Shown here: one piece after another, positions 1-64,000 of the stretch | Position numbering within the stretch: position 1 is the first letter of the stretch | How the letters are laid out: every line of letters begins with the position of its first letter | Assembly: GCA_027310625.1 (NCBI GenBank) | Contig: DAIDAM010000003.1 | Coordinates: 67,278 to 131,277, forward strand | From: a bacterium | GTDB lineage: Bacteria; Patescibacteriota; Minisyncoccia; UBA6257; 2-01-FULL-56-20 | Length of the DNA: 64,000 nucleotides | Direction of reading: 5' to 3' | Notes under the pieces: generated by a model | Databases searched by the model: none | Told to the model about the DNA's origin: nothing | Seen by the model: the letters and a program-made list of their open reading frames with translations, nothing else | Program-made: the position numbers and the translations under genes

Positions 1-76
1 ACCAGTAGCTCACATTTTGCGCATCCATCGTTCTTCCTTCCTTTGTTAATTTGCATTCTTCGCCGCGGATGCGGCT

Positions 77-466
77 TCAGCCGGGGATTTGCCTCCGCCA
101 GAGGCCGAAGGCGTTCTCGGCGATTTCCTTGCCACAGATTTTCTCTACCTCGTTCCACACGAGGCAGTAGAAAACGAGCCCGAAGAAGAACATGACGACC
201 TGAAATGTCAACGCGTCGCCGAAGTTCGTTTCCTTCCAGCTGAAAATGAATGATACGCCTTCGGCAGCTGACCATAGGAAGAAAAGCTCGCCGGCAATCA
301 GGCGGACACACGGGAAGTTGCTCCAGCGCGGCTCACGCGACTCCTTGAGAACTGACCATGTCAGCGCCGTAGCGAGATTCCCGCCTGGATGAAAAAAGAA
401 CAGCCGGAAGGCGTAGACTAAAGCCAGTCCGACGAGCGCGGTCATGAGAAAAAAGTTGGCTATCAT
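77..466 (-). CDS. small hypothetical membrane protein, ~4 TM helices. The long 77..760 ORF is probably an over-extension; internal Met at 466 is preceded by an aaggaag RBS.
   Basis: hydrophobic helices in translation; RBS-like aaggaag upstream of internal ATG. Confidence 0.35.
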   Translation of the reverse strand: MIANFFLMTALVGLALVYAFRLFFFHPGGNLATALTWSVLKESREPRWSNFPCVRLIAGELFFLWSAAEGVSFIFSWKETNFGDALTFQVVMFFFGLVFYCLVWNEVEKICGKEIAENAFGLWRRQIPG

Positions 467-561
467 TTTTCTTCCTTTCAATTTGCAGTTGTCTTCCGCC
501 GAATAGCGGAAGATACCATCTTGCGATAGTACTGAAAAGATAGCAGTACTTCTGCCGCAAA

Positions 562-1254
562 TCAAGGAGATTTTTTGAATGTGCCCGCGAAAATGCGGAC
601 GAGGAAAACGAAAATGATGAAAAGCGAAGCAATAAGCGAGATTGGAATTAAAAGGTACTTGTACGCCTCCGGGTCGGACCAGTCCTTGAAATCCATAACT
701 CCGACATGAAGCAGAACCAAAAAATAGGCGAGATAACCGAAGCGCTGAACCGATTTCCATCGTTCCATTCCCATCTTCTCTTCAATCGCGGGAATGGAGG
801 AGACCGCGACAATCAGAAAAATGGAGAAGGCAAGGATTCCGAAAAGCAGCGTTGTTTCCCCGATGAGATTTATTTTACCCGCGGCGTCGAAAAAATCGGG
901 ATAATACGCGGGTGAAATAATCGAAGAGGAAATAACCGCGTGCACCGCCGCCGTGCCGAATCCGAAAACTCCGAGCGATTTTCGGAGATACAATTTCGGA
1001 ACGAAGGTTTGCGGCCAAAATTTCGCAAGCGGACCGAGAACAAACGACAAACCGATGATGATTACGCTTGAGAGCGCGAAAACTTTGTTGGAAATGAAAA
1101 ACGGAATCTGGTCGTAAGGAACGTTCCGAACGATGTTGTAGCGGACGAAGGCGTAGACGAAAGACAAAATGAAAACGAAAAGGGAAATGTAAGCGCCTTT
1201 CTTCCAGACGCCCGCCTGCGCAGGCAAGCTTGGCTGATTCCGCGCCGTGTCCAT
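562..1254 (-). CDS. polytopic membrane protein with conserved His in TM helices; possible ferric-reductase/MsrQ-like heme-binding membrane protein
   Basis: 6 predicted TM segments; His in helices (AAVHAVIS, LLHVGVM). Confidence 0.4.
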   Translation of the reverse strand: MDTARNQPSLPAQAGVWKKGAYISLFVFILSFVYAFVRYNIVRNVPYDQIPFFISNKVFALSSVIIIGLSFVLGPLAKFWPQTFVPKLYLRKSLGVFGFGTAAVHAVISSSIISPAYYPDFFDAAGKINLIGETTLLFGILAFSIFLIVAVSSIPAIEEKMGMERWKSVQRFGYLAYFLVLLHVGVMDFKDWSDPEAYKYLLIPISLIASLFIIFVFLVRIFAGTFKKSP

Positions 1255-1353
1255 AATTGAATGTATTTTATCATAATCAAAAAAAGAGCCCCGAGGGTGA
1301 TGCCCGCCGGGGTTGAGTTGGTCGCTCGCGTTCTTCGGTTGGTGGCGGCCGGT

Positions 1354-1869
1354 TTAGCTCGCCACGCGCTTGTAGACGAAGAACGGCATTAGTTGCACGA
1401 CGCGCTCGCGCTTGTTCCACGCCTTGGGGGTGCGCGTTCTCTCCTGCTCGGAATCCTTGCAGAACCAGGAGTCGTACAGATAGGGCTCGGGTTCGGGACA
1501 GACGAAAACATCAATCCAGTCGCTGCCGGGCCGCCATGCTTCAACAACCGCCCGCTTCACATCCCGCTCCACGCGCCAGAGATGCGGTCTCGCGGCTGCA
1601 ACCCAGAGCTCGTGGAAATCGTTCTTCTTCGCCCATTGGACTGCGCCGCGCGCGATGCGGAGGGTCGGCGGCGGCTTGCCTGCCTGCTCGCCGACGTACT
1701 CCACCTGAATGCCCGCTCCGATGGGAATAGGCACGTCAAGCTGGGTGTACACAGGTGCGCCGAGCTCCCATGCTTTCTTGGACGCGATTTCGGCAACCTG
1801 CTTGTTGGAACGCAGTGTCCTCGGCACGCCGAACGCAAATGCAACTACGCCCGCCTTATTAGTTTTCAA
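1354..1869 (-). CDS. hypothetical protein encoded in a high-GC (~60%) patch
   Basis: 171-aa ORF; local GC far above the window average. Confidence 0.4.
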   Translation of the reverse strand: MKTNKAGVVAFAFGVPRTLRSNKQVAEIASKKAWELGAPVYTQLDVPIPIGAGIQVEYVGEQAGKPPPTLRIARGAVQWAKKNDFHELWVAAARPHLWRVERDVKRAVVEAWRPGSDWIDVFVCPEPEPYLYDSWFCKDSEQERTRTPKAWNKRERVVQLMPFFVYKRVAS

Positions 1870-1960
1870 GTGTCACCTCCTACAAAAGTTAAAGGTGATT
1901 GCTACAATTATTTCATATCACATTCAACCGATTTTGTAAACAAAATTACGAAAAAAAGAC

Positions 1961-1980
1961 AGGCTCCGTCCGTGGAGCCC
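1961..1980 (-). terminator. GC hairpin (ggctccgtccgtggagcc) followed by a T-run on the minus strand
   Basis: inverted repeat plus poly-T on minus strand. Confidence 0.4.
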
Positions 1981-2229
1981 GTTTGTGGTTCGCGAAGCGC
2001 CGCCGGCGCTAATGCGCGAGCTAAAGTCCCATGACCACCGCCGAGTCCAGCTTGTCCCCGCCGCTCGGGTAGATTACGCCATAGCTGAAGGGCCCGATAT
2101 CAAACTGGACGCGCCCGCTGCCGATGTCGTTCGGCAAAAGGTCGGAGTTGATGGGGTAAGCGCACTTGTCGTATACTTCCCAAGACGATTTAGCCAAAAA
2201 GCGGATATTAATACAACCCCGCGCTTATG

Positions 2230-2325
2230 AAAGCAGAAGGCGGCACAGTCAATAAACCAAGTGTTCAAACAATGGTGGAAATCGTCAAAGCATTTAGCGT
2301 CTCAATTGAGGATTTGTTAAAATAA
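2230..2325 (+). pseudogene. truncated XRE-family HTH remnant; only the C-terminal half of an HTH_3 domain (…SVQTMVEIVKAFSVSIEDLLK*)
   Basis: 32-aa ORF matching helix 4-5 of Cro/C1 HTH; no N-terminal half. Confidence 0.35.
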
Positions 2326-2425
2326 ACATTAGGAGTTAAAATTAATTAAAAGTAGGAACATGGTCGAGTTTCTGCAACGCCTTCAATAGGTCCAATCCCA
2401 ACAGAATTAATATTTAATCAACCTT

Positions 2426-3520
2426 ATGAAAAAAACATTAATTGCGAAAACACTCGGACTATTAGTAAGTTTGTTTGTATTTGCCGGGGGCACGGTTTTT
2501 GCTCAACAAACAACACTTCCCCCAGCCGGCTTAACGCCCGAAAGCCCATTTTATTTTCTGGATAAGTTAGGCGAATCTCTACAGAGATTTTTCGCTTTCA
2601 ACCCAGAAGCAAGGGCCAGATTAGAGATAACTTTTGCCGCCGAGAGAATCGCCGAGATAAAAGTCGTTCTTCTTGATAAGGGTGTTCAGGCCAAGGGCCT
2701 CACTGTAGCGGAAGCGGGGCTGCAAGATAATCTTTCTCGGGCTGTAGAAATTGTTACGGCGGAAAAGACAAAAGGCAACAACGTAAGTCAGCTCGCCAGC
2801 GCCATTAGCGATGAAGTGAATCAAAATAAAACATTGCTAAAGGGGGCTTTCGGTGAACAAAAACAAACATTAGAATCCAAAGAAAATGAACTTAAAGCCG
2901 CTCTCCGTGAGGCGCGGCGAAGCGGAGACACCGCCAAAGCCGATGCGCTCGCTAAAGAGCTCCAAGACCTGAAGCTTCAAAAAGACGCGCTGGACAAAAA
3001 AGAAGGGGACGATGAAGATGCGATTGAAGCAGAAGATGAAAAATTGGGGGAGCAGATGGGGTTAAAAGATGAGGCGGCAAAGAAAATTAGAGAGGCAGAA
3101 CAAGAAAAAGCTGAAATTGTCAGCGAATTACAAAAAGATGGCGTTGATATTCCCGACGGAACTTTCAGCAAGTTTGACGGTCTTCTTGTTCAAGCCAAAA
3201 CCGCTTTTGATGCCGGCAATTACGCCGATGCCAAACAATTCGCCAAGCAAGCAGAAAAAAATCTTGAAGATGTCGATAAAACGCTTAACGAGTTGAAAGA
3301 TGCCAAAGAACAAGAACAAGAACTGAAAGAAGAAAGCGAGGATGTGCAGAAAGGAACAGAGGAAAAGTTAAAAGAAGCCGATAAAGAAAAAGCAGGGCAG
3401 ATTAAAGAAGAAGGTAAGCGAGAAGAAGAAAGAATTAAAGGGGAACAAAAGCAAAACGAAGAAAGTCAAAAAGGTATTGAAGAAAAGTTGCAGGAGAACA
3501 ATCAAGAGGGAGAACGATAG
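2426..3520 (+). CDS. secreted DUF5667-like coiled-coil protein; signal peptide, PESPFYFLDKLGE motif, E/K-rich C-terminal half
   Basis: N-terminal signal peptide; conserved DUF5667 N-terminal motif; low-complexity EK-rich tail. Confidence 0.7.
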   Translation: MKKTLIAKTLGLLVSLFVFAGGTVFAQQTTLPPAGLTPESPFYFLDKLGESLQRFFAFNPEARARLEITFAAERIAEIKVVLLDKGVQAKGLTVAEAGLQDNLSRAVEIVTAEKTKGNNVSQLASAISDEVNQNKTLLKGAFGEQKQTLESKENELKAALREARRSGDTAKADALAKELQDLKLQKDALDKKEGDDEDAIEAEDEKLGEQMGLKDEAAKKIREAEQEKAEIVSELQKDGVDIPDGTFSKFDGLLVQAKTAFDAGNYADAKQFAKQAEKNLEDVDKTLNELKDAKEQEQELKEESEDVQKGTEEKLKEADKEKAGQIKEEGKREEERIKGEQKQNEESQKGIEEKLQENNQEGER

Positions 3521-3698
3521 TATAGGAAAAAGTTTCCAAGAAATTGGAGCAGGGAGAGATTAAAATTTTTGCAGCGCGCCACTGATTTTTTCTTCTAAAA
3601 GGAAAAGAGAATTTTGCTTGGCGGCGAGCGTCAGCGAGCGGCGGCGGGGCGGATTAGTTCCGCTCAAAATAGGTTCGGATTTGGTCATATAATTGACC

Positions 3699-3752
3699 AC
3701 GAAAACAAAAACTCTCAACAAGAGCATTTTGTTTTCGTGTGCGTCGGGTAGG
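3699..3752. repeat. partial duplicate of the terminator hairpin plus the last ~13 nt of tRNA-Tyr (gagcattttgttttcgtgtgcgtcgggtagga)
   Basis: 32-nt identity with 3899-3930. Confidence 0.55.
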
Positions 3753-3876
3753 AATCTCACTATTTTGAAACCAGGCGGTTTCAACGCTTCGCCGAGTAAG
3801 ACTCGGCTTCGCTGCTTCCGCATCAGGAAAACTTCCGTTTTCCCGACCCCTTTCACGTTCGAATCCTATTTGTATG

Positions 3877-3917
3877 AAAAACAAAATGCTCTCAATTGAG
3901 AGCATTTTGTTTTCGTG
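3877..3917 (-). terminator. rho-independent terminator immediately 3' of tRNA-Tyr; 16-bp stem aaaacaaaatgctctc/gagagcattttgtttt followed by a T-run
   Basis: perfect hairpin plus U-tract on minus strand. Confidence 0.6.
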
Positions 3918-4001
3918 TGCGTCGGGTAGGATTCGAACCTACGTAGGCCATAGGCCGCTTGATTTACAGTCAAGTGCGATTGACCACTCCGCCACCGACG
4001 C
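3918..4001 (-). tRNA. tRNA-Tyr (anticodon GTA), bacterial type with long variable arm; CCA not encoded
   Basis: hand-folded cloverleaf: acceptor GCGTCGG/CCGACGC, anticodon loop CTGTAAA, T-loop TTCGAAT. Confidence 0.8.
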
Positions 4002-4015
4002 ATTCATTTACGAAG

Positions 4016-4375
4016 TTAATTATTATCCGTGCCGGCGGTTTTTTCAACTTTTTCGGAATCCGAGGAGGTTGCGCCGTTCAAATCCTTGAAGTCGATTTTC
4101 GGCTTGCCGTTGCCGTTCGCGGAAACTTTTTTCAATTTTTCGTTGATGAAATTGTCAAATTTCATCAAAACCACTTTCGTTTTTCTCAAAAATTTCGCGA
4201 GAAAGCCGTTGAAAATGGTGTCTATTTTTTCGGGAATTTCCGAAGACGAAAGGCGCTCCAGAAAACCCGGCTTGTCGGAAAGCTTTTCATCAAGGCGCGG
4301 AAGCGAGCGCGCAATCAAATAAAGCATCGTCCCGAGCGACGCCATAAGAATTGTCGTGAGGATGAATTGGAACAT
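4016..4375 (-). CDS. hypothetical N-terminally membrane-anchored protein
   Basis: 119-aa ORF with an N-terminal TM helix. Confidence 0.4.
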   Translation of the reverse strand: MFQFILTTILMASLGTMLYLIARSLPRLDEKLSDKPGFLERLSSSEIPEKIDTIFNGFLAKFLRKTKVVLMKFDNFINEKLKKVSANGNGKPKIDFKDLNGATSSDSEKVEKTAGTDNN

Positions 4376-4552
4376 GCCAATGTTGTTAAAATTTATGAGC
4401 CCAATGCGAAGTAAATTTTACCACAACATTGAGCACCGAGCACATAAATTAATCATGAATATTCATAGACAGAAGGTTAATTTATGTGCTCGGTATAATA
4501 AGATTTGCTAATAAAAATACTGCGCTTTCAGCTTGAATTTTTAAATCAAATC

Positions 4553-4999
4553 TTACAACTCCAACCTTGAAAACGCTTTTACTTTTATCACTTCTCCGAC
4601 TTTTGCGCCGGTAAGTTTTATTATTTCGTCGACGGTTTTCGACTCGTCTTTAATATACGGCTGTTTCAGAAGTTCTTCAACATCGGACGGAGCGGCTGCG
4701 GCTATTTGCATGGCAAGTTCGTGCGCGAGTTTCCTGAACGGTTCGGAACGGACAACGAAATCGGTTTCCGCGCGGATATCCAAAATCACGCCTATTCTTT
4801 CGTTATGAACGTATGACTCTATGAGTCCCGCGGCGGTTTCCCTCCCCGCTCTTTTTTCCATTTTTGCAAGGCCGCGCTCGTGAATTATTTTCACGGCCAA
4901 ATCGAAATCGCCTTTGCTTTCGGCGAGCGCCTGCTTGCATTCCATCACGCCCGCGCCGGTGGCGTCGCGGAGTTTTTTAATGCTATCGGTTTGTTTCAT
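4553..4999 (-). CDS. tsf: elongation factor Ts, short (~150 aa) form
   Basis: conserved EF-Ts N-terminal UBA-like motif (IKKLRDATGAGVMECKQAL). Confidence 0.9.
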   Translation of the reverse strand: MKQTDSIKKLRDATGAGVMECKQALAESKGDFDLAVKIIHERGLAKMEKRAGRETAAGLIESYVHNERIGVILDIRAETDFVVRSEPFRKLAHELAMQIAAAAPSDVEELLKQPYIKDESKTVDEIIKLTGAKVGEVIKVKAFSRLEL

Positions 5000-5018
5000 G
5001 CTGGTTTCTAATCTCTGG

Positions 5019-5062
5019 TCACTTGTCGCTTGTCGCTTGTCGCTGGTCGCTGGTCGCTAATT
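5019..5062. repeat. 6x heptanucleotide tandem repeat (TGGTCGC/TTGTCGC) at the 3' end of rpsB
   Basis: direct reading of period-7 repeat. Confidence 0.9.
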
Positions 5063-5864
5063 TTTCTACATTCGTTGCTTCATTTGGGGCAGAAACTATA
5101 ATCTTTCCCTCTTTTATGGCTTCACCGAGCTTTCCCAAAAACCAGGAAACGCTCGCTCTTGCTTTCGTATTCCCGACAACCGGATATTCAACCACCTCCG
5201 GATCGCAGTCCGTGTTCACATAGGCGACAATGGGAATCCCCGCGCGTTTCGCCTCGCGGATTGCAGCCGCATGCTGGCTCGGGTCTATGACGATAAGAAG
5301 TCCGGGCAACTCCGAATAATTTTCCAATCCGCCGAAAAGTTCGTCCAGCCGCTTCAGTTCCTTTTCAAATCCGAGCTGCTCTTTCTTTGTGTACTTCTGC
5401 ATCGCGCCGCTTTTGAATTCGGATTTAAGCTTTTTGTAATAATCTATTCTTTTCGATATCACTTTGAAATTGGTTATAAGCCCGCCGAGCCAGCGAACGT
5501 TGACGTACGGAATGCCGAATTCTTTTGCGAATCCCGCGACAGCTTCGGCGGCGTGCGGCTGCGTTCCAACAATCATGAATTTCCCGCCGCCTGCCTGCCC
5601 GCCTGCGCGGTCAGGCGCAGGCAAGCTTCTCGTTTTTTCTTTCACGAAACCGAGGGCGTTATTTAACCCATCCATCGTTTTCTGGAGATTTATTATCTCA
5701 ACCTCGTTCCTTGTCGCAAGAATATAAGGCCTCATGCGCGGATGGGTCTTTGACTTTTTCCTGCCGATGAAAACGCCAATGTCCGCAAGCTCCTTAAGCG
5801 CCCCCTCGGGATAAACGTCCGTTAAGTTGTCCTGTTTTACCTCGTTCATAATACATAAATACAA
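5019..5864 (-). CDS. rpsB: 30S ribosomal protein S2; the start may be the internal ATG at 5849; the C-terminus (ATSDQRQATSDK) is encoded by a 6x heptamer repeat
   Basis: S2 signature throughout; 3' end consists of tggtcgc/ttgtcgc x6. Confidence 0.9.
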   Translation of the reverse strand: MYLCIMNEVKQDNLTDVYPEGALKELADIGVFIGRKKSKTHPRMRPYILATRNEVEIINLQKTMDGLNNALGFVKEKTRSLPAPDRAGGQAGGGKFMIVGTQPHAAEAVAGFAKEFGIPYVNVRWLGGLITNFKVISKRIDYYKKLKSEFKSGAMQKYTKKEQLGFEKELKRLDELFGGLENYSELPGLLIVIDPSQHAAAIREAKRAGIPIVAYVNTDCDPEVVEYPVVGNTKARASVSWFLGKLGEAIKEGKIIVSAPNEATNVEKLATSDQRQATSDK

Positions 5865-6186
5865 ACATCAGCAATAATCAGCTCCTATCAGCATTTATCA
5901 GCGTTCGTGTCATGAATGAACTTTTTGCGCTGATTTATGCCGATTTTTGCCGATTTATGCTGATGCGGCCGAATAACATTAAAGATTGTAAGCGATGGCG
6001 GTTTTTTTGGCAAATTTAGCATGTTCAAAACTTCACCACTTCACCACCAATTTCCTAAGCCTACCATCGCCACATAAAAAATCTATTCCAATATTCTTAA
6101 GAATACTAGAATAGATTTTCGCAACTGCTTTCCGAAAAATTGCCCGTCAGTAGATTTCTGTATCACCATAGGGTAAACTTAACCAC

Positions 6187-7048
6187 AATGAAAGAAACAG
6201 AAAAAATTACTCCTGCTGAACAAGGTGGTGATGTTTCGGATGTTGATAAAATCGAGCGTTTTATTGAGCAAATCGCATCCGAATATCGCGCGGCGGGCAT
6301 ACCAATTAACAACGATGGACGGTTAGATATGCAAGCATATTCCAAACTTTACCTCGATGTTGAAAAAGACACAGCGCGCACGCGCGAATGGGAAAAAGAA
6401 TGGTTTGGCGACGTCCCTGAAAAAGACATTGGAGAAAAAAGGCGGATGATGGAAGGTGAACAGCTCGAAATGCTGACCTATGCGATTTTCACCAAATACC
6501 TGGGGGAGGATTTCGTTGTGGCTCGCACTTCTCCGCATGACGATAGGGTAAACAAGGTAGACACAATAATTCTCGACAGAAAAACCGGAGCGCTCGTTTG
6601 CGCTTTTGATGAGGTCGGTGACACAACGGGGGTAAATTACGAAAAGAAAATTGCGCTCGTCCGCGAAAACAACCTTAGGGGCGGAGCTTCCCTAAAATAC
6701 GGCTTGGGAGTAAAAGTTGAAGGCGATAAACGAGTTCTCTTGCTCACATCGGGAAGCAACATTCCTGTTTTTTACATTGCTCTCCCTCCTGACCGCATTA
6801 AAAAAGGTGTTAAAGAATTCCTGCCCAACAAAAACATCAAGTCCGAATTTGAAAAAAAGTTGTTTTCTTATTTTGTGGCAACAATCACTGCTCAAATTAA
6901 CGGCTTGGAGCTTTATGAAAAGCGATTAAATCCACAATTAAAAGACAAACTTGCGACATTCAAAAAAATAATGAGGCAACTTAAAGAAATTCAGGAAAAG
7001 AAAGATTCCTCCGCAGAACAACCGCAAAGAATAAAATTGGGCGGCTAG
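6187..7048 (+). CDS. hypothetical protein; the ORF opens at 6140, and ATG at 6187 (MKETEK) is a plausible start
   Basis: long ORF with no recognised family. Confidence 0.5.
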
Positions 7049-7060
7049 CTAAGAGATTTT

Positions 7061-7459
7061 CTAATCAGAAAACAAAAGCTTTTTTATCTCTATTGCAAGC
7101 TCATCATAATTTTTCTTCACCTCAAGGAACTTTCTAAGTTTATCCTCATTTCCTGATAATCTTTCTCTTACTTTTTCTAACATGTTTTTAGTCAGTTCGT
7201 TATACTCTGTTGAATTTTTCCACCTCCAAAATTCTCTAGGCGTATAAGGTGCACTCGGCATGCCACGAGCGTCATCAATGCTTAGTATATATAGTAAGTC
7301 TCTAATTCTTCCTTCATTTATTGCCGCTTGTTCTTTATAATCTTCTTCATCGTCAGAGCCTCTATCTCTAGCTAAGTCAGCATCAATTATCTGGTCAAGT
7401 TCATCAAGAGAAATTTCTCCGCTTTTAATTTCTTGCTTAGCAAACTTTTCAGATTTCAT
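7061..7459 (-). CDS. hypothetical protein, 133 aa; the 7061..7783 ORF appears over-extended into a GC-rich region; ATG at 7459 has an aagggg RBS
   Basis: composition break at ~7460; RBS before internal Met. Confidence 0.45.
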   Translation of the reverse strand: MKSEKFAKQEIKSGEISLDELDQIIDADLARDRGSDDEEDYKEQAAINEGRIRDLLYILSIDDARGMPSAPYTPREFWRWKNSTEYNELTKNMLEKVRERLSGNEDKLRKFLEVKKNYDELAIEIKKLLFSD

Positions 7460-7534
7460 AGTTTTTATAGTAATCCCCTTTATATATTGTGTCAAGTGTA
7501 CATGTATCAAGTGCTCATTTGCAGTATAAAAATG

Positions 7535-7625
7535 CCCTCGTGGCGTTGCACCACGAGGGACTTGTTGGTGAGCCGAGTCCGCAGAACTCGGCCTTTGTCC
7601 GCCGTAGCTTTTAGCATAGGCGGAC
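7535..7625. other. three consecutive GC-rich hairpins (ccctcgtgg…ccacgaggg; gccgagt…actcggc; gtccgcc…ggcggac) between two minus-strand genes
   Basis: three perfect inverted repeats with 7-9 bp stems. Confidence 0.6.
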
Positions 7626-7662
7626 GATTGAGTTGGTTTAACGCGCTGCAGCACGTTTAGAA

Positions 7663-8508
7663 CTAGCCGAGGAGCCGGGCGGCGACCTCGGCGAGCGTCC
7701 GCGGGTTCACCTTGGACAGGTTCTCGGCCGGGGCCTTGCGCGACCCGCGGCAGAAGAGGAACCCGGCCGGGTGAGCGAACCAATCACTCACTTCGCCCGC
7801 GGCCTCGACGACCGCGCGGAGCTCAGTGTGGTCCATCCGGAGTTTCTCTTCCCCGTGCCGGATAATGCCAAGGTTACAGCCGTCCACGTAAACAATCACG
7901 CGGATGTCGCGCTCGTCGAAGAGGACACCATTCGTTCCGAACTCGCGAGAATTCGTTACGATGGCGACCTTGCCGCCGTCGAGCACATCGGCCTTGTCGG
8001 CCTCGGCCGCAGCCCGCTGGCGAGCACGTCCCGCCTGGAGCATGCCTGAGAGAATCTCCGACATCCGCTCACAGACGATGGCGTCGTTGCGCGGGTGCGT
8101 CGCCTGAAGCGCGCGCAGAACGGCGTTGAGGCCGGTCATGGCGAGCGTCTCCTGCGCCTCGCGGTTCACCCCGGGAACGAGGAACTTCACGGTGGAGCCG
8201 TGCGCGTCCTGCGCGTCCACGAAACGGACGATGCTGGCGAGGGCCGACTGGTCGCTCGGCGAGGCGTACTGCGCGACGATCGAAGCGATGCAGGAGTGAA
8301 CGATGCCATTCTCTCCCTTCTCGCCCTTCATGCCGCGGCCGCCGGCCGGGATGTCCACGGCGAGGTCGCCCTCCGCCATGTCGTTGCCGTCCCAGTTGGC
8401 GGGGCGGAACTCGGCGGCGGCGTCCTTCGCGCCGGGGATGAACTGCTTGGCCGCCCAAATTGAACAGGCGGCATCCAAATCCACCACTGTATGCGTGAAG
8501 ATTTTCAC
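7663..8508 (-). CDS. hypothetical protein, high-GC (~62%)
   Basis: 281-aa ORF; composition distinct from the rest of the contig. Confidence 0.5.
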   Translation of the reverse strand: MKIFTHTVVDLDAACSIWAAKQFIPGAKDAAAEFRPANWDGNDMAEGDLAVDIPAGGRGMKGEKGENGIVHSCIASIVAQYASPSDQSALASIVRFVDAQDAHGSTVKFLVPGVNREAQETLAMTGLNAVLRALQATHPRNDAIVCERMSEILSGMLQAGRARQRAAAEADKADVLDGGKVAIVTNSREFGTNGVLFDERDIRVIVYVDGCNLGIIRHGEEKLRMDHTELRAVVEAAGEVSDWFAHPAGFLFCRGSRKAPAENLSKVNPRTLAEVAARLLG

Positions 8509-8635
8509 AATCTTCTCCTTATTCGCTTCTCAATCTGTTTCGGCCTTTTAGGCCATCATCAGGGTAAGTACCATACTTACCGACAGAGAGGGCTTTTGTT
8601 ATTTTTATCCAGTGCCCTCGAACTGGAATTTACTG

Positions 8636-9550
8636 TTACTGCTTCACGCCCACCCGCTTCCATAGGTCGGGGTGGTCGTATTTCTCTGCAAGGTGCAGGA
8701 TTTCCTCTTGCGAGAACTTCCCAGAGTCGAGAACACGGCTCCAGTGCCCACAAGTCCTCCCGATGGCCTCCAGTTGCTCCCTGGTCGCCGCCGCCATGTC
8801 CAAAACATCGAAGATGGCTTGAACGAATGGTGCGTTCCAGCGCGGGTTTTGCCTGATGCCTTCGAGGAAAACTTCTATCCGCTCTTTTTCTTCCAACTTG
8901 CGGAACTCACGGCGCACCTTGTCGCCGTAGAATTTGTAGTCCTCGAAGTCGTGGAAGCCCCCGCTGAAGTTCTGGATCTGAGCGAGCTCCCCAATGGTCA
9001 GGTCAGCACAATGAAGCACCGTCGACCAGGAGATTTTCTTCTCCATTGCCAACCGCCACATCCGTGCTTTCGAGACGTGCCCGATCTCACACAGTGCAGT
9101 CAGCGCAATGCCGTGGTCGCGCTTGAACTGGTCGAGTTCGTTCTCCTTCAAGTTGTATGCTCTGATGAGCGACTTCCAGAAGTGCGTCCAGAGCCAACCG
9201 GTGTGAGCGATTTTGATCGCCTTTGCCCGCGACACACCTTGCCATGTGATTTTTGACCACAGGCGGTACTGCATCGAGCTGTCTTTCACGCGGAGCGCAA
9301 GTCCCAACAGTTCCTCCTGTGTCGGCTCGCAGTGATCAAGCACCGCATGCGCGACAAAGTGCGTATGCTTATGCGCCTTTTCGAGATCGTCGAGAATCCG
9401 CGGCAGATCGGCAAAGCCAATCGTCCGTTGCTTCACCAACTCTTCCCATGCCGTGGAAGAGTTGAGTTCGAGCGCCAGCGCGCACGCCCTCTTGCTTTCA
9501 CCATTTGCAACCGCGAGGCGCAACTGCGCCTCTTTTTTTGCCGTATCCAT
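8636..9550 (-). CDS. hypothetical all-alpha protein, high-GC; probable start MDTAKKEAQ at 9550 (ggag RBS)
   Basis: long ORF; RBS before internal Met; high GC. Confidence 0.5.
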   Translation of the reverse strand: MDTAKKEAQLRLAVANGESKRACALALELNSSTAWEELVKQRTIGFADLPRILDDLEKAHKHTHFVAHAVLDHCEPTQEELLGLALRVKDSSMQYRLWSKITWQGVSRAKAIKIAHTGWLWTHFWKSLIRAYNLKENELDQFKRDHGIALTALCEIGHVSKARMWRLAMEKKISWSTVLHCADLTIGELAQIQNFSGGFHDFEDYKFYGDKVRREFRKLEEKERIEVFLEGIRQNPRWNAPFVQAIFDVLDMAAATREQLEAIGRTCGHWSRVLDSGKFSQEEILHLAEKYDHPDLWKRVGVKQ

Positions 9551-9792
9551 GATTTCTCCTTTTGGAGAACATCGATGTATCACCCGCCCATGAAAACAGG
9601 TGCGATGGGCCGCGAGGCCAAGGATGATATGCGCACAGTTTACGCTGCCAAGATCGTGATACATACACGACGCGCGGTTTTAAAATTACTCGATAATGCT
9701 ATACTATTTTGCTAATTCTGTCAAGCCCAATTTGGCCTCATTTTTCAATATAAAATTCGCATGGGCGTGTTCGTAGCGCGCTATTCGCATGC

Positions 9793-10344
9793 TCAAAATT
9801 CTATCCCCAATTTTGCGAGTTCGCCGTCGTTGAATGGGTGCTTAATTTCCTTCATTTCCGTAACGAGATTGGCCAATTCGATAAATTCTTTGGGCGCGTT
9901 CCGGCCGCTCAAAATCAAAAGTTTATCTTTGGGATAATCTTTCACGACCTCAACCACCTGCTCGGGTTTCAAAAGCTTAAGCGAAACGGCGACATTGATT
10001 TCGTCGAGAACGATCAACTGCCATTTGCCGGAAGCGGCTTCTTTTTTGAAAAGCTCCAGCGCCTTTTCGGCCGCTTTCTCGTGTTCCTCGCGCGGCAGTT
10101 TGTCGCCCAAAATTCCGACGAACCCCAAACCCATTTTTACAATTTTGAATTGGGGCTGTTCAATGTCCGAGGTTCGATGTTCGAAGTTTTTAACGAATTC
10201 GTCTTCTCCGGAACGCCACGGACCCTTGATAAACTGAATCATCAAAGCGTTCTTGCCGCGCCCGAGAACGCGCATCATTTGCCCAAGCGACGCCGTGGTT
10301 TTGCCTTTACCATTACCAGTGAAAACAATAATCATATCAGGCAA
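9793..10344 (-). CDS. cobO: ATP:cob(I)alamin (corrinoid) adenosyltransferase, CobO/BtuR family
   Basis: P-loop TGNGKGKTTAS…QFIKG motif typical of CobO. Confidence 0.85.
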   Translation of the reverse strand: MPDMIIVFTGNGKGKTTASLGQMMRVLGRGKNALMIQFIKGPWRSGEDEFVKNFEHRTSDIEQPQFKIVKMGLGFVGILGDKLPREEHEKAAEKALELFKKEAASGKWQLIVLDEINVAVSLKLLKPEQVVEVVKDYPKDKLLILSGRNAPKEFIELANLVTEMKEIKHPFNDGELAKLGIEF

Positions 10345-10456
10345 TTATATCAGGTAATACCTGCTTGCCGCAGGCAGGGAAATTCGACTTGTTTGGTAAT
10401 TAAACTATTTTGCCGCAACGATTATGCTATTTGGCGGGAATAATAATTCTTTTAAG

Positions 10457-10478
10457 CCACTATGCTATAGCATAGTGG
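10457..10478. promoter_or_regulatory. 22-bp perfect palindrome CCACTATGCTATAGCATAGTGG between mnmA and cobO; shares the GCTATAGC core with the palindromes around 30.2-30.9 kb
   Basis: perfect inverted repeat. Confidence 0.5.
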
Positions 10479-10489
10479 TCAAATTTTCA

Positions 10490-11992
10490 CTATCTGATTG
10501 TGCCCCCGCCGAGCATTTCGTATTTCTCTGGTTTCTGGTCTCTGGTCTCTGGTCTCTTATAGTAGAACACAGCCGACTGACCTGCGGCGACGAACTTCTG
10601 CCCCTGCTCAAAGATGAGCAGCGCGGATTTGCGCGGATTAGACGCTGATTTGCGCGGATTTTTATCTGCGTTTATCTGCATATCGTCTGCGGGCATCAGC
10701 GTTGCAGGCGCGAGCGGTTGTCTGTACCTCACCCGCGCCAACACCTTATACCCCTTATTCGCACGAATTAGGGGTATAGTTTCCGAGTTGATGAAATTCA
10801 CATCGTGGAGTTTAATTTCTTTTCTGTACAACGCCGAATTGTCGCTCCCTTCTGCTACCACAAGCGTATTTGTTTCAACGTTTTTCTCAGCAACATAAAG
10901 CGGCTTGAAATCCGTTTTCTGCATAAGTCCGCGTTCTGTCTGTGTAAGTCCGCGATTGGTCATGCCAATATGTCTCTGCCCAATGGTGTAAAAATGCGCG
11001 CCGGAATGCCTGCCGATTTCTTCTCCGGCGGTATTCAAAACCGCGCCTTCTCTCGCGGGAAGATAACCGCCCAAAAACTCGGCGAGCGTAACTTTGCCGA
11101 GAAAGCAAATTCCCTGCGAATCTTTTTTCTCCGCCGTAGGCAAACCGGCTTTTCTCGCCATCGCCCGCACTTCTGACTTCAAATAATTGCCTATCGGGAA
11201 AAGGCAGTGTTGCAATTGCTCTTGCGTCAACGTCCAGAGAAAATATGACTGGTCTTTTTGCGCGTCACGCGCAGCGTATAGTTTATAACCATAACTCGAA
11301 TCTACGAATGTGCGCGAATTTGGCGAATTTAAAAAACTTTTATATTCGTTATATTCGCGCGAATTCGCGATATTCGAATTACGCATAAGCCGCACGTAGT
11401 GCCCGGTCGCCACGTAAATCCCTGCCTGCCGGCAGGCAGGCGCTCCCACGGACAGCGCTTTTTCCAAAAAGAGCCCGAACTTAATTTCCTTGTTGCACAT
11501 CACGTCCGGGTTGGGAGTAATGCCGCGGCGGTAACCGTCAACCATATAAGCGACGACTTTCTTTTTATATTCCTCCTCGAAATCCCAGATATAAAAAGGG
11601 ATTTCGAGTTTGCCGGCGACGCGGCGTGCGTCCTCGGCGTCTCTTTCCGCCTGACATTCATCGTCAAAATTTCCGCGCCCATCCGCGTTGAAATCCGCGT
11701 TAATCCGCGTGTTGGACGAAGTCCAACATTTCATAAAAACGCCGACGACATCGTAGCCATGGTTTTTAAGAAGCATGGCGGCGACTGAGGAATCAACCCC
11801 TCCACTCATTGCTACGAATACCTTTTTTTTACAAGCAAAGCCGCCAGCCTGCCTGCCATAGCCCTCGCCTTGCCGAAGCCGACGGCGAAGCGCAGGTTGG
11901 CGAAGGCGGGACATCCCCGCAAAAACTTTTTCTTTCCGTTTCTTCATGCGCCTATTTTTACATCGTCTTCTCCAATATATCAAATAAAACAA
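10490..11992 (-). CDS. mnmA: tRNA-specific 2-thiouridylase MnmA, with several in-frame repeat-derived insertions and a repeat-derived N-terminal extension
   Basis: SGGVDSS PP-loop, conserved MnmA core; low-complexity inserts (NPRKSASNPRKSAL, ETRDQKPEKYE). Confidence 0.85.
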   Translation of the reverse strand: MFYLIYWRRRCKNRRMKKRKEKVFAGMSRLRQPALRRRLRQGEGYGRQAGGFACKKKVFVAMSGGVDSSVAAMLLKNHGYDVVGVFMKCWTSSNTRINADFNADGRGNFDDECQAERDAEDARRVAGKLEIPFYIWDFEEEYKKKVVAYMVDGYRRGITPNPDVMCNKEIKFGLFLEKALSVGAPACRQAGIYVATGHYVRLMRNSNIANSREYNEYKSFLNSPNSRTFVDSSYGYKLYAARDAQKDQSYFLWTLTQEQLQHCLFPIGNYLKSEVRAMARKAGLPTAEKKDSQGICFLGKVTLAEFLGGYLPAREGAVLNTAGEEIGRHSGAHFYTIGQRHIGMTNRGLTQTERGLMQKTDFKPLYVAEKNVETNTLVVAEGSDNSALYRKEIKLHDVNFINSETIPLIRANKGYKVLARVRYRQPLAPATLMPADDMQINADKNPRKSASNPRKSALLIFEQGQKFVAAGQSAVFYYKRPETRDQKPEKYEMLGGGTIR

Positions 11993-12199
11993 CCGCTCTC
12001 CAAAAGAAAAAGATTATATCTTAAAGCGGCATCCGCAACATCACACTCAATGAATAAATCCAAACTTTGCAAAGAAAACCGTCTCGCAGGCCGAGCGGGC
12101 ATGGTTGCCCGCAGGGCAGAGCGAGGCCGAGAGCAAGCGCAAATTCCTCGCTGGGGAATTTGACAGCGTGTTTTCGTGCAAAGTTTGGATTGCAAATTT

Positions 12200-13471
12200 C
12201 TACTGTATCCCCTCGTACTCCCTCGCCAAAAGCTGCGAATCAATCTGCCGCATCATGTCCAAAACCACCGCAACGACTATCAGAAGCGCCGTGCCGCTGA
12301 CGTTAAGAACCGATATTTTCGTGAATACCTGAATAACGAGCGGCAAAACGGCTATCAAGCCCAATGCGGTCGCGCCGAGGAAAGTTACTCTGCCCGTCAG
12401 TTTTGAAAAATATTCCGCCGTGTTTTCTCCGGGCCTTATACCGGGTATAAAACCGCCGCTCCGCTGAAGATTCTTTGAGACCTCCTCGGGATTGAAAGTA
12501 ATTGCCGTATAAAAGTAAGTAAAAATAAACACAAGCACGAAGTAAAATATTCCATAGAAAAGTTTGTTGTTCAAAAATCCGGTGACAATGTTATTCAGTT
12601 TGACCGCCAAGTCAACGGAAAAAATAGAAGTCATTTGTGCAATAAATTGCGGGAAGAGAAGAACGGAAATGGCGAAAATGAGCGGTATCATTCCTGCCTG
12701 GTTAACTTTCATCGGAAGGTAGCTCTGAACGCCTCCGTACATTTTCATCCCCCTGACGCGGCGCGCGTAGGCTATCGGAACTTTTCTTTGCCCTTCGTTA
12801 AGATAAACGACGCCGGCGACGAGAAAAAGCGTAACCAAAATGAAACCTACGTAGGTCGGGAGCGCCGAAGCGGTGTAAGAGGCAATCGCCTGCTGCGCGT
12901 CAAGCGGCAGGCGGCTGACTATTCCCGCCAAAATTATCATTGATATCCCGTTCCCTATTTTTTGCTCGCTTATGAGTTCACCGAGCCAAAGAGCAATCAT
13001 GGAACCAGCGGTTATGGCGATGACGTTCGTGATCATTCCGAAAGCGCCCGGTCTGGGAACGACGTTTTGCGAAATCAAGAGTGTAAGAAAACCGTAACCC
13101 TGCAAAAACGCGAGCGGAACGGTGAGTAAGCGCGAGTATCTGTTGAATTTCGCCTGTCCCGCGGCGCCTTCCTCGTAATACATTTCCTTCAAACGCGGGA
13201 AAATTATCGTCAACAGCTGCATGATAATCGTTGCGGTGATGTACGGACCGACGCCGAGCATCGCCACCGACAAGGTGGACAAACCGCCGCCGGAAAAAAT
13301 GTTAAGGAAACCGAGCAGCTGGTTGGAAGAAAAAAATTGCTCGAGGCGCTGCGCGTCTATGCCCGGAATCGGGATTGTCGCCAGCGCCCGGTAAGCGACC
13401 AAAATACCGAGAACGATTAAAATTTTCTTCCGCAGGTCCCTTACTCTGAAAATTTGTAAGAAACGGTTCAT
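12200..13471 (-). CDS. secY: preprotein translocase subunit SecY
   Basis: 10-TM SecY signature. Confidence 0.95.
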   Translation of the reverse strand: MNRFLQIFRVRDLRKKILIVLGILVAYRALATIPIPGIDAQRLEQFFSSNQLLGFLNIFSGGGLSTLSVAMLGVGPYITATIIMQLLTIIFPRLKEMYYEEGAAGQAKFNRYSRLLTVPLAFLQGYGFLTLLISQNVVPRPGAFGMITNVIAITAGSMIALWLGELISEQKIGNGISMIILAGIVSRLPLDAQQAIASYTASALPTYVGFILVTLFLVAGVVYLNEGQRKVPIAYARRVRGMKMYGGVQSYLPMKVNQAGMIPLIFAISVLLFPQFIAQMTSIFSVDLAVKLNNIVTGFLNNKLFYGIFYFVLVFIFTYFYTAITFNPEEVSKNLQRSGGFIPGIRPGENTAEYFSKLTGRVTFLGATALGLIAVLPLVIQVFTKISVLNVSGTALLIVVAVVLDMMRQIDSQLLAREYEGIQ

Positions 13472-13489
13472 GCGTGTTTCGCCCGCGAG

Positions 13490-13660
13490 GGCAAGGTGGT
13501 TATACCGCAGACCGAGCGGTAATCAAAATTGAGCACCCCGCACATTCGCTGCACATCGTCTGATTTGAAATGCATGGCGTAGCGAAGCGGTTCGCCTGCG
13601 GCTTTGGTTTGATTTGTATTCATGAAGTTTGACATAAATGTGCGGGGTCCAAGATATTTG
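13490..13660. repeat. palindromic intergenic element with GCACC(C)CGCACAT…ATGTGCGGGGT termini; variant of the GCACCGAGCACATAAAA family
   Basis: terminal inverted repeats. Confidence 0.5.
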
Positions 13661-13670
13661 CAACGAAAAA

Positions 13671-14147
13671 TCATTCGTCTTGCGACTTTGATTTTTCGGC
13701 AAAATCTAGGACTCTCCCGCCGGCTTTCTCTATTTTTCCTCTCGCCGACCCGGAAACTTTTATTCCTTTTATTGAAACGGGTATGTCTATTTTAACGCTG
13801 TCGCCGAGTATTTTTACATCGCCGCGGTAGTCAGCGGGCAAAATACCCACTTCCTTCAGGAAAACTTTATCAACTTCCACGGCTTTCTTTTCTTTTGAAA
13901 AAACTTTGAGTTTTTCCGCAAGTTCCGAAATGCCGACTATGAAAGGTTTTTCCGAAACGGGTCTGTTTTTGTAGCCGCGCCTTTTGGGAAGACGGAGAAT
14001 CAAATCCCTCACCGCCGGCCTGATTCTGCGCCCGGCTCTTGATTTCTGACCCTTAGTACCGCGACCCGAAGTCGTGCCGCGCTTTCCCCCGCGTCCTATC
14101 CTTCTTTTTAATTTTTCGCCCCTGCGGGCTATGTGGTGAAGCTGCAT
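13671..14147 (-). CDS. rplO: 50S ribosomal protein L15
   Basis: L15 signature; operon position. Confidence 0.93.
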   Translation of the reverse strand: MQLHHIARRGEKLKRRIGRGGKRGTTSGRGTKGQKSRAGRRIRPAVRDLILRLPKRRGYKNRPVSEKPFIVGISELAEKLKVFSKEKKAVEVDKVFLKEVGILPADYRGDVKILGDSVKIDIPVSIKGIKVSGSARGKIEKAGGRVLDFAEKSKSQDE

Positions 14148-14160
14148 ATATTTCTGGTTA

Positions 14161-14640
14161 CTAGTTGCTGGTTTCTGGTTTCTCCGATTTCAACTTTTTC
14201 AGCGCCTCCATTGCAGCAAGGGCGTTGGTAAGTTTGTTCGGTGTCCGGCCGAGACATTTCGCGGTCGCGTCTTTTATTCCAGCCAAAGCAAGCACGGAAC
14301 GCACCGCGCCGCCGGCTTTCAGCCCATGTCCCGCCGCAGCCGGTTTTATTAAAACCCTCGCCGCGCTGTATTTCGCGTAAACTTCGTGGCGAATCGTTCT
14401 GTTATCCTTCAAGTTAAGAGGGAGAATTTTTTTCTTGGCGGCGGACTTTGCTTTGTCCACGGCGTTTTGAACGTCAAGACCCTTCGCAACGCCGACGCCG
14501 ACTCTTCCTTTTTCGTCTCCGACGACAACAGTCGCTCTGAAGCGGAAACGTTTTCCGCCCGCAACGACGCGCGTAACGCGGCGGAGGTCAAGAACTTTCT
14601 CCTTAAATTCCTCTTTTTTGATGTATCTTTTTTCTCTCAT
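14161..14640 (-). CDS. rpsE: 30S ribosomal protein S5; adjacent to rplO with no L30 gene between
   Basis: S5 signature. Confidence 0.93.
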   Translation of the reverse strand: MREKRYIKKEEFKEKVLDLRRVTRVVAGGKRFRFRATVVVGDEKGRVGVGVAKGLDVQNAVDKAKSAAKKKILPLNLKDNRTIRHEVYAKYSAARVLIKPAAAGHGLKAGGAVRSVLALAGIKDATAKCLGRTPNKLTNALAAMEALKKLKSEKPETSN

Positions 14641-14752
14641 GTTTTTGTACTCATCAGTATAAATCAGTTTTAATCCGCATTAATCAGCGTTATGGAACTT
14701 TGAAACGCCGATATATGCTGATTTTGGCTGATCAATGCTGATTTATATCGGT
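14641..14752. repeat. intergenic palindromic element, ATCAGC/GCTGAT family
   Basis: ATCAGC-rich arm followed by GCTGAT-rich arm. Confidence 0.6.
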
Positions 14753-15112
14753 TCATATTTTTAATCCTTCTTTCCTTGATCCTTCAGCGACCGCTTTCAC
14801 TCTTCCGTGATATTTGTACGCGCCGCGGTCAAAAACGGCTTTTTTTATTCCCGACGCCAAGGCCTTTTTCGCAAGTTCAACGCCGATTGCTTCCGAACAT
14901 CCGACTTTTCCCCCGCTCACGGATTTTTTGGAGCCGAGACTTGAAACGCTCACCAAAGTCCTGCCTTTCTCGTCGTCAATAAGCTGGGCGTAAATGTTCC
15001 TGTTGCTTCTGAACACCGAAAGTCGCGGTTTTTCGGCGGTCCCGAAAATTTTCGCCCGCGCGCGCACACCGCGCCTGCTTCTTATTTCATTTAGCTTTTT
15101 TCTCTTTTGCAT
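14753..15112 (-). CDS. rplR: 50S ribosomal protein L18
   Basis: L18 signature. Confidence 0.93.
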   Translation of the reverse strand: MQKRKKLNEIRSRRGVRARAKIFGTAEKPRLSVFRSNRNIYAQLIDDEKGRTLVSVSSLGSKKSVSGGKVGCSEAIGVELAKKALASGIKKAVFDRGAYKYHGRVKAVAEGSRKEGLKI

Positions 15113-15125
15113 TTTTGTTCCGCGT

Positions 15126-15674
15126 TTAAGCGGCAGCGGTGGCGGCGACTTTCTTGCCCGCCTTCCTTCTTATCACCTCGCCTTGATACTTTATTCCTTT
15201 GCCTTTGTACGGCTCCGGTTTCTTGAGATGTCTTATTTTTGCAGCTGTTTCGCCAACGAGATGTTTATTCACGCCGGAAATGGTTACAATGTTTTTTTCC
15301 ACGGCGATAGATATCCCTTCCGGAATCTCAAACTTGACGGGCTTAACATAGCCGAGCGAAAGCATCAAATTTTTCCCTTCAATATTCGCGCGGTAGCCGA
15401 TTCCTTCTATTTCAAGCTTTTTGGAAAATCCCGACGAAACTCCTTCGGCGGCATTTTTCACTAAAGACCACATCGTTCCCGAATTCGCCTTTGCCTGCCT
15501 GATATTCTTGGAAAACGAAATTTTCGCGGAATTGCCCTCAACTTCCACGTTAACGAAAGGAAGAATCTTCACTTTGATTTCCCCCTTTGGTCCTTTGAAA
15601 GCCAAAATTCCGCCTTCTTCGCCTACGGCAACGCCTGCTGGAAACTTTACCGGTTTTTTTGCTAAACGGGACAT
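15126..15674 (-). CDS. rplF: 50S ribosomal protein L6
   Basis: L6 signature. Confidence 0.93.
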   Translation of the reverse strand: MSRLAKKPVKFPAGVAVGEEGGILAFKGPKGEIKVKILPFVNVEVEGNSAKISFSKNIRQAKANSGTMWSLVKNAAEGVSSGFSKKLEIEGIGYRANIEGKNLMLSLGYVKPVKFEIPEGISIAVEKNIVTISGVNKHLVGETAAKIRHLKKPEPYKGKGIKYQGEVIRRKAGKKVAATAAA

Positions 15675-15833
15675 AAATTTGATACTAATCTACAAATCTA
15701 TACGAATACTACTAATGTCGCTAGGGCTCGATAATACAAATATGCGAATGAATTTCATTAGTACATTTGTATTCCTGCGCCAGAGCGCGATTCGTATCAT
15801 TAGCACGCATTAGTATATTAGCATTACGCTGAT

Positions 15834-16214
15834 TTACCATATTTCAAACAGATACTCTCCGCCGACTCTTTTCTTGCGGGCATCGCCGTCGCTCAAAATG
15901 CCTTCTGTCGTTGAAATCACGCCGGTTCCGTATCCCTGTCTGACGCGTCTCACTTTGTCTTTTCTCAGATATACATGCCTGCTTGGTCTGCTGATTATCT
16001 TAAAACCGCTGATTGACGGAGAACTGTTTTTGTAACTCAGTTTTATCTCAATGAATTTTTTATTTCCGCTGGTTTTTTTCTGAACGTCCTTCAAATAGCC
16101 GCGTTCCGCAAGCAGCTTCGCGACATTGTAATCAAAATTGGAAAAAGGAACGACAAGCGTGTCCTTTTTGGCAAGGGCCGCATTTCTTATTTTTGCTAAG
16201 AGATTGTAGTACAT
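15834..16214 (-). CDS. rpsH: 30S ribosomal protein S8
   Basis: S8 signature. Confidence 0.93.
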   Translation of the reverse strand: MYYNLLAKIRNAALAKKDTLVVPFSNFDYNVAKLLAERGYLKDVQKKTSGNKKFIEIKLSYKNSSPSISGFKIISRPSRHVYLRKDKVRRVRQGYGTGVISTTEGILSDGDARKKRVGGEYLFEIW

Positions 16215-16261
16215 GCCAATTTTATTTGAGAAAACAAGTTTATTTTATAAGCGCAGTTTGA

Positions 16262-16440
16262 GCAAGCATAAAATTGAGCACCGAGCACATAAAACCAACG
16301 TCCGCCCACCATAGCTGGTGCTTTCTGTTGTCGCAACTTTCCGTTTTTTTTACTTCCATCATTTTCGTTTTATGTGCTCGGTAAGGTTTGTCATCCAATC
16401 CGCCGGAGCACATAATGCGTTATGTGCTCGGCTCTTGGGA
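16262..16440. repeat. MITE-like element with GCACCGAGCACATAAAA…TTTTATGTGCTCGGT terminal inverted repeats, plus an extra partial inverted repeat
   Basis: terminal inverted repeats shared with 4419-4500, 19985-20110, 21987-22125. Confidence 0.6.
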
Positions 16441-16447
16441 CAAGCCC

Positions 16448-16633
16448 TTACCACGATGCTTTCTTCACGCCCGGTATCTCGCCGCGGCTGGCCATCTCTC
16501 TGAAGCAAATTCTGCAAAGACCGAAAGCTCTGAGATATCCTCTTTTCCGCCCGCACCTAAAACAGCGCCGAACCGCCCTCGTAGAAAATTTAGGGGTTTT
16601 CTTGCTGCGTGCTATTACTGAAGTTTTTGCCAT
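16448..16633 (-). CDS. rpsN: 30S ribosomal protein S14, Zn-binding type Z
   Basis: 61 aa, CxxC…CxxC. Confidence 0.9.
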
Positions 16634-16694
16634 GGAATTTGTAAATTCTAAATCTCAAATTAGAAATTCGAAACAATTGTAATCTGTTATTTGT

Positions 16695-17243
16695 TTAAGA
16701 TTTCGGATTTCGTGCTTCGGATTTACCTTTTAACGGAACGCCGAGTCGGCGATATTCCTTAATTGCTTTCTCTTTATTTTTTCTTTTAGGAACGATATTT
16801 ATGCCGAGCGGAAAAACCACCGGCGATTCCTCCGGATTTATTTCCGGAAACACCATTTGCTCCTGAAATCCTATGTTGAGCGTACCAACGTCATCTATAA
16901 GATTGGGGTCAATGCCTCTGAAATCGCGGACTCTGGGCAACACTATTGTAATCAAGCGTTCAAAAAAATCAACCATTTTTCTGCGGCGCAAAGTGACCTT
17001 CATGCCGACAATCTGGCCTTCTCTTATCTTGAACCCGGAAATGGACTTTTTCGCCTTTCTCGTCTGGGGCATCTGCCCGGCTATCAAAGAGATGTCTCTC
17101 GCTATTTGCTTGAGCGCTTTCTCTTCAAAATTCGGCTGCTGACTCAGGCGTCCGATACCGGCGTTGACGACTATTTTCTCCAAGAATTTGGATATTTCTT
17201 CCTGGCGGGCTGTTTTCGATTTTTTTATCGCTGCTTTGGTCAT
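16695..17243 (-). CDS. rplE: 50S ribosomal protein L5; the ORF track extends to a TTG at 17270, and ATG at 17243 is the likelier start
   Basis: L5 signature. Confidence 0.92.
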   Translation of the reverse strand: MTKAAIKKSKTARQEEISKFLEKIVVNAGIGRLSQQPNFEEKALKQIARDISLIAGQMPQTRKAKKSISGFKIREGQIVGMKVTLRRRKMVDFFERLITIVLPRVRDFRGIDPNLIDDVGTLNIGFQEQMVFPEINPEESPVVFPLGINIVPKRKNKEKAIKEYRRLGVPLKGKSEARNPKS

Positions 17244-17312
17244 GTTTTTGTGACGCGTGTCATGTGTCAAGTGTCAGGATTTTCCCTTCTTGATGCCTGA
17301 TACTTGATACAT

Positions 17313-17630
17313 TTATATTCTTGCGCTGCACTTTTTGCAGTACCTTATTTTTTCTTTTACGCCGCCGGCGCTTTCAATGCGGAAGCCGACACGAACCGCC
17401 CTTTTGCAATTCGGACAAACGAGCATCGCCTTTGAGGCCGAGAACGGCCTCGGAACAAGAACCGTTTCCCCTTTCTGACCCTGCTGTTTGGGGCGAACGC
17501 GCTTCTTGTAAAGGTTAATTCCTTCAACGGCGATCATTGAGTCCCCGCTTAAAACGCGTAGAACCTTGCCGCTTTTGCCGCGGTCCTTGCCGCTCATTAT
17601 TTTCACTTGGTCTCCTTTCTTGATTTTCAT
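17313..17630 (-). CDS. rplX: 50S ribosomal protein L24 with a C-terminal CPNC…CKKC zinc-ribbon extension
   Basis: KOW motif plus C-terminal Cys4. Confidence 0.9.
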   Translation of the reverse strand: MKIKKGDQVKIMSGKDRGKSGKVLRVLSGDSMIAVEGINLYKKRVRPKQQGQKGETVLVPRPFSASKAMLVCPNCKRAVRVGFRIESAGGVKEKIRYCKKCSARI

Positions 17631-17635
17631 CTTTT

Positions 17636-17735
17636 TATTATCGCACGAATTTACGAATCTTTACGAACATACGAATTTACAGTAAGTAAAATTTAATCTA
17701 TTCGTAAGTTCGTAATTTATTCGCTTATTCGTGCG
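17636..17735. repeat. intergenic palindromic element, ACGAATTTACGAA…TTCGTAAGTTCGT family
   Basis: long imperfect inverted repeat. Confidence 0.6.
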
Positions 17736-17739
17736 ATGC

Positions 17740-18108
17740 TCAGACGATTTCTTCCGCCATGGTCATTATTTTTTCAAAACCCATATTTTTAAGTTCACGG
17801 GGCATCGGACCGAAAATTCTCGTCGCTATCGGCTCTTTCTTGGCGTCAACAATCACGGCGGCATTCTCGTCAAAACGCAGGTAGGAACCGTCGGTCCTTC
17901 TGTACGGCTTCCTGCTTCTAACCAAAACTGCTTTCACTATATCCTTCTTTTTAACGCCTTTTCTCGGCTCGGCTTCCTGAACCGAAGCGATAAAAACGTC
18001 GCCGAGATTCGCGTATCTCCGCCTCGTTCCGCCTAAAATCCTGAAACACCTTATCCTTTTTGCGCCGCTATTGTCGGCGACTTTCAGTATTGAACGTTCT
18101 TGAATCAT
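17740..18108 (-). CDS. rplN: 50S ribosomal protein L14
   Basis: L14 signature. Confidence 0.93.
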   Translation of the reverse strand: MIQERSILKVADNSGAKRIRCFRILGGTRRRYANLGDVFIASVQEAEPRKGVKKKDIVKAVLVRSRKPYRRTDGSYLRFDENAAVIVDAKKEPIATRIFGPMPRELKNMGFEKIMTMAEEIV

Positions 18109-18109
18109 G

Positions 18110-18223
18110 GTTTCTTTAATTCAACACTTCGTTTTTTATCACAAGTACCAATAAGTTTCTACCAGTATCAATTAGTTTCGGAAGGATATTTGTAGAAACT
18201 TGCTTCGCGAAACTAATTGATAC
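18110..18223. repeat. intergenic palindromic element, GTTTCTACCAGTATCAATTAGTTTC…TTGCTTCGCGA family
   Basis: inverted repeats; shared core with 24906-25026 and 43985-44063. Confidence 0.6.
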
Positions 18224-18454
18224 TTATTGTCTCGCAATGATTACCCATCTTTTATCTTTCGACAATGGTCTTGTCTCTTCAATAATTACCCTGTCACCCG
18301 TTCGATATTCGTTCTTCTCATCGTGCGCCTTGAATTTTGAAGTTGACTTGAAATATTTCAGGTATTTTCTGTGTTTCTTAAGACGCGTAACGGCTACGAC
18401 GCGCGTTTTTTGCATCTTGTCCGAAACGACCATACCCTTTAATCTCCTTTTCAT
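18224..18454 (-). CDS. rpsQ: 30S ribosomal protein S17
   Basis: S17 signature. Confidence 0.92.
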
Positions 18455-18465
18455 TTTTTTATTGG

Positions 18466-18684
18466 TTACTTTTGTTTCTCGTTTATAAAAGTCAAAGCTC
18501 TCGCTATGTCCTTTTTGAGCGCTTTGATATCTTTCACGTTTTTCACCTTGCCTGCAGCCAAATCAAATTTCATCGCTCTCAATTTTTCGTCCGCATCGCT
18601 TACAAATTTTTTCAGCTCCGCGACCGGCTTCGTTTTAAGTTCGATTATTTCTTTTCTTTTCATTGTTTTGTGTTTTATCCGCAT
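18466..18684 (-). CDS. rpmC: 50S ribosomal protein L29
   Basis: L29 signature. Confidence 0.9.
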
Positions 18685-18765
18685 TAATCAGTTTAAATCA
18701 GCATCTGTCAGCGTTCAGGGCTCTACAAAAGCAATCGCCGCTGATTTATGCCGATTTTTGCGGAT
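18685..18765. repeat. intergenic palindromic element, ATCAGC/GCTGAT family
   Basis: ttaatcagtttaaatcagcatctgtcagcg … cgctgatttatgccgat. Confidence 0.6.
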
Positions 18766-19185
18766 TTATGCCGATGTTTTCATAACAATTGTGCTCTTGA
18801 AAGGAAGTTTGTGCGAAGCCCTGCGCAACGCTTCCTTTGCGTCTTCGCGGCTGATGCCGTCAACCTCAAAAATTATTCTTCCCGCTCTTACGGGAAAAAC
18901 ATAATGGTCAACGCTGCCCTTTCCGCCGCCCATTGTCGTTTCCGGAGGCCGCTGCGTTATCGGCTTGTCGGGGAAAACCCGTATCCAAAGACGGCCCTGA
19001 CGCTTGAGGAAGTGCGTTATTGCGCGGCGCGCGGCTTCTATCTGCCTCGAAGTGAGGCGCGCCGGCTCCGTCGCCTTAAGCCCATATTCTCCGTAGTTCA
19101 GCTCGAGGCCTCTCGTTTCCTTAAGTCGCCCTTTGGAGCGGCCCTTTTGCCATTTGCGATGTTTGACTTTTTTCGGTATCAACAT
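18766..19185 (-). CDS. rplP: 50S ribosomal protein L16
   Basis: L16 signature. Confidence 0.93.
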
Positions 19186-19195
19186 TTTTGATGTA

Positions 19196-19278
19196 TCGCG
19201 CGAATTTACGAATTTTTACGAACATACGAATTTACGGTGAGCATAATAGAAGTTATTCGTAAGTTCGTAATTCATTCG
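19196..19278. repeat. intergenic palindromic element, ACGAATTT family
   Basis: inverted repeat nearly identical to 17636-17735. Confidence 0.6.
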
Positions 19279-19279
19279 C

Positions 19280-19963
19280 TTATTCGTGCGATTTTATTCT
19301 TTTAAACACTTCCCCTTTGTATATCCAGACCTTGATTCCTATCGTCCCGTAAGTCGTAAAAGCAGTGGCTTGGCCGTAATCAATGTCGGCGCGGAGATTT
19401 TGAAGAGGCAGGGCTCCTCTTTTGAGGGACTCTTCTCTTGCTATTTCGGCTCCGTTTAATCTTCCTGACAAAGTTATTTTGACGCCCTTCACTTCTTTAT
19501 TTTGCGCAACCTGCTCCAGATATTTTTTCATTGCTCTTCTGAAAGGAAAACGCTTTTCCAGATCCCAGGCGATTTGCTGGGCAACATAAGGGGCGGCAAT
19601 TTCGGATTTTTTCAACTCCTCCACATTAACACTCAGGCTAACACGGTTTTTAACTTTTCTTTCTTTTCTAATCGTTTCCTCAAGTTCCTTTGTAAAGTCC
19701 TCTATCCCTTTTCCGCCGCGCCCGATTATAAGGCCCGGCCTTGCGGCTTTTATCACGACTTTGAGATTGTTCGTTGTACGCTCTATTTCAATTGACGCAA
19801 TCCCCGCCAACCCGAATTTTTTTCTGATGAGTTTTCTTATAATCTCATCTTCGGCAAGATACTTCGCATACGAACGCCCCCCTTTGCCGTGCAAAAACCA
19901 GCGGACCGGCCAGTCCTTTATTATGCCTATGCGAAGCGATTGTGGATTTATTTTCTGTCCCAT
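19280..19963 (-). CDS. rpsC: 30S ribosomal protein S3; the upstream 22 codons of the ORF lie in a MITE and are probably not translated
   Basis: S3 KH/C-terminal domains; start MGQKINP. Confidence 0.92.
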   Translation of the reverse strand: MGQKINPQSLRIGIIKDWPVRWFLHGKGGRSYAKYLAEDEIIRKLIRKKFGLAGIASIEIERTTNNLKVVIKAARPGLIIGRGGKGIEDFTKELEETIRKERKVKNRVSLSVNVEELKKSEIAAPYVAQQIAWDLEKRFPFRRAMKKYLEQVAQNKEVKGVKITLSGRLNGAEIAREESLKRGALPLQNLRADIDYGQATAFTTYGTIGIKVWIYKGEVFKRIKSHE

Positions 19964-19984
19964 GCTAGTTTTTCTTAATGAACG

Positions 19985-20110
19985 AAGTGAATTTAGAAAC
20001 AACTTGCACCGAGCACATAAAATTATCAACTGAATGATAAAGCGGTTTTACCGCTCGGCTGCAATTCTTTGTTTTTGCTGATTTCATGTTTGTTATTTTA
20101 TGTGCTCGGT
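19985..20110. repeat. MITE-like element (~125 bp) with GCACCGAGCACATAAAAT terminal inverted repeats; ~90% identical to 21987-22125
   Basis: two near-identical copies with terminal inverted repeats. Confidence 0.7.
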
Positions 20111-20145
20111 TAAGAAATTGTAATTCGCCTTGCTCATAACAATTT

Positions 20146-20697
20146 CTAAACCGATTTCCTCCTGAAAATCCTCTTGAAGAATCCGGGCTGTTTGGTGACA
20201 ATGTGTTCCTGTTTTTCCGTTTCCAGCTGCTGCTTTTTCTCTTTCTTCGGCCTTTCCTGAAGTTCTTTTTTAACTTTCTTTTTTACTTCAATTTTGAAGC
20301 GTCCGGATTTCAGTCCCGGTTTCTCCGCGAGAACGAGCGTGACGTGGCTCATTTTTTTCTGTATCGGGGTAGCCATTCCTCTCGCACGGGGCAATATTCT
20401 CTTAAGCATCGGTCCTTTGTCAACGCGGATGTTCTCAATGTAAAGATTTTCGGCGTTCATTTTTTTGTTGCGCACCGCGCCGGCAACCGCCGAACGGAGA
20501 AGTTTCAGAATCGGTTTTGCGGCTCTACGTCCCTGAACAACGAGTTGCGCCTCGGCTTCGTTCACCGAAAGCCCTTTTATTATTCCTGCAATCGCTCTCG
20601 TCTTTCTCGGGGCAATGCGAAGATAGTTAAGCCGCGCGATTTCCTTTTTGGAAGAAACGGGCGCGTTCATTCTTTTGTCGGTTGCTGTTTCCTGCAT
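20146..20697 (-). CDS. rplV: 50S ribosomal protein L22 with a lysine-rich C-terminal extension
   Basis: L22 signature. Confidence 0.92.
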   Translation of the reverse strand: MQETATDKRMNAPVSSKKEIARLNYLRIAPRKTRAIAGIIKGLSVNEAEAQLVVQGRRAAKPILKLLRSAVAGAVRNKKMNAENLYIENIRVDKGPMLKRILPRARGMATPIQKKMSHVTLVLAEKPGLKSGRFKIEVKKKVKKELQERPKKEKKQQLETEKQEHIVTKQPGFFKRIFRRKSV

Positions 20698-20705
20698 GTT
20701 TTCTA

Positions 20706-21059
20706 TTATGCTGTTTTCTTTGTCTCCGCAGGCGCTGCCGGTTGAACAGCGGTTTCGGCTTTTTGCTCAAGCTCCCTTTGTATTCTCCCTCCGTGCTTCA
20801 CGAATTTCCTCGTGGGGGCGAACTCGCCGAGGCGGTATCCAACCATGTCTTCGCTGACTTTCACTTCCACAAAATTCTTTCCGTTGTGCACCGCAAACGT
20901 ATATCCGACCATTTCCGGAGAAATCTCCGAAGAGCGCGACCACGTTTTAATCGGCGTTCCCTCGCCGGGTTTCCCGCGCGATATCTTCTTCAATATGTCA
21001 GGCGCCACATAGGGCGGTTTTTTTGATGATCTGGACATCTCTTTTGCTTTTATCGGCAT
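20706..21059 (-). CDS. rpsS: 30S ribosomal protein S19
   Basis: S19 signature. Confidence 0.92.
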
Positions 21060-21142
21060 AAATCAGCTATCATCCGCATCTATCAGCGTAGTTAAGGTTG
21101 AACGCTGATTTATGCTGATTCTGCCGATAGACGCTGATGTAT
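21060..21142. repeat. intergenic palindromic element, ATCAGC/GCTGAT family
   Basis: inverted ATCAGC…GCTGAT arms. Confidence 0.6.
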
Positions 21143-21967
21143 TTATTTTTTACGCCGCTGGATAATCATCTTATTCGACCACTTCTTTTTGTTCCTCGTT
21201 TTTCTGCCGCCGGTTATCTTCCCCCAAAGGGTTTTGGGACGGCGCGTGCCGCGCGGCTGTCTTCCCTCGCCTCCTCCGTAGGGGTGGTCAACGGGATTCA
21301 TCGCCGTGCCGCGGACCGTCGGTCTTATTCCGAGCCATCGCGAACGACCGGCTTTTCCGATAGTGGTCAGGTTGTGCTCCGGATTGGAAACCTGTCCGAG
21401 TGAAGCGTAACCTTCCCACTGCGCGCGCCTGATTTCTCCCGAAGAAAGTTTGAGGTCAGTGTAGCCGTTGGCGTTTGCCAAAATCTCGGCGTAGGAGCCG
21501 GCAGAACGCGCCAACTGCCCGCCGCGTCCGGGGTTGAGTTCAATGTTGTGCACCTGATATCCGACGGGAATATTTTTGAGTTTCATCCTGTTTCCCGCAT
21601 TGAGCGGAGCGGACTCGGCGGAAATTATTTCAGAACCAACTTTCAAACCGTCGGGCGCAAGAATGTAGCGGCGCTCGCCGTCGCCGTATTTCAAGAGGGC
21701 TATGAAGGCGGTTCTGTAAGGATCGTATTCTATGGTTTCAACTTTCGCGGGTTGATTGAATTTGTTCTGCAGAAAATCAACCATGCGGTAAAGTTTCTTG
21801 TGGCCGCCGGATTGATGCCGCACGGTTATTCTGCCGCTGTTCCCTCTGCCGGCATGCGCTTTAAGTTTTTTTGTCAGCGGCTTGTGCGGTTCAACTTTTG
21901 AAAGCGGCGAATAATCAGGGCGAACGGCGTGCCGTTTTGACGGAGTTGTGGGTGTGTATGTTTTCAT
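21143..21967 (-). CDS. rplB: 50S ribosomal protein L2
   Basis: L2 signature. Confidence 0.95.
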   Translation of the reverse strand: MKTYTPTTPSKRHAVRPDYSPLSKVEPHKPLTKKLKAHAGRGNSGRITVRHQSGGHKKLYRMVDFLQNKFNQPAKVETIEYDPYRTAFIALLKYGDGERRYILAPDGLKVGSEIISAESAPLNAGNRMKLKNIPVGYQVHNIELNPGRGGQLARSAGSYAEILANANGYTDLKLSSGEIRRAQWEGYASLGQVSNPEHNLTTIGKAGRSRWLGIRPTVRGTAMNPVDHPYGGGEGRQPRGTRRPKTLWGKITGGRKTRNKKKWSNKMIIQRRKK

Positions 21968-21986
21968 GCTAGTTTTTCTTAATGAG

Positions 21987-22125
21987 CGTATGCGAATTTA
22001 GAAACAACTTGCACCGAGCACATAAAATTACCGACTGAATGATGAAGTGGTTTTGCTGCTCGATTGCAATTTTCTGTTTTTGCTGATTTCATGATTGTTA
22101 TTTTATGTGCTCGGTAGATATTGCA
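21987..22125. repeat. MITE-like element, second near-identical copy of the GCACCGAGCACATAAAAT element
   Basis: ~90% identity to 19985-20110. Confidence 0.7.
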
Positions 22126-22141
22126 CATCTAAATTTTACGT

Positions 22142-22414
22142 TTAGGTAATATCTATCTTTTGCCCTTTTTTCAGCGTTACAACCGTTTTCTTGTAACCTT
22201 CTTTCGCGCCCGTCTTTCCGCGAAAAATTTTAGTCCTCGGCTTGTTTGTAATCGTTGCAACTTTCAAAACATCAACTCCATAAAGTTTCTTTATGTGTTT
22301 TTTTATTTCGTTTTTGGTCGCGTCCGGCTGGACAATAAAAACATATTTTCCCTCCTTGCTCAAGTCGGTTGCCTTCTCGGTGACATGCGGTTTTTTGATA
22401 ATAAATTTATTCAT
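22142..22414 (-). CDS. rplW: 50S ribosomal protein L23
   Basis: L23 signature. Confidence 0.92.
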   Translation of the reverse strand: MNKFIIKKPHVTEKATDLSKEGKYVFIVQPDATKNEIKKHIKKLYGVDVLKVATITNKPRTKIFRGKTGAKEGYKKTVVTLKKGQKIDIT

Positions 22415-22480
22415 CTCGAATACTTGTTCCCGAACGGCTTTCGCGAATATTCGCGAATCAATTCGAGATTAATTTGTGAT

Positions 22481-23128
22481 TTACTTTATTCTGTAATGTT
22501 TTTCTATTGTCGGTATAGCCTTTTGGTCAATGAAAACGTTTTTATGTCTCATTATTTCGTAAACATTGAGAGATTCAGGATTCAGAACTTCAGTTTTCTG
22601 AAGATTGGAAGAAGCTCTCGAAATTTTTTTGTTTCCCGAGTTTGGGACAAAAAGAACATCGTATTTTTTGGAATTCTTTTTCATCTCCGTAAGATTTCTC
22701 AAAAGTCCTGCAAGCACTTTTGTTTTCGGCGCTTCTATTTCAAGCGTGTCAAAAAATCTCATTTCTCCGTCCTTAAGTTTCTTTGAAAGAACGCTGAAGA
22801 GAGCTGTCCTTTTCATTTTTTTGTTTATTTTCTGCGAATAATTTCTCTCTTTTGTCGGCCCATGCGCCTTCCCGCCTCCTTTCCAAAGCGGAGAACGGAT
22901 GGAACCGTGCCGCGCGCGCCCGGTTCCTTTTTGTCTCCACGGCTTTCTCCCTCCGCCCCGAACTTCGCCGCGGCTCTTCGCGTGCGCCCAAGGTATCCTT
23001 TTGTTCGCAAGATAAGCATTGACCACCTGCGAAACGAGCGCTTCTCTCCAAGGCGCGCCGAAAACCGCGTCAGGCAAATCGATTTCTCCAACCTTCTCGT
23101 TTTTTAAATTAAATAATTCTTTTTTCAT
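22481..23128 (-). CDS. rplD: 50S ribosomal protein L4
   Basis: L4 signature. Confidence 0.93.
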   Translation of the reverse strand: MKKELFNLKNEKVGEIDLPDAVFGAPWREALVSQVVNAYLANKRIPWAHAKSRGEVRGGGRKPWRQKGTGRARHGSIRSPLWKGGGKAHGPTKERNYSQKINKKMKRTALFSVLSKKLKDGEMRFFDTLEIEAPKTKVLAGLLRNLTEMKKNSKKYDVLFVPNSGNKKISRASSNLQKTEVLNPESLNVYEIMRHKNVFIDQKAIPTIEKHYRIK

Positions 23129-23257
23129 CTAACTTTAAATTCTAAATACGAAATTCGAAATTCTAAACAATATCTAAATTCTAAATTTCAAACGGGTTTG
23201 TAATTTGTGATTTGTTGTTTAGGATTTGTTTCAAATTTAGTGCTTCGTGCTTCGGAT
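23129..23257. repeat. intergenic palindromic element, AAATTCTAAAT…ATTTAGAATTT family; also at 16634-16694 and 63113-63233
   Basis: inverted AAATTCTAAA/TTTAGAATTT arms. Confidence 0.6.
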
Positions 23258-23821
23258 TTATATTTTAGATATCTGTAAAAGTCCTCCGCGCGCGCCGGGA
23301 ACCGCGCCTTTAATCATCAAGATGTTTTTATCCGCGTCCACGCCGGCGATTTTCAGATTTTTTACAGTCACTCTCTCGCCACCCATGCGTCCCGCCATTT
23401 TTCTTCCCGGAAAAACTTTCTGCGGCGCCGTGGGACCGATTGAGCCCGGTGCGCGCCAGCGATTTTTCTGCCCGTGCGTTTTCGGTCCGCCGGCGAACCC
23501 GTGTCTCTTGACTACTCCCTGAAACCCTCGCCCCTTGGAAACACCGATTACCTTCACCATGTCGCCTTCTTTGAAAACCGAAATGTCAATGACATCGCCG
23601 ACTTTGAGGTTTTCCTTGTCACTGGTCACTGGTCGCTGGTCGCTCAATCGGAACTCGCGCCGTTTCTTCCCGTCAGTGATTTGAACTGCTTCATATCCGT
23701 CTTTTTCCTTTGTTCGTAGCAAAGCGACTTTATTTTTGGAAACTTCAACGAGCGTCACAGGAGTGACCTTGCCGTCTTTCCAAACCTGGCTCATGTTCAG
23801 TTTTCTGCCTAAAATAAACAT
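23258..23821 (-). CDS. rplC: 50S ribosomal protein L3, with an in-frame heptamer-repeat insertion (…SDQRPVTSDKE…)
   Basis: L3 signature; CTGGTCA/CTGGTCG tract at 23616-23650. Confidence 0.93.
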   Translation of the reverse strand: MFILGRKLNMSQVWKDGKVTPVTLVEVSKNKVALLRTKEKDGYEAVQITDGKKRREFRLSDQRPVTSDKENLKVGDVIDISVFKEGDMVKVIGVSKGRGFQGVVKRHGFAGGPKTHGQKNRWRAPGSIGPTAPQKVFPGRKMAGRMGGERVTVKNLKIAGVDADKNILMIKGAVPGARGGLLQISKI

Positions 23822-23900
23822 CTTTTTTATCGCTCGAATAAGCGAATATTACGAATTTACGAATTCGTATGTTCGTAAAAATTCGTAAATTCGCGCGATA
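23822..23900. repeat. intergenic palindromic element, ACGAATTT family
   Basis: cgaataagcgaatattacgaatttacgaattcgtatgttcgtaaaaattcgtaaattcg. Confidence 0.6.
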
Positions 23901-24163
23901 CCTAACAAAAACGCCGCCAAGGCATAGCCCCGCGGCCATATCCTTGTGGAATCCGCCCTGGGCGGACCATTAAAGAGACGGACAAAGTGTATATTAAACA
24001 AAGCAAGGTTGTCAACCAGGCAGTAGAAATGCGATTTGGATTAAAAAACTCAATCGCCGCAGGCGATTTTGGTCGCATTTTCGTTACCTGATCAATCGCA
24101 ACAAAAAAACCCGCGGTCAGGTTGACCCGGGTGGGCAGTAGGTCTGCCCGGTCCTTGCTGGAT

Positions 24164-24472
24164 TCAGCTGGCACGTTGCTGGCGAAGTTTCTCCGATGCT
24201 TCCATCAGCCCTTTCTTTATCTTTCGGCGCTCGGCGGCGACGCGGGCTTTCTCGCTAGCGATGTGGGCGAGAAGTCCGTCTATGGGCATACGCCACGCCC
24301 AAAGGTTATATTTTTCACGGAAAGCCGCTTCGATGGCGTCATGGTTCGCGACAATCTCCGACGCGTTTACAAGTCTCACCAAAACGTACAAAGCTAAATC
24401 TTCTCCGGGAGCATTCCCGATCGTCCTGACGACATCCACGATCGCCTCGTGGAAAGGCTTCGGTCCTGTCAT
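24164..24472 (-). CDS. hypothetical protein (102 aa) in a high-GC patch inserted between rpsJ and rplC
   Basis: ORF in ~58% GC segment; interrupts the conserved rpsJ-rplC adjacency. Confidence 0.45.
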   Translation of the reverse strand: MTGPKPFHEAIVDVVRTIGNAPGEDLALYVLVRLVNASEIVANHDAIEAAFREKYNLWAWRMPIDGLLAHIASEKARVAAERRKIKKGLMEASEKLRQQRAS

Positions 24473-24547
24473 GTTCTTTCTCCTATTCGGTTAGTAATTA
24501 GCACATAGAAATCCAAACACAAAATTGGACTACGTGCAATAGCAACC

Positions 24548-24573
24548 AAAAACCGCCTCGAGGCGGTTTTTGG
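24548..24573. terminator. bidirectional rho-independent terminator-like hairpin aaaaaccgcctcgaggcggttttt directly 3' of rpsJ
   Basis: perfect 8-bp GC stem flanked by A/T runs. Confidence 0.65.
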
Positions 24574-24575
24574 TT

Positions 24576-24905
24576 TCAAGCCATCTTAATTTCAACATCC
24601 ACCCCTGCCGGCAAATTCAGATTGGAAAGCGATTCGATTATTTTTTGACTGGGGTTGGTGATGTCTATCAGGCGTTTGTGGATGCGGAGTTCAAACTGTT
24701 CGCGGGAATCCTTGTCAACGAAAGTGGAGCGGTTGACGGTGTATCTTTTTATTTCCGTCGGCAAAGGAATCGGGCCGATGATTTTCGCGTCGTTTCTTTC
24801 CGCCGCCTCGATTATCTGCTTTGCGGAATTGTCTATAAGCTTGTGGTCGTACGCCTTCAAGCGCAGGCGCAGTTTTTGCGGCAGTTCGGTTTCCTTCTTG
24901 GCCAT
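24576..24905 (-). CDS. rpsJ: 30S ribosomal protein S10
   Basis: S10 signature. Confidence 0.93.
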
Positions 24906-25026
24906 ACCTTTTATTGATTCACACTAGATTTCTCACAATAAGTATCTACTAGTTTCTATTAGTATCAATTAGTTTCAGTGTGATACTTGTAGAAATTTGC
25001 TTCGCGATACTGATTGAAACTAATTG
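24906..25026. repeat. intergenic palindromic element, GTTTCTA…ATTAGTTTC/TTGCTTCGCGATACTGATTG family
   Basis: inverted repeats; shared core TTGCTTCGCGA. Confidence 0.6.
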
Positions 25027-26226
25027 TTACTTGATTATCTTGGTAACCACTCCGGCTCCCACCGTTTTGCCTCCTTCACGGATGGCGAACCTCTGCTTTT
25101 CTTCAAGAGCGACGGGTGAAATAAGTTTCACGCTGACGTTGACGGTGTCTCCCGGCATAACCATCTCCGTTCCCTGCGGCAAAGCGACGTCACCCGTAAC
25201 ATCCGTCGTTCTGATATAAAATTGCGGTTTGTAACCGGTGAAGAACGGCGTATGTCTTCCGCCTTCCTCCTTGGAAAGCACGTAGACCTCCGCTTCAAAG
25301 TCCGTGTGAGGAGTAACGCTCCCCGGTTTTGCGACAACCTGTCCCCTTTCAACGTCCTCTTTCTTAAGACCGCGGAGGAGAACTCCGATGTTGTCGCCAG
25401 CAAGACCCTCGTCAAGAATTTTATTGAACATTTCAATTCCGGTGACGACGGTTTTCTGCGTCGGCTTCAAGCCGATTATCTCAACTTCTTCGTTGACTTT
25501 CACTTTCCCGCGCTCCGCCCTGCCGGTAACAACCGTGCCGCGCCCTTCTATGGAGAAAACATCTTCAACGGGCATAAGAAAAGGTTTATCAAGCTCTCTC
25601 ACCGGCTCCGGAATGTAATCGTCGAGCGCTTTGACGAGGTCGAGAACCGGCTTGGCGTCCGGGTCGTCGGCTGATTTCACGTTGAGCGCTTTCAAAGCCG
25701 AGCCGCGGATGACCGGGGTGTTGTCGCCGTCAAAATTGTATTTCTTCAAAAGTTCGCGCACTTCCGACTCCACAAGGTCAATAAGTTCCTTGTCGTCCAC
25801 CATATCGCATTTGTTGAGAAACACGACGATTCTCGGAACGCCGACTTGGTATGCAAGAAGAATGTGCTCCCGCGTCTGGGGCATCGGGCCGTCGGTGGCG
25901 GCGACGACAAGAATCGCGCCGTCCATCTGCGCCGCGCCGGTAATCATGTTCTTGATGTAGTCCGCGTGACCGGGCGCGTCAATGTGCGCGTAGTGCCTTT
26001 TGTCCGATTCGTATTCCGAGTGGTGAAGAGCAATGGTTATGCCGCGCGCTTTTTCCTCCGGCGCGTTGTCAATCTGATCAACGCCTTCCTCCTTTTTCGC
26101 AAGCCCCTTCATGAAAAGGACGTGCGTCATCGCCGCGGTCAAAGTCGTCTTGCCGTGGTCAACGTGACCGATTGTTCCGACGTTTACGTGCGGCTTGCCT
26201 CTTACGAATTTTTCTTTTTCAGCCAT
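25027..26226 (-). CDS. tuf: elongation factor Tu
   Basis: [19 protein letters not shown] GTPase motifs. Confidence 0.97.
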
Positions 26227-26401
26227 TTTTTACTTACTAGACATTAGTCATCAGACATCAGTTAACAGAAGTTTTTGCAATTTTCCGTATTCCTGATTTC
26301 TGATTACTGATTACTGATTTCTGTTTATTTTTACGACCTGTTTTTAAACGGTTCGATAATTCTACTCCTGAACCATACTTTGTCAAGGAGATCTGTGGAT
26401 A
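26227..26401. repeat. intergenic element rich in CATCAG/CTGATT repeats
   Basis: acatcagacatcagttaacag … ctgatttctgattactgattactgatttctg. Confidence 0.55.
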
Positions 26402-28528
26402 TCACTTCTTTTTGCCCTCGATAATCAGCTGCGCCACGTTTTGCGGCGCTTGCTCATATCTATCAAACTCCATATTGAATGAACCCCTGCCCTGCGTCAG
26501 CGAGCGGAGCGAAGTCGCATAGCCGAACATTTCCGAAAGCGGAACTTTGGCGTCTATAATTTTCACGTTTGTCCTGTCGCCTATCGTTTCTATCTTTCCT
26601 CTCCTTGAGTTTATATCTCCCGTGACTTCGCCGAGGAAGTTTTGCGGAATTATCACTTGCACTTTCATTATCGGTTCGAGAATCACCGGTTTCGCGCGCT
26701 TCGCCGCCTCCTGAAAAGCGATTGAGCCGGCGATTTTGAAAGCCGCTTCCGAAGAGTCAACTTCGTGAAAAGAACCGTCGTAGAGGGCGACTTCCGCGTC
26801 AACCATCGGATAATGCGCAAGCACTCCTTTATCAAGCGCCTCTCTCACGCCTTTCTCAACGGCGGGAATGAACTCGTTCGGGATTATCCCTCCCCTTATT
26901 TCGTTCTCAAAAACGAATCCCTTTCCTCTTTCAAGCGGCTTCACGCGCAGCCATACGTGACCGTATTGCCCGCGTCCGCCCGATTGTCTGATGTATTTTC
27001 CTTCCGCCTCCGCTTCGCCGGTTATCGTTTCCTTGTAAGCGACCTGCGGACGCCCGACGTTCGCTTCCACGCTGAATTCTCTTTTCATTCTGTCAACGAT
27101 TATTTCAAGGTGAAGCTCGCCCATTCCGGAAATAATCGTTTCGCCGGTTTCGGGGTCGCCGGCAACGCGGAAAGTCGGGTCTTCGTCGGCGAGCCGGCGA
27201 AGCGCGATGCCCATTTTTTCCTGGTCGGCTTTCGTCTTCGGCTCAATTCTTATGCCGATGACCGGCTCGGGGAAAACAATCTTTTCAAGAACAACCGGGG
27301 AGTCGGGACTGCAAAGCGTGTCGCCGGTGCCGGTGTTTTTGAGACCGACTATCGCGGCTATCTCGCCCGCGTAAACCTCTTCCACTTCTTCCCGCTGGTT
27401 GGCGTGCATCCGCACAATTCTTCCGACGCGCTCCTGCTCGCCTTTCGTCGCGTTCAGAACGTAAGAACCGCGTTTCAGAACGCCCGCGTAATTTCTGAAA
27501 TAAGTCAAACTGCCCACGTAAGGGTCGTTGGCGATTTTGAAAGCAAGCGCCGTAAACGGTTCGGCGTCGTCGGGTTTTCTTGAAATTTCCTCTCCTGTTT
27601 TCGGATTACTTCCCTTAACCGGAGGCAAATCGAGCGGCGAAGGAAGATAATCAACGACCGCGTCCAGAACCAGCTGCACTCCTTTGTTTTTGAGCGCCGA
27701 GCCCGTGAACACCGGAACAATTTTGTTCGCTATCACGGCCTTTCGAAGCGCGCGCCGCAATTCATCGAGCGTGATTTCTTTTTCGGCGAGATATTTTTCC
27801 ATTACGGCATTGTCGGAGTCCGCAATCGCTTCGATAAGTTCGTGACGATACTTTTTAACATCCGCTTTCATCTCTTCGGGAACGGGGATTTCAACGATGC
27901 GTTCCCCTTTATCGCCGTGGAATTCAAAAGCTTTTTCCTGCAGTAAATCAACGACGCCGCGGAAAGTCGATTCAATTCCGAGCGGCAACTGCACGCGATA
28001 AGCGTGCGGCGTAAGGCGTTCCCTTATTGAGGCAAAGCTGCGTTCAAAGCTCGCGCCCATGCGGTCAAGCTTGTTGATGAAGCAAATTCGCGGAACATTG
28101 TATTCGTCGGCGTAGCGCCAGTTTGTCTCGGACTGCGGCTCGACGCCGGCGACGCCGTCAAAAACGACGACCGCGCCGTCAAGAACGCGGAGCGAGCGCT
28201 TGACCTCCACGGTGAAATCAATGTGTCCGGGAGTGTCAATGAGATTTATCCTGTGCTCGTATTCTTTCCTGGTGCCTGGTGCCTGGTTCCTGGTCACTGC
28301 ATAGGTCGGCGTCCAGAAGGCCGTCGTCGCCGCGGCCGTAATCGTTATGCCGCGCTCTCTTTCCTGCTCCATCCAGTCCATCACCGTGTCGCCCTCGTGA
28401 ACCTCGCCGATTTTATACGAAACGCCGGTGTAAAAAAGCACGCGCTCGGAAACGGTAGTTTTCCCAGCATCTATATGAGCAATAATTCCTATATTACGAG
28501 TTTTTTCGATCGGATAAGTTCGCGGCAT
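26402..28528 (-). CDS. fusA: elongation factor G, with a short in-frame heptamer-repeat insertion near the N-terminus ([12 protein letters not shown])
   Basis: EF-G GTPase and domains II-V; CTGGTGC x4 tract at 28268-28300. Confidence 0.96.
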
Positions 28529-29003
28529 TGATTTATCGCACGAATTTACGAATCTTTACGAACATACGAATTATTATTAACAATTCTCTTAAAAATAACA
28601 CCTTTAGACGTAAAATTTGCTAGGATGGCGAGTGGCAAATTGCTTGCTTTGAGATAGTTAAAAATCTGCTCCGCGTTATGACGAGAAAACGCCACACCCT
28701 TTTTAATCTCAATTATTACTTTTTCTTCAACTAAAAAATCGCATCTTTGTCTGCCAACTGCTTTACCATGAAACATAACGGGCAACAAAACTTCTCGCCT
28801 AAATTTTAATCCTGCATCCTCGAATGCTAATGCCACTGCGCGTTGATAATAATTTTCCGAGTAACCAGAGCCGAGTGCATTGCTGACATCGAATAGCGTT
28901 CCAACAATTTTGTAGCTCAGCTCGGGCTCAATAATGTCGCTCCTTCGCAACTTTCTCTCGCTCATAATGATTCGTAAGTTCGTAATATTCGCTTATTCGC
29001 GCG
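28529..29003. repeat. ACGAATTT-family palindromic element whose two arms (28529-28560 and 28966-29003) are separated by an inserted GxxExxY gene
   Basis: left arm atcgcacgaatttacgaatctttacgaacatacgaatt; right arm attcgtaagttcgtaatattcgcttattcgcgcgat. Confidence 0.6.
28546..28965 (-). CDS. GxxExxY family protein (PD-(D/E)xK-like; the family is associated with 23S rRNA intervening sequences)
   Basis: [21 protein letters not shown]…[13 protein letters not shown] motif pattern of the GxxExxY family. Confidence 0.75.
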
Positions 29004-29004
29004 A

Positions 29005-29472
29005 TCAGCGGGCAAAGTGCGCGAACGCCCTGTTGGCTTCCGCCTGCCGGTGCATATCCAGCTTCTTTTTCACCGCGTCTCCTTCATTTTTGGCGGCGGC
29101 AATTATTTCAGCGGCAAGTTTTTCATGCATCGGTTTTCCTTTTTTCGAGCGCGCGGCGTTGACAATCCAGCGCACACCGAGGATGAAACGGCGTTCGGGA
29201 CGCACCTCGCGCGGAATCTGGTAGTTCGCGCCTCCGACACGCTTTGAAAAAACTTCCAGCATCGGCGATGCGTTTGTAAGCGCCTGCTCAAAAACGCTGA
29301 CTGGCTCTTTTTTTGTTTCTTTTTTTATTTTCTCAAAAGCGCCGTAAACCGCCTTTCGCGCCGCGCTTCTCTTCCCTTCCCTCATCACATAATTTATCAG
29401 GCGCCCCACATCAACTCGCCCGTAAAGCGAATCCGGCTGATGATGTTTTTTGTAAACTCGTTTCTTTCTCAT
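29005..29472 (-). CDS. rpsG: 30S ribosomal protein S7
   Basis: S7 signature. Confidence 0.93.
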   Translation of the reverse strand: MRKKRVYKKHHQPDSLYGRVDVGRLINYVMREGKRSAARKAVYGAFEKIKKETKKEPVSVFEQALTNASPMLEVFSKRVGGANYQIPREVRPERRFILGVRWIVNAARSKKGKPMHEKLAAEIIAAAKNEGDAVKKKLDMHRQAEANRAFAHFAR

Positions 29473-29550
29473 TTAAGTATCGCACGAATTTACGAATTTT
29501 TACGAACATACGAATTCGTAAGTTCGTAATATTCGCTTATTCGAGCGATT
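29473..29550. repeat. intergenic palindromic element, ACGAATTT family
   Basis: cgcacgaatttacgaatttttacgaacatacgaattcgtaagttcgtaatattcgcttattcgagcg. Confidence 0.6.
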
Positions 29551-29985
29551 TTATCCTTTCGGTCTTTTTGCCCCATATTTCGACCGCTGCTGCTTCCTGT
29601 TTTCCACTCCGGTCGTATCCAAAACGCCGCGGACGATGTGATATCTGATTCCCGGCAGGTCCTTCACGCGTCCGCCGCGAATCATCACAATCGAGTGTTC
29701 CTGAAGCGTGTGCCCCTCGCCCGGAATGTAAGCGGTGACTTCCATGCCGTTGGTCAGCCGCACGCGGGCTACTTTCCGAAGAGCGGAGTTCGGTTTCTTG
29801 GGCGTGGTCGTGAAGACCTTCAAACAAACGCCGCGCTTGAACGGCGAACCGGAATAAACCGGACGATTTTCAAGCGTGTTGAAATAGTACGACAAAGCCG
29901 GCGATTTTGTTTTCGCTTTTATTTTCTTCCTTCCTTTTTTTATGAGTTGTCTGATTGTGGGCATGATAATAAGTAAATTAGACAT
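29551..29985 (-). CDS. rpsL: 30S ribosomal protein S12; probable start MPTIRQL at 29962
   Basis: S12 signature (PNSALRKV…). Confidence 0.93.
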
Positions 29986-30182
29986 CAGTCATTAGTAATC
30001 AGGGTTTATTAAACCCACAAACTAACTTCTGATGTTTGATAACTGATGACTAAATTTCAGTCGCTCAAAATTCTAAATCAAAATCCAACCTTGTGTCAAT
30101 GTTTGCTTCGCAAACCGTGGACTAACACTGGTGCGGAGCAACACTAACGCGGACTAACACCGATTTGTGATTTGTCGGGCCA

Positions 30183-30206
30183 GGCGTTGTGCTATAGCAC
30201 AACGCC
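30183..30206. promoter_or_regulatory. 24-bp perfect palindrome GGCGTTGTGCTATAGCACAACGCC at the 3' side of the yerC-like gene
   Basis: perfect inverted repeat; one of four TTGTGCTATAGCACAA boxes. Confidence 0.55.
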
Positions 30207-30283
30207 TACCGCGCCTTATTCTCTCAATCGCCTATACGCCTATAATTGCTTACACTCTTTAATATACACGCTTTTATACACGC

Positions 30284-30726
30284 CTATAAATGGTCGGGGA
30301 TATGCAACGTTCCGTATTTCGTACGAATGGGCCTGCCTTTGTGTTTCTTTTTCCTCGGCGTGTGATTATAGCTGTATTCTCTTTTTCTCCGCTCTTTTTT
30401 GCTTCTTTCTAGATAGCTCTTGTAATTGTTTTCAGTCATCGCCTTTTTAACAGCATTAATGGTTTGTGTGGAAAGCAATAATTCTCTGCTTAATTGCCTC
30501 GGCCCTTTACCGGAAACAAGTCCTTCCAGAGCCGCCGCGCGCATTACCAAATTGTGACGTTCATGCGACGTAATCAATGATGATAGCATTTCACCGGATT
30601 CCAAGATTTTCCGCCATGCCGCTTCTTCCCATTTTTCACGCGAGGGGTAATCATCTATCGGCGGAATTATACCTACCTTCCTACTAAAAATGTCTTTTTT
30701 GCCGACACTAGTTTGTTTTTCGCTCA
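30284..30726 (-). CDS. TrpR-like YerC/YecD family HTH protein; start uncertain (GTG ~30726 or ATG 30589); the upstream part of the long ORF is made of operator palindromes and is non-coding
   Basis: EKWEEAAWRKIL…ERHNLVMRAAALEGLVSGKGPRQLSRELLLSTQTINAVKKA matches the TrpR-like YerC family pattern. Confidence 0.6.
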
Positions 30727-30744
30727 CGTCAGCAGTATAGCACG

Positions 30745-30955
30745 CTGTTATGCTATAGCACAACAATTTTAAAAAAGCTGTCCGCACAAAAACCTTCCAT
30801 ATTAAACTAATCGTAGTGTATAGTGTTATGCTGTAGCACAACACTATACACTGCAACGAGCTTATTGTATTTTTTGCGAACTTTTACGCAAACATCTTTT
30901 ACGCAAAAACAGCTTTTCTAAAAAATTCCTGCCTGTTGTGCTATAGCACAACAGG
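30745..30955. promoter_or_regulatory. three more copies of the T(T/A)TGCTATAGCACAA palindrome (30745-30766, 30814-30851, 30932-30955) upstream of the yerC-like gene; putative operator array
   Basis: repeated 16-24 bp palindromes sharing one core. Confidence 0.55.
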
Positions 30956-31078
30956 CATCGAATGCCAAAGGGGAAAAGTTGAATTTTCCGGAAATTCTAC
31001 AGACATAAATCAAAACGGCGCATATAGTCAATCCCCGCATAAATACTTATGTGGGAGATCAATTAAACAAAGCGGGAA

Positions 31079-31726
31079 TCAGAAAGGGAGCGTGGGTCCC
31101 GCCAAAATTCTGTAAATCGCATTGATTATCGGAATTATCAAACCGAACCCGAAAAATATGAAAATCAAAATCAAAAACATCCCGTAGCGCTCGAGGAACA
31201 TCGCTATTTGAAAACTTGTCTCGCCCGGCGGCAAAAGCGAAAAGAGAACTTTCGAGCCGTCAAGCGGCGGCAAAGGGACGAGATTGAAAACGGCGAGCAG
31301 GACGTTTATGTAAACGATGAACGCGAAGAAAATCATCAGCGGGGAACCTGTGGCGTATCCGGACGAAGACAACAGACGAAGAAGAATTCCGAAAACGGCG
31401 GCGAGGAGAAGATTGCTCGCCGGTCCTGCAAGCGCGATTTTCCCCGAACCGCTTTTCGGGTTCTTGAGATAAACGGGATTGTAGGGCACCGGCTTTGCCC
31501 AGCCGAAAACGAAAGCCCCTTGAGTCGCGAAAAAAAGCAACACCGGCAAAAGAAACGAGCCGAAAAAATCCAAATGTTTCAACGGATTCAAGGTCAGCCG
31601 TCCCGCGAGCCGCGCCGTCGGGTCGCCCAAACTTTCAGCGACGTAGCCGTGAGAAATTTCGTGAATCATCACGGAGAAAATCAAAACCGCGAGCTGAAAA
31701 ATTAAAAACAAAATGTTTGCTTCCAT
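31079..31726 (-). CDS. site-2 protease family (M50) intramembrane zinc metalloprotease
   Basis: HEISHG (HExxH) in a TM helix and the LDG motif (NLVPLPPLDGSKVL). Confidence 0.8.
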   Translation of the reverse strand: MEANILFLIFQLAVLIFSVMIHEISHGYVAESLGDPTARLAGRLTLNPLKHLDFFGSFLLPVLLFFATQGAFVFGWAKPVPYNPVYLKNPKSGSGKIALAGPASNLLLAAVFGILLRLLSSSGYATGSPLMIFFAFIVYINVLLAVFNLVPLPPLDGSKVLFSLLPPGETSFQIAMFLERYGMFLILIFIFFGFGLIIPIINAIYRILAGPTLPF

Positions 31727-31761
31727 TTCTGCTAAAAATCCATATAATATTAGCACCTCCT

Positions 31762-31941
31762 GCCTCTGTGGTGAAACGGATATCATGACTGCCTTCCCTG
31801 CCCGCCGCAATTTGCCCTCGTGGTGAAATGGATATCACGTCAGGCTTCGAACCTGAAGTTCTAGGTTCAAATCCCGGCGAGGGCACGCGGCAAAGGCAGG
31901 CGGGGAAGCAGTCGTTGGGGGTTCGAATCCCTCCGGAGGCG
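31762..31941 (+). tRNA. interrupted tRNA-like gene. 5' part at 31762-31797 (acceptor, D-arm, 5' anticodon stem); 3' part at 31906-31941 (3' anticodon stem, T-arm TTCGAAT, acceptor, G73, no CCA). An ~110-nt insert lies in the anticodon loop. If spliced after C36, the loop would read CTTCCAA (Gly-UCC); identity unresolved.
   Basis: hand-folded: acceptor gcctctg/cggaggc, D-stem gtga/tcat, anticodon stem actgc/gcagt, T-stem ggggg/ccctc; insert forms a 9-bp helix ttccctgcc/ggcggggaa plus gccgc/gcggc. Confidence 0.5.
31814..31885 (+). tRNA. tRNA-Arg (anticodon TCG), complete 72-nt cloverleaf, nested inside the insert of the 31762-31941 tRNA-like gene
   Basis: acceptor gccctcg/cgagggc, D-arm tggtgaaatggatatcacg, anticodon stem tcagg/cctga with loop cttcgaa, T-loop ttcaaat, A73. 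Confidence 0.7.
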
Positions 31942-31961
31942 CAAACGCAATCGACTCTTTA

Positions 31962-32750
31962 TTGATTGTGGATAAGTTCTTTCAGTTCGGCTATTCTGTG
32001 CCGTATAGTTGGAAGTGTATGGATTATTCCCAACTAAAAAAGAAGGCGATTGCCCTCAGAAAGCAAGGGTTAAGCTACAGTGAAATACAGGGGAGATTGG
32101 ACAGCGCTGTTTCGAAAAGCACGCTTAGCTTATGGTTGAAATCCGTACTCCTCAAACCCGAGCATCGAAAACGGCTTTACACCAAGCAAATTCAAATCCT
32201 TTCCCTTGGATCTCAATCACAGAGAGAGCGAAGACAAAGAGAAATAAACGAAATAATTGAGCGGGCGAAGAAAGAAATCCATACTCCACTTTCTCAAGAA
32301 ACCTATCGTTTCTTCGGAGCCGCGCTTTATTGGGCGGAGGGCGGCAAAACAAAAAACTTTGAAATCACTAATTCTGATCCTTCGTTAATTGCCTTTATAG
32401 TAAAATGGTTTAATGATATTTTCGGCGTGGCGCCGAATAATTTAAAAGCTCATCTTAATCTTTACCCGCAACAGAACGAAAATGATATTAAAAGGTTTTG
32501 GTCAGACATTACGGGAATACCTAAGAAAAATTTTGGCAAAAGTTTTATAAAGCCGCCGAATAAGGGCTATAAGAAAAATAATCTCTATTATGGAACGATA
32601 AGAATAAGAGTTATGAAAGGAACTGACATGAAGCATAGATTATTTGGGTGGATTCAAGCCGCTTTACAAGACATAAATACAAAGGCAGAATTAGTACAGA
32701 GAAAGTGGATACGACTCAGCAAAGTAGCGCGCCCGCCTGTAAATCTATAA
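31962..32750 (+). CDS. HTH-containing protein with a possible LAGLIDADG-like endonuclease motif (FFGAALYWAEGGK); hypothetical
   Basis: N-terminal HTH-like segment (LSYSEIQGRL); LAGLIDADG-like glycine-rich motif; located between tRNA loci. Confidence 0.45.
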   Translation: MIVDKFFQFGYSVPYSWKCMDYSQLKKKAIALRKQGLSYSEIQGRLDSAVSKSTLSLWLKSVLLKPEHRKRLYTKQIQILSLGSQSQRERRQREINEIIERAKKEIHTPLSQETYRFFGAALYWAEGGKTKNFEITNSDPSLIAFIVKWFNDIFGVAPNNLKAHLNLYPQQNENDIKRFWSDITGIPKKNFGKSFIKPPNKGYKKNNLYYGTIRIRVMKGTDMKHRLFGWIQAALQDINTKAELVQRKWIRLSKVARPPVNL

Positions 32751-32751
32751 C

Positions 32752-32823
32752 CCCCCATAGCTCAATTGGCAGAGCAGCGCCCTCTTAAGGCGAGTGTTTC
32801 AGGTTCAAGTCCTGATGGGGGGA
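32752..32823 (+). tRNA. tRNA-Lys (anticodon CTT), probable; C1-G72 start and a 3-bp D-stem make the fold slightly atypical
   Basis: acceptor cccccca/tgggggg, anticodon loop ctcttaa, T-loop ttcaagt, A73. Confidence 0.6.
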
Positions 32824-32830
32824 CAAAATC

Positions 32831-35053
32831 TCACTCCAAATGAAGTTTCCTTTCGAATTCCGCAAGCTTTTCCGCGAGTAAGGGACGGGCTTTGAGATTT
32901 TTGTCTTTCTCTAAAATTTTCACCGCCGCATCTCTCGCCGCTTTCACCATTTCGAAATCCTGCAAGCCGCGCATAGCGACGTCGGGCAAACCGGTTTGCT
33001 TTTGTCCGATGAACTCTCCCGGTCCGCGGATTTTCAAATCTTTTTCTGCGAGTTCGAACCCGTTTTTCGCTTCAACTATCGCTTTTAGACGGTCACTCGT
33101 GGTTTTTGCGGGTGAGTCCGTGAAAAGAAAACAAAACGACTGATGTTCGCCGCGCCCCACGCGTCCGCGGAACTGGTAAAGCTGGGCGAGTCCAAACCTG
33201 TCCGCGCCTTCGATGAGCATTATCGTCGCGTTCGGAACGTCAACGCCGACTTCTATCACCGAGGTGGAAACGAGAACGTCTATTTTGCCTTCCCGAAACG
33301 CTTTCATTACCGCTTCTTTTGAAGGTTTTCCGTCCGAGGCGAGACCTCGCCCGCGTTTAGCGCGTGCGGGCATTTGCCCGTGAAGCATGCCGACTTTCAA
33401 ATCGGGAAAAACGTTCTTGGAAAGTTTTTCGTATTCTTCCTTTACTGCCTTGGTTTCCCAAGGCAACGCGGATTTACGCTGATTGTTATCAGCGCGGATC
33501 TGCGCGGATGTATCCGCGTCTGTCCGCGTGTCCGAGGATTCTATCCTCGGACAAATGACGAACGCCTGCCTTCCTTTTTTTATCTGGCCGCGGATGAACT
33601 GATACGCTTTGTCGCGGTTCGCGGGCGCGACGATTTTTGTGATTATCGGTTTTCTTCCCAAGGGCAATTCGGTGATAGTGGAAATATCCAGGTCGCCGAA
33701 AACCGTGAGCATCAGCGTGCGCGGTATCGGCGTCGCGCTCATCGACAACAGGTGTGGAATCAATTTAGTTTCGCGGTTTTTGTGTAATTCAGCGCGCTGC
33801 CTAACTCCAAAGCGATGCTGCTCATCAATTATCACAAGAGCAAGTTTGTCGAAGCGGACATCTTTTTGGATTAAAGCATGAGTTCCGGCAATTACTTTTA
33901 TTTTTCCGGCGATAACTCCTTTTTTAAACTCGTTCTTCGAAACTAAACTCTCCAAATCATTCTCAAAAAATACTTTTGCTTCTTTGGAAACGAGGAGTCC
34001 CACTTCCGGCTGTTTCCGAAGCGGCAGACGGGCGAAAATTTTTTTGAGCGTCCCGAAATGCTGGCGCGCGAGAATTTCCGTCGGCGCCATGAAAGCGCTT
34101 TGAAAGCCGTTTTCGGCGGCGACGATGGCGGCAACGGCGGCGACAACGGTTTTTCCCGAACCGACGTCGCCCTGCAACAGGCGGTTCATCGGTTTCGGCT
34201 TCCCGATGTCCTGAATGATTTCCCAAAGCGATTTTTTCTGCGACAAAGTAAGTTTGAATGGCAGTGCCTCCGTTATTTCTTTCAGATGTTCAATTTCAAT
34301 TTGAATCGGCTGCGCTTTTTCCTCCGCGAGTTTCATTTTTTGTCTGATGTTGAAAAGCTGGAGAAGAAAAAGGTTCTCGAACGAAAATCTTTTCTTGGCG
34401 GCGAGCGCCGCTTCGAGAGTTTTCGGGAAATGAACGTCGCGGAGCGCCTCGTTTATTTCCGGAACGCCGGCGGAGTCGAGAATTTCTTCCGGAATCCACT
34501 CGGAAATTTCGCCGACGCTTTTCAGAATCGGTTGAATCAAAAACCTGATGCCCCTTGAAGTAAGTCCTCTCGTCTCGGGATAAACGGGCACGAGCCGCCC
34601 GGTATGCCTCATTTCTTGTCCCCGGTCTCTGGTCGCTGGTCGCAAACCGATGAGTTCGTACGCCGGATGCGAAAGATAAATTTCGCGTTCGCCGAGCGAA
34701 ACCTTGCCGGAGAAATTCGCTTCCCGTCCGGGTCGAAGCGTGTTCAAAAGATACGGCTGGTTGAACCACACCGCTTTTATTTCGCCGGTGTCGTCGGCAA
34801 TTATCGCGTCAACTATAACAAAACGCCGCCGGAAAGTGCGGCGGATTTTTATGTCGCGGACGACGCCATGCACCGTCGCCTGCATGCCGGGTTCGAGGTT
34901 CGCTATCGGAACGATTTCCGAAAAATCCTCGTAGCGTGACGGAAAATGAAAAAGCAAATCTCTTATCGTAAAAATCTCGAGTTTCTCCAGTCGTTTCAAA
35001 AATCTCGGCGGAATTCCTCTTATTCCCGAAAGCGGCGTCAAAAGGTCAATCAC
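32831..35053 (-). CDS. recG: ATP-dependent DNA helicase RecG, with repeat-derived in-frame insertions
   Basis: helicase motifs (GDVGSGKT, DEQHRFG, SATPIPRT), wedge domain; inserts RPATRDRGQEM and DTRTDADTSAQIRADNNQRKSAL. Confidence 0.92.
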   Translation of the reverse strand: MIDLLTPLSGIRGIPPRFLKRLEKLEIFTIRDLLFHFPSRYEDFSEIVPIANLEPGMQATVHGVVRDIKIRRTFRRRFVIVDAIIADDTGEIKAVWFNQPYLLNTLRPGREANFSGKVSLGEREIYLSHPAYELIGLRPATRDRGQEMRHTGRLVPVYPETRGLTSRGIRFLIQPILKSVGEISEWIPEEILDSAGVPEINEALRDVHFPKTLEAALAAKKRFSFENLFLLQLFNIRQKMKLAEEKAQPIQIEIEHLKEITEALPFKLTLSQKKSLWEIIQDIGKPKPMNRLLQGDVGSGKTVVAAVAAIVAAENGFQSAFMAPTEILARQHFGTLKKIFARLPLRKQPEVGLLVSKEAKVFFENDLESLVSKNEFKKGVIAGKIKVIAGTHALIQKDVRFDKLALVIIDEQHRFGVRQRAELHKNRETKLIPHLLSMSATPIPRTLMLTVFGDLDISTITELPLGRKPIITKIVAPANRDKAYQFIRGQIKKGRQAFVICPRIESSDTRTDADTSAQIRADNNQRKSALPWETKAVKEEYEKLSKNVFPDLKVGMLHGQMPARAKRGRGLASDGKPSKEAVMKAFREGKIDVLVSTSVIEVGVDVPNATIMLIEGADRFGLAQLYQFRGRVGRGEHQSFCFLFTDSPAKTTSDRLKAIVEAKNGFELAEKDLKIRGPGEFIGQKQTGLPDVAMRGLQDFEMVKAARDAAVKILEKDKNLKARPLLAEKLAEFERKLHLE

Positions 35054-35165
35054 AGCCGCCGCATTATACGCGGTTTCATCGCAAACTTCAACTTTACTCG
35101 CTCATCTGATAAAATTCCCTGAATGCCGGGAAGTGGAAATTCTGCTGCCGTGTTTCAGCACGGCA

Positions 35166-35181
35166 CTATGATATAGCATAG
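35166..35181. promoter_or_regulatory. CTATGATATAGCATAG near-palindrome in the recG/DUF5674 divergent intergenic region; same GCTATAGC-type core
   Basis: near-perfect inverted repeat next to a GC hairpin (35139-35158). Confidence 0.4.
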
Positions 35182-35271
35182 CGACGTTCCATTTGTTATC
35201 TGCGTTAATTGATGCACTAACACGGTTAAGAAGTCTTTCATTAAACAAAACAGAATTTTTACCACCTGAAA

Positions 35272-35622
35272 ATGGAAATAAAAATAGTGAAAGAGCCAAT
35301 CAGCCGGAAGGAACTTGTTGAGATGGCGAGCGAGCAATTCGGGGACGTCGTGAAAGTGGTTGTTGACGTCGCGCAGGGGATTATGGCGGTCGGCGGCGAG
35401 CTTCACTCCGACGAAGAAGTTCTGCTGATGGAAAAAGAAAATTCCAAGAGAGAAAACACGTGGGGAATCAACATTTACCCCAAAAAACCCGTGAATGAAT
35501 GGATTGAATTTGATTCCATGATTAACATCAAGCCGTCGCTCGGCAATCGCTCGCGAATAGTGGAAAACGAAAGCGCGCGGGAAACGATAAAAAAAATAGT
35601 CGCTAAACTCGTCATTGACTGA
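35272..35622 (+). CDS. DUF5674-like hypothetical protein
   Basis: 116-aa ORF; family recognised only weakly. Confidence 0.5.
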   Translation: MEIKIVKEPISRKELVEMASEQFGDVVKVVVDVAQGIMAVGGELHSDEEVLLMEKENSKRENTWGINIYPKKPVNEWIEFDSMINIKPSLGNRSRIVENESARETIKKIVAKLVID

Positions 35623-35950
35623 AATGCCGATACACGAAGAACTGGCCGCGGGAAAATGGCGGGAGTTGTCGCTTGCCGAACAGCTCGGAAACGTCGGCAG
35701 CGAAGTTTTCCGCGCCTCGCGCTGGAAAGACAAGGACGAAAAATTGTTCCAAAGCGCGGTTGAAAAAGCGCTGGAACTTTTTGACTTGACGCTCGCCGAC
35801 CCGCGCTGGAAAGGGCGCTACCGGGAAATCGCCCGCGCGAGGGAGATCTTTTGCGACGCTTTTCTCGGCGATAATCTCTACGGGGGCTCGATAAGAGGTT
35901 TATTGAATTATTTCGACGTGTTCGCGGCGGCGGGAAGAAAGCAGGTTTGA
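35615..35950 (+). CDS. hypothetical protein; weak MazG-like NTP-pyrophosphohydrolase resemblance
   Basis: ORF overlapping the previous gene by 8 nt (operon-like). Confidence 0.4.
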   Translation: MTEMPIHEELAAGKWRELSLAEQLGNVGSEVFRASRWKDKDEKLFQSAVEKALELFDLTLADPRWKGRYREIARAREIFCDAFLGDNLYGGSIRGLLNYFDVFAAAGRKQV

Positions 35951-36111
35951 CTTACTGCGAAATAGTCGCAATCACGATTTAATGATAGTGAATCAGTTAT
36001 TAGTTATAAGTTACTAGTTATCAAAAATTGGCGACCGGCGCCAAAGCGAACGGAAACGGACAATCGGGGATAAAAAATTTTGCTTCAGCGGTTGGCGACG
36101 ACTGCATCAAA

Positions 36112-36321
36112 TTATAAATCATCCGGCATGAGCCCGGTGTGCTTTGCAATCCTGCTTAACATGCGGGGTCCGATTTCCTCGCGTTCGTGAAAAGCGAAAG
36201 TTACATTCGGCCAACCCGGTTTTGCCAATATTCTATGCGAACCGCGCTGCCGCTTTATCCGCCAGCCGATAGACGCCAAAGCTTTCAACACGCGCGATGC
36301 CTTAACGGCCCGCCACTCCAT
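36112..36321 (-). CDS. hicA: HicA family toxin (YcfA-like mRNA interferase); the ORF extends to 36378 but probably starts at MEWRAVKA
   Basis: KASRVLKALASIGWRIKRQRGSHRIL matches the HicA core. Confidence 0.7.
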   Translation of the reverse strand: MEWRAVKASRVLKALASIGWRIKRQRGSHRILAKPGWPNVTFAFHEREEIGPRMLSRIAKHTGLMPDDL

Positions 36322-36535
36322 GAGAAAATATTTTTGAAACTGGGAAAGGAAACTTTCCTTGCTCCGCGCTGTCGGCAAGGGTTCTCAAAGCCACGGCGTA
36401 AAGTTTACGAAGCGCTTCTTTTTTGGTCCTGCCGTAAGCCATGACGCCGGGCATCTTCGGAATTTCGGCGATCCAACGTCCGTCATTCTCGCGGTCAAAT
36501 TCAACTTTTAAGTTTTTGCTATTTGTCAAAGCCAT
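36302..36535 (-). CDS. hicB: HicB family antitoxin
   Basis: WIAEIPKMPGVMAYGRTKKEALRKL matches the HicB/UPF0150 fold pattern; directly upstream of hicA. Confidence 0.7.
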   Translation of the reverse strand: MALTNSKNLKVEFDRENDGRWIAEIPKMPGVMAYGRTKKEALRKLYAVALRTLADSAEQGKFPFPVSKIFSHGVAGR

Positions 36536-36813
36536 GTTTCCGATTACGTAATTAAAAGCATTCTGTTGGTTTCCAAAACCAAAAAAAGCGCATCCTTGAG
36601 GTTTTCTTTAATTTCCTTCTCTTTTATATACTCTATATACTCCAGTAAACTGAACGTTAGACATAATTTGATGCTAACAACCCGCGAAAAAAAGTCAACT
36701 ATGCGCATTGCGGAATCTCTCAAACAACTTTAGCGGACTACCTCGGGGCGGAGAAAGTTGTCGGCGCGGGGACGGGAGTGGTTGGGGTCGGAGCCGCCGC
36801 CACTCCTACACAA

Positions 36814-37434
36814 CTATATTCTTCCCGCTTCGTTGCTGAAAAACGATTTAACTTCTTTCCAATCCAAGGGTTTGAGCATCTTCGGCATCGGCTCCGCATC
36901 GGCATCATCGAAATATGTCAAACTCTTTTTTATATGCAGCAAGTTGAATTCAAGCGAAGAGTATTTTTTTCGGAACAGCGCGAGAACGTCGTCCAGCGAC
37001 GCCGTTTCCTTGATGATGAAATACAAGTCAATGAAGTCGCGCTTGGCTCCCCTTGCGGAAATGGCGTCTATTTTCATGCAGGCGATGTCGCGGATATCGG
37101 CAAGCCGAACGCCGCCGAAATGCGCCGATGAGAAAAGAAGCGGATAATGATAGCCGATAAAAGACACTTTTGTTTTTTCGAAAACGCCGATTACCGTTTG
37201 CTCGGCGCGTTTCTCCAGCCGGAAACTTCCCAACTCGGAAAGCCGCGAAATCAACAAGGAATCGTTGAAATCGCGTTCCGCAAAGAAATCCAGGTCGCCG
37301 GAAATTCTGTGCCCGAGATAAAGCGCAACCGCCGTTCCGCCGGCGAGATAAAATTCATTTATGCCGATTAAATTTCTAAGCAGAGAAATCGCCTTCTGCG
37401 AATTGCTCGGCAAAACCTCCGGGTGAAAAGTCAT
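36814..37434 (-). CDS. nucleotidyltransferase AbiEii/AbiGii toxin family (type IV TA)
   Basis: LAGGTAVALYLGHRISGDLDFF motif. Confidence 0.75.
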   Translation of the reverse strand: MTFHPEVLPSNSQKAISLLRNLIGINEFYLAGGTAVALYLGHRISGDLDFFAERDFNDSLLISRLSELGSFRLEKRAEQTVIGVFEKTKVSFIGYHYPLLFSSAHFGGVRLADIRDIACMKIDAISARGAKRDFIDLYFIIKETASLDDVLALFRKKYSSLEFNLLHIKKSLTYFDDADAEPMPKMLKPLDWKEVKSFFSNEAGRI

Positions 37435-37458
37435 CTTGCGGTGCTGTGAAAAATCGTA

Positions 37459-37701
37459 TTATTGACGGCTCAAAACCAACTCCCAAAACTTGCGGCTTTT
37501 GGGAGAAATGTTCTTTCCGGCTTTCAGCGCCGAAATAATGTCGTCTTTGGAAAAATTTTTTATCAGCCATTTGCCGGCTTTCTCGTCGCCCAATTCCAAC
37601 AGCCGTTCCAAAACGTACCTTTTGTGCTTGCGAACGTTTATTTTTTTGAAATCGGCGTCCCAAAAATATTTTTCAACGGCTTCCCTTCCCGCTATGTCCA
37701 T
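37459..37701 (-). CDS. small protein upstream of AbiEii; putative cognate antitoxin/partner (DUF6922-like)
   Basis: 80-aa ORF 24 nt upstream of the toxin gene. Confidence 0.4.
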   Translation of the reverse strand: MDIAGREAVEKYFWDADFKKINVRKHKRYVLERLLELGDEKAGKWLIKNFSKDDIISALKAGKNISPKSRKFWELVLSRQ

Positions 37702-37838
37702 AACGATAAAATTATACCAACCTTTCGAAGGAAAAACAAGCGCGCGTGCCTCATCGGGAAGTCGGATTCCTTAGGCCGATTTCCTTCGTCAAATCGGCCG
37801 CTGGCCGTTAGTGGAATTATTTATGGCTTAAGGAAGGA

Positions 37839-37860
37839 CTAAGGAAGTCCGACTTCCTAA
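37839..37860. repeat. REP-like palindrome (ctaaggaagtccgacttcctaa)
   Basis: member of the TTAGGAAGTCGGACTTCCTAA family. Confidence 0.7.
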
Positions 37861-37876
37861 ATGTTATAATTACAGC

Positions 37877-38578
37877 ATGACGAGACCGCGAATAATTCGG
37901 AACGAAATTTACCATGTCCTTAACCGTGGCGTAGATAAGCGAGCAATTTTCTCAGACGATAACGACCGCCTGCGGTTTATTCATAACCTCTTTGAGTTTA
38001 ACGACACCGCACCTGCACCCAATCTCGCCTACCATCTCGGCAAAAAACAATCTAAGGAAGTCGGACTTCCTAAGATTGAGAGGAGACGGCGGGAACTTTT
38101 GGTGGAAATTCTCGCGTTTTGCATGATGAAAAATCACTATCATCTTTTGGTCAGGCCGAAGGCTGATAATTTTCTAACGTTATTTATGAGAAAACTGGGA
38201 ACAGGGTACACCAATTATTTTAATCAAAAATATAAGCGGAGCGGAGCGCTTTTCCAAGGGAAATACAAAGTGGTGCACATTAACAATGATAGACATTTTA
38301 TTCATCTCCCCTACTACATTCACTTTAATCCATTAGACGGCTTTGCTCCGAGTTGGAGAGAAAAGGAAATAAAGGACCACAAAAAAGCAATGGAATTTTT
38401 GGAGAACTATCGCTGGAGCAGTTTTCCGGACTATATCGGCAGGAAAAATTTTCCTTCAATCACGCAAAGAGAATTTTTACTAAAGTTTTTCGGCGGCCCG
38501 GAGGAATACAAACGCAAAACGACAGAATGGCTAAAAGCAATCGATTTCGAGGCAATACACGACGTTGCACTAGAATAA
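37877..38578 (+). CDS. REP-associated tyrosine transposase (RAYT, IS200-like Y1 transposase); contains an internal REP copy at 38052-38074
   Basis: HxH motif (NHYHLLV) and catalytic Tyr region (LPYYIHFNP); flanked by REP palindromes. Confidence 0.8.
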   Translation: MTRPRIIRNEIYHVLNRGVDKRAIFSDDNDRLRFIHNLFEFNDTAPAPNLAYHLGKKQSKEVGLPKIERRRRELLVEILAFCMMKNHYHLLVRPKADNFLTLFMRKLGTGYTNYFNQKYKRSGALFQGKYKVVHINNDRHFIHLPYYIHFNPLDGFAPSWREKEIKDHKKAMEFLENYRWSSFPDYIGRKNFPSITQREFLLKFFGGPEEYKRKTTEWLKAIDFEAIHDVALE

Positions 38579-38585
38579 TTAATAA

Positions 38586-38606
38586 TTAGGAAGTCGGACT
38601 TCCTAA
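38586..38606. repeat. REP palindrome TTAGGAAGTCGGACTTCCTAA (perfect)
   Basis: perfect 21-bp palindrome. Confidence 0.8.
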
Positions 38607-38623
38607 GAAAAAAACAAGCGGCG

Positions 38624-38878
38624 TTAGTCGTAAATGTCTTTGCGATGGCCAATGGCAAAAAATACCGCTTTATCGTCTCTAAAATAAAAAAGCGCCCGAT
38701 AGCGGCGTGTGATACGAAAAGAAAACACGCCGGGAAGTTCTTTGTTCCTTTTGGTGTGCAATCTTGGGTCGAGCCAATTTTTCTTGAAGATGTTTTCCTG
38801 CCGATTGAAAAGTTTCCTTATTTCCGAGGGTAATTTACCTAAATCACTGACAAAATCCGGTGTCTTATGGACAACCAT
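38624..38878 (-). CDS. RelE/ParE family toxin
   Basis: …FRITRRYRALFYFRDDKAVFFAIGHRKDIY fits the RelE/ParE C-terminal pattern. Confidence 0.7.
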   Translation of the reverse strand: MVVHKTPDFVSDLGKLPSEIRKLFNRQENIFKKNWLDPRLHTKRNKELPGVFSFRITRRYRALFYFRDDKAVFFAIGHRKDIYD

Positions 38879-38900
38879 TTTTGGTTTTTTAATGCCTGAC

Positions 38901-39089
38901 TCAGGAAGATTTTACGCTCTTGAGATAATTTTTCCTGATTTGAGAAGAGTTCTTATATTCTTTCAAACTTTCTTCAGGAATCAAAAGCAAAAACTTTCCG
39001 AGCTGGTCGCGGATAGCCCTGATTTCAACCAAAAGGTTCTTCAAGACAATGCCCTGCTCTCTATTTTCAGTTGTAGTTTTAGTGGTCAT
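38901..39089 (-). CDS. putative antitoxin for the downstream RelE/ParE toxin
   Basis: 62-aa ORF immediately upstream of the toxin. Confidence 0.4.
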   Translation of the reverse strand: MTTKTTTENREQGIVLKNLLVEIRAIRDQLGKFLLLIPEESLKEYKNSSQIRKNYLKSVKSS

Positions 39090-39184
39090 AGTGATATGGT
39101 AGCAAAACTACAAACGTACAGCAAGTTTTTCTGCTACCATTATATCACAATTGTTGCTTAATGGTAACGGGTAATTATTTGTGG

Positions 39185-39206
39185 CTTAGGAAGTCGGACT
39201 TCCTGA
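39185..39206. repeat. REP palindrome copy
   Basis: cttaggaagtcggacttcctga. Confidence 0.75.
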
Positions 39207-39209
39207 ATA

Positions 39210-39458
39210 TCATCTCGGATGTTTCATTATCGTTAAAATTCTGTAAGCGTCTTTCTCGATTGTAAAATAAAATCTATAGCTCCTGCTGATTCGCGCCTGC
39301 CAAACATTTTCTGCTTCATCGTATTTCTTGGCGCGTAGCGAGGGATGCATAAAATTCTTTGAAAGCAAGGAGAACTGCTTATCGGCTGCTTTCTGCAGAT
39401 TTTTGGGCAAGCCGTTGTAATCGCGAACAGCCCTTTCTGAAAAACTTAACCTCATCAT
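39210..39458 (-). CDS. RelE/ParE family toxin
   Basis: …WQARISRSYRFYFTIEKDAYRILTIMKHPR. Confidence 0.7.
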   Translation of the reverse strand: MMRLSFSERAVRDYNGLPKNLQKAADKQFSLLSKNFMHPSLRAKKYDEAENVWQARISRSYRFYFTIEKDAYRILTIMKHPR

Positions 39459-39472
39459 CGGCTGGAACTACT

Positions 39473-39694
39473 TTATTCAGCATCCAGTTTAGCCAATGAT
39501 TTCTTGAATTCCCTGACAGTTTTGAACGGGCCCGAAAAACGGCCGGCCGCGAAATCCGCCAGTCCTTCATTAATTGCTTTATTAATCAAATTTTGTCCCT
39601 TACTCGATATCTCTGCCTTTTTCGCCTTGAAAGCTCGGAGGGGGATTTTCACAATCAGATATTTCAAAGTTTTTTCTACCGTCACCTGCGGCAT
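39473..39694 (-). CDS. ParD/RHH-like antitoxin
   Basis: 73-aa ORF upstream of the toxin; C-terminal segment (…INEGLADFAAGRFSGP…) resembles ParD. Confidence 0.5.
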   Translation of the reverse strand: MPQVTVEKTLKYLIVKIPLRAFKAKKAEISSKGQNLINKAINEGLADFAAGRFSGPFKTVREFKKSLAKLDAE

Positions 39695-39745
39695 ATTTCA
39701 ATGTTAACAAGGACGCTGCTCTACGTCAACAATAATGCTTTATGG

Positions 39746-39767
39746 CTTAGGAAGTCGGACTTCCTTA
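39746..39767. repeat. REP palindrome copy
   Basis: cttaggaagtcggacttccttag. Confidence 0.75.
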
Positions 39768-39993
39768 GAGCGCTTCACTAGTTATGTTCCTTGAAATTAC
39801 GGTTTAGTCGGAGGCGGCGTGTTCACAATCGGAGCCGGAACGGGACCGGCAACCGGAGCGACCGCGGGATTCGGAGATGTTGATATCGCGAGCATTGGTA
39901 TTACGGAAGTTCCTCACGGAGTTGTCGGCGGCGGAACGTTGCCCCTGTGGCTGCCCAATCAGCTTTGTTAATAATATGTTGCAAAAGACCCTA

Positions 39994-41952
39994 TTATCTG
40001 TAGCACTGGTATATCACGTGCGTGGCTATATCTTGCGTGTTATATGACAACACGGCAGAAGAAAAACCAGACGGGCAGGAGCACCCCGACGTGAGCGGAT
40101 TGGCTCGCGTGCAACCGCCGCCCGTATTAGTTTCGTACAAGCCCCCGAAGCCGCCCTGTACGGACGTCGGCGGGTTGCTTGCGGAGTAAACTCGGTTGCC
40201 GGCGTCGTAAACTCCCGTTGATCCATTGATATTGCCTGTAACATCAAGTTTATATCCCGGCCCCGTCGTCCCGATGCCGACGTTGCCGTTATTATCTATC
40301 CAAAGTCGGCTAGTATACGTACCGGTTCCGCTCATTGCGTCAGTAGTGCCAATGGAAAAGCCGTATCCTGGCGATGCAGTTCTACCGTAAACAATTCTCA
40401 TGACTGCATCTGCACCGTACGCAAGATATCCCCAATTTCCTGTGTCTACTCCTGTGCCTCCGTAAACGATAATTCTCGCTTGCGTGTATGGGCTCGAGTC
40501 CGCGGGTGCGCTATTACGAATCAGCCCCAGCGAACCAGTAGTGGCGCTTTGAGCGCCTCCGACTGGACCAACATCTAATTTGTATTGCGGCCCCGTCGTC
40601 CCTATCCCGACGTTGCCGCCTTGGATAACTGTTTTTGTAGTGTTGGTTCCACCCATATACACAGGCACTGCTGGGCTAGTTGCTCCACTAGCAAAGTAAA
40701 ATCCGCCAGCATCAGCGCCCGCTAATATTTCGCTGTTAGCTCCTGTATATAGATAATTTCCGATTTTAACGTTTCCGTTCACTTCCAATTTCTGGCTCGG
40801 TCCCGTCGTCCCGATGCCGACGTTGCCGCCGTTTGTAATTGCAAACAACGTTGAGAATGTCCCATTTGACGTCGGGGCACGTCTAATATAGAAACTGTCA
40901 GGACCCGCACCTTCACCTAAGATGCCGCCCAAAGCCATGTGCCATGATGGCAGAGAAGTATTCGCAGTGTTCACATATAAACTTAGGTTGTTGTAATTAC
41001 TTACCGAGCCGGCATTTGTTGTTATCTCTGAATAAGAATTGTTATATCCTCGTAACCAAATAGTGTTATCGGCGCCGTTAATGCCAAAGTATGAGTTGCT
41101 ACCTCTTACATCTATAATCCCTGCAGGCCCTGTCGTCCCGATGCCGACGTTGCCGCCGTTTTTGAAGGTTATTGCGCCGCCATCGAATCGCAAATCGCCG
41201 CCGCTATTTTCAATCGAATATGCCTTTATGCCCGGCAAATCCAATGTAATGCGCGGACCACTACTATCAACTGCAAATATATTTGCATTGTACCAGGTAT
41301 CTTTTCCTCCCGCAGAAACATAACCGCTCGCTGAAACGTTCGCGGGAAAGCTGTAATTCCCTCCGCCGGTGTTCGCCCCGAAACTGCCCGCGGAGACGTT
41401 GGCGGCGCTGACACTGCCGGAGTAATTGGAGCCGGAGATTGTGCCGCCGGCGGTGATGCTTCCAGTAACGTAGACGTTGCCTCCCCCTTGCGCCGTGGTC
41501 GTTCCGACGGCAATGCCGTTCGCCTTGAGGTCAAGAGTGGTGAATATCGGTCCATTGACAAAGAGGGAGCCAACGGATGGAGCTACTCCCACGTTCGGAA
41601 TCGTGGTCGTTGAACCCGTCTGGTTGCTCGCGGTTATCGCGCCGCCGATGGAGACCGAACCGTCGCTTCTCACCGTGAATAAGGGGCCGGTGTTGAGGTT
41701 GAGAACTTTTATCGCGAAATAGCTCGAACCGGTGGAGGTGCCGACGATGAGAAGTTTCGTGTCCGATTGCGTCGTGGTCGTTCCTATGGAAAGGTTTTTT
41801 GAGGCGTCAAGACCTATCGCGCCCTGCCCGATGCCGGCGGACTGAGAGGGGCCGATGAAGTTTTGGGCACGCGCCGAAGGCGCGGCCAAGAAACTGGTGG
41901 AAACTGTGAAACTAATGGAAATTATTAGCAGAAATTTATGGAAATTTTTCAT
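39994..41952 (-). CDS. large secreted beta-helix/fibre-like protein with repeated GGNVGIGTTGP(x)KL(D/E)V motifs (tail-fibre-like)
   Basis: signal peptide; Gly/Thr/Asn-rich repeats; four copies of the NVGIGTTGP motif. Confidence 0.65.
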   Translation of the reverse strand: MKNFHKFLLIISISFTVSTSFLAAPSARAQNFIGPSQSAGIGQGAIGLDASKNLSIGTTTTQSDTKLLIVGTSTGSSYFAIKVLNLNTGPLFTVRSDGSVSIGGAITASNQTGSTTTIPNVGVAPSVGSLFVNGPIFTTLDLKANGIAVGTTTAQGGGNVYVTGSITAGGTISGSNYSGSVSAANVSAGSFGANTGGGNYSFPANVSASGYVSAGGKDTWYNANIFAVDSSGPRITLDLPGIKAYSIENSGGDLRFDGGAITFKNGGNVGIGTTGPAGIIDVRGSNSYFGINGADNTIWLRGYNNSYSEITTNAGSVSNYNNLSLYVNTANTSLPSWHMALGGILGEGAGPDSFYIRRAPTSNGTFSTLFAITNGGNVGIGTTGPSQKLEVNGNVKIGNYLYTGANSEILAGADAGGFYFASGATSPAVPVYMGGTNTTKTVIQGGNVGIGTTGPQYKLDVGPVGGAQSATTGSLGLIRNSAPADSSPYTQARIIVYGGTGVDTGNWGYLAYGADAVMRIVYGRTASPGYGFSIGTTDAMSGTGTYTSRLWIDNNGNVGIGTTGPGYKLDVTGNINGSTGVYDAGNRVYSASNPPTSVQGGFGGLYETNTGGGCTRANPLTSGCSCPSGFSSAVLSYNTQDIATHVIYQCYR

Positions 41953-41971
41953 TTTAGTTTCTAAAAGTTTC

Positions 41972-42415
41972 TTAGTTTCTACGAGTTTCCTTATCCTTTA
42001 TTACCCTATAGGTTGACGATATAAAGTTCTGTAATTTCAGCGACGCCTTTTCGGCAATCACCTTATATTCGGAGTAAGATTTCTTGTCGGCAATTTTGTT
42101 TCTTTCATTCATAAGCTCAAGCCAATAATCATTTGCCTCCATTAAAGAACCGCGGGCATTGTAAAAAAACTTTATCTTGTCCAAGTAATGAAATCTTCCA
42201 TAACCCTCCGCCACATTAGCACCGAAAGAATCTGTTGCTGTAATAAATTGGTCACCCATCGTTTTTTTATCCTGCCAATTTAATCTCTCGTATATTTTCC
42301 ATCCAACCTTTGATAATTCTCTGGCTAATTTATAAATTTCCAAATCCTGTAACTTGATGTAATTCCTTTTAGTTTCCACGAGTTTCTTAGTTTCAATCAG
42401 TATCCTAATTTCCAT
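41972..42415 (-). CDS. four-helix-bundle protein (TIGR02436-type, associated with 23S rRNA intervening sequences)
   Basis: …FGANVAEGYGRF…LMEANDYWLEL…; flanked by GTTTCTTAGTTTC direct repeats. Confidence 0.8.
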   Translation of the reverse strand: MEIRILIETKKLVETKRNYIKLQDLEIYKLARELSKVGWKIYERLNWQDKKTMGDQFITATDSFGANVAEGYGRFHYLDKIKFFYNARGSLMEANDYWLELMNERNKIADKKSYSEYKVIAEKASLKLQNFISSTYRVIKDKETRRN

Positions 42416-42463
42416 CAGTTTCCATCAGTATCTATCAGTATCTATAAGTTTCTATGAGTATTT

Positions 42464-42637
42464 TTTACGTAGACCGACTTTCTTTTCCAGACGCTCAACC
42501 CTCTCTTGAATACCCTTAAATTTACCGGCAAGCTTCACGATTTCGCTCTTCCTAGCCAATTGCCGGTCTAATTCCCGCGCCGCCTCCCTAAACTTGCGCA
42601 TTCTTTTTCTAAAAGCGGCATCGAACATTAAGATAGA
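42464..42637 (-). CDS. small coiled-coil protein (57 aa) ending …RVERLEKKVGL; paralogue of 42641-42901 and 43668-44000
   Basis: shared C-terminal peptide and a shared 3'-proximal DNA motif CCGACTTTCTTTTCCA. Confidence 0.35.
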
Positions 42638-42640
42638 AAT

Positions 42641-42901
42641 TTAAATTTTCTTTTCAATCCCGACGATTCGCTGTGACAGGTCGCCGACCTCAGATTTTAA
42701 CGCATCAAAATCATGCCGCTTGACTTCAATCCCCTTAATTGCATCCAGTAAGTGTTCTTCTGTTTCTTGGAGATCTTTTTTTGTTGCGAAGTTCTTTAGC
42801 TGCTTTTCAATGTTTGCAAAGCGTTCATCAACGCCCAGAAAACCGCGCTGCGTCATTTGGGCAAGTTCATCAAGCGTCATTATTTGTTTCGCCTTGGTCA
42901 T
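42641..42901 (-). CDS. small coiled-coil protein (MTKAKQIMTLDELAQMTQ…); paralogue family; the longer 42641..43102 ORF is probably over-extended
   Basis: similarity to 43668-44000 (MTKAKPKMTLEKLAAMSQ…). Confidence 0.4.
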   Translation of the reverse strand: MTKAKQIMTLDELAQMTQRGFLGVDERFANIEKQLKNFATKKDLQETEEHLLDAIKGIEVKRHDFDALKSEVGDLSQRIVGIEKKI

Positions 42902-42950
42902 TTTTTCAAGTATATCGTCAAGGCTGTCTTCGACGCGCCGCAACCGAGCT

Positions 42951-43418
42951 TCAGCGAGGGGGCTGGCCTGACGGTCCCCTAAAAGTGCTTGTCGCTTGCT
43001 GTTGTTGCTGGTTGCCGGTCGCCGGCTGCTGCTGGACGGACGAAGGATTCTCAATCGCTTTTGCGAGCTGGCTGTCGCTTCTGATGCGCGACCACCAGAC
43101 AATTTCCTTGCTGTTGAGGTTCAGTTCGTCCATCGGACCCCAGAACGCTTTGTTGAATTGCCCAACGCCGAGCTGCTGCTGATTATTTTGGTCAACGGTT
43201 CTCTGCAAAACCCAGACATTGGTCAGGCGCGGAGCCGGAAACCAGGAAAGTTTGCCGAAATACATATCGCCGTTCGAGAGAAGAACTGCCGAATACGGCG
43301 AAGGACCTGCCGTTCCTCCGCCTCTCAAAACCGAACCGAGCCAAACTCCGAGCGCCACCAAAACGACGACGGCAACAACTAAAAGGACTACGCCTGTGAT
43401 TATTGTTTTTCTGGACAT
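42951..43418 (-). CDS. membrane-anchored hypothetical protein with a Q-rich tail
   Basis: N-terminal TM helix. Confidence 0.45.
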   Translation of the reverse strand: MSRKTIITGVVLLVVAVVVLVALGVWLGSVLRGGGTAGPSPYSAVLLSNGDMYFGKLSWFPAPRLTNVWVLQRTVDQNNQQQLGVGQFNKAFWGPMDELNLNSKEIVWWSRIRSDSQLAKAIENPSSVQQQPATGNQQQQQATSTFRGPSGQPPR

Positions 43419-43440
43419 TATTTTTTGATTTGTTTTTATT

Positions 43441-43671
43441 TTATTTGTAGATGCCGACTTTTTCTACTAAAAATTTCTTCGGAAAAACTTCCCGCTCAAT
43501 TAAGCCGCGTTTTTTAAGAAACAAGGTTACGGGTTTTGAGCATTTACCGCACAAAGAAATTCTATTAAGGCCGCGCTCAAAATGCAAAATCTCGTTTCTG
43601 TCTTTTATTCTCTTTTTGCAAACATCACAAGTAAAAATAATCATAGCATTAGTCAATATAACGAAAGTCAA
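43441..43671 (-). CDS. small zinc-ribbon protein (CDVC…CGKC)
   Basis: two CxxC pairs. Confidence 0.4.
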   Translation of the reverse strand: MTFVILTNAMIIFTCDVCKKRIKDRNEILHFERGLNRISLCGKCSKPVTLFLKKRGLIEREVFPKKFLVEKVGIYK

Positions 43672-44000
43672 TGAGGAAGGCCGACTTTCTTTTCCAACCG
43701 CTCAACTCTGCTTCTCAAGTCGTGGATTTCAATGACATCTTTCTGGATATCGTTAAGCTTATCCATAACGGCTTTCATCCCGGAACTCAAGGCACCGAAA
43801 CCGGCTTCCACGTCGCGACGCAGGAGATGCATTTCCTCTTTCATACCAGCCATTTCTCCTTTCATGCCGCTCATCTCGTCACGAATCTGCAAGAACTGCC
43901 TCTGGCTCATCGCCGCCAATTTCTCAAGCGTCATTTTGGGTTTCGCTTTCGTCATAAGTTTCTCAGTTTCATGGTTTCTATGAATTTCCATCAGTTTCAA
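43668..44000 (-). CDS. small coiled-coil protein of the paralogue family (…RSRVERLEKKVGLPH)
   Basis: paralogy as above. Confidence 0.45.
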   Translation of the reverse strand: MKLMEIHRNHETEKLMTKAKPKMTLEKLAAMSQRQFLQIRDEMSGMKGEMAGMKEEMHLLRRDVEAGFGALSSGMKAVMDKLNDIQKDVIEIHDLRSRVERLEKKVGLPH

Positions 44001-44063
44001 CTAGTTTCAGCATGAAATTTGCAGATACTTGCTTCGCGATATTGATTGATATCTTTATTGTTA

Positions 44064-44621
44064 TTATTTCGGCACCACGACTACGTAACCAACCGGACCT
44101 TTAGCCGGACCGCCGCAGGATTTGCAGTAGAAGGTGTACTTGCCGGCAGCCGTCACCTGGAATTCAACAAGCGCAGCCACGCCTTTAGGAAGCTGCTTGC
44201 TCAATCCGTAATCCGGCTGATAGAAATCGTAATCCTTGTCTTTGGCGGTGATGTTCAAACGAACCGTGTCGCCGATGTAGGCGATGACATTACTCGGACT
44301 AAACTCATTACTGGAGACGCTCAAAGAGAAGCTGCGGAAGTTTGACACACTCCCCGGGGCGGCCTGCGCAACTATAGCGGGCTTAGCCACATCGCCTGAG
44401 ACGGTTGAGGTTGCTCCCGGAACGACCGTATTGGGACTGACGGGCTGAACGGTGGCTGATTTTTGTTGAGCCGCTTGCGGTACCGCTGCCGGACCCTGAG
44501 AGACCCCGCCTCTTTGCGAACCTAACCTCGTTCTCCCGCCAAAATACAACGCAGCAAGAACAACTACTACGACCGCGACCCCCGCCCAAATTATTAATTT
44601 TTTGTTGTTTGTCCAATCCAT
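44064..44621 (-). CDS. membrane-anchored cupredoxin-fold-like protein lacking the canonical Cu ligands
   Basis: N-terminal TM; C-terminal …KYTFYCKSCGGPAKGPVGYVVVV resembling plastocyanin-like strands. Confidence 0.45.
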   Translation of the reverse strand: MDWTNNKKLIIWAGVAVVVVVLAALYFGGRTRLGSQRGGVSQGPAAVPQAAQQKSATVQPVSPNTVVPGATSTVSGDVAKPAIVAQAAPGSVSNFRSFSLSVSSNEFSPSNVIAYIGDTVRLNITAKDKDYDFYQPDYGLSKQLPKGVAALVEFQVTAAGKYTFYCKSCGGPAKGPVGYVVVVPK

Positions 44622-44744
44622 ATTTTAATTTTTTTATAAGCCCGTTATGCGAACCTTTAAGGGTAATTTTACAATATGGAGCGGGAAAGAGATAAAGGGA
44701 GTTATTCACAACCGCCGAAGAACTTAGAACTTGGAGCTTGGAGC

Positions 44745-45170
44745 TTAGGGCTTGGAATTCGGTGTTTTTTTATGGAGCTTGGCGCGGAGAGCTTGAATTT
44801 GTCTCATCAAAACAAGATAGCGGTTTCGCAAATTGTCATGTTCCTGTTCTGTGACATACTCTAATTTAAATGCCAAAGTAAGCGCGGTCAGCACTTCGTT
44901 AATCGAAGTTGCCGCCATCATAAGAAAATGCAGAAACTCTCTTGTTCCCCTCCCGCTTCCCTCCGCTATGTTGAAAGACACAGAAGATGCGGCTCTTCGC
45001 AGTTGGCTCGTCAACCCAAAAAGTTCGCCTTTCGGAAATTTCGAAGTAGTTTTATAAACCTCCAGCGCCAATTCCATACTTTCTTGCCAAATTCGCAATT
45101 TTTCATAATTTGGAGCAGAGTCCTTTAGACTCAAGCTTGGGTCTTGGTTCTTGGAACTTAGTTCACTCAT
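44745..45170 (-). CDS. four-helix-bundle protein (TIGR02436-type)
   Basis: LRIWQESMELALEVYK…NIAEGSGRGTREFLHFLMMAATSINEV; flanked by CTTGGAA-type heptamer repeats. Confidence 0.8.
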   Translation of the reverse strand: MSELSSKNQDPSLSLKDSAPNYEKLRIWQESMELALEVYKTTSKFPKGELFGLTSQLRRAASSVSFNIAEGSGRGTREFLHFLMMAATSINEVLTALTLAFKLEYVTEQEHDNLRNRYLVLMRQIQALRAKLHKKTPNSKP

Positions 45171-45271
45171 TATTTAATTATTTAATTTTTAGTGTTGCAT
45201 TTGGACAAGTTTCAACTTCAAAAACAAATTTCCAAGTTCCAAGCTCTAAGTTCCAAGTTCCAAGCTCCGCT

Positions 45272-46123
45272 TCAGTAAATCGTTCTCCAAGAGTAAGCGT
45301 TGGATGAGTCCTTGGCGCAAACCGTTACGGCATCTTTTGTTCCGGAAGCCGACTGCGTGACCCAGAAGGCACCCCTTTGCGAGGTGTCGCAAGTCGGCTG
45401 AGCGACCGTAGTATTGAGCCGCAAGCCGCCGTTCACCTCCAGAGTTTGTCCGGGACTGGAAACGCCGATGCCCACGTTCGAACCGCTGAAGTAAATTATG
45501 TCGTTTATTGACTGCCATATTTGCGACGAAGCGCCGATTTTGTAGGTGTTGGAAGTCGCGGGGACGACGTTGGAGTCAAAGGTTGCCGCGCCCACGCGCG
45601 CGACAGAAATGCTGAGCGACTGGAGGAACGACTGCTTAATATTCGTCGCGTTGTAGGACATCGTGAAATTGACGTTCACGCTGTCACGCCCGCCGGGGTT
45701 CACGCGCTTCGTGAAAGAAAGGTCGGAGACAATCACTTTGTTTGACGTCAGCGGCTGTTCCGTTCCGCTGTCGGTTTGCTTGAGATAAACCGTTCCGCCA
45801 GTCATATAAATGTATGTCGGGTCAACTGTGGAGGAAGACATCCGGAGTTTTAGTGTCGTTGACGCGGCGTCCGAAGCCATTTCAATCAGCGCCGAGGAAT
45901 TGACGTAGTATTGTATCGTGTCCAAAAGAAGCTGGCTTTGCTGGTTGACTTCGGCAGCGGCGTTTTGCCTCGTCTGCACCTGCACGGAGGAAACAAGCAG
46001 CGTGAGAAAAGTAATCGCGACGATGGAAAAAATGGCGGAGAAAATCAGGAGCTCAATGATGGTGAATCCGCGGGCAGAACTTAGGACTTGGAACTTGGAA
46101 CTTAGCGAATTTCTGAAGTGCAT
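45272..46123 (-). CDS. type IV pilin-like protein (prepilin N-terminal methylation motif GFTIIELLI) with a C-terminal NVGIGVSSPGQTLEV motif shared with the 39994-41952 protein
   Basis: class III signal peptide; shared fibre motif. Confidence 0.65.
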   Translation of the reverse strand: MHFRNSLSSKFQVLSSARGFTIIELLIFSAIFSIVAITFLTLLVSSVQVQTRQNAAAEVNQQSQLLLDTIQYYVNSSALIEMASDAASTTLKLRMSSSTVDPTYIYMTGGTVYLKQTDSGTEQPLTSNKVIVSDLSFTKRVNPGGRDSVNVNFTMSYNATNIKQSFLQSLSISVARVGAATFDSNVVPATSNTYKIGASSQIWQSINDIIYFSGSNVGIGVSSPGQTLEVNGGLRLNTTVAQPTCDTSQRGAFWVTQSASGTKDAVTVCAKDSSNAYSWRTIY

Positions 46124-46191
46124 TTGCGCTTAATTATAACAAAATGTGGTTTGAAAATATGCTTCTCAAGATGTAACATAACAAAATCTTT

Positions 46192-46384
46192 GGCCCCATC
46201 GTCTAACGGTCAGGACATCGGCTTTTTTCACCCCGCACCAAATCCTAGGGCCCTGTCGTCTAGTCTGGTCTAGGACACGAGCTTTTCAAGCTCGGTACAC
46301 GGGTTCGAATCCCGTCGGGGCTGCACAAAATTTGGTGCGGGGCAAGAGCCGGTAACCGGGGTTCGACTCCCCGTGGGGCTGCCA
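46192..46384 (+). tRNA. interrupted tRNA-like gene. 5' part at 46192-46230; 3' part at 46343-46384 (T-arm TTCGACT, acceptor, G73, CCA encoded). A ~112-nt insert lies in the anticodon loop. D-arm is Glu/Gln-like; anticodon unresolved.
   Basis: acceptor ggcccca/tggggct, D-stem gtc/gac, anticodon stem tcggc/gccgg, T-stem cgggg/ccccg; insert contains a 9-bp helix ccccgcacc/ggtgcgggg. Confidence 0.5.
46249..46323 (+). tRNA. tRNA-Glu (anticodon TTC), complete, nested within the insert of the 46192-46384 tRNA-like gene
   Basis: cloverleaf closely parallel to E. coli tRNA-Glu (gtc tag…gac D-arm; stem cgagc/gctcg with loop ttttcaa; T-loop ttcgaat; G73). Confidence 0.7.
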
Positions 46385-46385
46385 A

Positions 46386-48944
46386 ATGTATCGCTTTTTA
46401 GAAATTTTTCCCGGAGCGCTTTCGTGGCTGACTCTTATCTTACTTGTTTCTCTTTCCCGCTACGCGCCGGCGTTCGTCGCCGTTTTCATCATACTTTTTG
46501 ACATCTACTGGCTTTTGAAAACGATTTATCTCTCGCTGCATCTCCGCTCAACTTTTTCGGTTATGAAAAAAAACCTGAAGGTGAACTGGCTCAATGAGCT
46601 GAAGGCACTGCCGCATAATCCCAATGGCCCGAATAGAATCCAAATGCCCCGAATTATAGAAAAGGATCTCTCTTATAAACTAAGCGGGGTTTTCTTCAAA
46701 GTTCATAACCAACTCGGCAGGTTCTGCAGAGAGCGTCAATATGGCGATGCCGTCGCAAAGGAACTTGAATCCCTCGGCGTAAATTTTCAGCGCGAAGTTG
46801 CCGTTGCGGTCGCCGGGCGAAAATCCAATTTCGTAGATTTTGTCGTTGAAAGCAAAATCGCAATAGAACTGAAGACGAAAGACATAATTGACAAAGAAGA
46901 TTATTTCCAACTTCAAAGATACCTTAAAGCGCTGGGATTGGAATTGGGCATAATAGTCAACTTTAGAAGAAAACACTTGAATCCCAAACGCGTTCTCAAT
47001 TCTGACTTCCTTTACAAGTATTCGGCTGATTCAGATACATTCGGCAATTCGGATTATGTGGTCAATAGATATTCGGACAATTCGGATTCATTCGGATATT
47101 CGGATTATGTGAAATCCTGGGAAGACATTTATCATTTGGTGATATTGCCGATGTACCGCGAGCCGTACGAGGTCGTGAAAGGAAGTTTTGAAAGCATATC
47201 TAAAGGAAACTATCCGCTGGAAAAGTTAATTGTCGTCCTGGCGACGGAAGAACGCGCCGGCGCCGAAGCGAGGAAAACGGCTGAGAAAATCAGGCGCGAG
47301 TTCGGCGGCAAATTTTTCAAGTTTTTGATTACCACGCACCCCGCGAATCTCCCCGGCGAAATTCCCGGCAAGGGTTCCAACGAAACCTGGGCGGCGAAAG
47401 AGGCGAAAAGATTAATCATTGACCCACTGGTCAATGCGCAGACCTACGCAGACAACACGCAGACCGACGCAGAAAACGATTTTCTGTATCCAGACCTGAC
47501 ATATGAAATCAGAGGTGCGATATTTTCCATTAAGAAAAAGCTCGGCCTCGGACACAAAGAAGTTGTTTATCAAAAAGCACTGGAAGAGGAATTTAATCGA
47601 CTAGGTTTGAATTTCGAAAAAGAAAAAACGGTGGATATTGCATATAATAACAAAAAAGTTGGTGTCTACCGCCCAGATTTTGTAATTGAGGATAAAATTA
47701 TTTTGGAACTGAAGGCATTACCATTTATGGGCAAATATGAAAAAAGGCAAGTTTGGCAGTATTTAAAAGGAACGGAATATAAACTAGCTATGTTGGTAAA
47801 CTTCGGCGGTAGCGATATTCGCATAGATAGAATAGTTTACGACACAGCTCGCGCAAGTCAGCGTAAGTCTGCGTTAAGTCAGCGAGAGTCAGCGCTGAAA
47901 TATGAAAATGTTTTAGTGTCGGTTTTCGACATTGACACACAGATATTTCCGGAGTATTTCGGGCGCCTCACATATGTCTTTTTGAAATCCGAAGACAAAT
48001 TGCAGGCGATTTACCAGCCGATACCGCTTTTCATAAATAACATCTACGACGCGCCGGCGCTCGCGCGCGTGATTTCCTTTTCAAGCACCTTCTGGCAGAT
48101 GATGCAGCAGTCGCGGCCGGAACGGCTGACGTCTTTTTCGTCGCAGTCAATCCCCTTGCGGGCGCTCATTGACATCGGCTACTGGCACAAAAACGTCGTC
48201 TCCGAGGACTCGCGGATTTTCTGGCAGTGCTATCTCCGCTATCACGGGAACTTCCGCGTCGAACCGCTTTTTTACCCGGTTTCGATGGACGCCAACGCCG
48301 CGCCGACATTTTGGAGAACGCTCAAAAATAATTACTTGCAGCACCGCCGCTGGGCCTGGGGCTGCGAAAACATTCCCTACTTGCTCTGCGGCAAACATAA
48401 TCCGAATCCACGAATGCATCCGAATAACACGAATAGGAGTCCAGATAATAAATTAGATTCGGAACATTCGGATAGATTCGGGGATTCGGATTATGCGGAG
48501 GGTTTCCTCCACAACAAAAAAATCCCTCTCCGCAAAAAGCTCTACTGGTCGTTCAATGTAATTGAAGGATTCCATTCCTGGGCGACGAACGCGCTGATAA
48601 TTTTCGCTCTCGGCTGGCTGCCCGTTCTTTTGGGCGGAGAAGGTTTCGGGATTTCCATTTTGTCGCGGAGCCTGCCTTCGATTACAAGATTCATCATTCA
48701 ACTCTCGATGGTCGGAGTCGCCACCGCCGCTTTCTTCAGCATTCTTCTTCTGCCGCCGCGAAAAGAACCTCTCGAATGGCATCAGTATATTTGGTATCTC
48801 CTCCAATGGCTTCTTCTGCCCGCGACACTCATAATTTTCGGGTCCATCCCCGCGCTCGAGGCGCAAACGCGGCTGATGGTCGGCGGAAAATGGCGGCTCG
48901 GATTCTGGCCGACGCCGAAAACGAGAACCAATAATAGAAGCTAG
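46386..48944 (+). CDS. processive family-2 glycosyltransferase (cellulose-synthase-like; GKGxN, DxD, Q(H)RRW motifs) carrying two in-frame GxxExxY domain insertions (~46644-47000 and ~47481-47840) plus heptamer-repeat tracts
   Basis: GT2 motifs VILPMYREP, GKGSNETWAAKEA, VFDIDTQ, QHRRWAWG; inserted segments each align with the free-standing GxxExxY gene at 28546. Confidence 0.8.
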   Translation: MYRFLEIFPGALSWLTLILLVSLSRYAPAFVAVFIILFDIYWLLKTIYLSLHLRSTFSVMKKNLKVNWLNELKALPHNPNGPNRIQMPRIIEKDLSYKLSGVFFKVHNQLGRFCRERQYGDAVAKELESLGVNFQREVAVAVAGRKSNFVDFVVESKIAIELKTKDIIDKEDYFQLQRYLKALGLELGIIVNFRRKHLNPKRVLNSDFLYKYSADSDTFGNSDYVVNRYSDNSDSFGYSDYVKSWEDIYHLVILPMYREPYEVVKGSFESISKGNYPLEKLIVVLATEERAGAEARKTAEKIRREFGGKFFKFLITTHPANLPGEIPGKGSNETWAAKEAKRLIIDPLVNAQTYADNTQTDAENDFLYPDLTYEIRGAIFSIKKKLGLGHKEVVYQKALEEEFNRLGLNFEKEKTVDIAYNNKKVGVYRPDFVIEDKIILELKALPFMGKYEKRQVWQYLKGTEYKLAMLVNFGGSDIRIDRIVYDTARASQRKSALSQRESALKYENVLVSVFDIDTQIFPEYFGRLTYVFLKSEDKLQAIYQPIPLFINNIYDAPALARVISFSSTFWQMMQQSRPERLTSFSSQSIPLRALIDIGYWHKNVVSEDSRIFWQCYLRYHGNFRVEPLFYPVSMDANAAPTFWRTLKNNYLQHRRWAWGCENIPYLLCGKHNPNPRMHPNNTNRSPDNKLDSEHSDRFGDSDYAEGFLHNKKIPLRKKLYWSFNVIEGFHSWATNALIIFALGWLPVLLGGEGFGISILSRSLPSITRFIIQLSMVGVATAAFFSILLLPPRKEPLEWHQYIWYLLQWLLLPATLIIFGSIPALEAQTRLMVGGKWRLGFWPTPKTRTNNRS
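47000..47115. repeat. ATTCGGA/ATTCGGC heptamer-type repeat tract encoding …DSDTFGNSDYVVNRYSDNSDSFGYSDY… inside the GT2 gene; a similar tract at ~48405-48490
   Basis: period-7 direct repeats. Confidence 0.7.
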
Positions 48945-48959
48945 AATATAGAATTTAGA

Positions 48960-50172
48960 ATGAAAAAAATAAAAACGATTCTCGCGATTGAAACAAGTTG
49001 CGACGAAACGGGGATTGCTCTTGTTGAAGCGAAAGGTGGTTTTGCTTCGCCGAAATTCAGAGTCCTGAAAAACCTCGTGAGTTCACAGATAAAAATTCAC
49101 CGTCCTTTCGGCGGCGTCGTGCCGGGACTCGCCAAGCGCGAACACATCAAGAATCTTCCGAAACTTTTTCGGAAGATTCTTGTAAATTCTAAATCCGGAA
49201 TCCGGAATCCGAAACAAATTTCAAATTTCAAATTTCAAACATTGATTTAATTGCCGTCACCGTCGGTCCCGGGCTTGAACCGGCGCTGTGGACGGGAATA
49301 ACTTTTGCGCAAGAATTGCGCAAGCGACTAGCAACCAGAGACCAGAGACAAGAAAAGAAAATAAAAATTATCGGAGTGAACCATTTAGAAGGACATCTCT
49401 ACAGTTTTCTTTTGCGGCAGCAAAAGAAAACTGCAAATCAGAAATCAGAAATCAGAAACGTAAAAATTTGGGATTTCATGCTTCAAATTTGAGATTTCCA
49501 GCTATTGTTTTGCTGGTGAGCGGCGGACATACGGCTCTTCTCTTGATGAAAAATTTAAGAAAATGGAAAAAACTCGGGGAAACGCGGGATGACGCGGCGG
49601 GCGAAGCATTCGATAAAGTCGCAAGAATGCTCGGCCTCCCCTATCCCGGCGGTCCGGAAATCGAAAAACTGGCGAAAGAAGGTGACGCAGACGCGATAAA
49701 TTTTCCGCGCCCGATGCTCAACCAGAAAAATTACGATTTCAGTTTTTCGGGAATAAAAACGGCGGTATTTTACTATCTTAGAGACCGAATCTCTTACGAA
49801 AATACGAAAACATACGAAAGTACCAAAACGAAAAATAAATTTCGTAATTTCGCGCCGTTTCGTACTTTCGTAAGTAAGGCCGATATCGCCGCTTCGTTTC
49901 AAAAGGCGGTCGTTGAAACACTTGTCAAAAAAGTGGAACGGGCGGCGAAAGAATACGGGGCGTGCTCGCTCATTCTCTGCGGCGGAGTTGCGGCGAACAA
50001 GGTGTTGCGCGAAAATATGCGAAAAGCTGCTCACAAAATAAACGCGGAATTCATCGCGCCGCCGATGGAATACAACAACGATAACGCTGCGATGATTGCG
50101 GCCGCGGGATATTTCGCCTCGCTCCGGAGCAGAAAATTGCCGCTCAAGGCCGACGGCGATTTGAATATATAG
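48960..50172 (+). pseudogene. tsaD: tsaD (tRNA N6-threonylcarbamoyladenosine synthesis, Kae1/YgjD family) split into three reading frames by two -1 frameshifts, each inside a heptamer-repeat tract (49186-49240; 49425-49492)
   Basis: N-terminal ([11 protein letters not shown]…[16 protein letters not shown]) in frame 0; middle ([12 protein letters not shown]…VNHLEGHL) in frame 2; C-terminal (FPAIVLLVSGGHT…DDAAGEAFDKVARMLGLPYPGGP…) in frame 1. Confidence 0.75.
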
Positions 50173-50214
50173 TCATGTTAATCTTAAATTCTCAACAATC
50201 TCAAATTCTCAACT

Positions 50215-50250
50215 TGTTAACATTTTACGCGATCGCGTAAAATGTTAACA
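50215..50250. promoter_or_regulatory. 36-bp perfect palindrome TGTTAACATTTTACGCGATCGCGTAAAATGTTAACA
   Basis: perfect inverted repeat; a second near-identical copy at 50819-50853. Confidence 0.6.
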
Positions 50251-50304
50251 AAATAATAAAACAGCGGCGGTTGACGGACAGCGACGGTTAACGGTGAAAA
50301 AAAG

Positions 50305-50811
50305 TTAAATTATCTCGGCTTCTTTTGCCTCAAAAAATTTAATATATGGGAAAAGTTGAAGTTTTCTCAAAGATTCGACAAATTGTTCCGGCAATGGCGC
50401 CGGTCCAAGCCATAAACTCTTTTGAAGCATCTCGAATCCAAGACATAAAAGCTCGGCTCTCAACCAATCGCGTTTTTTCTTATGTATCTCTGGGACATCA
50501 AAAGAAATGACAATACTTTTGGGATTTCGCTTGGCAGTTTTTTCGCTGTGGGTCGGGAAAAGAGAAATTTTGTTTGCAAAGTATCCGCGCCCGGCTTTTG
50601 TAAGCCGCCATATACCCTTTTTATTTTCTACAAATCCCCTCTTTTTGAGACGTGAAAGTGTAACACGTATCGCAGAATCAGAAGCATCCTCAAAACCGCG
50701 ATAAATTCTACCATCAGAAAAAGGACTTGCACCGCTTAATTTTCTGCGCATCAAACGATAGCCGTCGTGATAACTGAATAAAATAGTCAAGATGTCATCC
50801 GTTAATCCCAT
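50305..50811 (-). CDS. winged-helix regulator-like protein (PaaX-like N-terminal HTH: RVTLSRLKKRGFVENKKGIWRLTKAGRGYF); function unknown
   Basis: wHTH-like segment; gene bracketed by two copies of a 34-36 bp palindrome. Confidence 0.45.
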   Translation of the reverse strand: MGLTDDILTILFSYHDGYRLMRRKLSGASPFSDGRIYRGFEDASDSAIRVTLSRLKKRGFVENKKGIWRLTKAGRGYFANKISLFPTHSEKTAKRNPKSIVISFDVPEIHKKKRDWLRAELLCLGFEMLQKSLWLGPAPLPEQFVESLRKLQLFPYIKFFEAKEAEII

Positions 50812-50818
50812 TTCAAAA

Positions 50819-50853
50819 TATTAACATTTTCAGCGATCGCGTAAAATGTTAAT
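50819..50853. promoter_or_regulatory. second copy of the TTAACATTTT(C/A)(A/C)GCGATCGCGTAAAATGTTAA palindrome
   Basis: near-perfect inverted repeat. Confidence 0.6.
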
Positions 50854-50864
50854 AAAAATTTTCA

Positions 50865-53800
50865 TTGAAAAGATTGAACAGGTTGAGACAATCCCTTAAA
50901 ATAAAATCAATGTCGGAGATTTTGGAACCGCGATACGACCACCAAAAGCACGAAAAGGAAATTTACGAACTCTGGGAAAAGAGCGGGTATTTTAATCCGG
51001 ATAATTTGCCTACGGCAAGTTCGGAGTTCGGAGTTCGAAGTTCGAAGAATAAAAAAATATCTCAAACGAAACCTCGAACCTCGAACCTCGAACCGTTTTC
51101 CATTATCATGCCTCCGCCGAACGCGAACGGCTCGCTACATCTCGGGCACGCCGTGTTCGTCGCGTTGCAGGACATACTCATAAGATTCTGGCGCATGCGC
51201 GGCAAAAAAGCGCTCTGGCTTCCGGGGGCGGACCACGCCGGCTTTGAAACGCAGGTTGTCTTCGACAAAAAACTTGAAAAGGAAGGGCGGAATAGATTCA
51301 CCATTCCGCGCGAGGAACTTTTCAAAGAAATCTGGGACTTCACCCAGCACAATAAAAAAATAATGGAAGAGCAGTTGCGTAAACTCGGAGCGTCGTGCGA
51401 CTGGAGCCGCGAAAAATTCACGCTTGACCCGGCAATCATTAGAATCGTCTATGAAACTTTTGAAAAACTTTACAAGGACGGACTTCTTTACCGCGATTTG
51501 CGCGTCGTCAACTGGTGTCCGAAACACAAAACCGCGCTCTCCGACCTGGAAGTGAAGCACGAAGAGCGTCTGGACCAGCTCTACTACATAAAGTATGGGC
51601 CACTAACATTAGCGACAGTGAGACCGGAAACGAAATTCGGCGACACGGCGCTTGCCGTGAACCCGAAGGACAAACGCTATTCAAAATACATCGGAAAAGA
51701 AATACGCGCCTTGGGCCTGCTCGGCAAACTCACATTCAAAGTCATCGCCGACGAAGCCGTTGACCCGAAATTCGGGACGGGGGTCATTAAGGTCACGCCC
51801 GCGCATGACCCCGCGGACTTTGAAATCTGGCAAAGGCACAAAAAAGAAATTCCCGGTCCGAAAATAATCATTGACGAAAACGGGCGGCTTACCGGCGAAA
51901 CAGGAAAATTCGCAGGGATGAAAGTCGCGGAAGCGAGAATAAAAGTCGCCGAAGCGATGAAAGAAATCGGCATTCTTGAAAAAGTTGAGAACGATTACAA
52001 ACACTCCGTTGCCGTCTGCTACAAGTGCGGCAACGTGCTCGAGCCGATTCCGAAGATGCAATGGTTCATCGCCATGACGGCGAAACCGCATCAATCAAGA
52101 GACCGGAGACCGGAGACTGGAGACCGGAAAAAATCGTTGCGCGATTTGGGAATCGAGGCAGTTGAAAAGAAAAAAATAAAATTTTATCCGGCGCATTCCA
52201 AAAAAGTCATTCTTCATTGGCTGAAAAATATCCGCGACTGGAACATTTCGCGGCAAATCGTCTGGGGCATAAGAATCCCCGTCTGGTACTGCCTCGCCTG
52301 CTCCGCCCGCCCCGAGAGCAATCGAGGGGAGCCGAAGATAAACATTAATCAGGAAGTGAAATCGCGCTGGTTTCTCGTAAGGCACGGGGAAACGGATTGG
52401 AACAAGGAAGGACGCATAATGGGACAATCCGACATTCCACTCAATAAAACTGGGATGGCGCAGGCGGAAGAAGCCGCGCGGGAATTAAAGCCGCACAAGG
52501 TAGATCTTATTATAAGTTCTGACTCGGCGCGCTGTCGCCAAACTGCGGAAATAATTAAAAAAGAGACGGGCGCGGAAATAATCCTCGAAAAAAAATTAAG
52601 AGAGCGCCACCACGGAGACATCGAGGGATTGCTACGAAAGGATGTTTTTGAACAATATCCCCGTATTTACGAATACAGCTACGAAGGCAAATATATGAAT
52701 GCCGAAAGCTATCGCGAATTGGAAGAGCGCGCATGGGAAGTTTTCTCGTCGCACCATTCAAGGCACGGCCATAAAAACGTCGTTTTGATTACGCACGGTG
52801 GGACGATTAGGATGCTTATAAAAAGAATAAAAAATCTTACTCCGGAAGCGGCTCTCTCAATACCTTCCAGAAAAAACGCGGAGATAATCCAGCTTGACGT
52901 TTTGGATAAATGCGAAAATTGCGGCGGACATTTTTACGAGCAGGACCCCGACGTTTTTGACACCTGGTTCTCGTCCGGGCAATGGCCGTTTGCGACGCTG
53001 ATGACGAGCGACAAAAAAATGGGTTTCCATGAAGAAGTTGTCCCGCAGGTTTTGGACGGCAAAACCAAGACATACCGCTTGCGCGACCACGGATTCAAGG
53101 TCGGCGACAAGGTTTTGTTTGAAAACTCCGCTACCAAAAAAATCTTCGGATATGGAATTATCACGGAAGCAAAAAAAACCACGATAGACAAAATAGATTA
53201 CACAGACAAAAGCCATTACAAAACCTATAAAAATCTGGACGAGTTGATGACGGCGTTCAAACACAAGAACCCAGAAAAAACTTTTACTTCCAAATCTCCT
53301 GCTTATCTTTACGCTTACGATTTTTACCCGGCGAAAAATTTGGAGACCGACTTCGAAACTTTTTATCCGACCGATGTGATGGAAACCGGATACGACATAC
53401 TTTTCTTCTGGGTGGCGAGGATGGTCATGCTCGGAATTTACACGACGGGAAAAATTCCTTTCAGAACTGTTTATCTCCACGGCTTGGTTCTCGACAAAGA
53501 CAAAAAGAAAATGTCCAAGTCCAAAGGCAACGTTATTGACCCGCTCGGCGTCGCCGAAATTTACGGAAGCGACGCGCTCCGCATGGCGCTGGTCGCCGGC
53601 AACACCGCCGGCAAGGATATCGTCATCTCCGAAGACAAAATCCGCGGCTACAGGAATTTTGCGACGAAAGTGTGGAACATCAGCCGATTCATTTTAATGA
53701 ATAAAATGAAAGACATCAGACATCAGACATCAGACATCAGGGTAAAATTAACGGCTTCAGACAAAAAAAATATTGCGGAAGCCGAAAAAATCAAAGATAA

Positions 53801-54176
53801 AGTCGGAAAACACATTGAAAAATTCGAGTTTCATCTCGCGGCGGAAACGGCATACCATTACATCTGGCATACCTTCGCCGACAAAATAATTGAAGAATAT
53901 AAGCCGCGACTAAAAGCCGAAACGGGTTCCGAGGAAGCTCTCGGAGGCGCGGCGAGCTCGGCATCCGGAGGATTCGCCGCGCCGAGAGCGCAGGCGGGCG
54001 CTCGCCGCAGGAGCGAGCGAACCGCCGATTCCGAGGGGCCCGTTGCGGCTTATCAAACACTGGAAGCAATTCTTCTGGAATGCTTGAAAATGCTCCATCC
54101 GTTTATGCCGTTCATAACGGAGGCGATATTTCAGAAGCTAAACAAAGGAGAAATGCTGATGATAGAAAGATGGTAA
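50865..54176 (+). CDS. valS: valine-tRNA ligase with an embedded histidine-phosphatase (PGAM-like) domain (~52360-52910), a second ~100-aa insertion, heptamer tracts and a GC-rich C-terminal insertion
   Basis: HIGH (PPPNANGSLHLGH) and KMSKS motifs, editing domain; insert has RHGETDWN, RERHHGD and ITHGG motifs of the histidine phosphatase superfamily. Confidence 0.9.
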   Translation: MKRLNRLRQSLKIKSMSEILEPRYDHQKHEKEIYELWEKSGYFNPDNLPTASSEFGVRSSKNKKISQTKPRTSNLEPFSIIMPPPNANGSLHLGHAVFVALQDILIRFWRMRGKKALWLPGADHAGFETQVVFDKKLEKEGRNRFTIPREELFKEIWDFTQHNKKIMEEQLRKLGASCDWSREKFTLDPAIIRIVYETFEKLYKDGLLYRDLRVVNWCPKHKTALSDLEVKHEERLDQLYYIKYGPLTLATVRPETKFGDTALAVNPKDKRYSKYIGKEIRALGLLGKLTFKVIADEAVDPKFGTGVIKVTPAHDPADFEIWQRHKKEIPGPKIIIDENGRLTGETGKFAGMKVAEARIKVAEAMKEIGILEKVENDYKHSVAVCYKCGNVLEPIPKMQWFIAMTAKPHQSRDRRPETGDRKKSLRDLGIEAVEKKKIKFYPAHSKKVILHWLKNIRDWNISRQIVWGIRIPVWYCLACSARPESNRGEPKININQEVKSRWFLVRHGETDWNKEGRIMGQSDIPLNKTGMAQAEEAARELKPHKVDLIISSDSARCRQTAEIIKKETGAEIILEKKLRERHHGDIEGLLRKDVFEQYPRIYEYSYEGKYMNAESYRELEERAWEVFSSHHSRHGHKNVVLITHGGTIRMLIKRIKNLTPEAALSIPSRKNAEIIQLDVLDKCENCGGHFYEQDPDVFDTWFSSGQWPFATLMTSDKKMGFHEEVVPQVLDGKTKTYRLRDHGFKVGDKVLFENSATKKIFGYGIITEAKKTTIDKIDYTDKSHYKTYKNLDELMTAFKHKNPEKTFTSKSPAYLYAYDFYPAKNLETDFETFYPTDVMETGYDILFFWVARMVMLGIYTTGKIPFRTVYLHGLVLDKDKKKMSKSKGNVIDPLGVAEIYGSDALRMALVAGNTAGKDIVISEDKIRGYRNFATKVWNISRFILMNKMKDIRHQTSDIRVKLTASDKKNIAEAEKIKDKVGKHIEKFEFHLAAETAYHYIWHTFADKIIEEYKPRLKAETGSEEALGGAASSASGGFAAPRAQAGARRRSERTADSEGPVAAYQTLEAILLECLKMLHPFMPFITEAIFQKLNKGEMLMIERW

Positions 54177-54273
54177 GGGCTACGAAATTACGAATCAGTA
54201 CGAATATACGAATTCGTACATTCGCCTGCCTGCCGCAGGCAGGTAAAAATCTATAAATTAGTAACCTGACTTA

Positions 54274-54972
54274 ATGAATATTTTAATCATAATTCTCGGT
54301 CTCCTGCCCGGATTTGCCTGGCTCCTTTTTTATCTGCAGGAGGAAACTCACCCCGAGCCGAAGAGGATGATAGCGCTCGCCTTTTTCGTCGGCGCTATTG
54401 CGGCAATCGTGTCGCTCTTTTTGGAATTTTTCGTAAATTGTTTCCAATCGCAACCCGTTTCAATCTGCATTAAAAATCCGGCGGCAGAGGTGGAACTCAC
54501 GTTCTTCTCCATCGTCGCGTTTTCCCTCATAGAAGAAGTCACGAAATTTTTAGCCGTTTACTTCGCCGTCTCCAAAACAAAATATTTCAGCGAACCGGTG
54601 GACGCGATGTTCTACATGGCGGTCGCCGCCCTCGGATTCGCCACCCTTGAAAATCTCGGAGCGCTCTCCGGCTCGGGCAAGCCGGTCCTCTTGAACGGAC
54701 TTTTCGAAATCGCTATTTTCCGAATGGTCGGAACAACGCTCCTTCACACTCTCACGGCTTCAATAACGGGGTACTTTTGGGCGCTCGGGATAAGAGAGTT
54801 CAAAAGGACAAGGTTGATAATTTACGGGCTCTTGGTTGCGACCGTCTTGCACGCCATTTTCAATTATCTTATAATCGCAGGTGAAAACCTCGTGTACCCG
54901 ATAATTTTTGTAACGCTTGTCGGCTTTTTCGTCTTGAACGATTTTGAAAAGCTGAAGGGCAGGAAGGTTTAA
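54274..54972 (+). CDS. PrsW-family intramembrane metalloprotease
   Basis: EExxK (LIEEVTKF), FxxxH and HxxxN motifs in a polytopic membrane protein. Confidence 0.7.
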   Translation: MNILIIILGLLPGFAWLLFYLQEETHPEPKRMIALAFFVGAIAAIVSLFLEFFVNCFQSQPVSICIKNPAAEVELTFFSIVAFSLIEEVTKFLAVYFAVSKTKYFSEPVDAMFYMAVAALGFATLENLGALSGSGKPVLLNGLFEIAIFRMVGTTLLHTLTASITGYFWALGIREFKRTRLIIYGLLVATVLHAIFNYLIIAGENLVYPIIFVTLVGFFVLNDFEKLKGRKV

Positions 54973-54973
54973 T

Positions 54974-55426
54974 ATGGCCGAATCAGAAAACAAATTCTTT
55001 GAAAACCTCGTAAGCGGGAACGGGCACGGCAAAAAATCCCGCACAAGAGAAGAAATGGAAGAAAAATCGCAAATAATAAAATCAAACGGATTCGGCGACG
55101 CCGAAGGCAAGCTCACGATAGACGTTTACCAGACGCCGGCGGAGATAGTCGTGGAATCGGCGATAGCGGGGGTAAAACCCGAGGATTTGGATATAAACGT
55201 TTCCAACGATTCCATAACAATCAAAGGCGAAAGATATCGCGAAGAAAAAATAAGCGATGAAAATTATTTCTATCAGGAATGCTATTGGGGAAGATTTTCG
55301 CGCTCCGTCATTCTGCCCGAGGAAGTTGACCCTGACGGCGCGAAAGTCAGCTTCAAAAACGGAATTCTGACGGTCAAAATGCCGAAAGCGAGCAGAAGGA
55401 AAACAAAGAAACTAAAAGTCGAGTAA
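54974..55426 (+). CDS. Hsp20/alpha-crystallin family small heat-shock protein
   Basis: alpha-crystallin domain (…SFKNGILTVKMPKA). Confidence 0.8.
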   Translation: MAESENKFFENLVSGNGHGKKSRTREEMEEKSQIIKSNGFGDAEGKLTIDVYQTPAEIVVESAIAGVKPEDLDINVSNDSITIKGERYREEKISDENYFYQECYWGRFSRSVILPEEVDPDGAKVSFKNGILTVKMPKASRRKTKKLKVE

Positions 55427-55430
55427 CAAA

Positions 55431-55490
55431 ATAGTGACCAGAGAGCGGAGACCAGAATTCAGGACTTGGTTACTGGTTTCTGGTCTCTAA
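55431..55490. repeat. inverted heptamer arrays (GAGACCAGAA … TTCTGGTCTC) forming a hairpin between hsp20 and rpmB
   Basis: 10-bp perfect inverted repeat built from AGACCAG/CTGGTCT units. Confidence 0.6.
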
Positions 55491-55506
55491 ATTCTAACCA
55501 ACAGCC

Positions 55507-55794
55507 ATGCGACATTGCGCAATTTGCGGAAAAGGTTCAATAATCGGAGGTAGAAGGAAGCTCCTGCGCGGGCATTACAATCCCGTTTCGAAATCGAGAA
55601 AATACCCCAATCTTCAGTGGGCCCGCCTGCCATCGCCTGCGGCTCAGTCCTCTGGCGGGCAGGCGAGAATCCCCGCCAAAGGCGGGTCCCTGCCCGACGG
55701 CGGGCGCGGCGCCTCGGGTGGAAATGGCGTACGAAAACTTATCTGCGCTCAATGCTTAAAAACGTTGAACCGCAAAGCCAAGACGAAAAAATGA
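55507..55794 (+). CDS. rpmB: 50S ribosomal protein L28 carrying a ~33-aa GC-rich in-frame insertion (55620-55720)
   Basis: L28 N- and C-terminal conserved segments (MRHCAICGKG…; …RKLICAQCLKTLNRK) separated by a Gly/Pro/Ala-rich segment of ~70% GC. Confidence 0.75.
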   Translation: MRHCAICGKGSIIGGRRKLLRGHYNPVSKSRKYPNLQWARLPSPAAQSSGGQARIPAKGGSLPDGGRGASGGNGVRKLICAQCLKTLNRKAKTKK

Positions 55795-55842
55795 CTTTGC
55801 GGACGGCGGGCCATAGTATATCCCGCAACTTTTGTATCCAAT

Positions 55843-55913
55843 CGGGCTGTAGTATAACGGCAGTACGCATGCATGGGGTGCATGTAGCCCGGGTTCGATT
55901 CCCGGCAGCCCGA
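55843..55913 (+). tRNA. tRNA-Pro (anticodon GGG), with C1-G72 as in bacterial tRNA-Pro
   Basis: acceptor cgggctg/cagcccg, anticodon stem catgc/gcatg with loop atggggt, T-loop ttcgatt. Confidence 0.65.
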
Positions 55914-56228
55914 CAAATTACAATAAAGGTTCGATTCTCCCGCCATTGTTCGAGCGAAGCGAGTTTACAATGGCGTGGATCCCGTACTCTCTCAATCCCA
56001 AAAAAAACACAAAATATAAAAATAGCGGCGGGATCGCGCCAACTCTAACTTCGCTTTCGCTCAGAGAGTTGCGGGACGCCTGGCCCGACACTAGAAATCG
56101 CTTGGCGAGTATTCGAGCTTAGCGTTTCTTGTGCCCCGCCGCAGGCGGGGCCGCCATATGCACCTTCCTTCGCTCCCGTCTTCACAAGGGCTACGGCGGG
56201 CAAGAAAGCTTCGGAAGAGTTATCAACA

Positions 56229-56270
56229 ATATGCAATGTCAAAGGTTGATAAAACAAAAACTGTATGGTA
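56229..56270. repeat. direct repeat ATGCAATGTC(A/G)AAGGTTGATAAAACAAAAACTG; second copy at 57600-57640; the pair brackets the dehydrogenase gene
   Basis: ~40-nt near-identical direct repeats. Confidence 0.6.
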
Positions 56271-56339
56271 TTTCGCTCGGCATACCGGAATATCAAGTAG
56301 ATTTTGCGCCCGATGATAAAGTTTGGGAAAGATAAATTT

Positions 56340-57365
56340 ATGAAAGCAGTATTTTTTGAAAAACCGGGCGGGCTAGAAGTTCTCCAATACGGAGAATTTC
56401 CAACCCCAAAACCGCAAAAGGGCGAGGCCCTTGTGCGAGTTCGTGCGGCTGGATTAAATCGTCTTGATATTTGGCTTCACGAGGATAAAGAGAACGCTCG
56501 CAATATCCCCATGCCGCATATTCCTGGATCTGATGCCGCCGGAATAATTGAGGAAATAAACGGAGAAAGCTCGCTCAAGGTTGGTCAAGAAGTGGTTTTG
56601 AATCCGTCTATTCCTTGCGGTACTTGTCCGCGCTGCAAAAAAAGCGAGGCGTGCGAACTTGTTAAAATTTTTGGTGTCAAGAATCAGGGCAGTTATGCCG
56701 AGTATATTACTGCGCCAATCTCGCAATTCTATCCTAAGCCACAAAACATTTCTTTTGTTGAAGCGGCGGCGTTTCCGCTAACTTTTCTAACTGCTTGGCA
56801 TATGCTTGTCGGACGAGCCAATCTCCAAAAGGGAGAATCTGTTTTTATTTGGGGCGCGTCCGGCGGATTGGGTTCTTCAGCTATTCAAGTGGCAAAATAT
56901 CTTGGCGCGAAAGTTATCGCCGCTGCAAAATCAGAGGAAGACGCAAAACAAATCCGCGAGATTGGCGCGGACGAAACTGTAATTTATACAAAAGGAAATA
57001 TTGAAAGCGAAGTAAAGAATCTGACGAATGGCCTAGGTGTTGACGTCGTGTTTGAAAGTGTTGGCGAAAAAACATGGAACACAACGCTTGCTATGCTTCG
57101 ACCTTTTGGTCGCGTTGTCATCGCTGGGACAACGAGTGGCGATATGGGAACGCAAGATTTAAGCGATATCTATGTTCGCCAACTTTCGATTTTTGGAGCG
57201 AGAATGGGAATCAGAGAAGAATTTGAGAAGGTTTTGGAGCTCGTCGCCGCAGGAAAATTAAAACCGATTATTGATAAGACATTCTCGCTCCAAGACGCTG
57301 CCGAAGCACAAAAACGAATGATTGAAGCTAAACAATTAGGTAAAATTGTGTTAGAGATATTATAA
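56340..57365 (+). CDS. zinc-binding alcohol dehydrogenase / quinone-oxidoreductase (MDR family)
   Basis: GHE-like and Cys4 structural zinc (CGTCPRCKKSEAC), GxGxxG-like GASGGLGS. Confidence 0.8.
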   Translation: MKAVFFEKPGGLEVLQYGEFPTPKPQKGEALVRVRAAGLNRLDIWLHEDKENARNIPMPHIPGSDAAGIIEEINGESSLKVGQEVVLNPSIPCGTCPRCKKSEACELVKIFGVKNQGSYAEYITAPISQFYPKPQNISFVEAAAFPLTFLTAWHMLVGRANLQKGESVFIWGASGGLGSSAIQVAKYLGAKVIAAAKSEEDAKQIREIGADETVIYTKGNIESEVKNLTNGLGVDVVFESVGEKTWNTTLAMLRPFGRVVIAGTTSGDMGTQDLSDIYVRQLSIFGARMGIREEFEKVLELVAAGKLKPIIDKTFSLQDAAEAQKRMIEAKQLGKIVLEIL

Positions 57366-57878
57366 GCGGCGTGCCAATTTCATTGGCACAAATTTTGGCG
57401 GCAGCGAAAGCGATGGCGGGGCGGGCATTCATCCCCCTTCACCCCCCTTTTTCTGCCAGCCCCGCCCGAGCGGTTTGGTTTTTGCCGCACCGCAGGCACG
57501 GCATCATTCAGGATTTCGTTCAAATCAAAAAAGGTTCGTTCAGCATTCAGTAATTGCGACATAAAAAAGGCGCGGGGTGAAGGGTGGGTATGTTACAAAA
57601 AATGCAATGTCGAAGGTTGATAAAACAAAAACTGCCCTAAAAGACAGCTTTTGAAGTCCCGCCTAGATTTTGCCCGGTTGTTTAACCAAGTGGGTGAGCT
57701 CAACTCCGTCCCGGAGGACGGAGGGATATTGCCCTCCCTGACAAAATTATTTGATCCGAACTCTAAAGCGGGACCACACTTATTATACCATATCAAAACG
57801 GCAAACGGCACAACGCAAACAGCAAACAGCTAAAACGATTTGCCGTAAGCTGTAAGCCGTGAGCAATAAGCCAAAACT

Positions 57879-59186
57879 ATGGATAGAAAAATAAGGAGAA
57901 AACTCTTTTATTCTCTTTTTGCCGCATTCATAGTTCTCGGCATAATTGTTGTCCTCTACGCAAACGGCTGGAGAATTGACCTTGAAAATTTCAAGGTGGA
58001 GAAAGTGGGAGGAATTTATGTGAGGAGTTTCCCGTCGGATGCACGGCTTTTTTTGAACGGGAAACAGCAAAATAAAAATCCGGGGCTCTTTGACTATGGA
58101 AGATTCATAGGAAATCTTCTGCCGAAAAACTATGAACTCAAGCTCGCAAGCGAGGGTTATCTGGATTGGATTGAAAGCGTCTCTGTAAATCCGTCTCTAA
58201 TATCGGAAATCAAATATGCGGTTCTAATTCCCAAAAATTCCATTTCGGCTGCGAGCGGAACCATTGATGGATTTTGGATTGAAAACGACCAACTGATAAC
58301 CCGGAAGGGCGGGACTCTCTTTTATGGGAAAGGAAAATTGAGCGGTGATACCGTTTTATGGCAGAACAACAACGACAGAACAACTGTCACAAAAAGTTCC
58401 GCATCAAAAATTTATTTCATAAATCGTCTGCTGAACGGCGCGTCCTCTCCAACTTCAACGAGCATTAACGCAATGCTTTCAAAAAATGGAATCGCGCCGT
58501 CAAGCGTCAGAGAAATCACTGAAGACGGGGGTGGAACAATTTTTGCGACAACAAAAAGAATTTTCGGCTTGAATCTTGCCGACGGAAAAATAGAAGAACT
58601 TGCGTCGTCAAGCGATGCGGTTTCAAATCTTGCGGTTTCACGGTCGCTTGCGGCATGGACGACAAGAGAACAAAAAACCGGGAATTATGCGCTTTCGCTT
58701 TACAGCCGTTCCTCACGGTCGGTTGAAAAAGTGTCCCTCGACGGAGAGCCGATAAAGCTTGAATTTACAAGCGAAAACCGACTGGGAATCCTTCAAAAAA
58801 ACGGGGGGTTTTACATAATCAACGGGAAAAAAGAACCTAGGAAAACCGCCAGCGACGCCAAAGATTTTTATTTTTCACCAAGCGGCAGCAAAGTTGCGGT
58901 CCTTGAAAACGGGGCAGTGGAAATATTCTCAATTGACGGAAGCAGCAATTACTGGAGATTCCGCCTTCCCGATACTGAGAATATAAAAAAGTTGGAATGG
59001 TATGCCGACGAAAACAATCTTTTCGTTATTTACCCAAGTGAGGCGAGATTTTTTAATCTTGACGACAGGGAAATAAGAAACTTCCTTCTCGTAACCGACG
59101 GCGAGCAATTTCAATACGACGAGAAGTCAAACTCTTTTTACTTCATAAAAAACAAAGAGTTGAGGAAAATTGTTTTTCCGAGATGA
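57879..59186 (+). CDS. membrane-anchored PEGA-domain protein with a C-terminal beta-rich region; hypothetical
   Basis: N-terminal TM helix; PEGA-like IYVRSFPSDARLFLNG…YELKLASEGY. Confidence 0.5.
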   Translation: MDRKIRRKLFYSLFAAFIVLGIIVVLYANGWRIDLENFKVEKVGGIYVRSFPSDARLFLNGKQQNKNPGLFDYGRFIGNLLPKNYELKLASEGYLDWIESVSVNPSLISEIKYAVLIPKNSISAASGTIDGFWIENDQLITRKGGTLFYGKGKLSGDTVLWQNNNDRTTVTKSSASKIYFINRLLNGASSPTSTSINAMLSKNGIAPSSVREITEDGGGTIFATTKRIFGLNLADGKIEELASSSDAVSNLAVSRSLAAWTTREQKTGNYALSLYSRSSRSVEKVSLDGEPIKLEFTSENRLGILQKNGGFYIINGKKEPRKTASDAKDFYFSPSGSKVAVLENGAVEIFSIDGSSNYWRFRLPDTENIKKLEWYADENNLFVIYPSEARFFNLDDREIRNFLLVTDGEQFQYDEKSNSFYFIKNKELRKIVFPR

Positions 59187-59450
59187 TAAGCAACAATAAA
59201 GCAGTTCTTTTTGCGGCCTCGCAGCTGATTGGCATGGTGTCACCTGCCAAATGTCGGGGAGCAATCAGCGAGGACAAAGCAAGCGAGTTGCTGGACGAGC
59301 GAAGCAGGCAAGAAAAGGAATCGCTTTTATTTTTATCTCTTTTGCCAATGAGGCATCAAATTTCCCCCGAACCCCTGTCTTGGAAACCTCTCGGTTTCCA
59401 ACGGCCTTCGGCCTGCCTTCCTACACGGGGGAAATTTCCCCGCAATGTCA

Positions 59451-59876
59451 TTAGCGTTTCTGCCATTGCGGGGCCCTCCTCGCTTTCTTGAGTCCGTACT
59501 TCTTCCTTTCCACCATTCGCGGGTCGCGAGTCAAAAATCCGAAGGCGCGGAGTTTGTTTTTTAGTCCGCTGTCAAACATAACAAGCGCGCGGGCAAGACC
59601 GAGGCGAACCGCCTCCGCCTGCGCATTCATTCCCCCGCCTGAAACCTTCGCGCTAACGTCAAATTTCTCCGAGAGAGCGAGTTTATCCAAGGGAGACGAA
59701 GCGACAGCGCTTGAAAAACCCGTGTTGAAATACTCCCCTGAAACTTCGCTGTTTATAAGAAAATTTCCTGTTCCTTTCGTTATCCGGACGCGCGCGACGG
59801 CTGTTTTTCTCCTTCCCACGCCCTCAAAATATCGTATAGGTTTTACGGATTGCTGTTTTTCTTGTTTTTTAGCCAT
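59451..59876 (-). CDS. rpsI: 30S ribosomal protein S9
   Basis: S9 signature. Confidence 0.93.
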   Translation of the reverse strand: MAKKQEKQQSVKPIRYFEGVGRRKTAVARVRITKGTGNFLINSEVSGEYFNTGFSSAVASSPLDKLALSEKFDVSAKVSGGGMNAQAEAVRLGLARALVMFDSGLKNKLRAFGFLTRDPRMVERKKYGLKKARRAPQWQKR

Positions 59877-59990
59877 TGTTTTATCAGCGAATAACGAATC
59901 TTTTTCTAATTTATCCCGATTGCATCGAGGACTCTCGACGGCGTCGGAGCGAATTCGTTTATTCGCAATTGATTAGTTATTCGTTGATTA

Positions 59991-60353
59991 TCATTTTTCA
60001 AAAACAAGATTTTTCAGGCGGCGACTGCTCAAAAAATTCTTGGGAAGCATTCTTCTTATCGCCTCTCTTATTACGCCCTTCGGATTTCTTTCAAACGCCT
60101 GCTCAAAAGTAAGCTTTTTCAAGTGTCCCTGATATCCCGTGTGCCTGTAATAAACTTTGTTTTTGAATTTCCTCCCGGTAAGCGTTATGTCGCGGTAATT
60201 TTTCAAAAGAACTTTGTCCGCGCCGATAAGCCGCGGATTGTAATTCGCCGATTTCTTGCCCTGCAGAATCGTCGCGATTTCGGAGGCCAGTCGTCCCAAT
60301 CTTTTATTTTTGGCGTCAATTATATAGTCCATCTTTTTCGTAATCAGCATCAA
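59991..60353 (-). CDS. rplM: 50S ribosomal protein L13
   Basis: L13 signature. Confidence 0.92.
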   Translation of the reverse strand: MMLITKKMDYIIDAKNKRLGRLASEIATILQGKKSANYNPRLIGADKVLLKNYRDITLTGRKFKNKVYYRHTGYQGHLKKLTFEQAFERNPKGVIREAIRRMLPKNFLSSRRLKNLVFEK

Positions 60354-60354
60354 T

Positions 60355-60545
60355 CAGTCGTCATCCGCACCCGCCTGCCAACGCCTGCCAGTGAAGTTAT
60401 GATATAGTTTCAAAGTAAATGTCATCTTTTTGTTATTGCCGAGTTTCATTGGATGGCTATGGCGGGCAGGTAAATCAGCGTCAAAAGTATTCCCCGCAGC
60501 GATGAACGCTGATAAATGCTGATTTTGGGCGGATTAACGCTGATG
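60355..60545. repeat. intergenic palindromic element, ATCAGC/GCTGAT family
   Basis: catcaatcagtcgtcatccgc … cgctgataaatgctgattttg. Confidence 0.55.
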
Positions 60546-60557
60546 CGCAAGATTTTA

Positions 60558-60911
60558 TTACACAAACTCGATTGTCGCAACCCGCGCGCTGTCTCTTTTT
60601 CTAGTTTTCCCTCCTTTCATTATCCGAAGGAAGCCGCCGTTTCTGTCCTTGTAGCGCGGAGCTATGTCTTCCATCAGTTTCCCGACAAGGTTTTTATCGT
60701 GAAGCCGGCTCAAGAGGATGCGTCGCGAAGCCAAATCGCCCTTTTTTGCTATGGAAACCATTCTTTCGGTAATCGGCCGCATCTCTTTCGCTCTGATTTC
60801 CGTGGTCTCAATTTTCTCGTCGCGTATGAGATTGTTGACGAGATTTCTCAAAAACGATTTTCTCCTGCCGGTCAGGCGATGAAATTTTCTTCCTTTTTTT
60901 CTGTGGCGCAT
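60558..60911 (-). CDS. rplQ: 50S ribosomal protein L17
   Basis: L17 signature. Confidence 0.92.
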   Translation of the reverse strand: MRHRKKGRKFHRLTGRRKSFLRNLVNNLIRDEKIETTEIRAKEMRPITERMVSIAKKGDLASRRILLSRLHDKNLVGKLMEDIAPRYKDRNGGFLRIMKGGKTRKRDSARVATIEFV

Positions 60912-60998
60912 AGGAGTATTCGCGAATGATGCTAATTGTTTCTAAATAATGCGAATTTATTAGCGTTATTCTGTCAAGATTCGCGTTATTGGCGATTA

Positions 60999-61778
60999 CT
61001 ATTGTTTCTTCGGTCTTCCCCTTTTCTTCGGCGCCTTCTCTCCGCCTTCCTCTTTCACGCCGCCGTGACCCATCTCAAACTCCTGAACGCCGACATCGGA
61101 AACTTTCTTGAAGTGGTCGTTGAGAATGTTCGCCGTTTTGTGAAGCGCCGATGAAGGACTGATGGTGCCGTCGGTTTCTATTTCAATCCGCAGACGGTTG
61201 TAGTCGGTGCGCTCGCCGACACGCATGTTTTCAACCGTGTAATTCACTCTTCTGACCGGAGAGAAAAACGCATCCACTCCTATGAGCCCCACGGTCAATT
61301 TTTTTTCCTTTCTTGATTCCACCGGCGAATAGCCGAGTCCTTTCTCAACCGTTATTTCCACGTCCAACTCGGCGTTTTTTGAAGTAAGGGAGGCAATGTG
61401 CTCGTCGGGATTGATAATTTCTACATCGGCGTTTTTCTTTATGTCCGCCGCCGTGACTTCGCCCTCGCCCTTCGCTTTCAGCGTCAAGGTTTGCGTTTCA
61501 TCAGTGTGCATTCTGAAACGAATCTTTTTGAAATTCAGGGTCAGTTCCACCAAGTCCTCTTTAACGCCGGGCAGGGTGGAAAATTCATGCTGGGCGTTCT
61601 TTACCTTTATGTAGGTGACGGCGGCTCCTGGAAGAGACGAAAGAAGAGCACGCCGAAGAGCGTTCCCTATCGTAAGGCCGTAGCCGGCGTAGAGTCCTTC
61701 TACTTCAAAAACTCCTTTTTTGCCGTTTTCCGAAACGGTTTTTATCCCGACTGTTTCGCTTAAGTATGTGTAATTCAT
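60999..61778 (-). CDS. rpoA: DNA-directed RNA polymerase alpha subunit lacking the C-terminal domain; ends in a basic AT-hook-like tail (KAPKKRGRPKKQ)
   Basis: alpha N-terminal dimerisation/assembly domain conserved; only 259 aa; next gene starts 88 nt downstream. Confidence 0.88.
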   Translation of the reverse strand: MNYTYLSETVGIKTVSENGKKGVFEVEGLYAGYGLTIGNALRRALLSSLPGAAVTYIKVKNAQHEFSTLPGVKEDLVELTLNFKKIRFRMHTDETQTLTLKAKGEGEVTAADIKKNADVEIINPDEHIASLTSKNAELDVEITVEKGLGYSPVESRKEKKLTVGLIGVDAFFSPVRRVNYTVENMRVGERTDYNRLRIEIETDGTISPSSALHKTANILNDHFKKVSDVGVQEFEMGHGGVKEEGGEKAPKKRGRPKKQ

Positions 61779-61882
61779 GAATTTAAGAGATTAGATATCA
61801 GTTAACAGACATTAGGGCGTTTTACTCTGATTACTGATGTTTGACTTTTGATGTCTAATATCTGATGTCTAATTACTATGTC

Positions 61883-62491
61883 CTATTTATTAAATGATTC
61901 GACCAATAAGTTTATTTCCACCGGTATCTCTGCCTGACGCGGCAATTCAATCACTTTTCCTTCCATTTTGTCGGCGTCAAACGCCAACCAAGCAGGCATT
62001 TCGTAGTTTTTGAGATTCTCCTTCAGGTTCTTGAAAGTCTGCTTGGCTTTGGATTCCTCCCTCACGCTGACGGTGTCGTTCATTTTTACGAGAAAACCGG
62101 GAGAACGCACCCGCTTTTTATTCACGAAAATGTGCCCGTGAATTATAATCTGTCTTGCCTGCGAACGAGAAGGCGCGATGCCCATTCTGAAAACGACGTT
62201 GTCCAATCTGCGCTCAACAAGTTCCGTAATTTTTTCGATAGTGGAGGTGCGACTCCTTTCCGCATCTTTGAAGATTTTCCGCAGATTGTTTTCGTCTATG
62301 CCGTAAGTCAGTTTGAATTTCTGTTTTTCTTTCAGTTGCTTTCCGAAATCCGAAACGGAATGACGCTTCTGCCCGTGAGGGCCAGGTCTGTAGGGACGCC
62401 TGACCACCGCGCACTTCGGCGACTGACAGCGATAGCCCTTCAGGTGAAGGTGCTCGCCAAGCGAACGTTCCTTTTTTTCTTTTACTTTCAT
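61883..62491 (-). CDS. rpsD: 30S ribosomal protein S4
   Basis: S4 signature with N-terminal zinc-finger Cys. Confidence 0.93.
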   Translation of the reverse strand: MKVKEKKERSLGEHLHLKGYRCQSPKCAVVRRPYRPGPHGQKRHSVSDFGKQLKEKQKFKLTYGIDENNLRKIFKDAERSRTSTIEKITELVERRLDNVVFRMGIAPSRSQARQIIIHGHIFVNKKRVRSPGFLVKMNDTVSVREESKAKQTFKNLKENLKNYEMPAWLAFDADKMEGKVIELPRQAEIPVEINLLVESFNK

Positions 62492-62494
62492 GTT

Positions 62495-62660
62495 TTTATG
62501 GTATCCGCATTAATCAGCTGTCATCCGCATTTATCAGCGTTCTTGCTGTGAAAAAGTTTTTGACGCTGATTTACCTGCCCGCCGAAGCCCTCGCCTTGCC
62601 GAAGCCGACGGCGAAGCGCAGGTCGGCGCAGGCGGGTGCCGATTTTGACGGATTTATGCT
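62495..62660. repeat. intergenic element: ATCAGC/GCTGAT arms plus a GC-rich segment (GCCCTCGCCTTGCCGAAGCCGACGGCGAAGCGCAGGT) that is also found inside the mnmA 5' region (11858-11895)
   Basis: 38-nt near-identity between 62582-62620 and 11858-11895. Confidence 0.65.
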
Positions 62661-62671
62661 GATATTCCATT

Positions 62672-63109
62672 TCATATCCTTCTTGTTTTCGGCGGACGAG
62701 GGCCGTTATGGGGAACCGGAGTCACGTCTCTTATCGCCGTTATGTTTATTCCTCTATTTATAAGAGAGCGGAGGGCGGAATCTCTCCCGCTGCCGACCCC
62801 TTTCACAAAAACTTCCGCATCCTTCATTCCGTAAGGAGCGATTTTCTCCGCGATTATCGAAACGACCTTGGAAGCGGCGAAGGGTGTCGCTTTTTTCGGC
62901 CCCGAAAATCCCGATGAGCCCGACGAAGCCCAGGCAAGAACGCTTCCTTTCGTGTCGGTCACCGTTATCATCGTATTGTTATAGGTCGCGTTTATGTAAA
63001 TCTTTCCCTTCTCAACCGACTTGGATTTCTTCGAGCTTGCTTTCGGGGCAGCTTCCTGTTTTTCTTTTGCCGCCTCCGCGGCTTTTTCGACAACTTTTTT
63101 CTTGCCCAT
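62672..63109 (-). CDS. rpsK: 30S ribosomal protein S11; upstream ORF extension lies in a repeat element
   Basis: S11 signature; start MGKKKV. Confidence 0.92.
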   Translation of the reverse strand: MGKKKVVEKAAEAAKEKQEAAPKASSKKSKSVEKGKIYINATYNNTMITVTDTKGSVLAWASSGSSGFSGPKKATPFAASKVVSIIAEKIAPYGMKDAEVFVKGVGSGRDSALRSLINRGINITAIRDVTPVPHNGPRPPKTRRI

Positions 63110-63233
63110 GATTTTGATAAATCCTAAATTCGAAATCCGAAATTCTAAACAAATTCGAAATTCTAAATTCAAAACGTGTTTGAAATTTGTGATTTGGGAT
63201 TTGTTTAGTATTTAGAATTTAGTGCTTCGAATT

Positions 63234-63617
63234 TTACTTTAATTCCACCTTGCGTTTCCCGCTGCCGGCGGTCTTTCTCACATTGCCCCTGACGGTTCTT
63301 GAATTTGTTTTTGTCCTCTGGCCGCGGGTCGGCAGATGCTTGACATGCCTCGCTCCGCGGTACGTCTGGAGTTCTTTCAATCGCTGAATATTCCTCCTGA
63401 TTACCTGCCTGAGTTCCCCCTCAATGCGGAAATTCTTTTCTACAAACGTTTTTATGCGGTTTATCTCGTCGGGATTCAAATCCTTGACGCGCTTGTCGGG
63501 ACTGATTTTTGAAGAACCAAGTATGCGCCTGCTGCTCGGCAAACCGATGCCGTAAATATACGTCAGAGATGTTTCGATTCTTTTGTTGTCCGGTATGTTT
63601 ACTCCGAGCAATCTCAT
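63234..63617 (-). CDS. rpsM: 30S ribosomal protein S13
   Basis: S13 signature. Confidence 0.93.
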   Translation of the reverse strand: MRLLGVNIPDNKRIETSLTYIYGIGLPSSRRILGSSKISPDKRVKDLNPDEINRIKTFVEKNFRIEGELRQVIRRNIQRLKELQTYRGARHVKHLPTRGQRTKTNSRTVRGNVRKTAGSGKRKVELK

Positions 63618-63715
63618 GGTTTTATATTGTTCGTCGTTCGATCGCTTCGCTCGTTCAATTTGTTCGAATTGTTTTTACTTTGAACATTTCGAACTTCGAA
63701 CTTTTAACTGATAAT

Positions 63716-63829
63716 TTATCCCTGTCGCTGTTTATGTTTTGGATTCCTGCAGAGAATATAAAGGCGACCGCGACGCTTCGTTACCCTGCAATCCTTGCAC
63801 ATTTTTTTTATTGAACTTCGCACCTTCAT
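63716..63829 (-). CDS. rpmJ: 50S ribosomal protein L36 (37 aa; too short for the ORF track)
   Basis: hand translation [37 protein letters not shown] with the L36 zinc-ribbon pattern. Confidence 0.85.
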
Positions 63830-63839
63830 TGGTGTAAAT

Positions 63840-63960
63840 AAATTTCGCGAGCCGCAGGCGAGCAATAGTATCTACCAGTATCAACAAGTATCAAACGATA
63901 CTGATAGATACTCGGTTTTGCCGATACTTGCTCGGCATAAATGCCTCGCGATACCGATCG
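63840..63960. repeat. intergenic palindromic element, GTATCTACCAGTATCAA … family
   Basis: inverted repeats agtatctaccagtatcaacaagtatcaaacgatactgatagatact. Confidence 0.55.
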
Positions 63961-63970
63961 TATTACATCT

Positions 63971-64000
63971 TACAACCTCCTGATTATCCTCCCGCGCAAC
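63971..64000 (-). CDS. infA: possible 3' end of infA (…LRGRIIRRL*), partial at the window edge
   Basis: C-terminal peptide resembles IF-1; expected operon position upstream of rpmJ. Confidence 0.3.

Follow-up and report, generated by a model that had tools for sequence, protein, structure and literature searches.

Why a gene for a small ribosomal protein should carry a long, GC-rich and hairpin-forming interruption is the question raised by rpmB in the 64,000-nucleotide stretch of DNA analysed here (the window). The gene (55507-55794, + strand) encodes an L28 of 95 aa, and most of 154 L28 homologues are 60-72 aa long. The Pfam Ribosomal_L28 match is confined to residues 2-46 of the window protein, and an exact-protein look-up returned no record of it. 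The gene has 93 extra bases in frame; when these are excised, it encodes a 64-aa L28, the usual length in relatives. In the protein, residues 40-72 (PSPAAQ...GGN) separate the conserved motifs NLQWA and GVRKLIC. An alignment of 32 sequences placed the extra residues between the invariant PNLQ and GVRKLIC, and at exactly that point other L28 homologues have different short peptides rich in G, A, S, P and Q, or none. The corresponding DNA is 77% GC (55624-55722) and includes a hairpin, cccgccaaaggcggg, at 55672-55686, confirming the in-frame, GC-rich hairpin insert of the original prediction, which had been made from the sequence alone. In an AlphaFold model of L28, strands 36-42 and 74-80 are paired and residues 43-73, between them, have pLDDT < 50, suggesting that the insert is a disordered loop at the tip of a β-hairpin.

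The insert was divided into units by DNA alignment with five syntenic loci that share the gene order valS-prsW-hsp20-rpmB. Its layout is Q-W-A / E1 / R-I / E2 interrupted by E3 / N-G-V-R-K. E1 is a 42-nt element (55624-55665, + strand, codons R40-A53) whose ends, CGCCTGCC...GGCAGGCG, are inverted repeats. E2 (55672-55722, + strand) is a 30-nt double hairpin, CCCGCC-AAA-GGCGGG followed by TCC^GCC-TCG-GGTGGA and read as PAKGGS...ASGG; in the window it is split by E3, and its last stem has decayed to GGTGGA. Nested within it, E3 (55690-55710, + strand) is a 21-nt hairpin element, CTGCCCGACGGCGGGCGCGGC, encoding LPDGGRG and resembling CCTGCCTGACGGGCAGG in the Hsp20 of one related locus, L003.

The original prediction implied that orthologous L28 proteins across the lineage would lack this segment. 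Most of them do lack it, but close relatives hold parts of it at the same site: E1 is found at the identical position in L245, L001 and L005, and an intact 30-nt E2 in L003 and L247, both of which have no E1. The L005 copy of E1 holds a further 21-nt internal addition. Relatives' L28 genes thus carry E1 alone, E2 alone or neither; both units together occur in the window only, as does E3, which is missing from the E2 of L003 and L247. Hsp20 identity to the window is highest for L001 (72%, E1 only) and L247 (67%, E2 only), indicating several gains or losses at one site. The L28 loci used to compare conservation were gathered via the protein and not via the motif. Between genomes (window, L003 and L247) E2 is identical at 27-28 of 29 positions, and the ends of E1 are identical at 22-24 of 24 among the window, L245 and L001, with 61-72% identity in the E1 centre. 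In the L28 codons on either side, third positions are only 45-56% identical; element stems are 93-100% conserved compared to ~50% identity at synonymous sites. No covariation was seen in the stems, which show sequence identity only. Comparison of the near-identical assembly pairs L001/L002, L003/L004 and L005/L006 revealed no indels and no presence/absence polymorphism, and hence no direct sign of recent movement. The E1 and E2 junctions are repeated in independent assemblies (these three pairs and L245/L246), which makes chimeric assembly unlikely.

Comparisons of L28, RpsB, MnmA and ValS with their orthologues bear out the earlier view that these are in-frame, hairpin-forming insertions belonging to recurring families. 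In valS, a composite palindromic element of ~105 nt (53932-54036, + strand) adds ~35 residues in frame to the anticodon-binding region. The full hairpin (53921-54044, 74% GC) is a single long composite structure, and the insert, as had been predicted, is a true addition, missing from the ValS of L001 and L003; in L005 the site is occupied by a different insert. Segments of 55 nt that are 87-92% identical to the valS unit occur once in L030 and twice in L037, whose MnmA proteins are only ~52% identical to that of the window. None of these copies is in a long ORF; one L037 copy lies just upstream of an ORF that by eye is rpsP-like, and a 140-nt insertion is nested in the L030 copy, dividing it in two. 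The rpsB insert of 36 nt (5589-5624, - strand) is LPAPDRAGGQAG, composed of GCCTGCGC-ctgacc-GCGCAGGC and then GGGCAGGCAGGC; its 12 residues are absent from 6/6 orthologues, and the Pfam S2 match runs across them. In mnmA, a perfect 20-nt palindrome, CCTGCCTGCCGGCAGGCAGG (11421-11440), is read in frame as PACRQAG. The gene gains a net 21 nt there and the conserved D of GAD-YVATGHY is replaced, giving GA[PACRQAGI]YVATGHY, whereas all 80 MnmA orthologues lack the insert and have GAD-YVATGHY. A 63-nt element, CCCGCCTTCG...GGCAGGCAGG, occupies a 5' extension of the mnmA ORF (11848-11910, - strand); MnmA orthologues begin ~35 aa later, and the early start of the window ORF is attributable to this GC element. 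The two KVF.AMS copies at this element, considered as a possible 23-nt target duplication, differ at synonymous sites, and the idea was dropped for that reason. Every insert in the window has a length divisible by three, keeps the frame and is free of stop codons, the last a consequence of GC content.

Further copies lie elsewhere in the window and in related loci. A second 63-nt element between rpsD and rpsK (62574-62636) is 96% identical over 50-51 nt to the one at 11848-11910, and a third copy (89%) is at 1276-1336 of L036. The rpsD-rpsK copy is inserted at a single point of an otherwise regular ATCAGC array (10-nt period), which it interrupts precisely and with no target duplication. At the equivalent position of another ATCAGC array lies an element of 101 nt (60370-60470) that shares these termini, CCCGCCTGCC...GGCGGGCAGG, and is AT-rich inside; a similar 103-nt element is found in L179. 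Termini of the CCYGCCYGC...GCRGGCRGG type enclose units of 24 to 269 nt. A tRNA-Arg gene is flanked on both sides by inverted termini of the CCYGCCYGC type. Smaller hairpins comprise an intergenic 19-nt unit, CCTGCCTGC-C-GCAGGCAGG (54225-54243), directly after the valS stop and adjoining an ACGAATT heptamer array; an intergenic variant, CCTGCTTGCCGCAGGCAGG (10360-10378); a single hairpin, TCCGCC-CTG-GGCGGA (23952-23966), of uncertain coding status; and the intergenic GCCCCGCC-GCA-GGCGGGGC (56133-56151) downstream of tRNA-Pro, of which an identical 17-mer is present in L011. The palindrome GCCTGCGCAGGC (1214-1225, - strand; SLPAQAG), at the N-terminus of a Ferric_reduct-like ORF, shares its AAGCTTGCCTGCGC...GCAGGCGGGC context with the rpsB insert.

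The original prediction had one palindrome, or close variants of it, recurring in rpsB, at two sites in mnmA and at one intergenic site. The inserts in rpsB and mnmA are real, but the exact 20-mer occurs once only, at 11421-11440, with no other window site even when three mismatches are allowed. The rpsB segment is a related yet different palindrome, the site given as 54221-54245 holds the 19-nt variant at 54225-54243, and the second mnmA site (11835-11860) is the end of the 63-nt element. The GC-rich segments had also been set apart from the heptamer repeats; the sequences do differ, but GC elements sit within short-period arrays (54167-54243, 60343-60470 and 62493-62664) and interrupt heptamer arrays in other contigs. 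No target-site duplication was found at the three best-defined junctions, namely 62574/62636, rpmB E1 and E3 in E2, and direct repeats beside the L010 copy are part of a pre-existing tandem array.

The window comes from a Patescibacteria (CPR) bacterium and includes valS, mnmA and the S10-spc-alpha operons for ribosomal proteins, among other genes; the nearest relatives of its L28 and MnmA are in Paceibacteria MAGs such as Liptonbacteria, Wolfebacteria and Jorgensenbacteria. The window as a whole is 47.1% GC and GC3 is 55% in 36 conserved genes; the host genes are therefore not AT-rich, contrary to what had been supposed, and the inserts are GC-rich (71-81%) against surroundings of ~47%. Fold prediction agreed with the expected hairpins, with z-scores of -4.5 for the valS insert (0/200 shuffles as good), -2.7 for the rpsB insert and -3.3 for 54225-54243. 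Generic GC-rich hairpins number 20 in the window; shuffling gave 8.8 +/- 2.3 when done globally and 11.9 +/- 3.9 when done within 150-nt blocks. This enrichment is moderate, and the main argument is the recurrence of specific sequences. An Rfam scan of the window yielded five tRNAs and nothing else, which places the GC segments outside the curated RNA families.

Recurrence was surveyed in 1.4 Mb made up of the window and 86 related loci (80 mnmA, 6 rpmB). The 630 GC hairpins in this sample are dominated by the stems TCCGCC/GGCGGA, CCTGCC/GGCAGG and CCCGCC/GGCGGG, and the pyrimidine arm comes first in 67 cases versus 10 (p = 2e-11). There are at least two stem families, CCYGCC(YGCC)...(GGCR)GGCRGG and TCCGCC-N3/4-GGCGGA, the latter often as a 30-nt double hairpin of the pattern YCCGCC-N3-GGCGGR-TCCGCC-N3-GGCGGA. 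In relatives the double hairpin is found in ValS, at two sites in MnmA, in TsaD and in other ORFs, always with the reading [S/P]AxGGSAxGG, and also in non-coding tandem arrays. A metagenome scan with the strict pattern found at least 120 stretches; since this sample was drawn with perfect stems, decay is not measurable from it. Among the matches listed there are 123 sites, on contigs of 28-72% GC (mean 44.5%), and 93 of them lie within ORFs of at least 150 aa. Among these 93 listed matches, 76 (82%) are read as SAxGGSAxGG, 12 in the second frame as PPxADPPxAE and 5 in the third. On the sense strand of the 76, again among the matches listed, purines prevail in the first loop (AAA, K, in 32) and pyrimidines in the second (TCN, S, in 51), and the flanks are T-rich on the 5' side (TTT in 22) and A-rich on the 3' side (AAA in 37). 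The host proteins include DnaE, FtsK, UvrC, AlaRS, LysRS, GyrB, MutL, RecG, UvrD, DnaK, DnaJ, PolX, PGI and glycosidases. Two further host proteins are one with a domain of the LptC/OstA type and a GH43 protein, the C-terminus of which resembles a T9SS-sorting domain by eye (none by Pfam); the bacteria encoding these two are unlikely to be CPR. Among the hosts that do not look like CPR bacteria are L141 (LptC-like domain), L210 and the IMG/VR contigs of 60-68% GC. The exact 20-mer CCTGCCTGCCGGCAGGCAGG recurs in five other Paceibacteria loci (L001, L010, L013, L042 and L051), and in the MnmA of L051 it is at a site other than that in the window MnmA. In IMG/VR it was found at 41 sites in 35 stretches, against an expectation of at most ~1 that is rough and based on an assumed collection size and composition. 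These contigs are mostly 54-68% GC, and in other contigs the 20-mer often breaks direct heptamer arrays. One copy is inside a tRNA-like D-arm, and that of L042 is inside a duplicated tRNA 3' fragment.

Collectively, these results suggest, at a probability of about 55%, that each GC-rich segment is a copy of a palindromic repeat element, non-autonomous and very small (15-105 nt), and that such elements spread within and between genomes of the Patescibacteria (Paceibacteria) lineage and apparently of other uncultivated bacteria. Identical units at unrelated sites, nesting, duplication-free junctions, patchy occupancy and decay all point to non-autonomous elements like REP, SDR, MITE or RPE. Insertion takes place in genes as well as in intergenic short-period arrays, leaves no target duplication, and can also be into another element, as with E3 in E2 and the 140-nt insertion in the L030 copy. 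The copies that survive in genes would be those that are a multiple of three long, are stop-free and encode small flexible residues (G, S, A, P, Q, K) in surface loops, and they would be translated as part of the protein. The frame bias, multiple-of-three lengths and loop location suggest that genic copies undergo translation and that selection on the peptide decides which of them persist, although the frame and orientation bias could instead reflect an insertion preference. Insertion may depend on hairpin recognition in single-stranded DNA by a sequence-specific enzyme, or other copies may serve as donors for gene conversion.

Against mobile elements stands that no transposase or other enzyme is tied to them; no enzyme mobilising the GC elements was identified in the window and related loci. 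A parent element, with the same CCYGCCYGC termini and a transposase, was sought in 2.6 Mb of fragmentary loci, and no transposase-like ORF stood out on inspection of the longest ORFs listed there. The window does encode a Y1_Tnp (RAYT-like) protein (37877-38578), and the gene is flanked by AGGAAGTC-G-GACTTCCT, an AT-richer palindrome unlike the GC elements. Its sole homologue in the 2.6 Mb of loci, in L229, is flanked by TAGCCCTAGG...CCTAGGGCTA. As a candidate mover of the GC elements this gene was rejected, since it and its one homologue are flanked by other palindromes.

It is also conceivable, at somewhat less than even odds, that these are an undescribed class of ultra-small GC-rich hairpin elements located in frame in housekeeping genes, with a range that spans Patescibacteria and takes in at least some diderms. 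The class would be best exemplified by the 30-nt double hairpin, whose consensus is TTT-TCCGCC-AAA-GGCGGA-TCCGCC-TCN-GGCGGA-AAA, read F-SAKGGSASGG-K. Its stems are constant beyond synonymous-site saturation, suggesting either a sequence-specific insertion or homogenisation machinery or a cis-function within coding regions. A search of the literature for these DNA sequences, the encoded peptides and in-frame repeats in CPR bacteria returned no description, and the peptide and primer matches were synthetic linkers. For the double-hairpin family, the likelihood of an undescribed and widespread phenomenon is substantial.

The stem conservation that counts against a purely mobile origin would also fit cis-elements selected by the host, such as sites bound by a conserved DNA- or RNA-binding protein, RNA processing or pausing signals, or DNA-uptake-type sequences, kept where the protein tolerates them. 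Such an origin is rather unlikely, yet much is consistent with it: stems conserved far above synonymous sites; the same sequence in genomes with ~50% identical proteins and, among the matches listed, on contigs of 28-72% GC, with a biased sense orientation that favours K/S over R/F loops; intergenic copies at gene ends and in operon spacers; and the inverted termini that bracket a tRNA-Arg gene. Pasteurellaceae uptake sequences likewise show reading-frame bias in genes. However, the segments are insertions of 7-35 codons and not motifs made in place, they are nested, their copies decay (GGTGGA in the window E2, GGGAGG in L066), and a given site is patchily occupied among close relatives. Their density of ~0.05-0.2 per kb is well under that of known uptake sequences, and the stems display identity without covariation.

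De novo origin at each site, by slippage of GCCT or GCAGGC-type units or by palindrome-building template switching and with no copied element, is improbable. The 20-mer is (CCTG)2CC joined to its own reverse complement and is loopless, as if from snap-back synthesis; E1 and the 60343-60392 array have GCCTGCC units of 10-nt period that grade into ATCAGC units; and the same protein loops, for example the L28 tip and the ValS C-terminal site, are affected repeatedly. Set against this, identical units of 20, 30 and 63 nt and 55-nt segments of 87-92% identity at unrelated loci and genomes make independent origin impossible, and the arm order is strongly asymmetric.

It is very improbable that the inserts stay untranslated, whether through removal from the RNA or through ribosomal bypass. 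In Magnusiomyces, the mitochondrial byps resemble the present inserts in being GC-rich, structured and located in essential genes, and a GAT codon in mnmA, possibly that of the conserved D, survives out of frame beside the 20-nt palindrome. Ribosomal bypass is also exemplified by T4 gene 60 (10.1101/2022.08.31.505936). Yet all of the inserts keep the frame and are stop-free, 82% of the double hairpins in long ORFs are in one frame among the matches listed, and no intron or known RNA family was detected with Rfam. By eye, the flanks of the rpmB insert have neither a stop codon nor a matching pair of take-off and landing codons.

Foreign, horizontally acquired DNA or chimeric assembly joins, which the local GC of 71-81% against 47% might suggest, can be dismissed almost entirely, as the segments are too short, palindromic and repeated in the same window, have identical junctions in independent assemblies and codon-exact boundaries, and restore normal protein length on removal. 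The foreign-donor composition of the original prediction is likewise not upheld: the segments are palindromic repeats of 15-105 nt with copies in the window, and the same repeats occur in related and unrelated genomes and are not fragments of acquired genes.

If the segments are indeed mobile palindromic repeats, no smaller units would be known to remodel essential proteins, including ribosomal proteins, tRNA synthetases and replication and repair enzymes, and the setting would be a vast, uncultivated portion of the bacterial tree. The repeats would inflate or blur CPR protein alignments and gene calls, generate lineage-specific surface loops and provide a compact marker of gain and loss among close relatives. 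With conserved stems, a frame bias and hosts that do not look like CPR bacteria, the choice between a selfish element and a cis-signal is directly testable.

Several known systems share features with these elements. The Rickettsia palindromic elements (RPE) are dispersed palindromic repeats located in frame in unrelated, often essential genes; the peptide they add fits the fold of the protein, and related species have many copies in common (PMC10969869). The elements described here are likewise dispersed palindromic repeats in frame in ORFs. In contrast to RPE, which are ~100-150 bp and form Rickettsia-specific families, they are 15, 21, 30, 36, 42 and 63 nt long, with only the valS unit (~105 nt) in the RPE range. 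They are also far more GC-rich than their host, modular, nested and found within short-period arrays. REP/REPIN sequences are short, GC-rich, imperfect palindromes that are extragenic, carry a GTAG/CGTC tag and sometimes form doublets, and each RAYT gene is flanked by its own REPs (PMC3116915). Many-copy imperfect GC-rich palindromes of 20-40 nt, conserved across related genomes and present as doublets, are common to both systems, and the window has a RAYT-like Y1_Tnp gene. Unlike REPs, many of the present elements are intragenic (93/123 in ORFs of at least 150 aa among the matches listed, and the window copies in rpmB, rpsB, mnmA and valS). By inspection they start with CCYGCC or (T)TCCGCC and have no GTAG/CGTC tag, and the RAYT-like gene is flanked by an unrelated palindrome.

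The small dispersed repeats (SDR) of cyanobacteria are reportedly hairpin units of 21-27 nt that are nested in one another and typically lie in tandem heptamer arrays. As so described, they resemble the present hairpins of 20-30 nt in size, in nesting and in the location of the 20-mer and the double hairpin in heptamer arrays. They probably differ in sequence and belong to another phylum, being elements of heterocystous cyanobacteria, whereas the hosts here are Patescibacteria and others. To our knowledge, SDR have not been described as occupying housekeeping genes systematically and in frame, with a frame bias. In yeast mitochondria, GC clusters and byps are GC-rich inserts in genes, and ribosomes skip the byps, which disrupt the frame. 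Nematomorpha mitochondria have perfectly palindromic inserts in protein-coding genes (PMC6649704). These cases share with ours GC-rich or palindromic, mobile-looking inserts in coding genes of a lower-GC genome, but they are organellar and the byps are frame-breaking, whereas here the frame is kept and biased. With MITEs the elements share terminal inverted repeats and a variable interior, from 20-nt back-to-back ends through units of 36, 63 and 101 nt to one of 269 nt. Unlike MITEs, they show no target-site duplication where the junctions are clearest (the three named above); among the longest ORFs listed from 2.6 Mb of fragmentary loci, none stood out as the transposase of a parent IS. DNA uptake sequences occur about once per kb and arise by substitution, whereas the present elements are clear insertions at ~0.05-0.2 per kb. 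In-frame palindromes, GC-rich palindromes and, reportedly, tiny nested hairpins in heptamer arrays are thus already known from Rickettsia, REP/REPIN systems and cyanobacteria, respectively, and the elements described here differ from RPE, REP and MITE in features that define each of them.

Short repeat units are not confined to spacers. AT-richer array units also lie in frame within genes of the window, in mnmA (10490-11947) and in valS (50910-54176; for example at 53711-53754). They are read as peptides such as RINADFNAD, NSNIANSREYNEYKSFLNSPNSRTF, NADKNPRKSASNPRKSA and PETRDQKPE in MnmA, and SSEFGVRSSKNKKISQTKPRTSNLE and DIRHQTSDIRV in ValS. The NPRKSA-type peptide was found again in ValS of comparison locus L005 and in MnmA of comparison locus L077. 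A further recurrent in-frame GC-rich peptide, (S)GTPPxxGG, was observed in host proteins of the 30-nt double hairpin at three metagenome loci (L137, L174 and L133), with RPSGTPPQRGG, SRGTPPWQGE and LSGTPPPQGG as examples. Its recurrence in these hosts suggests that more element families exist.

The valS and mnmA genes of the window carry other features. The window ValS contains a complete embedded histidine-phosphatase (His_Phos_1) domain (residues ~488-665, numbered from the start at 50910), which is kept in the related loci L001, L003 and L005, and a window-specific insertion of ~105 aa (residues ~720-825 in the same numbering). In mnmA, an out-of-frame GAT triplet survives beside the 20-nt palindrome (11410-11450, minus strand; GGGATTTAC). 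The window MnmA now lacks a universally conserved Asp, and this triplet could be its codon; this would fit a 20-nt insertion together with a compensating 1-nt insertion.

In the ribosomal protein operons of the window, nearly all spacers contain two short-period tandem arrays in inverted orientation to each other (5857-5975, 14633-14763, 18667-18796, 21042-21124, 60333-60528 and 62493-62664), and further arrays were located at 17630-17677, 19185-19232, 23829-23909, 28525-28572, 29469-29549 and 54167-54224. The units are either ATCAGC with a 10-nt period or ACGAATT-type heptamers. The conserved hexamers stay in period, but the spacers between hexamers show no complementarity. Conserved contexts are interrupted by small genes at 28546-28965, 41972-42415, 44745-45170 and 46386-48944, and several of these genes adjoin repeat arrays. 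One ORF, located between fusA and rpsG, resembles a GxxExxY/PD-(D/E)XK protein when judged by eye, and two window ORFs have the appearance of four-helix-bundle ('23S rRNA IVS') proteins. Within a glycosyltransferase ORF, Pfam detected a pair of PDDEXK_3 domains. The sole long GC-rich stretch of the window is an ORF of 281 aa and ~69% GC at 7640-8508. This ORF had no Pfam match, and an acquired origin is more plausible for it than for the short GC-rich inserts.

The tRNA-Arg gene at 31814-31886 (region 31797-31904) is bracketed by CCTGCCCGCC and GGCAGGCGGG, the inverted termini that also bound the GC-rich elements. In comparison locus L118, the 20-nt palindrome (515-534) lies within a tRNA-like D-arm fragment. 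In comparison locus L042, where a 3' fragment of tRNA-Gly is duplicated 48 nt downstream of the intact gene, the palindrome (16452-16471) lies within this duplicate, which looks like an attachment-site remnant. The ORF at 50305-50811 is flanked by inverted copies of TTAACATTTTACGCGATCGCGTAAAATGTTAA (GCGATCGC core) at 50214-50248 and 50821-50855. Lastly, the palindrome CTAAGGAAGTCGGACTTCCTAAG occurs five times in and around a Y1_Tnp (IS200/RAYT-like) gene (37877-38578, region 37839-39769), once within the gene itself. A homologue of this gene in comparison locus L229 is flanked by a palindrome that differs from that of the window. Together, the gene and its CTAAGGAAGTCGGACTTCCTAAG copies resemble a REP-RAYT arrangement.

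Follow-up and report, generated by a model that had tools for sequence, protein, structure and literature searches.

To our knowledge, the C-terminal domain of RNA polymerase's alpha subunit is treated as a near-universal component of bacterial transcription initiation, in which it reads UP elements and serves as the dock for class I activators. The window analysed here (the whole stretch of DNA, 64,000 nucleotides long) encodes an alpha subunit (RpoA) that is without this domain and ends in nine residues of strongly basic character. What is left of the alpha subunit when its DNA-binding domain is gone, and what might the basic end be for?

The gene encodes a genuine bacterial RpoA ortholog that consists of the N-terminal domain only (Table 1). 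Pfam searches recovered both halves of the alpha N-terminal domain (PF01000, E = 3e-32; PF01193, E = 1e-22), and the C-terminal helix-hairpin-helix domain (PF03118) was not found in the protein at E <= 1. The NCBIfam rpoA models matched over model positions ~1–235 of 298–338 only, and the protein passed two of their equivalog cut-offs: NF003519 (280 bits vs a 277-bit cut-off) and TIGR02027 (254.5 bits vs a 227.8-bit cut-off). Alignment with 64 solved RpoA chains in the PDB was confined to query residues ~12–232 (E = 1e-50 to 1e-61), and the invariant GNALRR...SSLPG motif is conserved in the alignment of the N-terminal domain. Thus, the initial annotation of this DNA, which had described a 259-residue alpha subunit made of the N-terminal domain alone and missing its helix-hairpin-helix domain, was right on both points.

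Table 1. Features of the rpoA locus and its neighbours, with positions in the window
Feature	Coordinates	Strand	Description
rpoA	60999..61778	-	259 aa, RNA polymerase alpha subunit without C-terminal domain; PF01193 and PF01000 only
Alpha N-terminal domain, residues 1–227	61098..61778	-	Dimerisation and beta/beta' assembly platform; AlphaFold2 fold, PDB alignments, GNALRR...SSLPG
Linker, residues 228–249 (VSDVGVQEFEMGHGGVKEEGGEKA)	61032..61097	-	Predicted disordered, slightly acidic; sequence varies among relatives
AT-hook motif P250–K258 (PKKRGRPKK), then Q259	61005..61031	-	R-G-R-P core with K on either side
TAG stop codon of rpoA	60999..61001	-	87-nt spacer between stop and rplQ
rpsD (ribosomal protein S4)	61883..62491	-	Directly upstream of rpoA; ortholog PF00163/PF01479 in relatives L115, L118–L120
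rplQ (ribosomal protein L17)	60558..60911	-	Directly downstream of rpoA; PF01196 at the orthologous position in relatives
rpsK (S11)	62672..63172	-	Translation likely begins at the ATG at 63109; PF00411 on residues 56–165 of the long ORF
rpsM (S13)	63234..63617	-	Leads the operon segment seen in the window as its first large gene; PF00416 at the orthologous position in relatives

The gene lies within the rpsM-rpsK-rpsD-rpoA-rplQ cluster. The wider order, rpmJ-rpsM-rpsK-rpsD-rpoA-rplQ-rplM-rpsI, recurs with Pfam labels in relatives. The product of rpsK has a Lys-rich N-terminal extension ahead of its S11 domain. Positions 60999–61050 hold the stop codon and the final 16 codons of rpoA; translation of the minus-strand ORF gives the C-terminal end ...GVKEEGGEKAPKKRGRPKKQ, and the 259-residue protein terminates ...VQEFEMGHGGVKEEGGEKAPKKRGRPKKQ, with TAG next, its last residues being ...APKKRGRPKKQ.

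An end that stops so short could come from a truncated or frameshifted gene call. This explanation is refuted, and we regard what is left of its probability as negligible: the identical protein was assembled separately in three sequencing runs and is also present in an NCBI MAG, more than 100 homologs have the same architecture, and rplQ starts 87 nt past the rpoA stop codon. Since three independent assemblies agree, the short end is real rather than an artefact of assembly.

The loss of the C-terminal domain is clade-wide. Among the matches listed, the 120 best-scoring database homologs (68–100% identity) are all 245–290 residues long and contain only PF01000 and PF01193, and their source names are Liptonbacteria, Paceibacterota, Parcubacteria or Patescibacteria; Liptonbacteria fall within the Parcubacteria group of the Patescibacteria. 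In species-representative genomes and metagenome contigs, the short form was found in Liptonbacteria, in Colwellbacteria and in many Paceibacterota; it is therefore a property of a lineage rather than of one assembly. Moranbacteria and some Paceibacterota (e.g. L018, L031, L085, L094, L099) have kept the domain, in RpoAs of 300–340 residues whose C-terminal domain carries ...GMGEKG..EIKKA..., so the loss took place inside the Parcubacteria and is not common to all of them. After clustering at 50%, the domain is present in 88 of 150 representatives. A separate ORF for the missing domain, a search for which had been suggested at the outset, was not found: an HMM of the C-terminal domain, built from 26 sequences (Moranbacteria, Paceibacterota, Clostridia, WOR-3 and E. 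coli), gave a best E of 1.3 in the six-frame translation of the 64-kb window and of 1.7, on S13, in 545 kb flanking rpoA at 52 related domain-less loci. The same HMM recovered 51 of 51 domain-bearing loci as a positive control (E <= 2e-17).

Beyond the N-terminal domain, the polypeptide is predicted to be flexible. AlphaFold2, given an alignment of 48 sequences, models residues ~10–227 as folded, with a final helix at 208–227, and predicts no secondary structure past residue 227. The pLDDT is below 50 at residues 238–254 and 257–259, with means for successive blocks (ten residues where complete) of 56 (231–240), 36 (241–250) and 46 (251–259); residues 238–259 are disordered according to this model. 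The flexible linker, which had been thought to be absent along with the domain, is therefore represented after all, by the linker-like segment of ~22 residues that precedes the basic end. In the homologs this stretch aligns poorly and varies in sequence as well as in length (4 to 49 residues). Its mean net charge among the 120 best-scoring homologs is -1.35, and that of the last 12 residues is +4.9.

The end of the protein fits the definition of an AT-hook. The core is G-R-P, usually extended to R-G-R-P, with K or R on both sides; the tail reads K-K-R-G-R-P-K-K, and in the AlphaFold2 model it lies within an intrinsically disordered segment, as the definition also has it. The canonical core noticed in the initial annotation is thus upheld. 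The string KKRGRPKK is the sole strict match of AT-hook type among the 1252 six-frame segments of the window, and in 62 kb from three relatives no real gene other than rpoA carries a flanked hook in frame. A motif scattered throughout the proteome is rejected on the same counts. The Pfam AT_hook profile (PF02178) gave the tail 12.8 bits (E = 0.12, profile positions 1–9 of 13), which is under its cut-off of 17.4 bits; a control sequence of HMGA1 with three hooks reached 16.2 bits in total. As the control also falls short, this cut-off discriminates poorly where single hooks are concerned. A lone AT-hook is in general a weak binder of DNA. The A/T minor groove is bound by AT-hooks and by the alpha C-terminal domain alike.

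A basic cluster (at least five K/R in a nine-residue window within the last 30 residues) is present in 119 of the 120 best-scoring homologs, and the single exception looks frameshifted. For the hook itself, 172 distinct tails without a C-terminal domain were compared with 2000 within-tail shuffles: [RK]GRP occurs in 43 of the 172 vs 0.16 expected (maximum 3 in the 2000 shuffles), and the fully flanked [RK][RK]GRP[RK][RK] occurs in 41 vs 0.0015 expected, an enrichment of ~27,000-fold. The consensus tail of the family, from the alignment, is PKKRGRPKK. The hook appears again in Patescibacteria RpoAs of only 44–49% identity with unrelated linkers, where the tails read KKSKKRGRPKKTE (P0166), KKQKRGRPKKN (P0197) and KPKKRGRPKKQD (P0239). 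GRP lies within a narrow range of distances from where the N-terminal domain ends, 27–37 residues with a median of 29. In the window and three relatives, the codons of the hook differ synonymously: Arg is AGG, AGA, CGC or CGG, Gly is GGA or GGC, and Pro is CCG, CCC or CCA. Because the codons differ in this way among relatives, it is the peptide that is selected rather than a nucleotide element, and conservation of an RNA or DNA element at this site is rejected. The hook motif is under selection at the level of the protein. Among the RpoAs examined, the hook is exclusive to those without a C-terminal domain, being found after residue 225 in none of 139 domain-bearing RpoAs.

Within the domain-less group, the exact hook comes and goes. 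It is present in 40 of the 120 best-scoring homologs, and when Fitch parsimony is applied to a neighbour-joining tree built from the N-terminal domain, no fewer than 19 switches between the hook and non-hook states are required, the hook being exchanged with plain Lys-rich tails (PKKKSKAKK). The nearest Liptonbacteria relatives (80–89% identity) have tails mostly of the PKKKSKAKK type, and in 70 of the 120 homologs the tail starts with PKK[KR], a start that is often common to both kinds of tail. As to DNA sampling, scans of contigs by peptide pattern yielded only Lys-rich or domain-bearing relatives, the patterns having biased the sample, and the DNA of hook-bearing relatives was taken from contigs encoding hook-bearing proteins. 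Conservation of the tail among relatives, which the initial annotation had suggested checking, thus holds for the basic patch, which is nearly universal, and does not hold for the exact hook, which about a third of them have. What has been conserved is a basic patch on a tether, frequently refined into a hook. Since GRP is found in no more than roughly a quarter to a third of the tails, is mostly lacking in the closest Liptonbacteria relatives and has been exchanged at least 19 times, the specific reading of A/T sequence cannot be the essential function.

The composition of the DNA bears on the same point. The initial annotation had placed the hook in an AT-rich genome; the window is 44–52% GC along its length and ~47% overall, so the genome is not AT-rich. 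Sites of the sigma-70 type can be recognised before rpsL (TTGACA-N18-TAGAAT) and before tuf (TTGACA-N16-TAGAAT), and no obvious A/T tracts were seen in the 30 bp upstream of these two promoter-like sites, the strongest in the window (53–57% A+T). In predicted promoters, the A/T excess at -60..-37 is +0.10 in lineages with the hook (n=16), +0.11 in those with Lys-rich tails (n=17) and, where the C-terminal domain is kept, +0.07 (n=37), a crude comparison of small samples. The spacers of the same predicted promoters show a similar excess, so that the upstream excess is generic intergenic composition. An A/T enrichment specific to hook-bearing lineages was not seen upstream of the predicted -35 in this small and noisy comparison.

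On balance, the tail is probably a minimal DNA-binding element on a tether, which stands in for the lost C-terminal domain in holding the enzyme to DNA. This explanation starts from what the analysis has established: the loss of the domain, the disorder of the tail, the selection on the motif and its restriction to domain-less RpoAs. The source lineage is a Liptonbacteria-like member of the Parcubacteria/Paceibacteria with a single-domain alpha, in which a helix-hairpin-helix C-terminal domain of ~80 residues has been lost. What is left after the N-terminal domain is a disordered linker of ~22 residues and a basic patch of nine, here the canonical AT-hook PKKRGRPKK. As the polymerase holds two alpha subunits, there would be two tethered tails per enzyme. 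The proposed binding site of these tails is the DNA immediately upstream of the -35 element, where a hook would presumably enter the minor groove and favour A/T, whereas Lys-rich variants would be held mainly by electrostatic attraction. In this way the capture of DNA and the upstream contacts of the C-terminal domain could be preserved, with faster capture of DNA as the benefit, and the docking of activators would have been given up without replacement. The C-terminal domain is known to be dispensable for assembly of the core and for basal transcription, and to be required where UP elements or activators are used (PMC8321222). WhiB7 contacts promoter DNA through an AT-hook while it is bound to sigma (PMC8786299). 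The pair of C-terminal domains on their flexible tethers is reported to accelerate the association of RNA polymerase with DNA ~55-fold, and it has been argued that any small tethered DNA-binding module would act likewise (bioRxiv 10.64898/2026.07.21.739884, a 2026 preprint).

A more ambitious form of this explanation is that the nine-residue AT-hook on its tether of ~22 residues is the convergent replacement of the 80-residue C-terminal domain in a large part of the Parcubacteria; that the two hooks of each polymerase read A/T minor grooves upstream of the -35 and so speed the capture of promoters; and that the swaps with Lys-rich tails track promoter architecture. We put this forward tentatively, as something that might be so but that we would not expect. 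Stricter still is the proposal that the hook replaces the reading of UP elements as such, so that A/T tracts lying between -40 and -60 serve it as a sequence-specific element with which promoter architecture has co-evolved. That a hook could read UP elements is plausible: the canonical form is strongly enriched and selected, it occurs only where the C-terminal domain does not, its spacing from the N-terminal domain is narrow, and both modules are established binders of A/T minor grooves. There is also a precedent in WhiB7, whose AT-hook contacts promoter DNA while the protein is bound to sigma (PMC8786299). Against this stand the many close relatives that dispense with the hook, a genome that is not AT-rich, and the small, noisy promoter test in which no hook-specific A/T enrichment appeared upstream of the predicted -35; as a strict replacement of UP-element reading, the proposal is unlikely. 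The target need not be promoter DNA at all. Basic disordered tails and AT-hooks are also able to bind RNA, and the tail could bind nascent or ribosomal RNA, or else an acidic protein surface (sigma region 1.1, a nucleoid protein or a ribosomal protein), with a role in assembly, coupling or localisation. The Lys-rich extensions on other proteins of this organism, such as the N-terminus of S11, would fit such a role, as would the apparent interchangeability of hook and Lys-rich tails; however, the tail occupies the usual place of a DNA-binding domain and appears only in the absence of that domain, and the exact order RGRP has been selected, which pure charge complementarity would not need. We consider a target other than the promoter to be decidedly unlikely.

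Two further explanations were considered. Had the tail no function, it would be the remnant of an interdomain linker, left after deletion of the domain and drifting as the Lys-rich low-complexity sequence that is typical of reduced genomes. The wide variation of the linker in sequence and length (from 4 to 49 residues) and the frequent change of tail type are what such drift would produce, but it would hardly have retained a basic cluster in 119 of the 120 best-scoring homologs, raised the hook ~27,000-fold above shuffled tails, or kept it at 44–49% identity and through synonymous codon changes; a functionless tail is accordingly extremely improbable. Alternatively, the function of the C-terminal domain could be supplied in trans, by a separate gene for the domain or by another rpoA, a full-length paralog at some other place in the genome, and the short alpha would then be just one part of the system. 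Two rpoA genes do coexist in Francisella (PMC3294249), and the search covered 64 kb of this genome and ~20 kb around rpoA in relatives. Within that range, no domain-like ORF was present in the window or in the 545 kb from the 52 domain-less loci, with all 51 controls recovered; moreover, an untethered C-terminal domain would presumably forfeit its known mode of action. Supply in trans is therefore very unlikely, and the tethered DNA-binding tail remains the explanation that we prefer.

Domain-less alpha subunits have been described before, and so have AT-hooks, but their combination, the selection on it and its distribution appear to be unreported. Full-text literature searches turned up no account of an RpoA with a basic or AT-hook tail and no paper that pairs AT-hooks with Patescibacteria or the candidate phyla radiation; the sole mention found of C-terminal-domain loss in Parcubacteria is one sentence (PMC8321222). 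A very large uncultivated bacterial group works without the alpha C-terminal domain, and a tethered basic patch, often a textbook AT-hook, has been kept in every domain-less lineage examined. That every lineage of loss examined has kept it suggests that what cannot be dispensed with in the domain is the tethered capture of DNA. It is further suggested that this capture can be reduced to a few residues, and that the docking of activators is expendable in organisms with few regulators. The tail can be seen as a neat natural reduction of a textbook domain, of putative function and with a hook that is not universal in the clade. If the convergent-replacement reading were true, no core subunit of RNA polymerase would have been known to use an AT-hook before this one, and it would be a natural experiment in which the DNA-tethering role of the C-terminal domain has been separated from its activator-docking role. 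The tail is relevant to the prediction of promoters in genomes of the candidate phyla radiation, and it adds one more case to the short list of bacterial AT-hooks.

How does this alpha subunit compare with systems already known? Archaeal RpoD and eukaryotic Rpb3 are also platforms resembling the alpha N-terminal domain without an alpha C-terminal domain, and the protein gives a weak NCBIfam match to RpoD; it differs from them in being a bacterial ortholog that passes the rpoA equivalog cut-offs, and we know of no AT-hook tail on Rpb3 or RpoD. The hooks of eukaryotic HMGA proteins (PF02178) have the same R-G-R-P core and K/R flanks in a disordered segment. RpoA, by contrast, has one hook per chain (two per enzyme), placed at the extreme C-terminus of an enzyme subunit, and its resemblance to HMGA is one of independent origin, not of homology. 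In the mycobacterial WhiB7, a factor bound to sigma has a C-terminal AT-hook; there is no sequence relationship beyond the motif, and WhiB7 is an accessory Fe-S regulator on sigma region 4 rather than a core subunit.

Natural alphas of N-terminal domain only are also known from the reduced genomes of Hodgkinia and Tremblaya and from the Euglena plastid (PMC8321222). The same paper states in one sentence that Parcubacteria show this loss too, citing Nelson and Stegen 2015, a paper in whose text, as searched, the word 'polymerase' is absent. PMC8321222 differs from the present analysis in being silent on any basic or AT-hook tail and on how such a tail is conserved and distributed, and in attributing to Parcubacteria a loss that is limited here to a part of them. 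The laboratory counterpart is E. coli alpha(1–235), in which the N-terminal domain alone supports core assembly and basal transcription (PMC8321222); in these mutants UP-element and class I activation are lost, and RNA polymerase without C-terminal domains binds DNA ~55-fold more slowly (bioRxiv 10.64898/2026.07.21.739884). Those constructs have no DNA-binding tail, whereas the natural protein described here has kept a linker and a basic end. A further comparison is with the canonical RpoA and UP element of E. coli, B. subtilis and Thermus. The N-terminal domain is orthologous, the position in the operon is the same, and in both cases a flexible linker leads to a terminal element, of which binding to DNA is plausible in the present case. 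Since the PF03118 domain is absent, its surfaces for contact with activators are missing too; where the canonical protein has a domain of ~80 residues, this one has nine basic residues in its place.

The C-terminal tails of RpoA that carry an AT-hook (PKKRGRPKK in the RpoA of the window) and the alternative, Lys-rich tails (PKKKSKAKK type) often have a common opening, PKK[KR], which is present in 70 of the 120 best-scoring RpoA homologs in the database (P0001-P0120). In the same set, 53 of the 120 tails contain [STA]PKK, a sequence which we take to be similar to the SPKK minor-groove motif of histones.

The ribosomal-protein supercluster of the window appears to lie in two separate blocks. The first (~12200-30000) is a series of ribosomal-protein-like and translation-factor ORFs, whose gene names were assigned from the ORF sequences alone. 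The second (59451-63865) comprises rpmJ-rpsM-rpsK-rpsD-rpoA-rplQ-rplM-rpsI, on the same strand as the first and ~46 kb distant from it. In relatives, rpoD-alaS-...-infA is located 2-10 kb upstream of rpsM; its counterpart here would be positioned just past the window end.

Several ORFs in the window have nuclease or transposase domains (see table). One encoding a PD-(D/E)XK (PDDEXK_3) protein is flanked by a 708-aa ORF and a 155-aa ORF, which, judged by their N-terminal sequences, are putative fusA (EF-G) and rpsG (S7) genes, respectively. Possibly the PDDEXK_3 stretches represent a mobile nuclease module acquired by insertion.

Coordinates of ORFs and repeat matches in the window
Feature	Position	Strand	Remarks
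PD-(D/E)XK (PDDEXK_3) ORF, 139 aa	28546-28965	-	between ORFs 26402..28528 and 29005..29472
708-aa ORF	26402..28528		flanks PDDEXK_3 ORF
155-aa ORF	29005..29472		flanks PDDEXK_3 ORF
233-aa ORF, IS200-like Y1 transposase domain	37877-38578	+	PF01797, E = 7e-9
852-aa ORF	46386-48944	+	family-2 glycosyltransferase match and two embedded PDDEXK_3 stretches
AGAATTTCGRATTTSGAATTT matches (n=2)	23137-23164		pattern search, <=3 mismatches
AGAATTTCGRATTTSGAATTT matches (n=2)	63126-63171		pattern search, <=3 mismatches

Ribosomal protein S11 (62672-63172, - strand) has a Lys-rich N-terminal extension of ~35 residues (MGKKKVVEKAAEAAKEKQEAAPKASSKKSKSVEKGK...) ahead of the Pfam S11 domain, which begins at residue 56 of the long ORF; the true start of rpsK is likely the ATG at 63109. 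The spacer between rpsM and rpsK (63110-63235) contains a long imperfect inverted repeat composed of GAATTTCGAATTT-like units. With up to 3 mismatches allowed, the pattern AGAATTTCGRATTTSGAATTT has 4 matches in the window (0.08 expected), and ORF translations suggest more degenerate copies of the repeat near 16.6, 17.3 and 49.2 kb. The repeat may be a small repeated intergenic element (REP- or MITE-like) or a terminator. In the rpoA locus of a relative whose RpoA bears the AT-hook (L118, GCA_964505005.1), a 102-aa gene (8481-8789) of PF05635, the family of the 23S rRNA intervening-sequence protein, is inserted at the rpsM/rpsK junction; in the window the same junction is the repeat-rich spacer.
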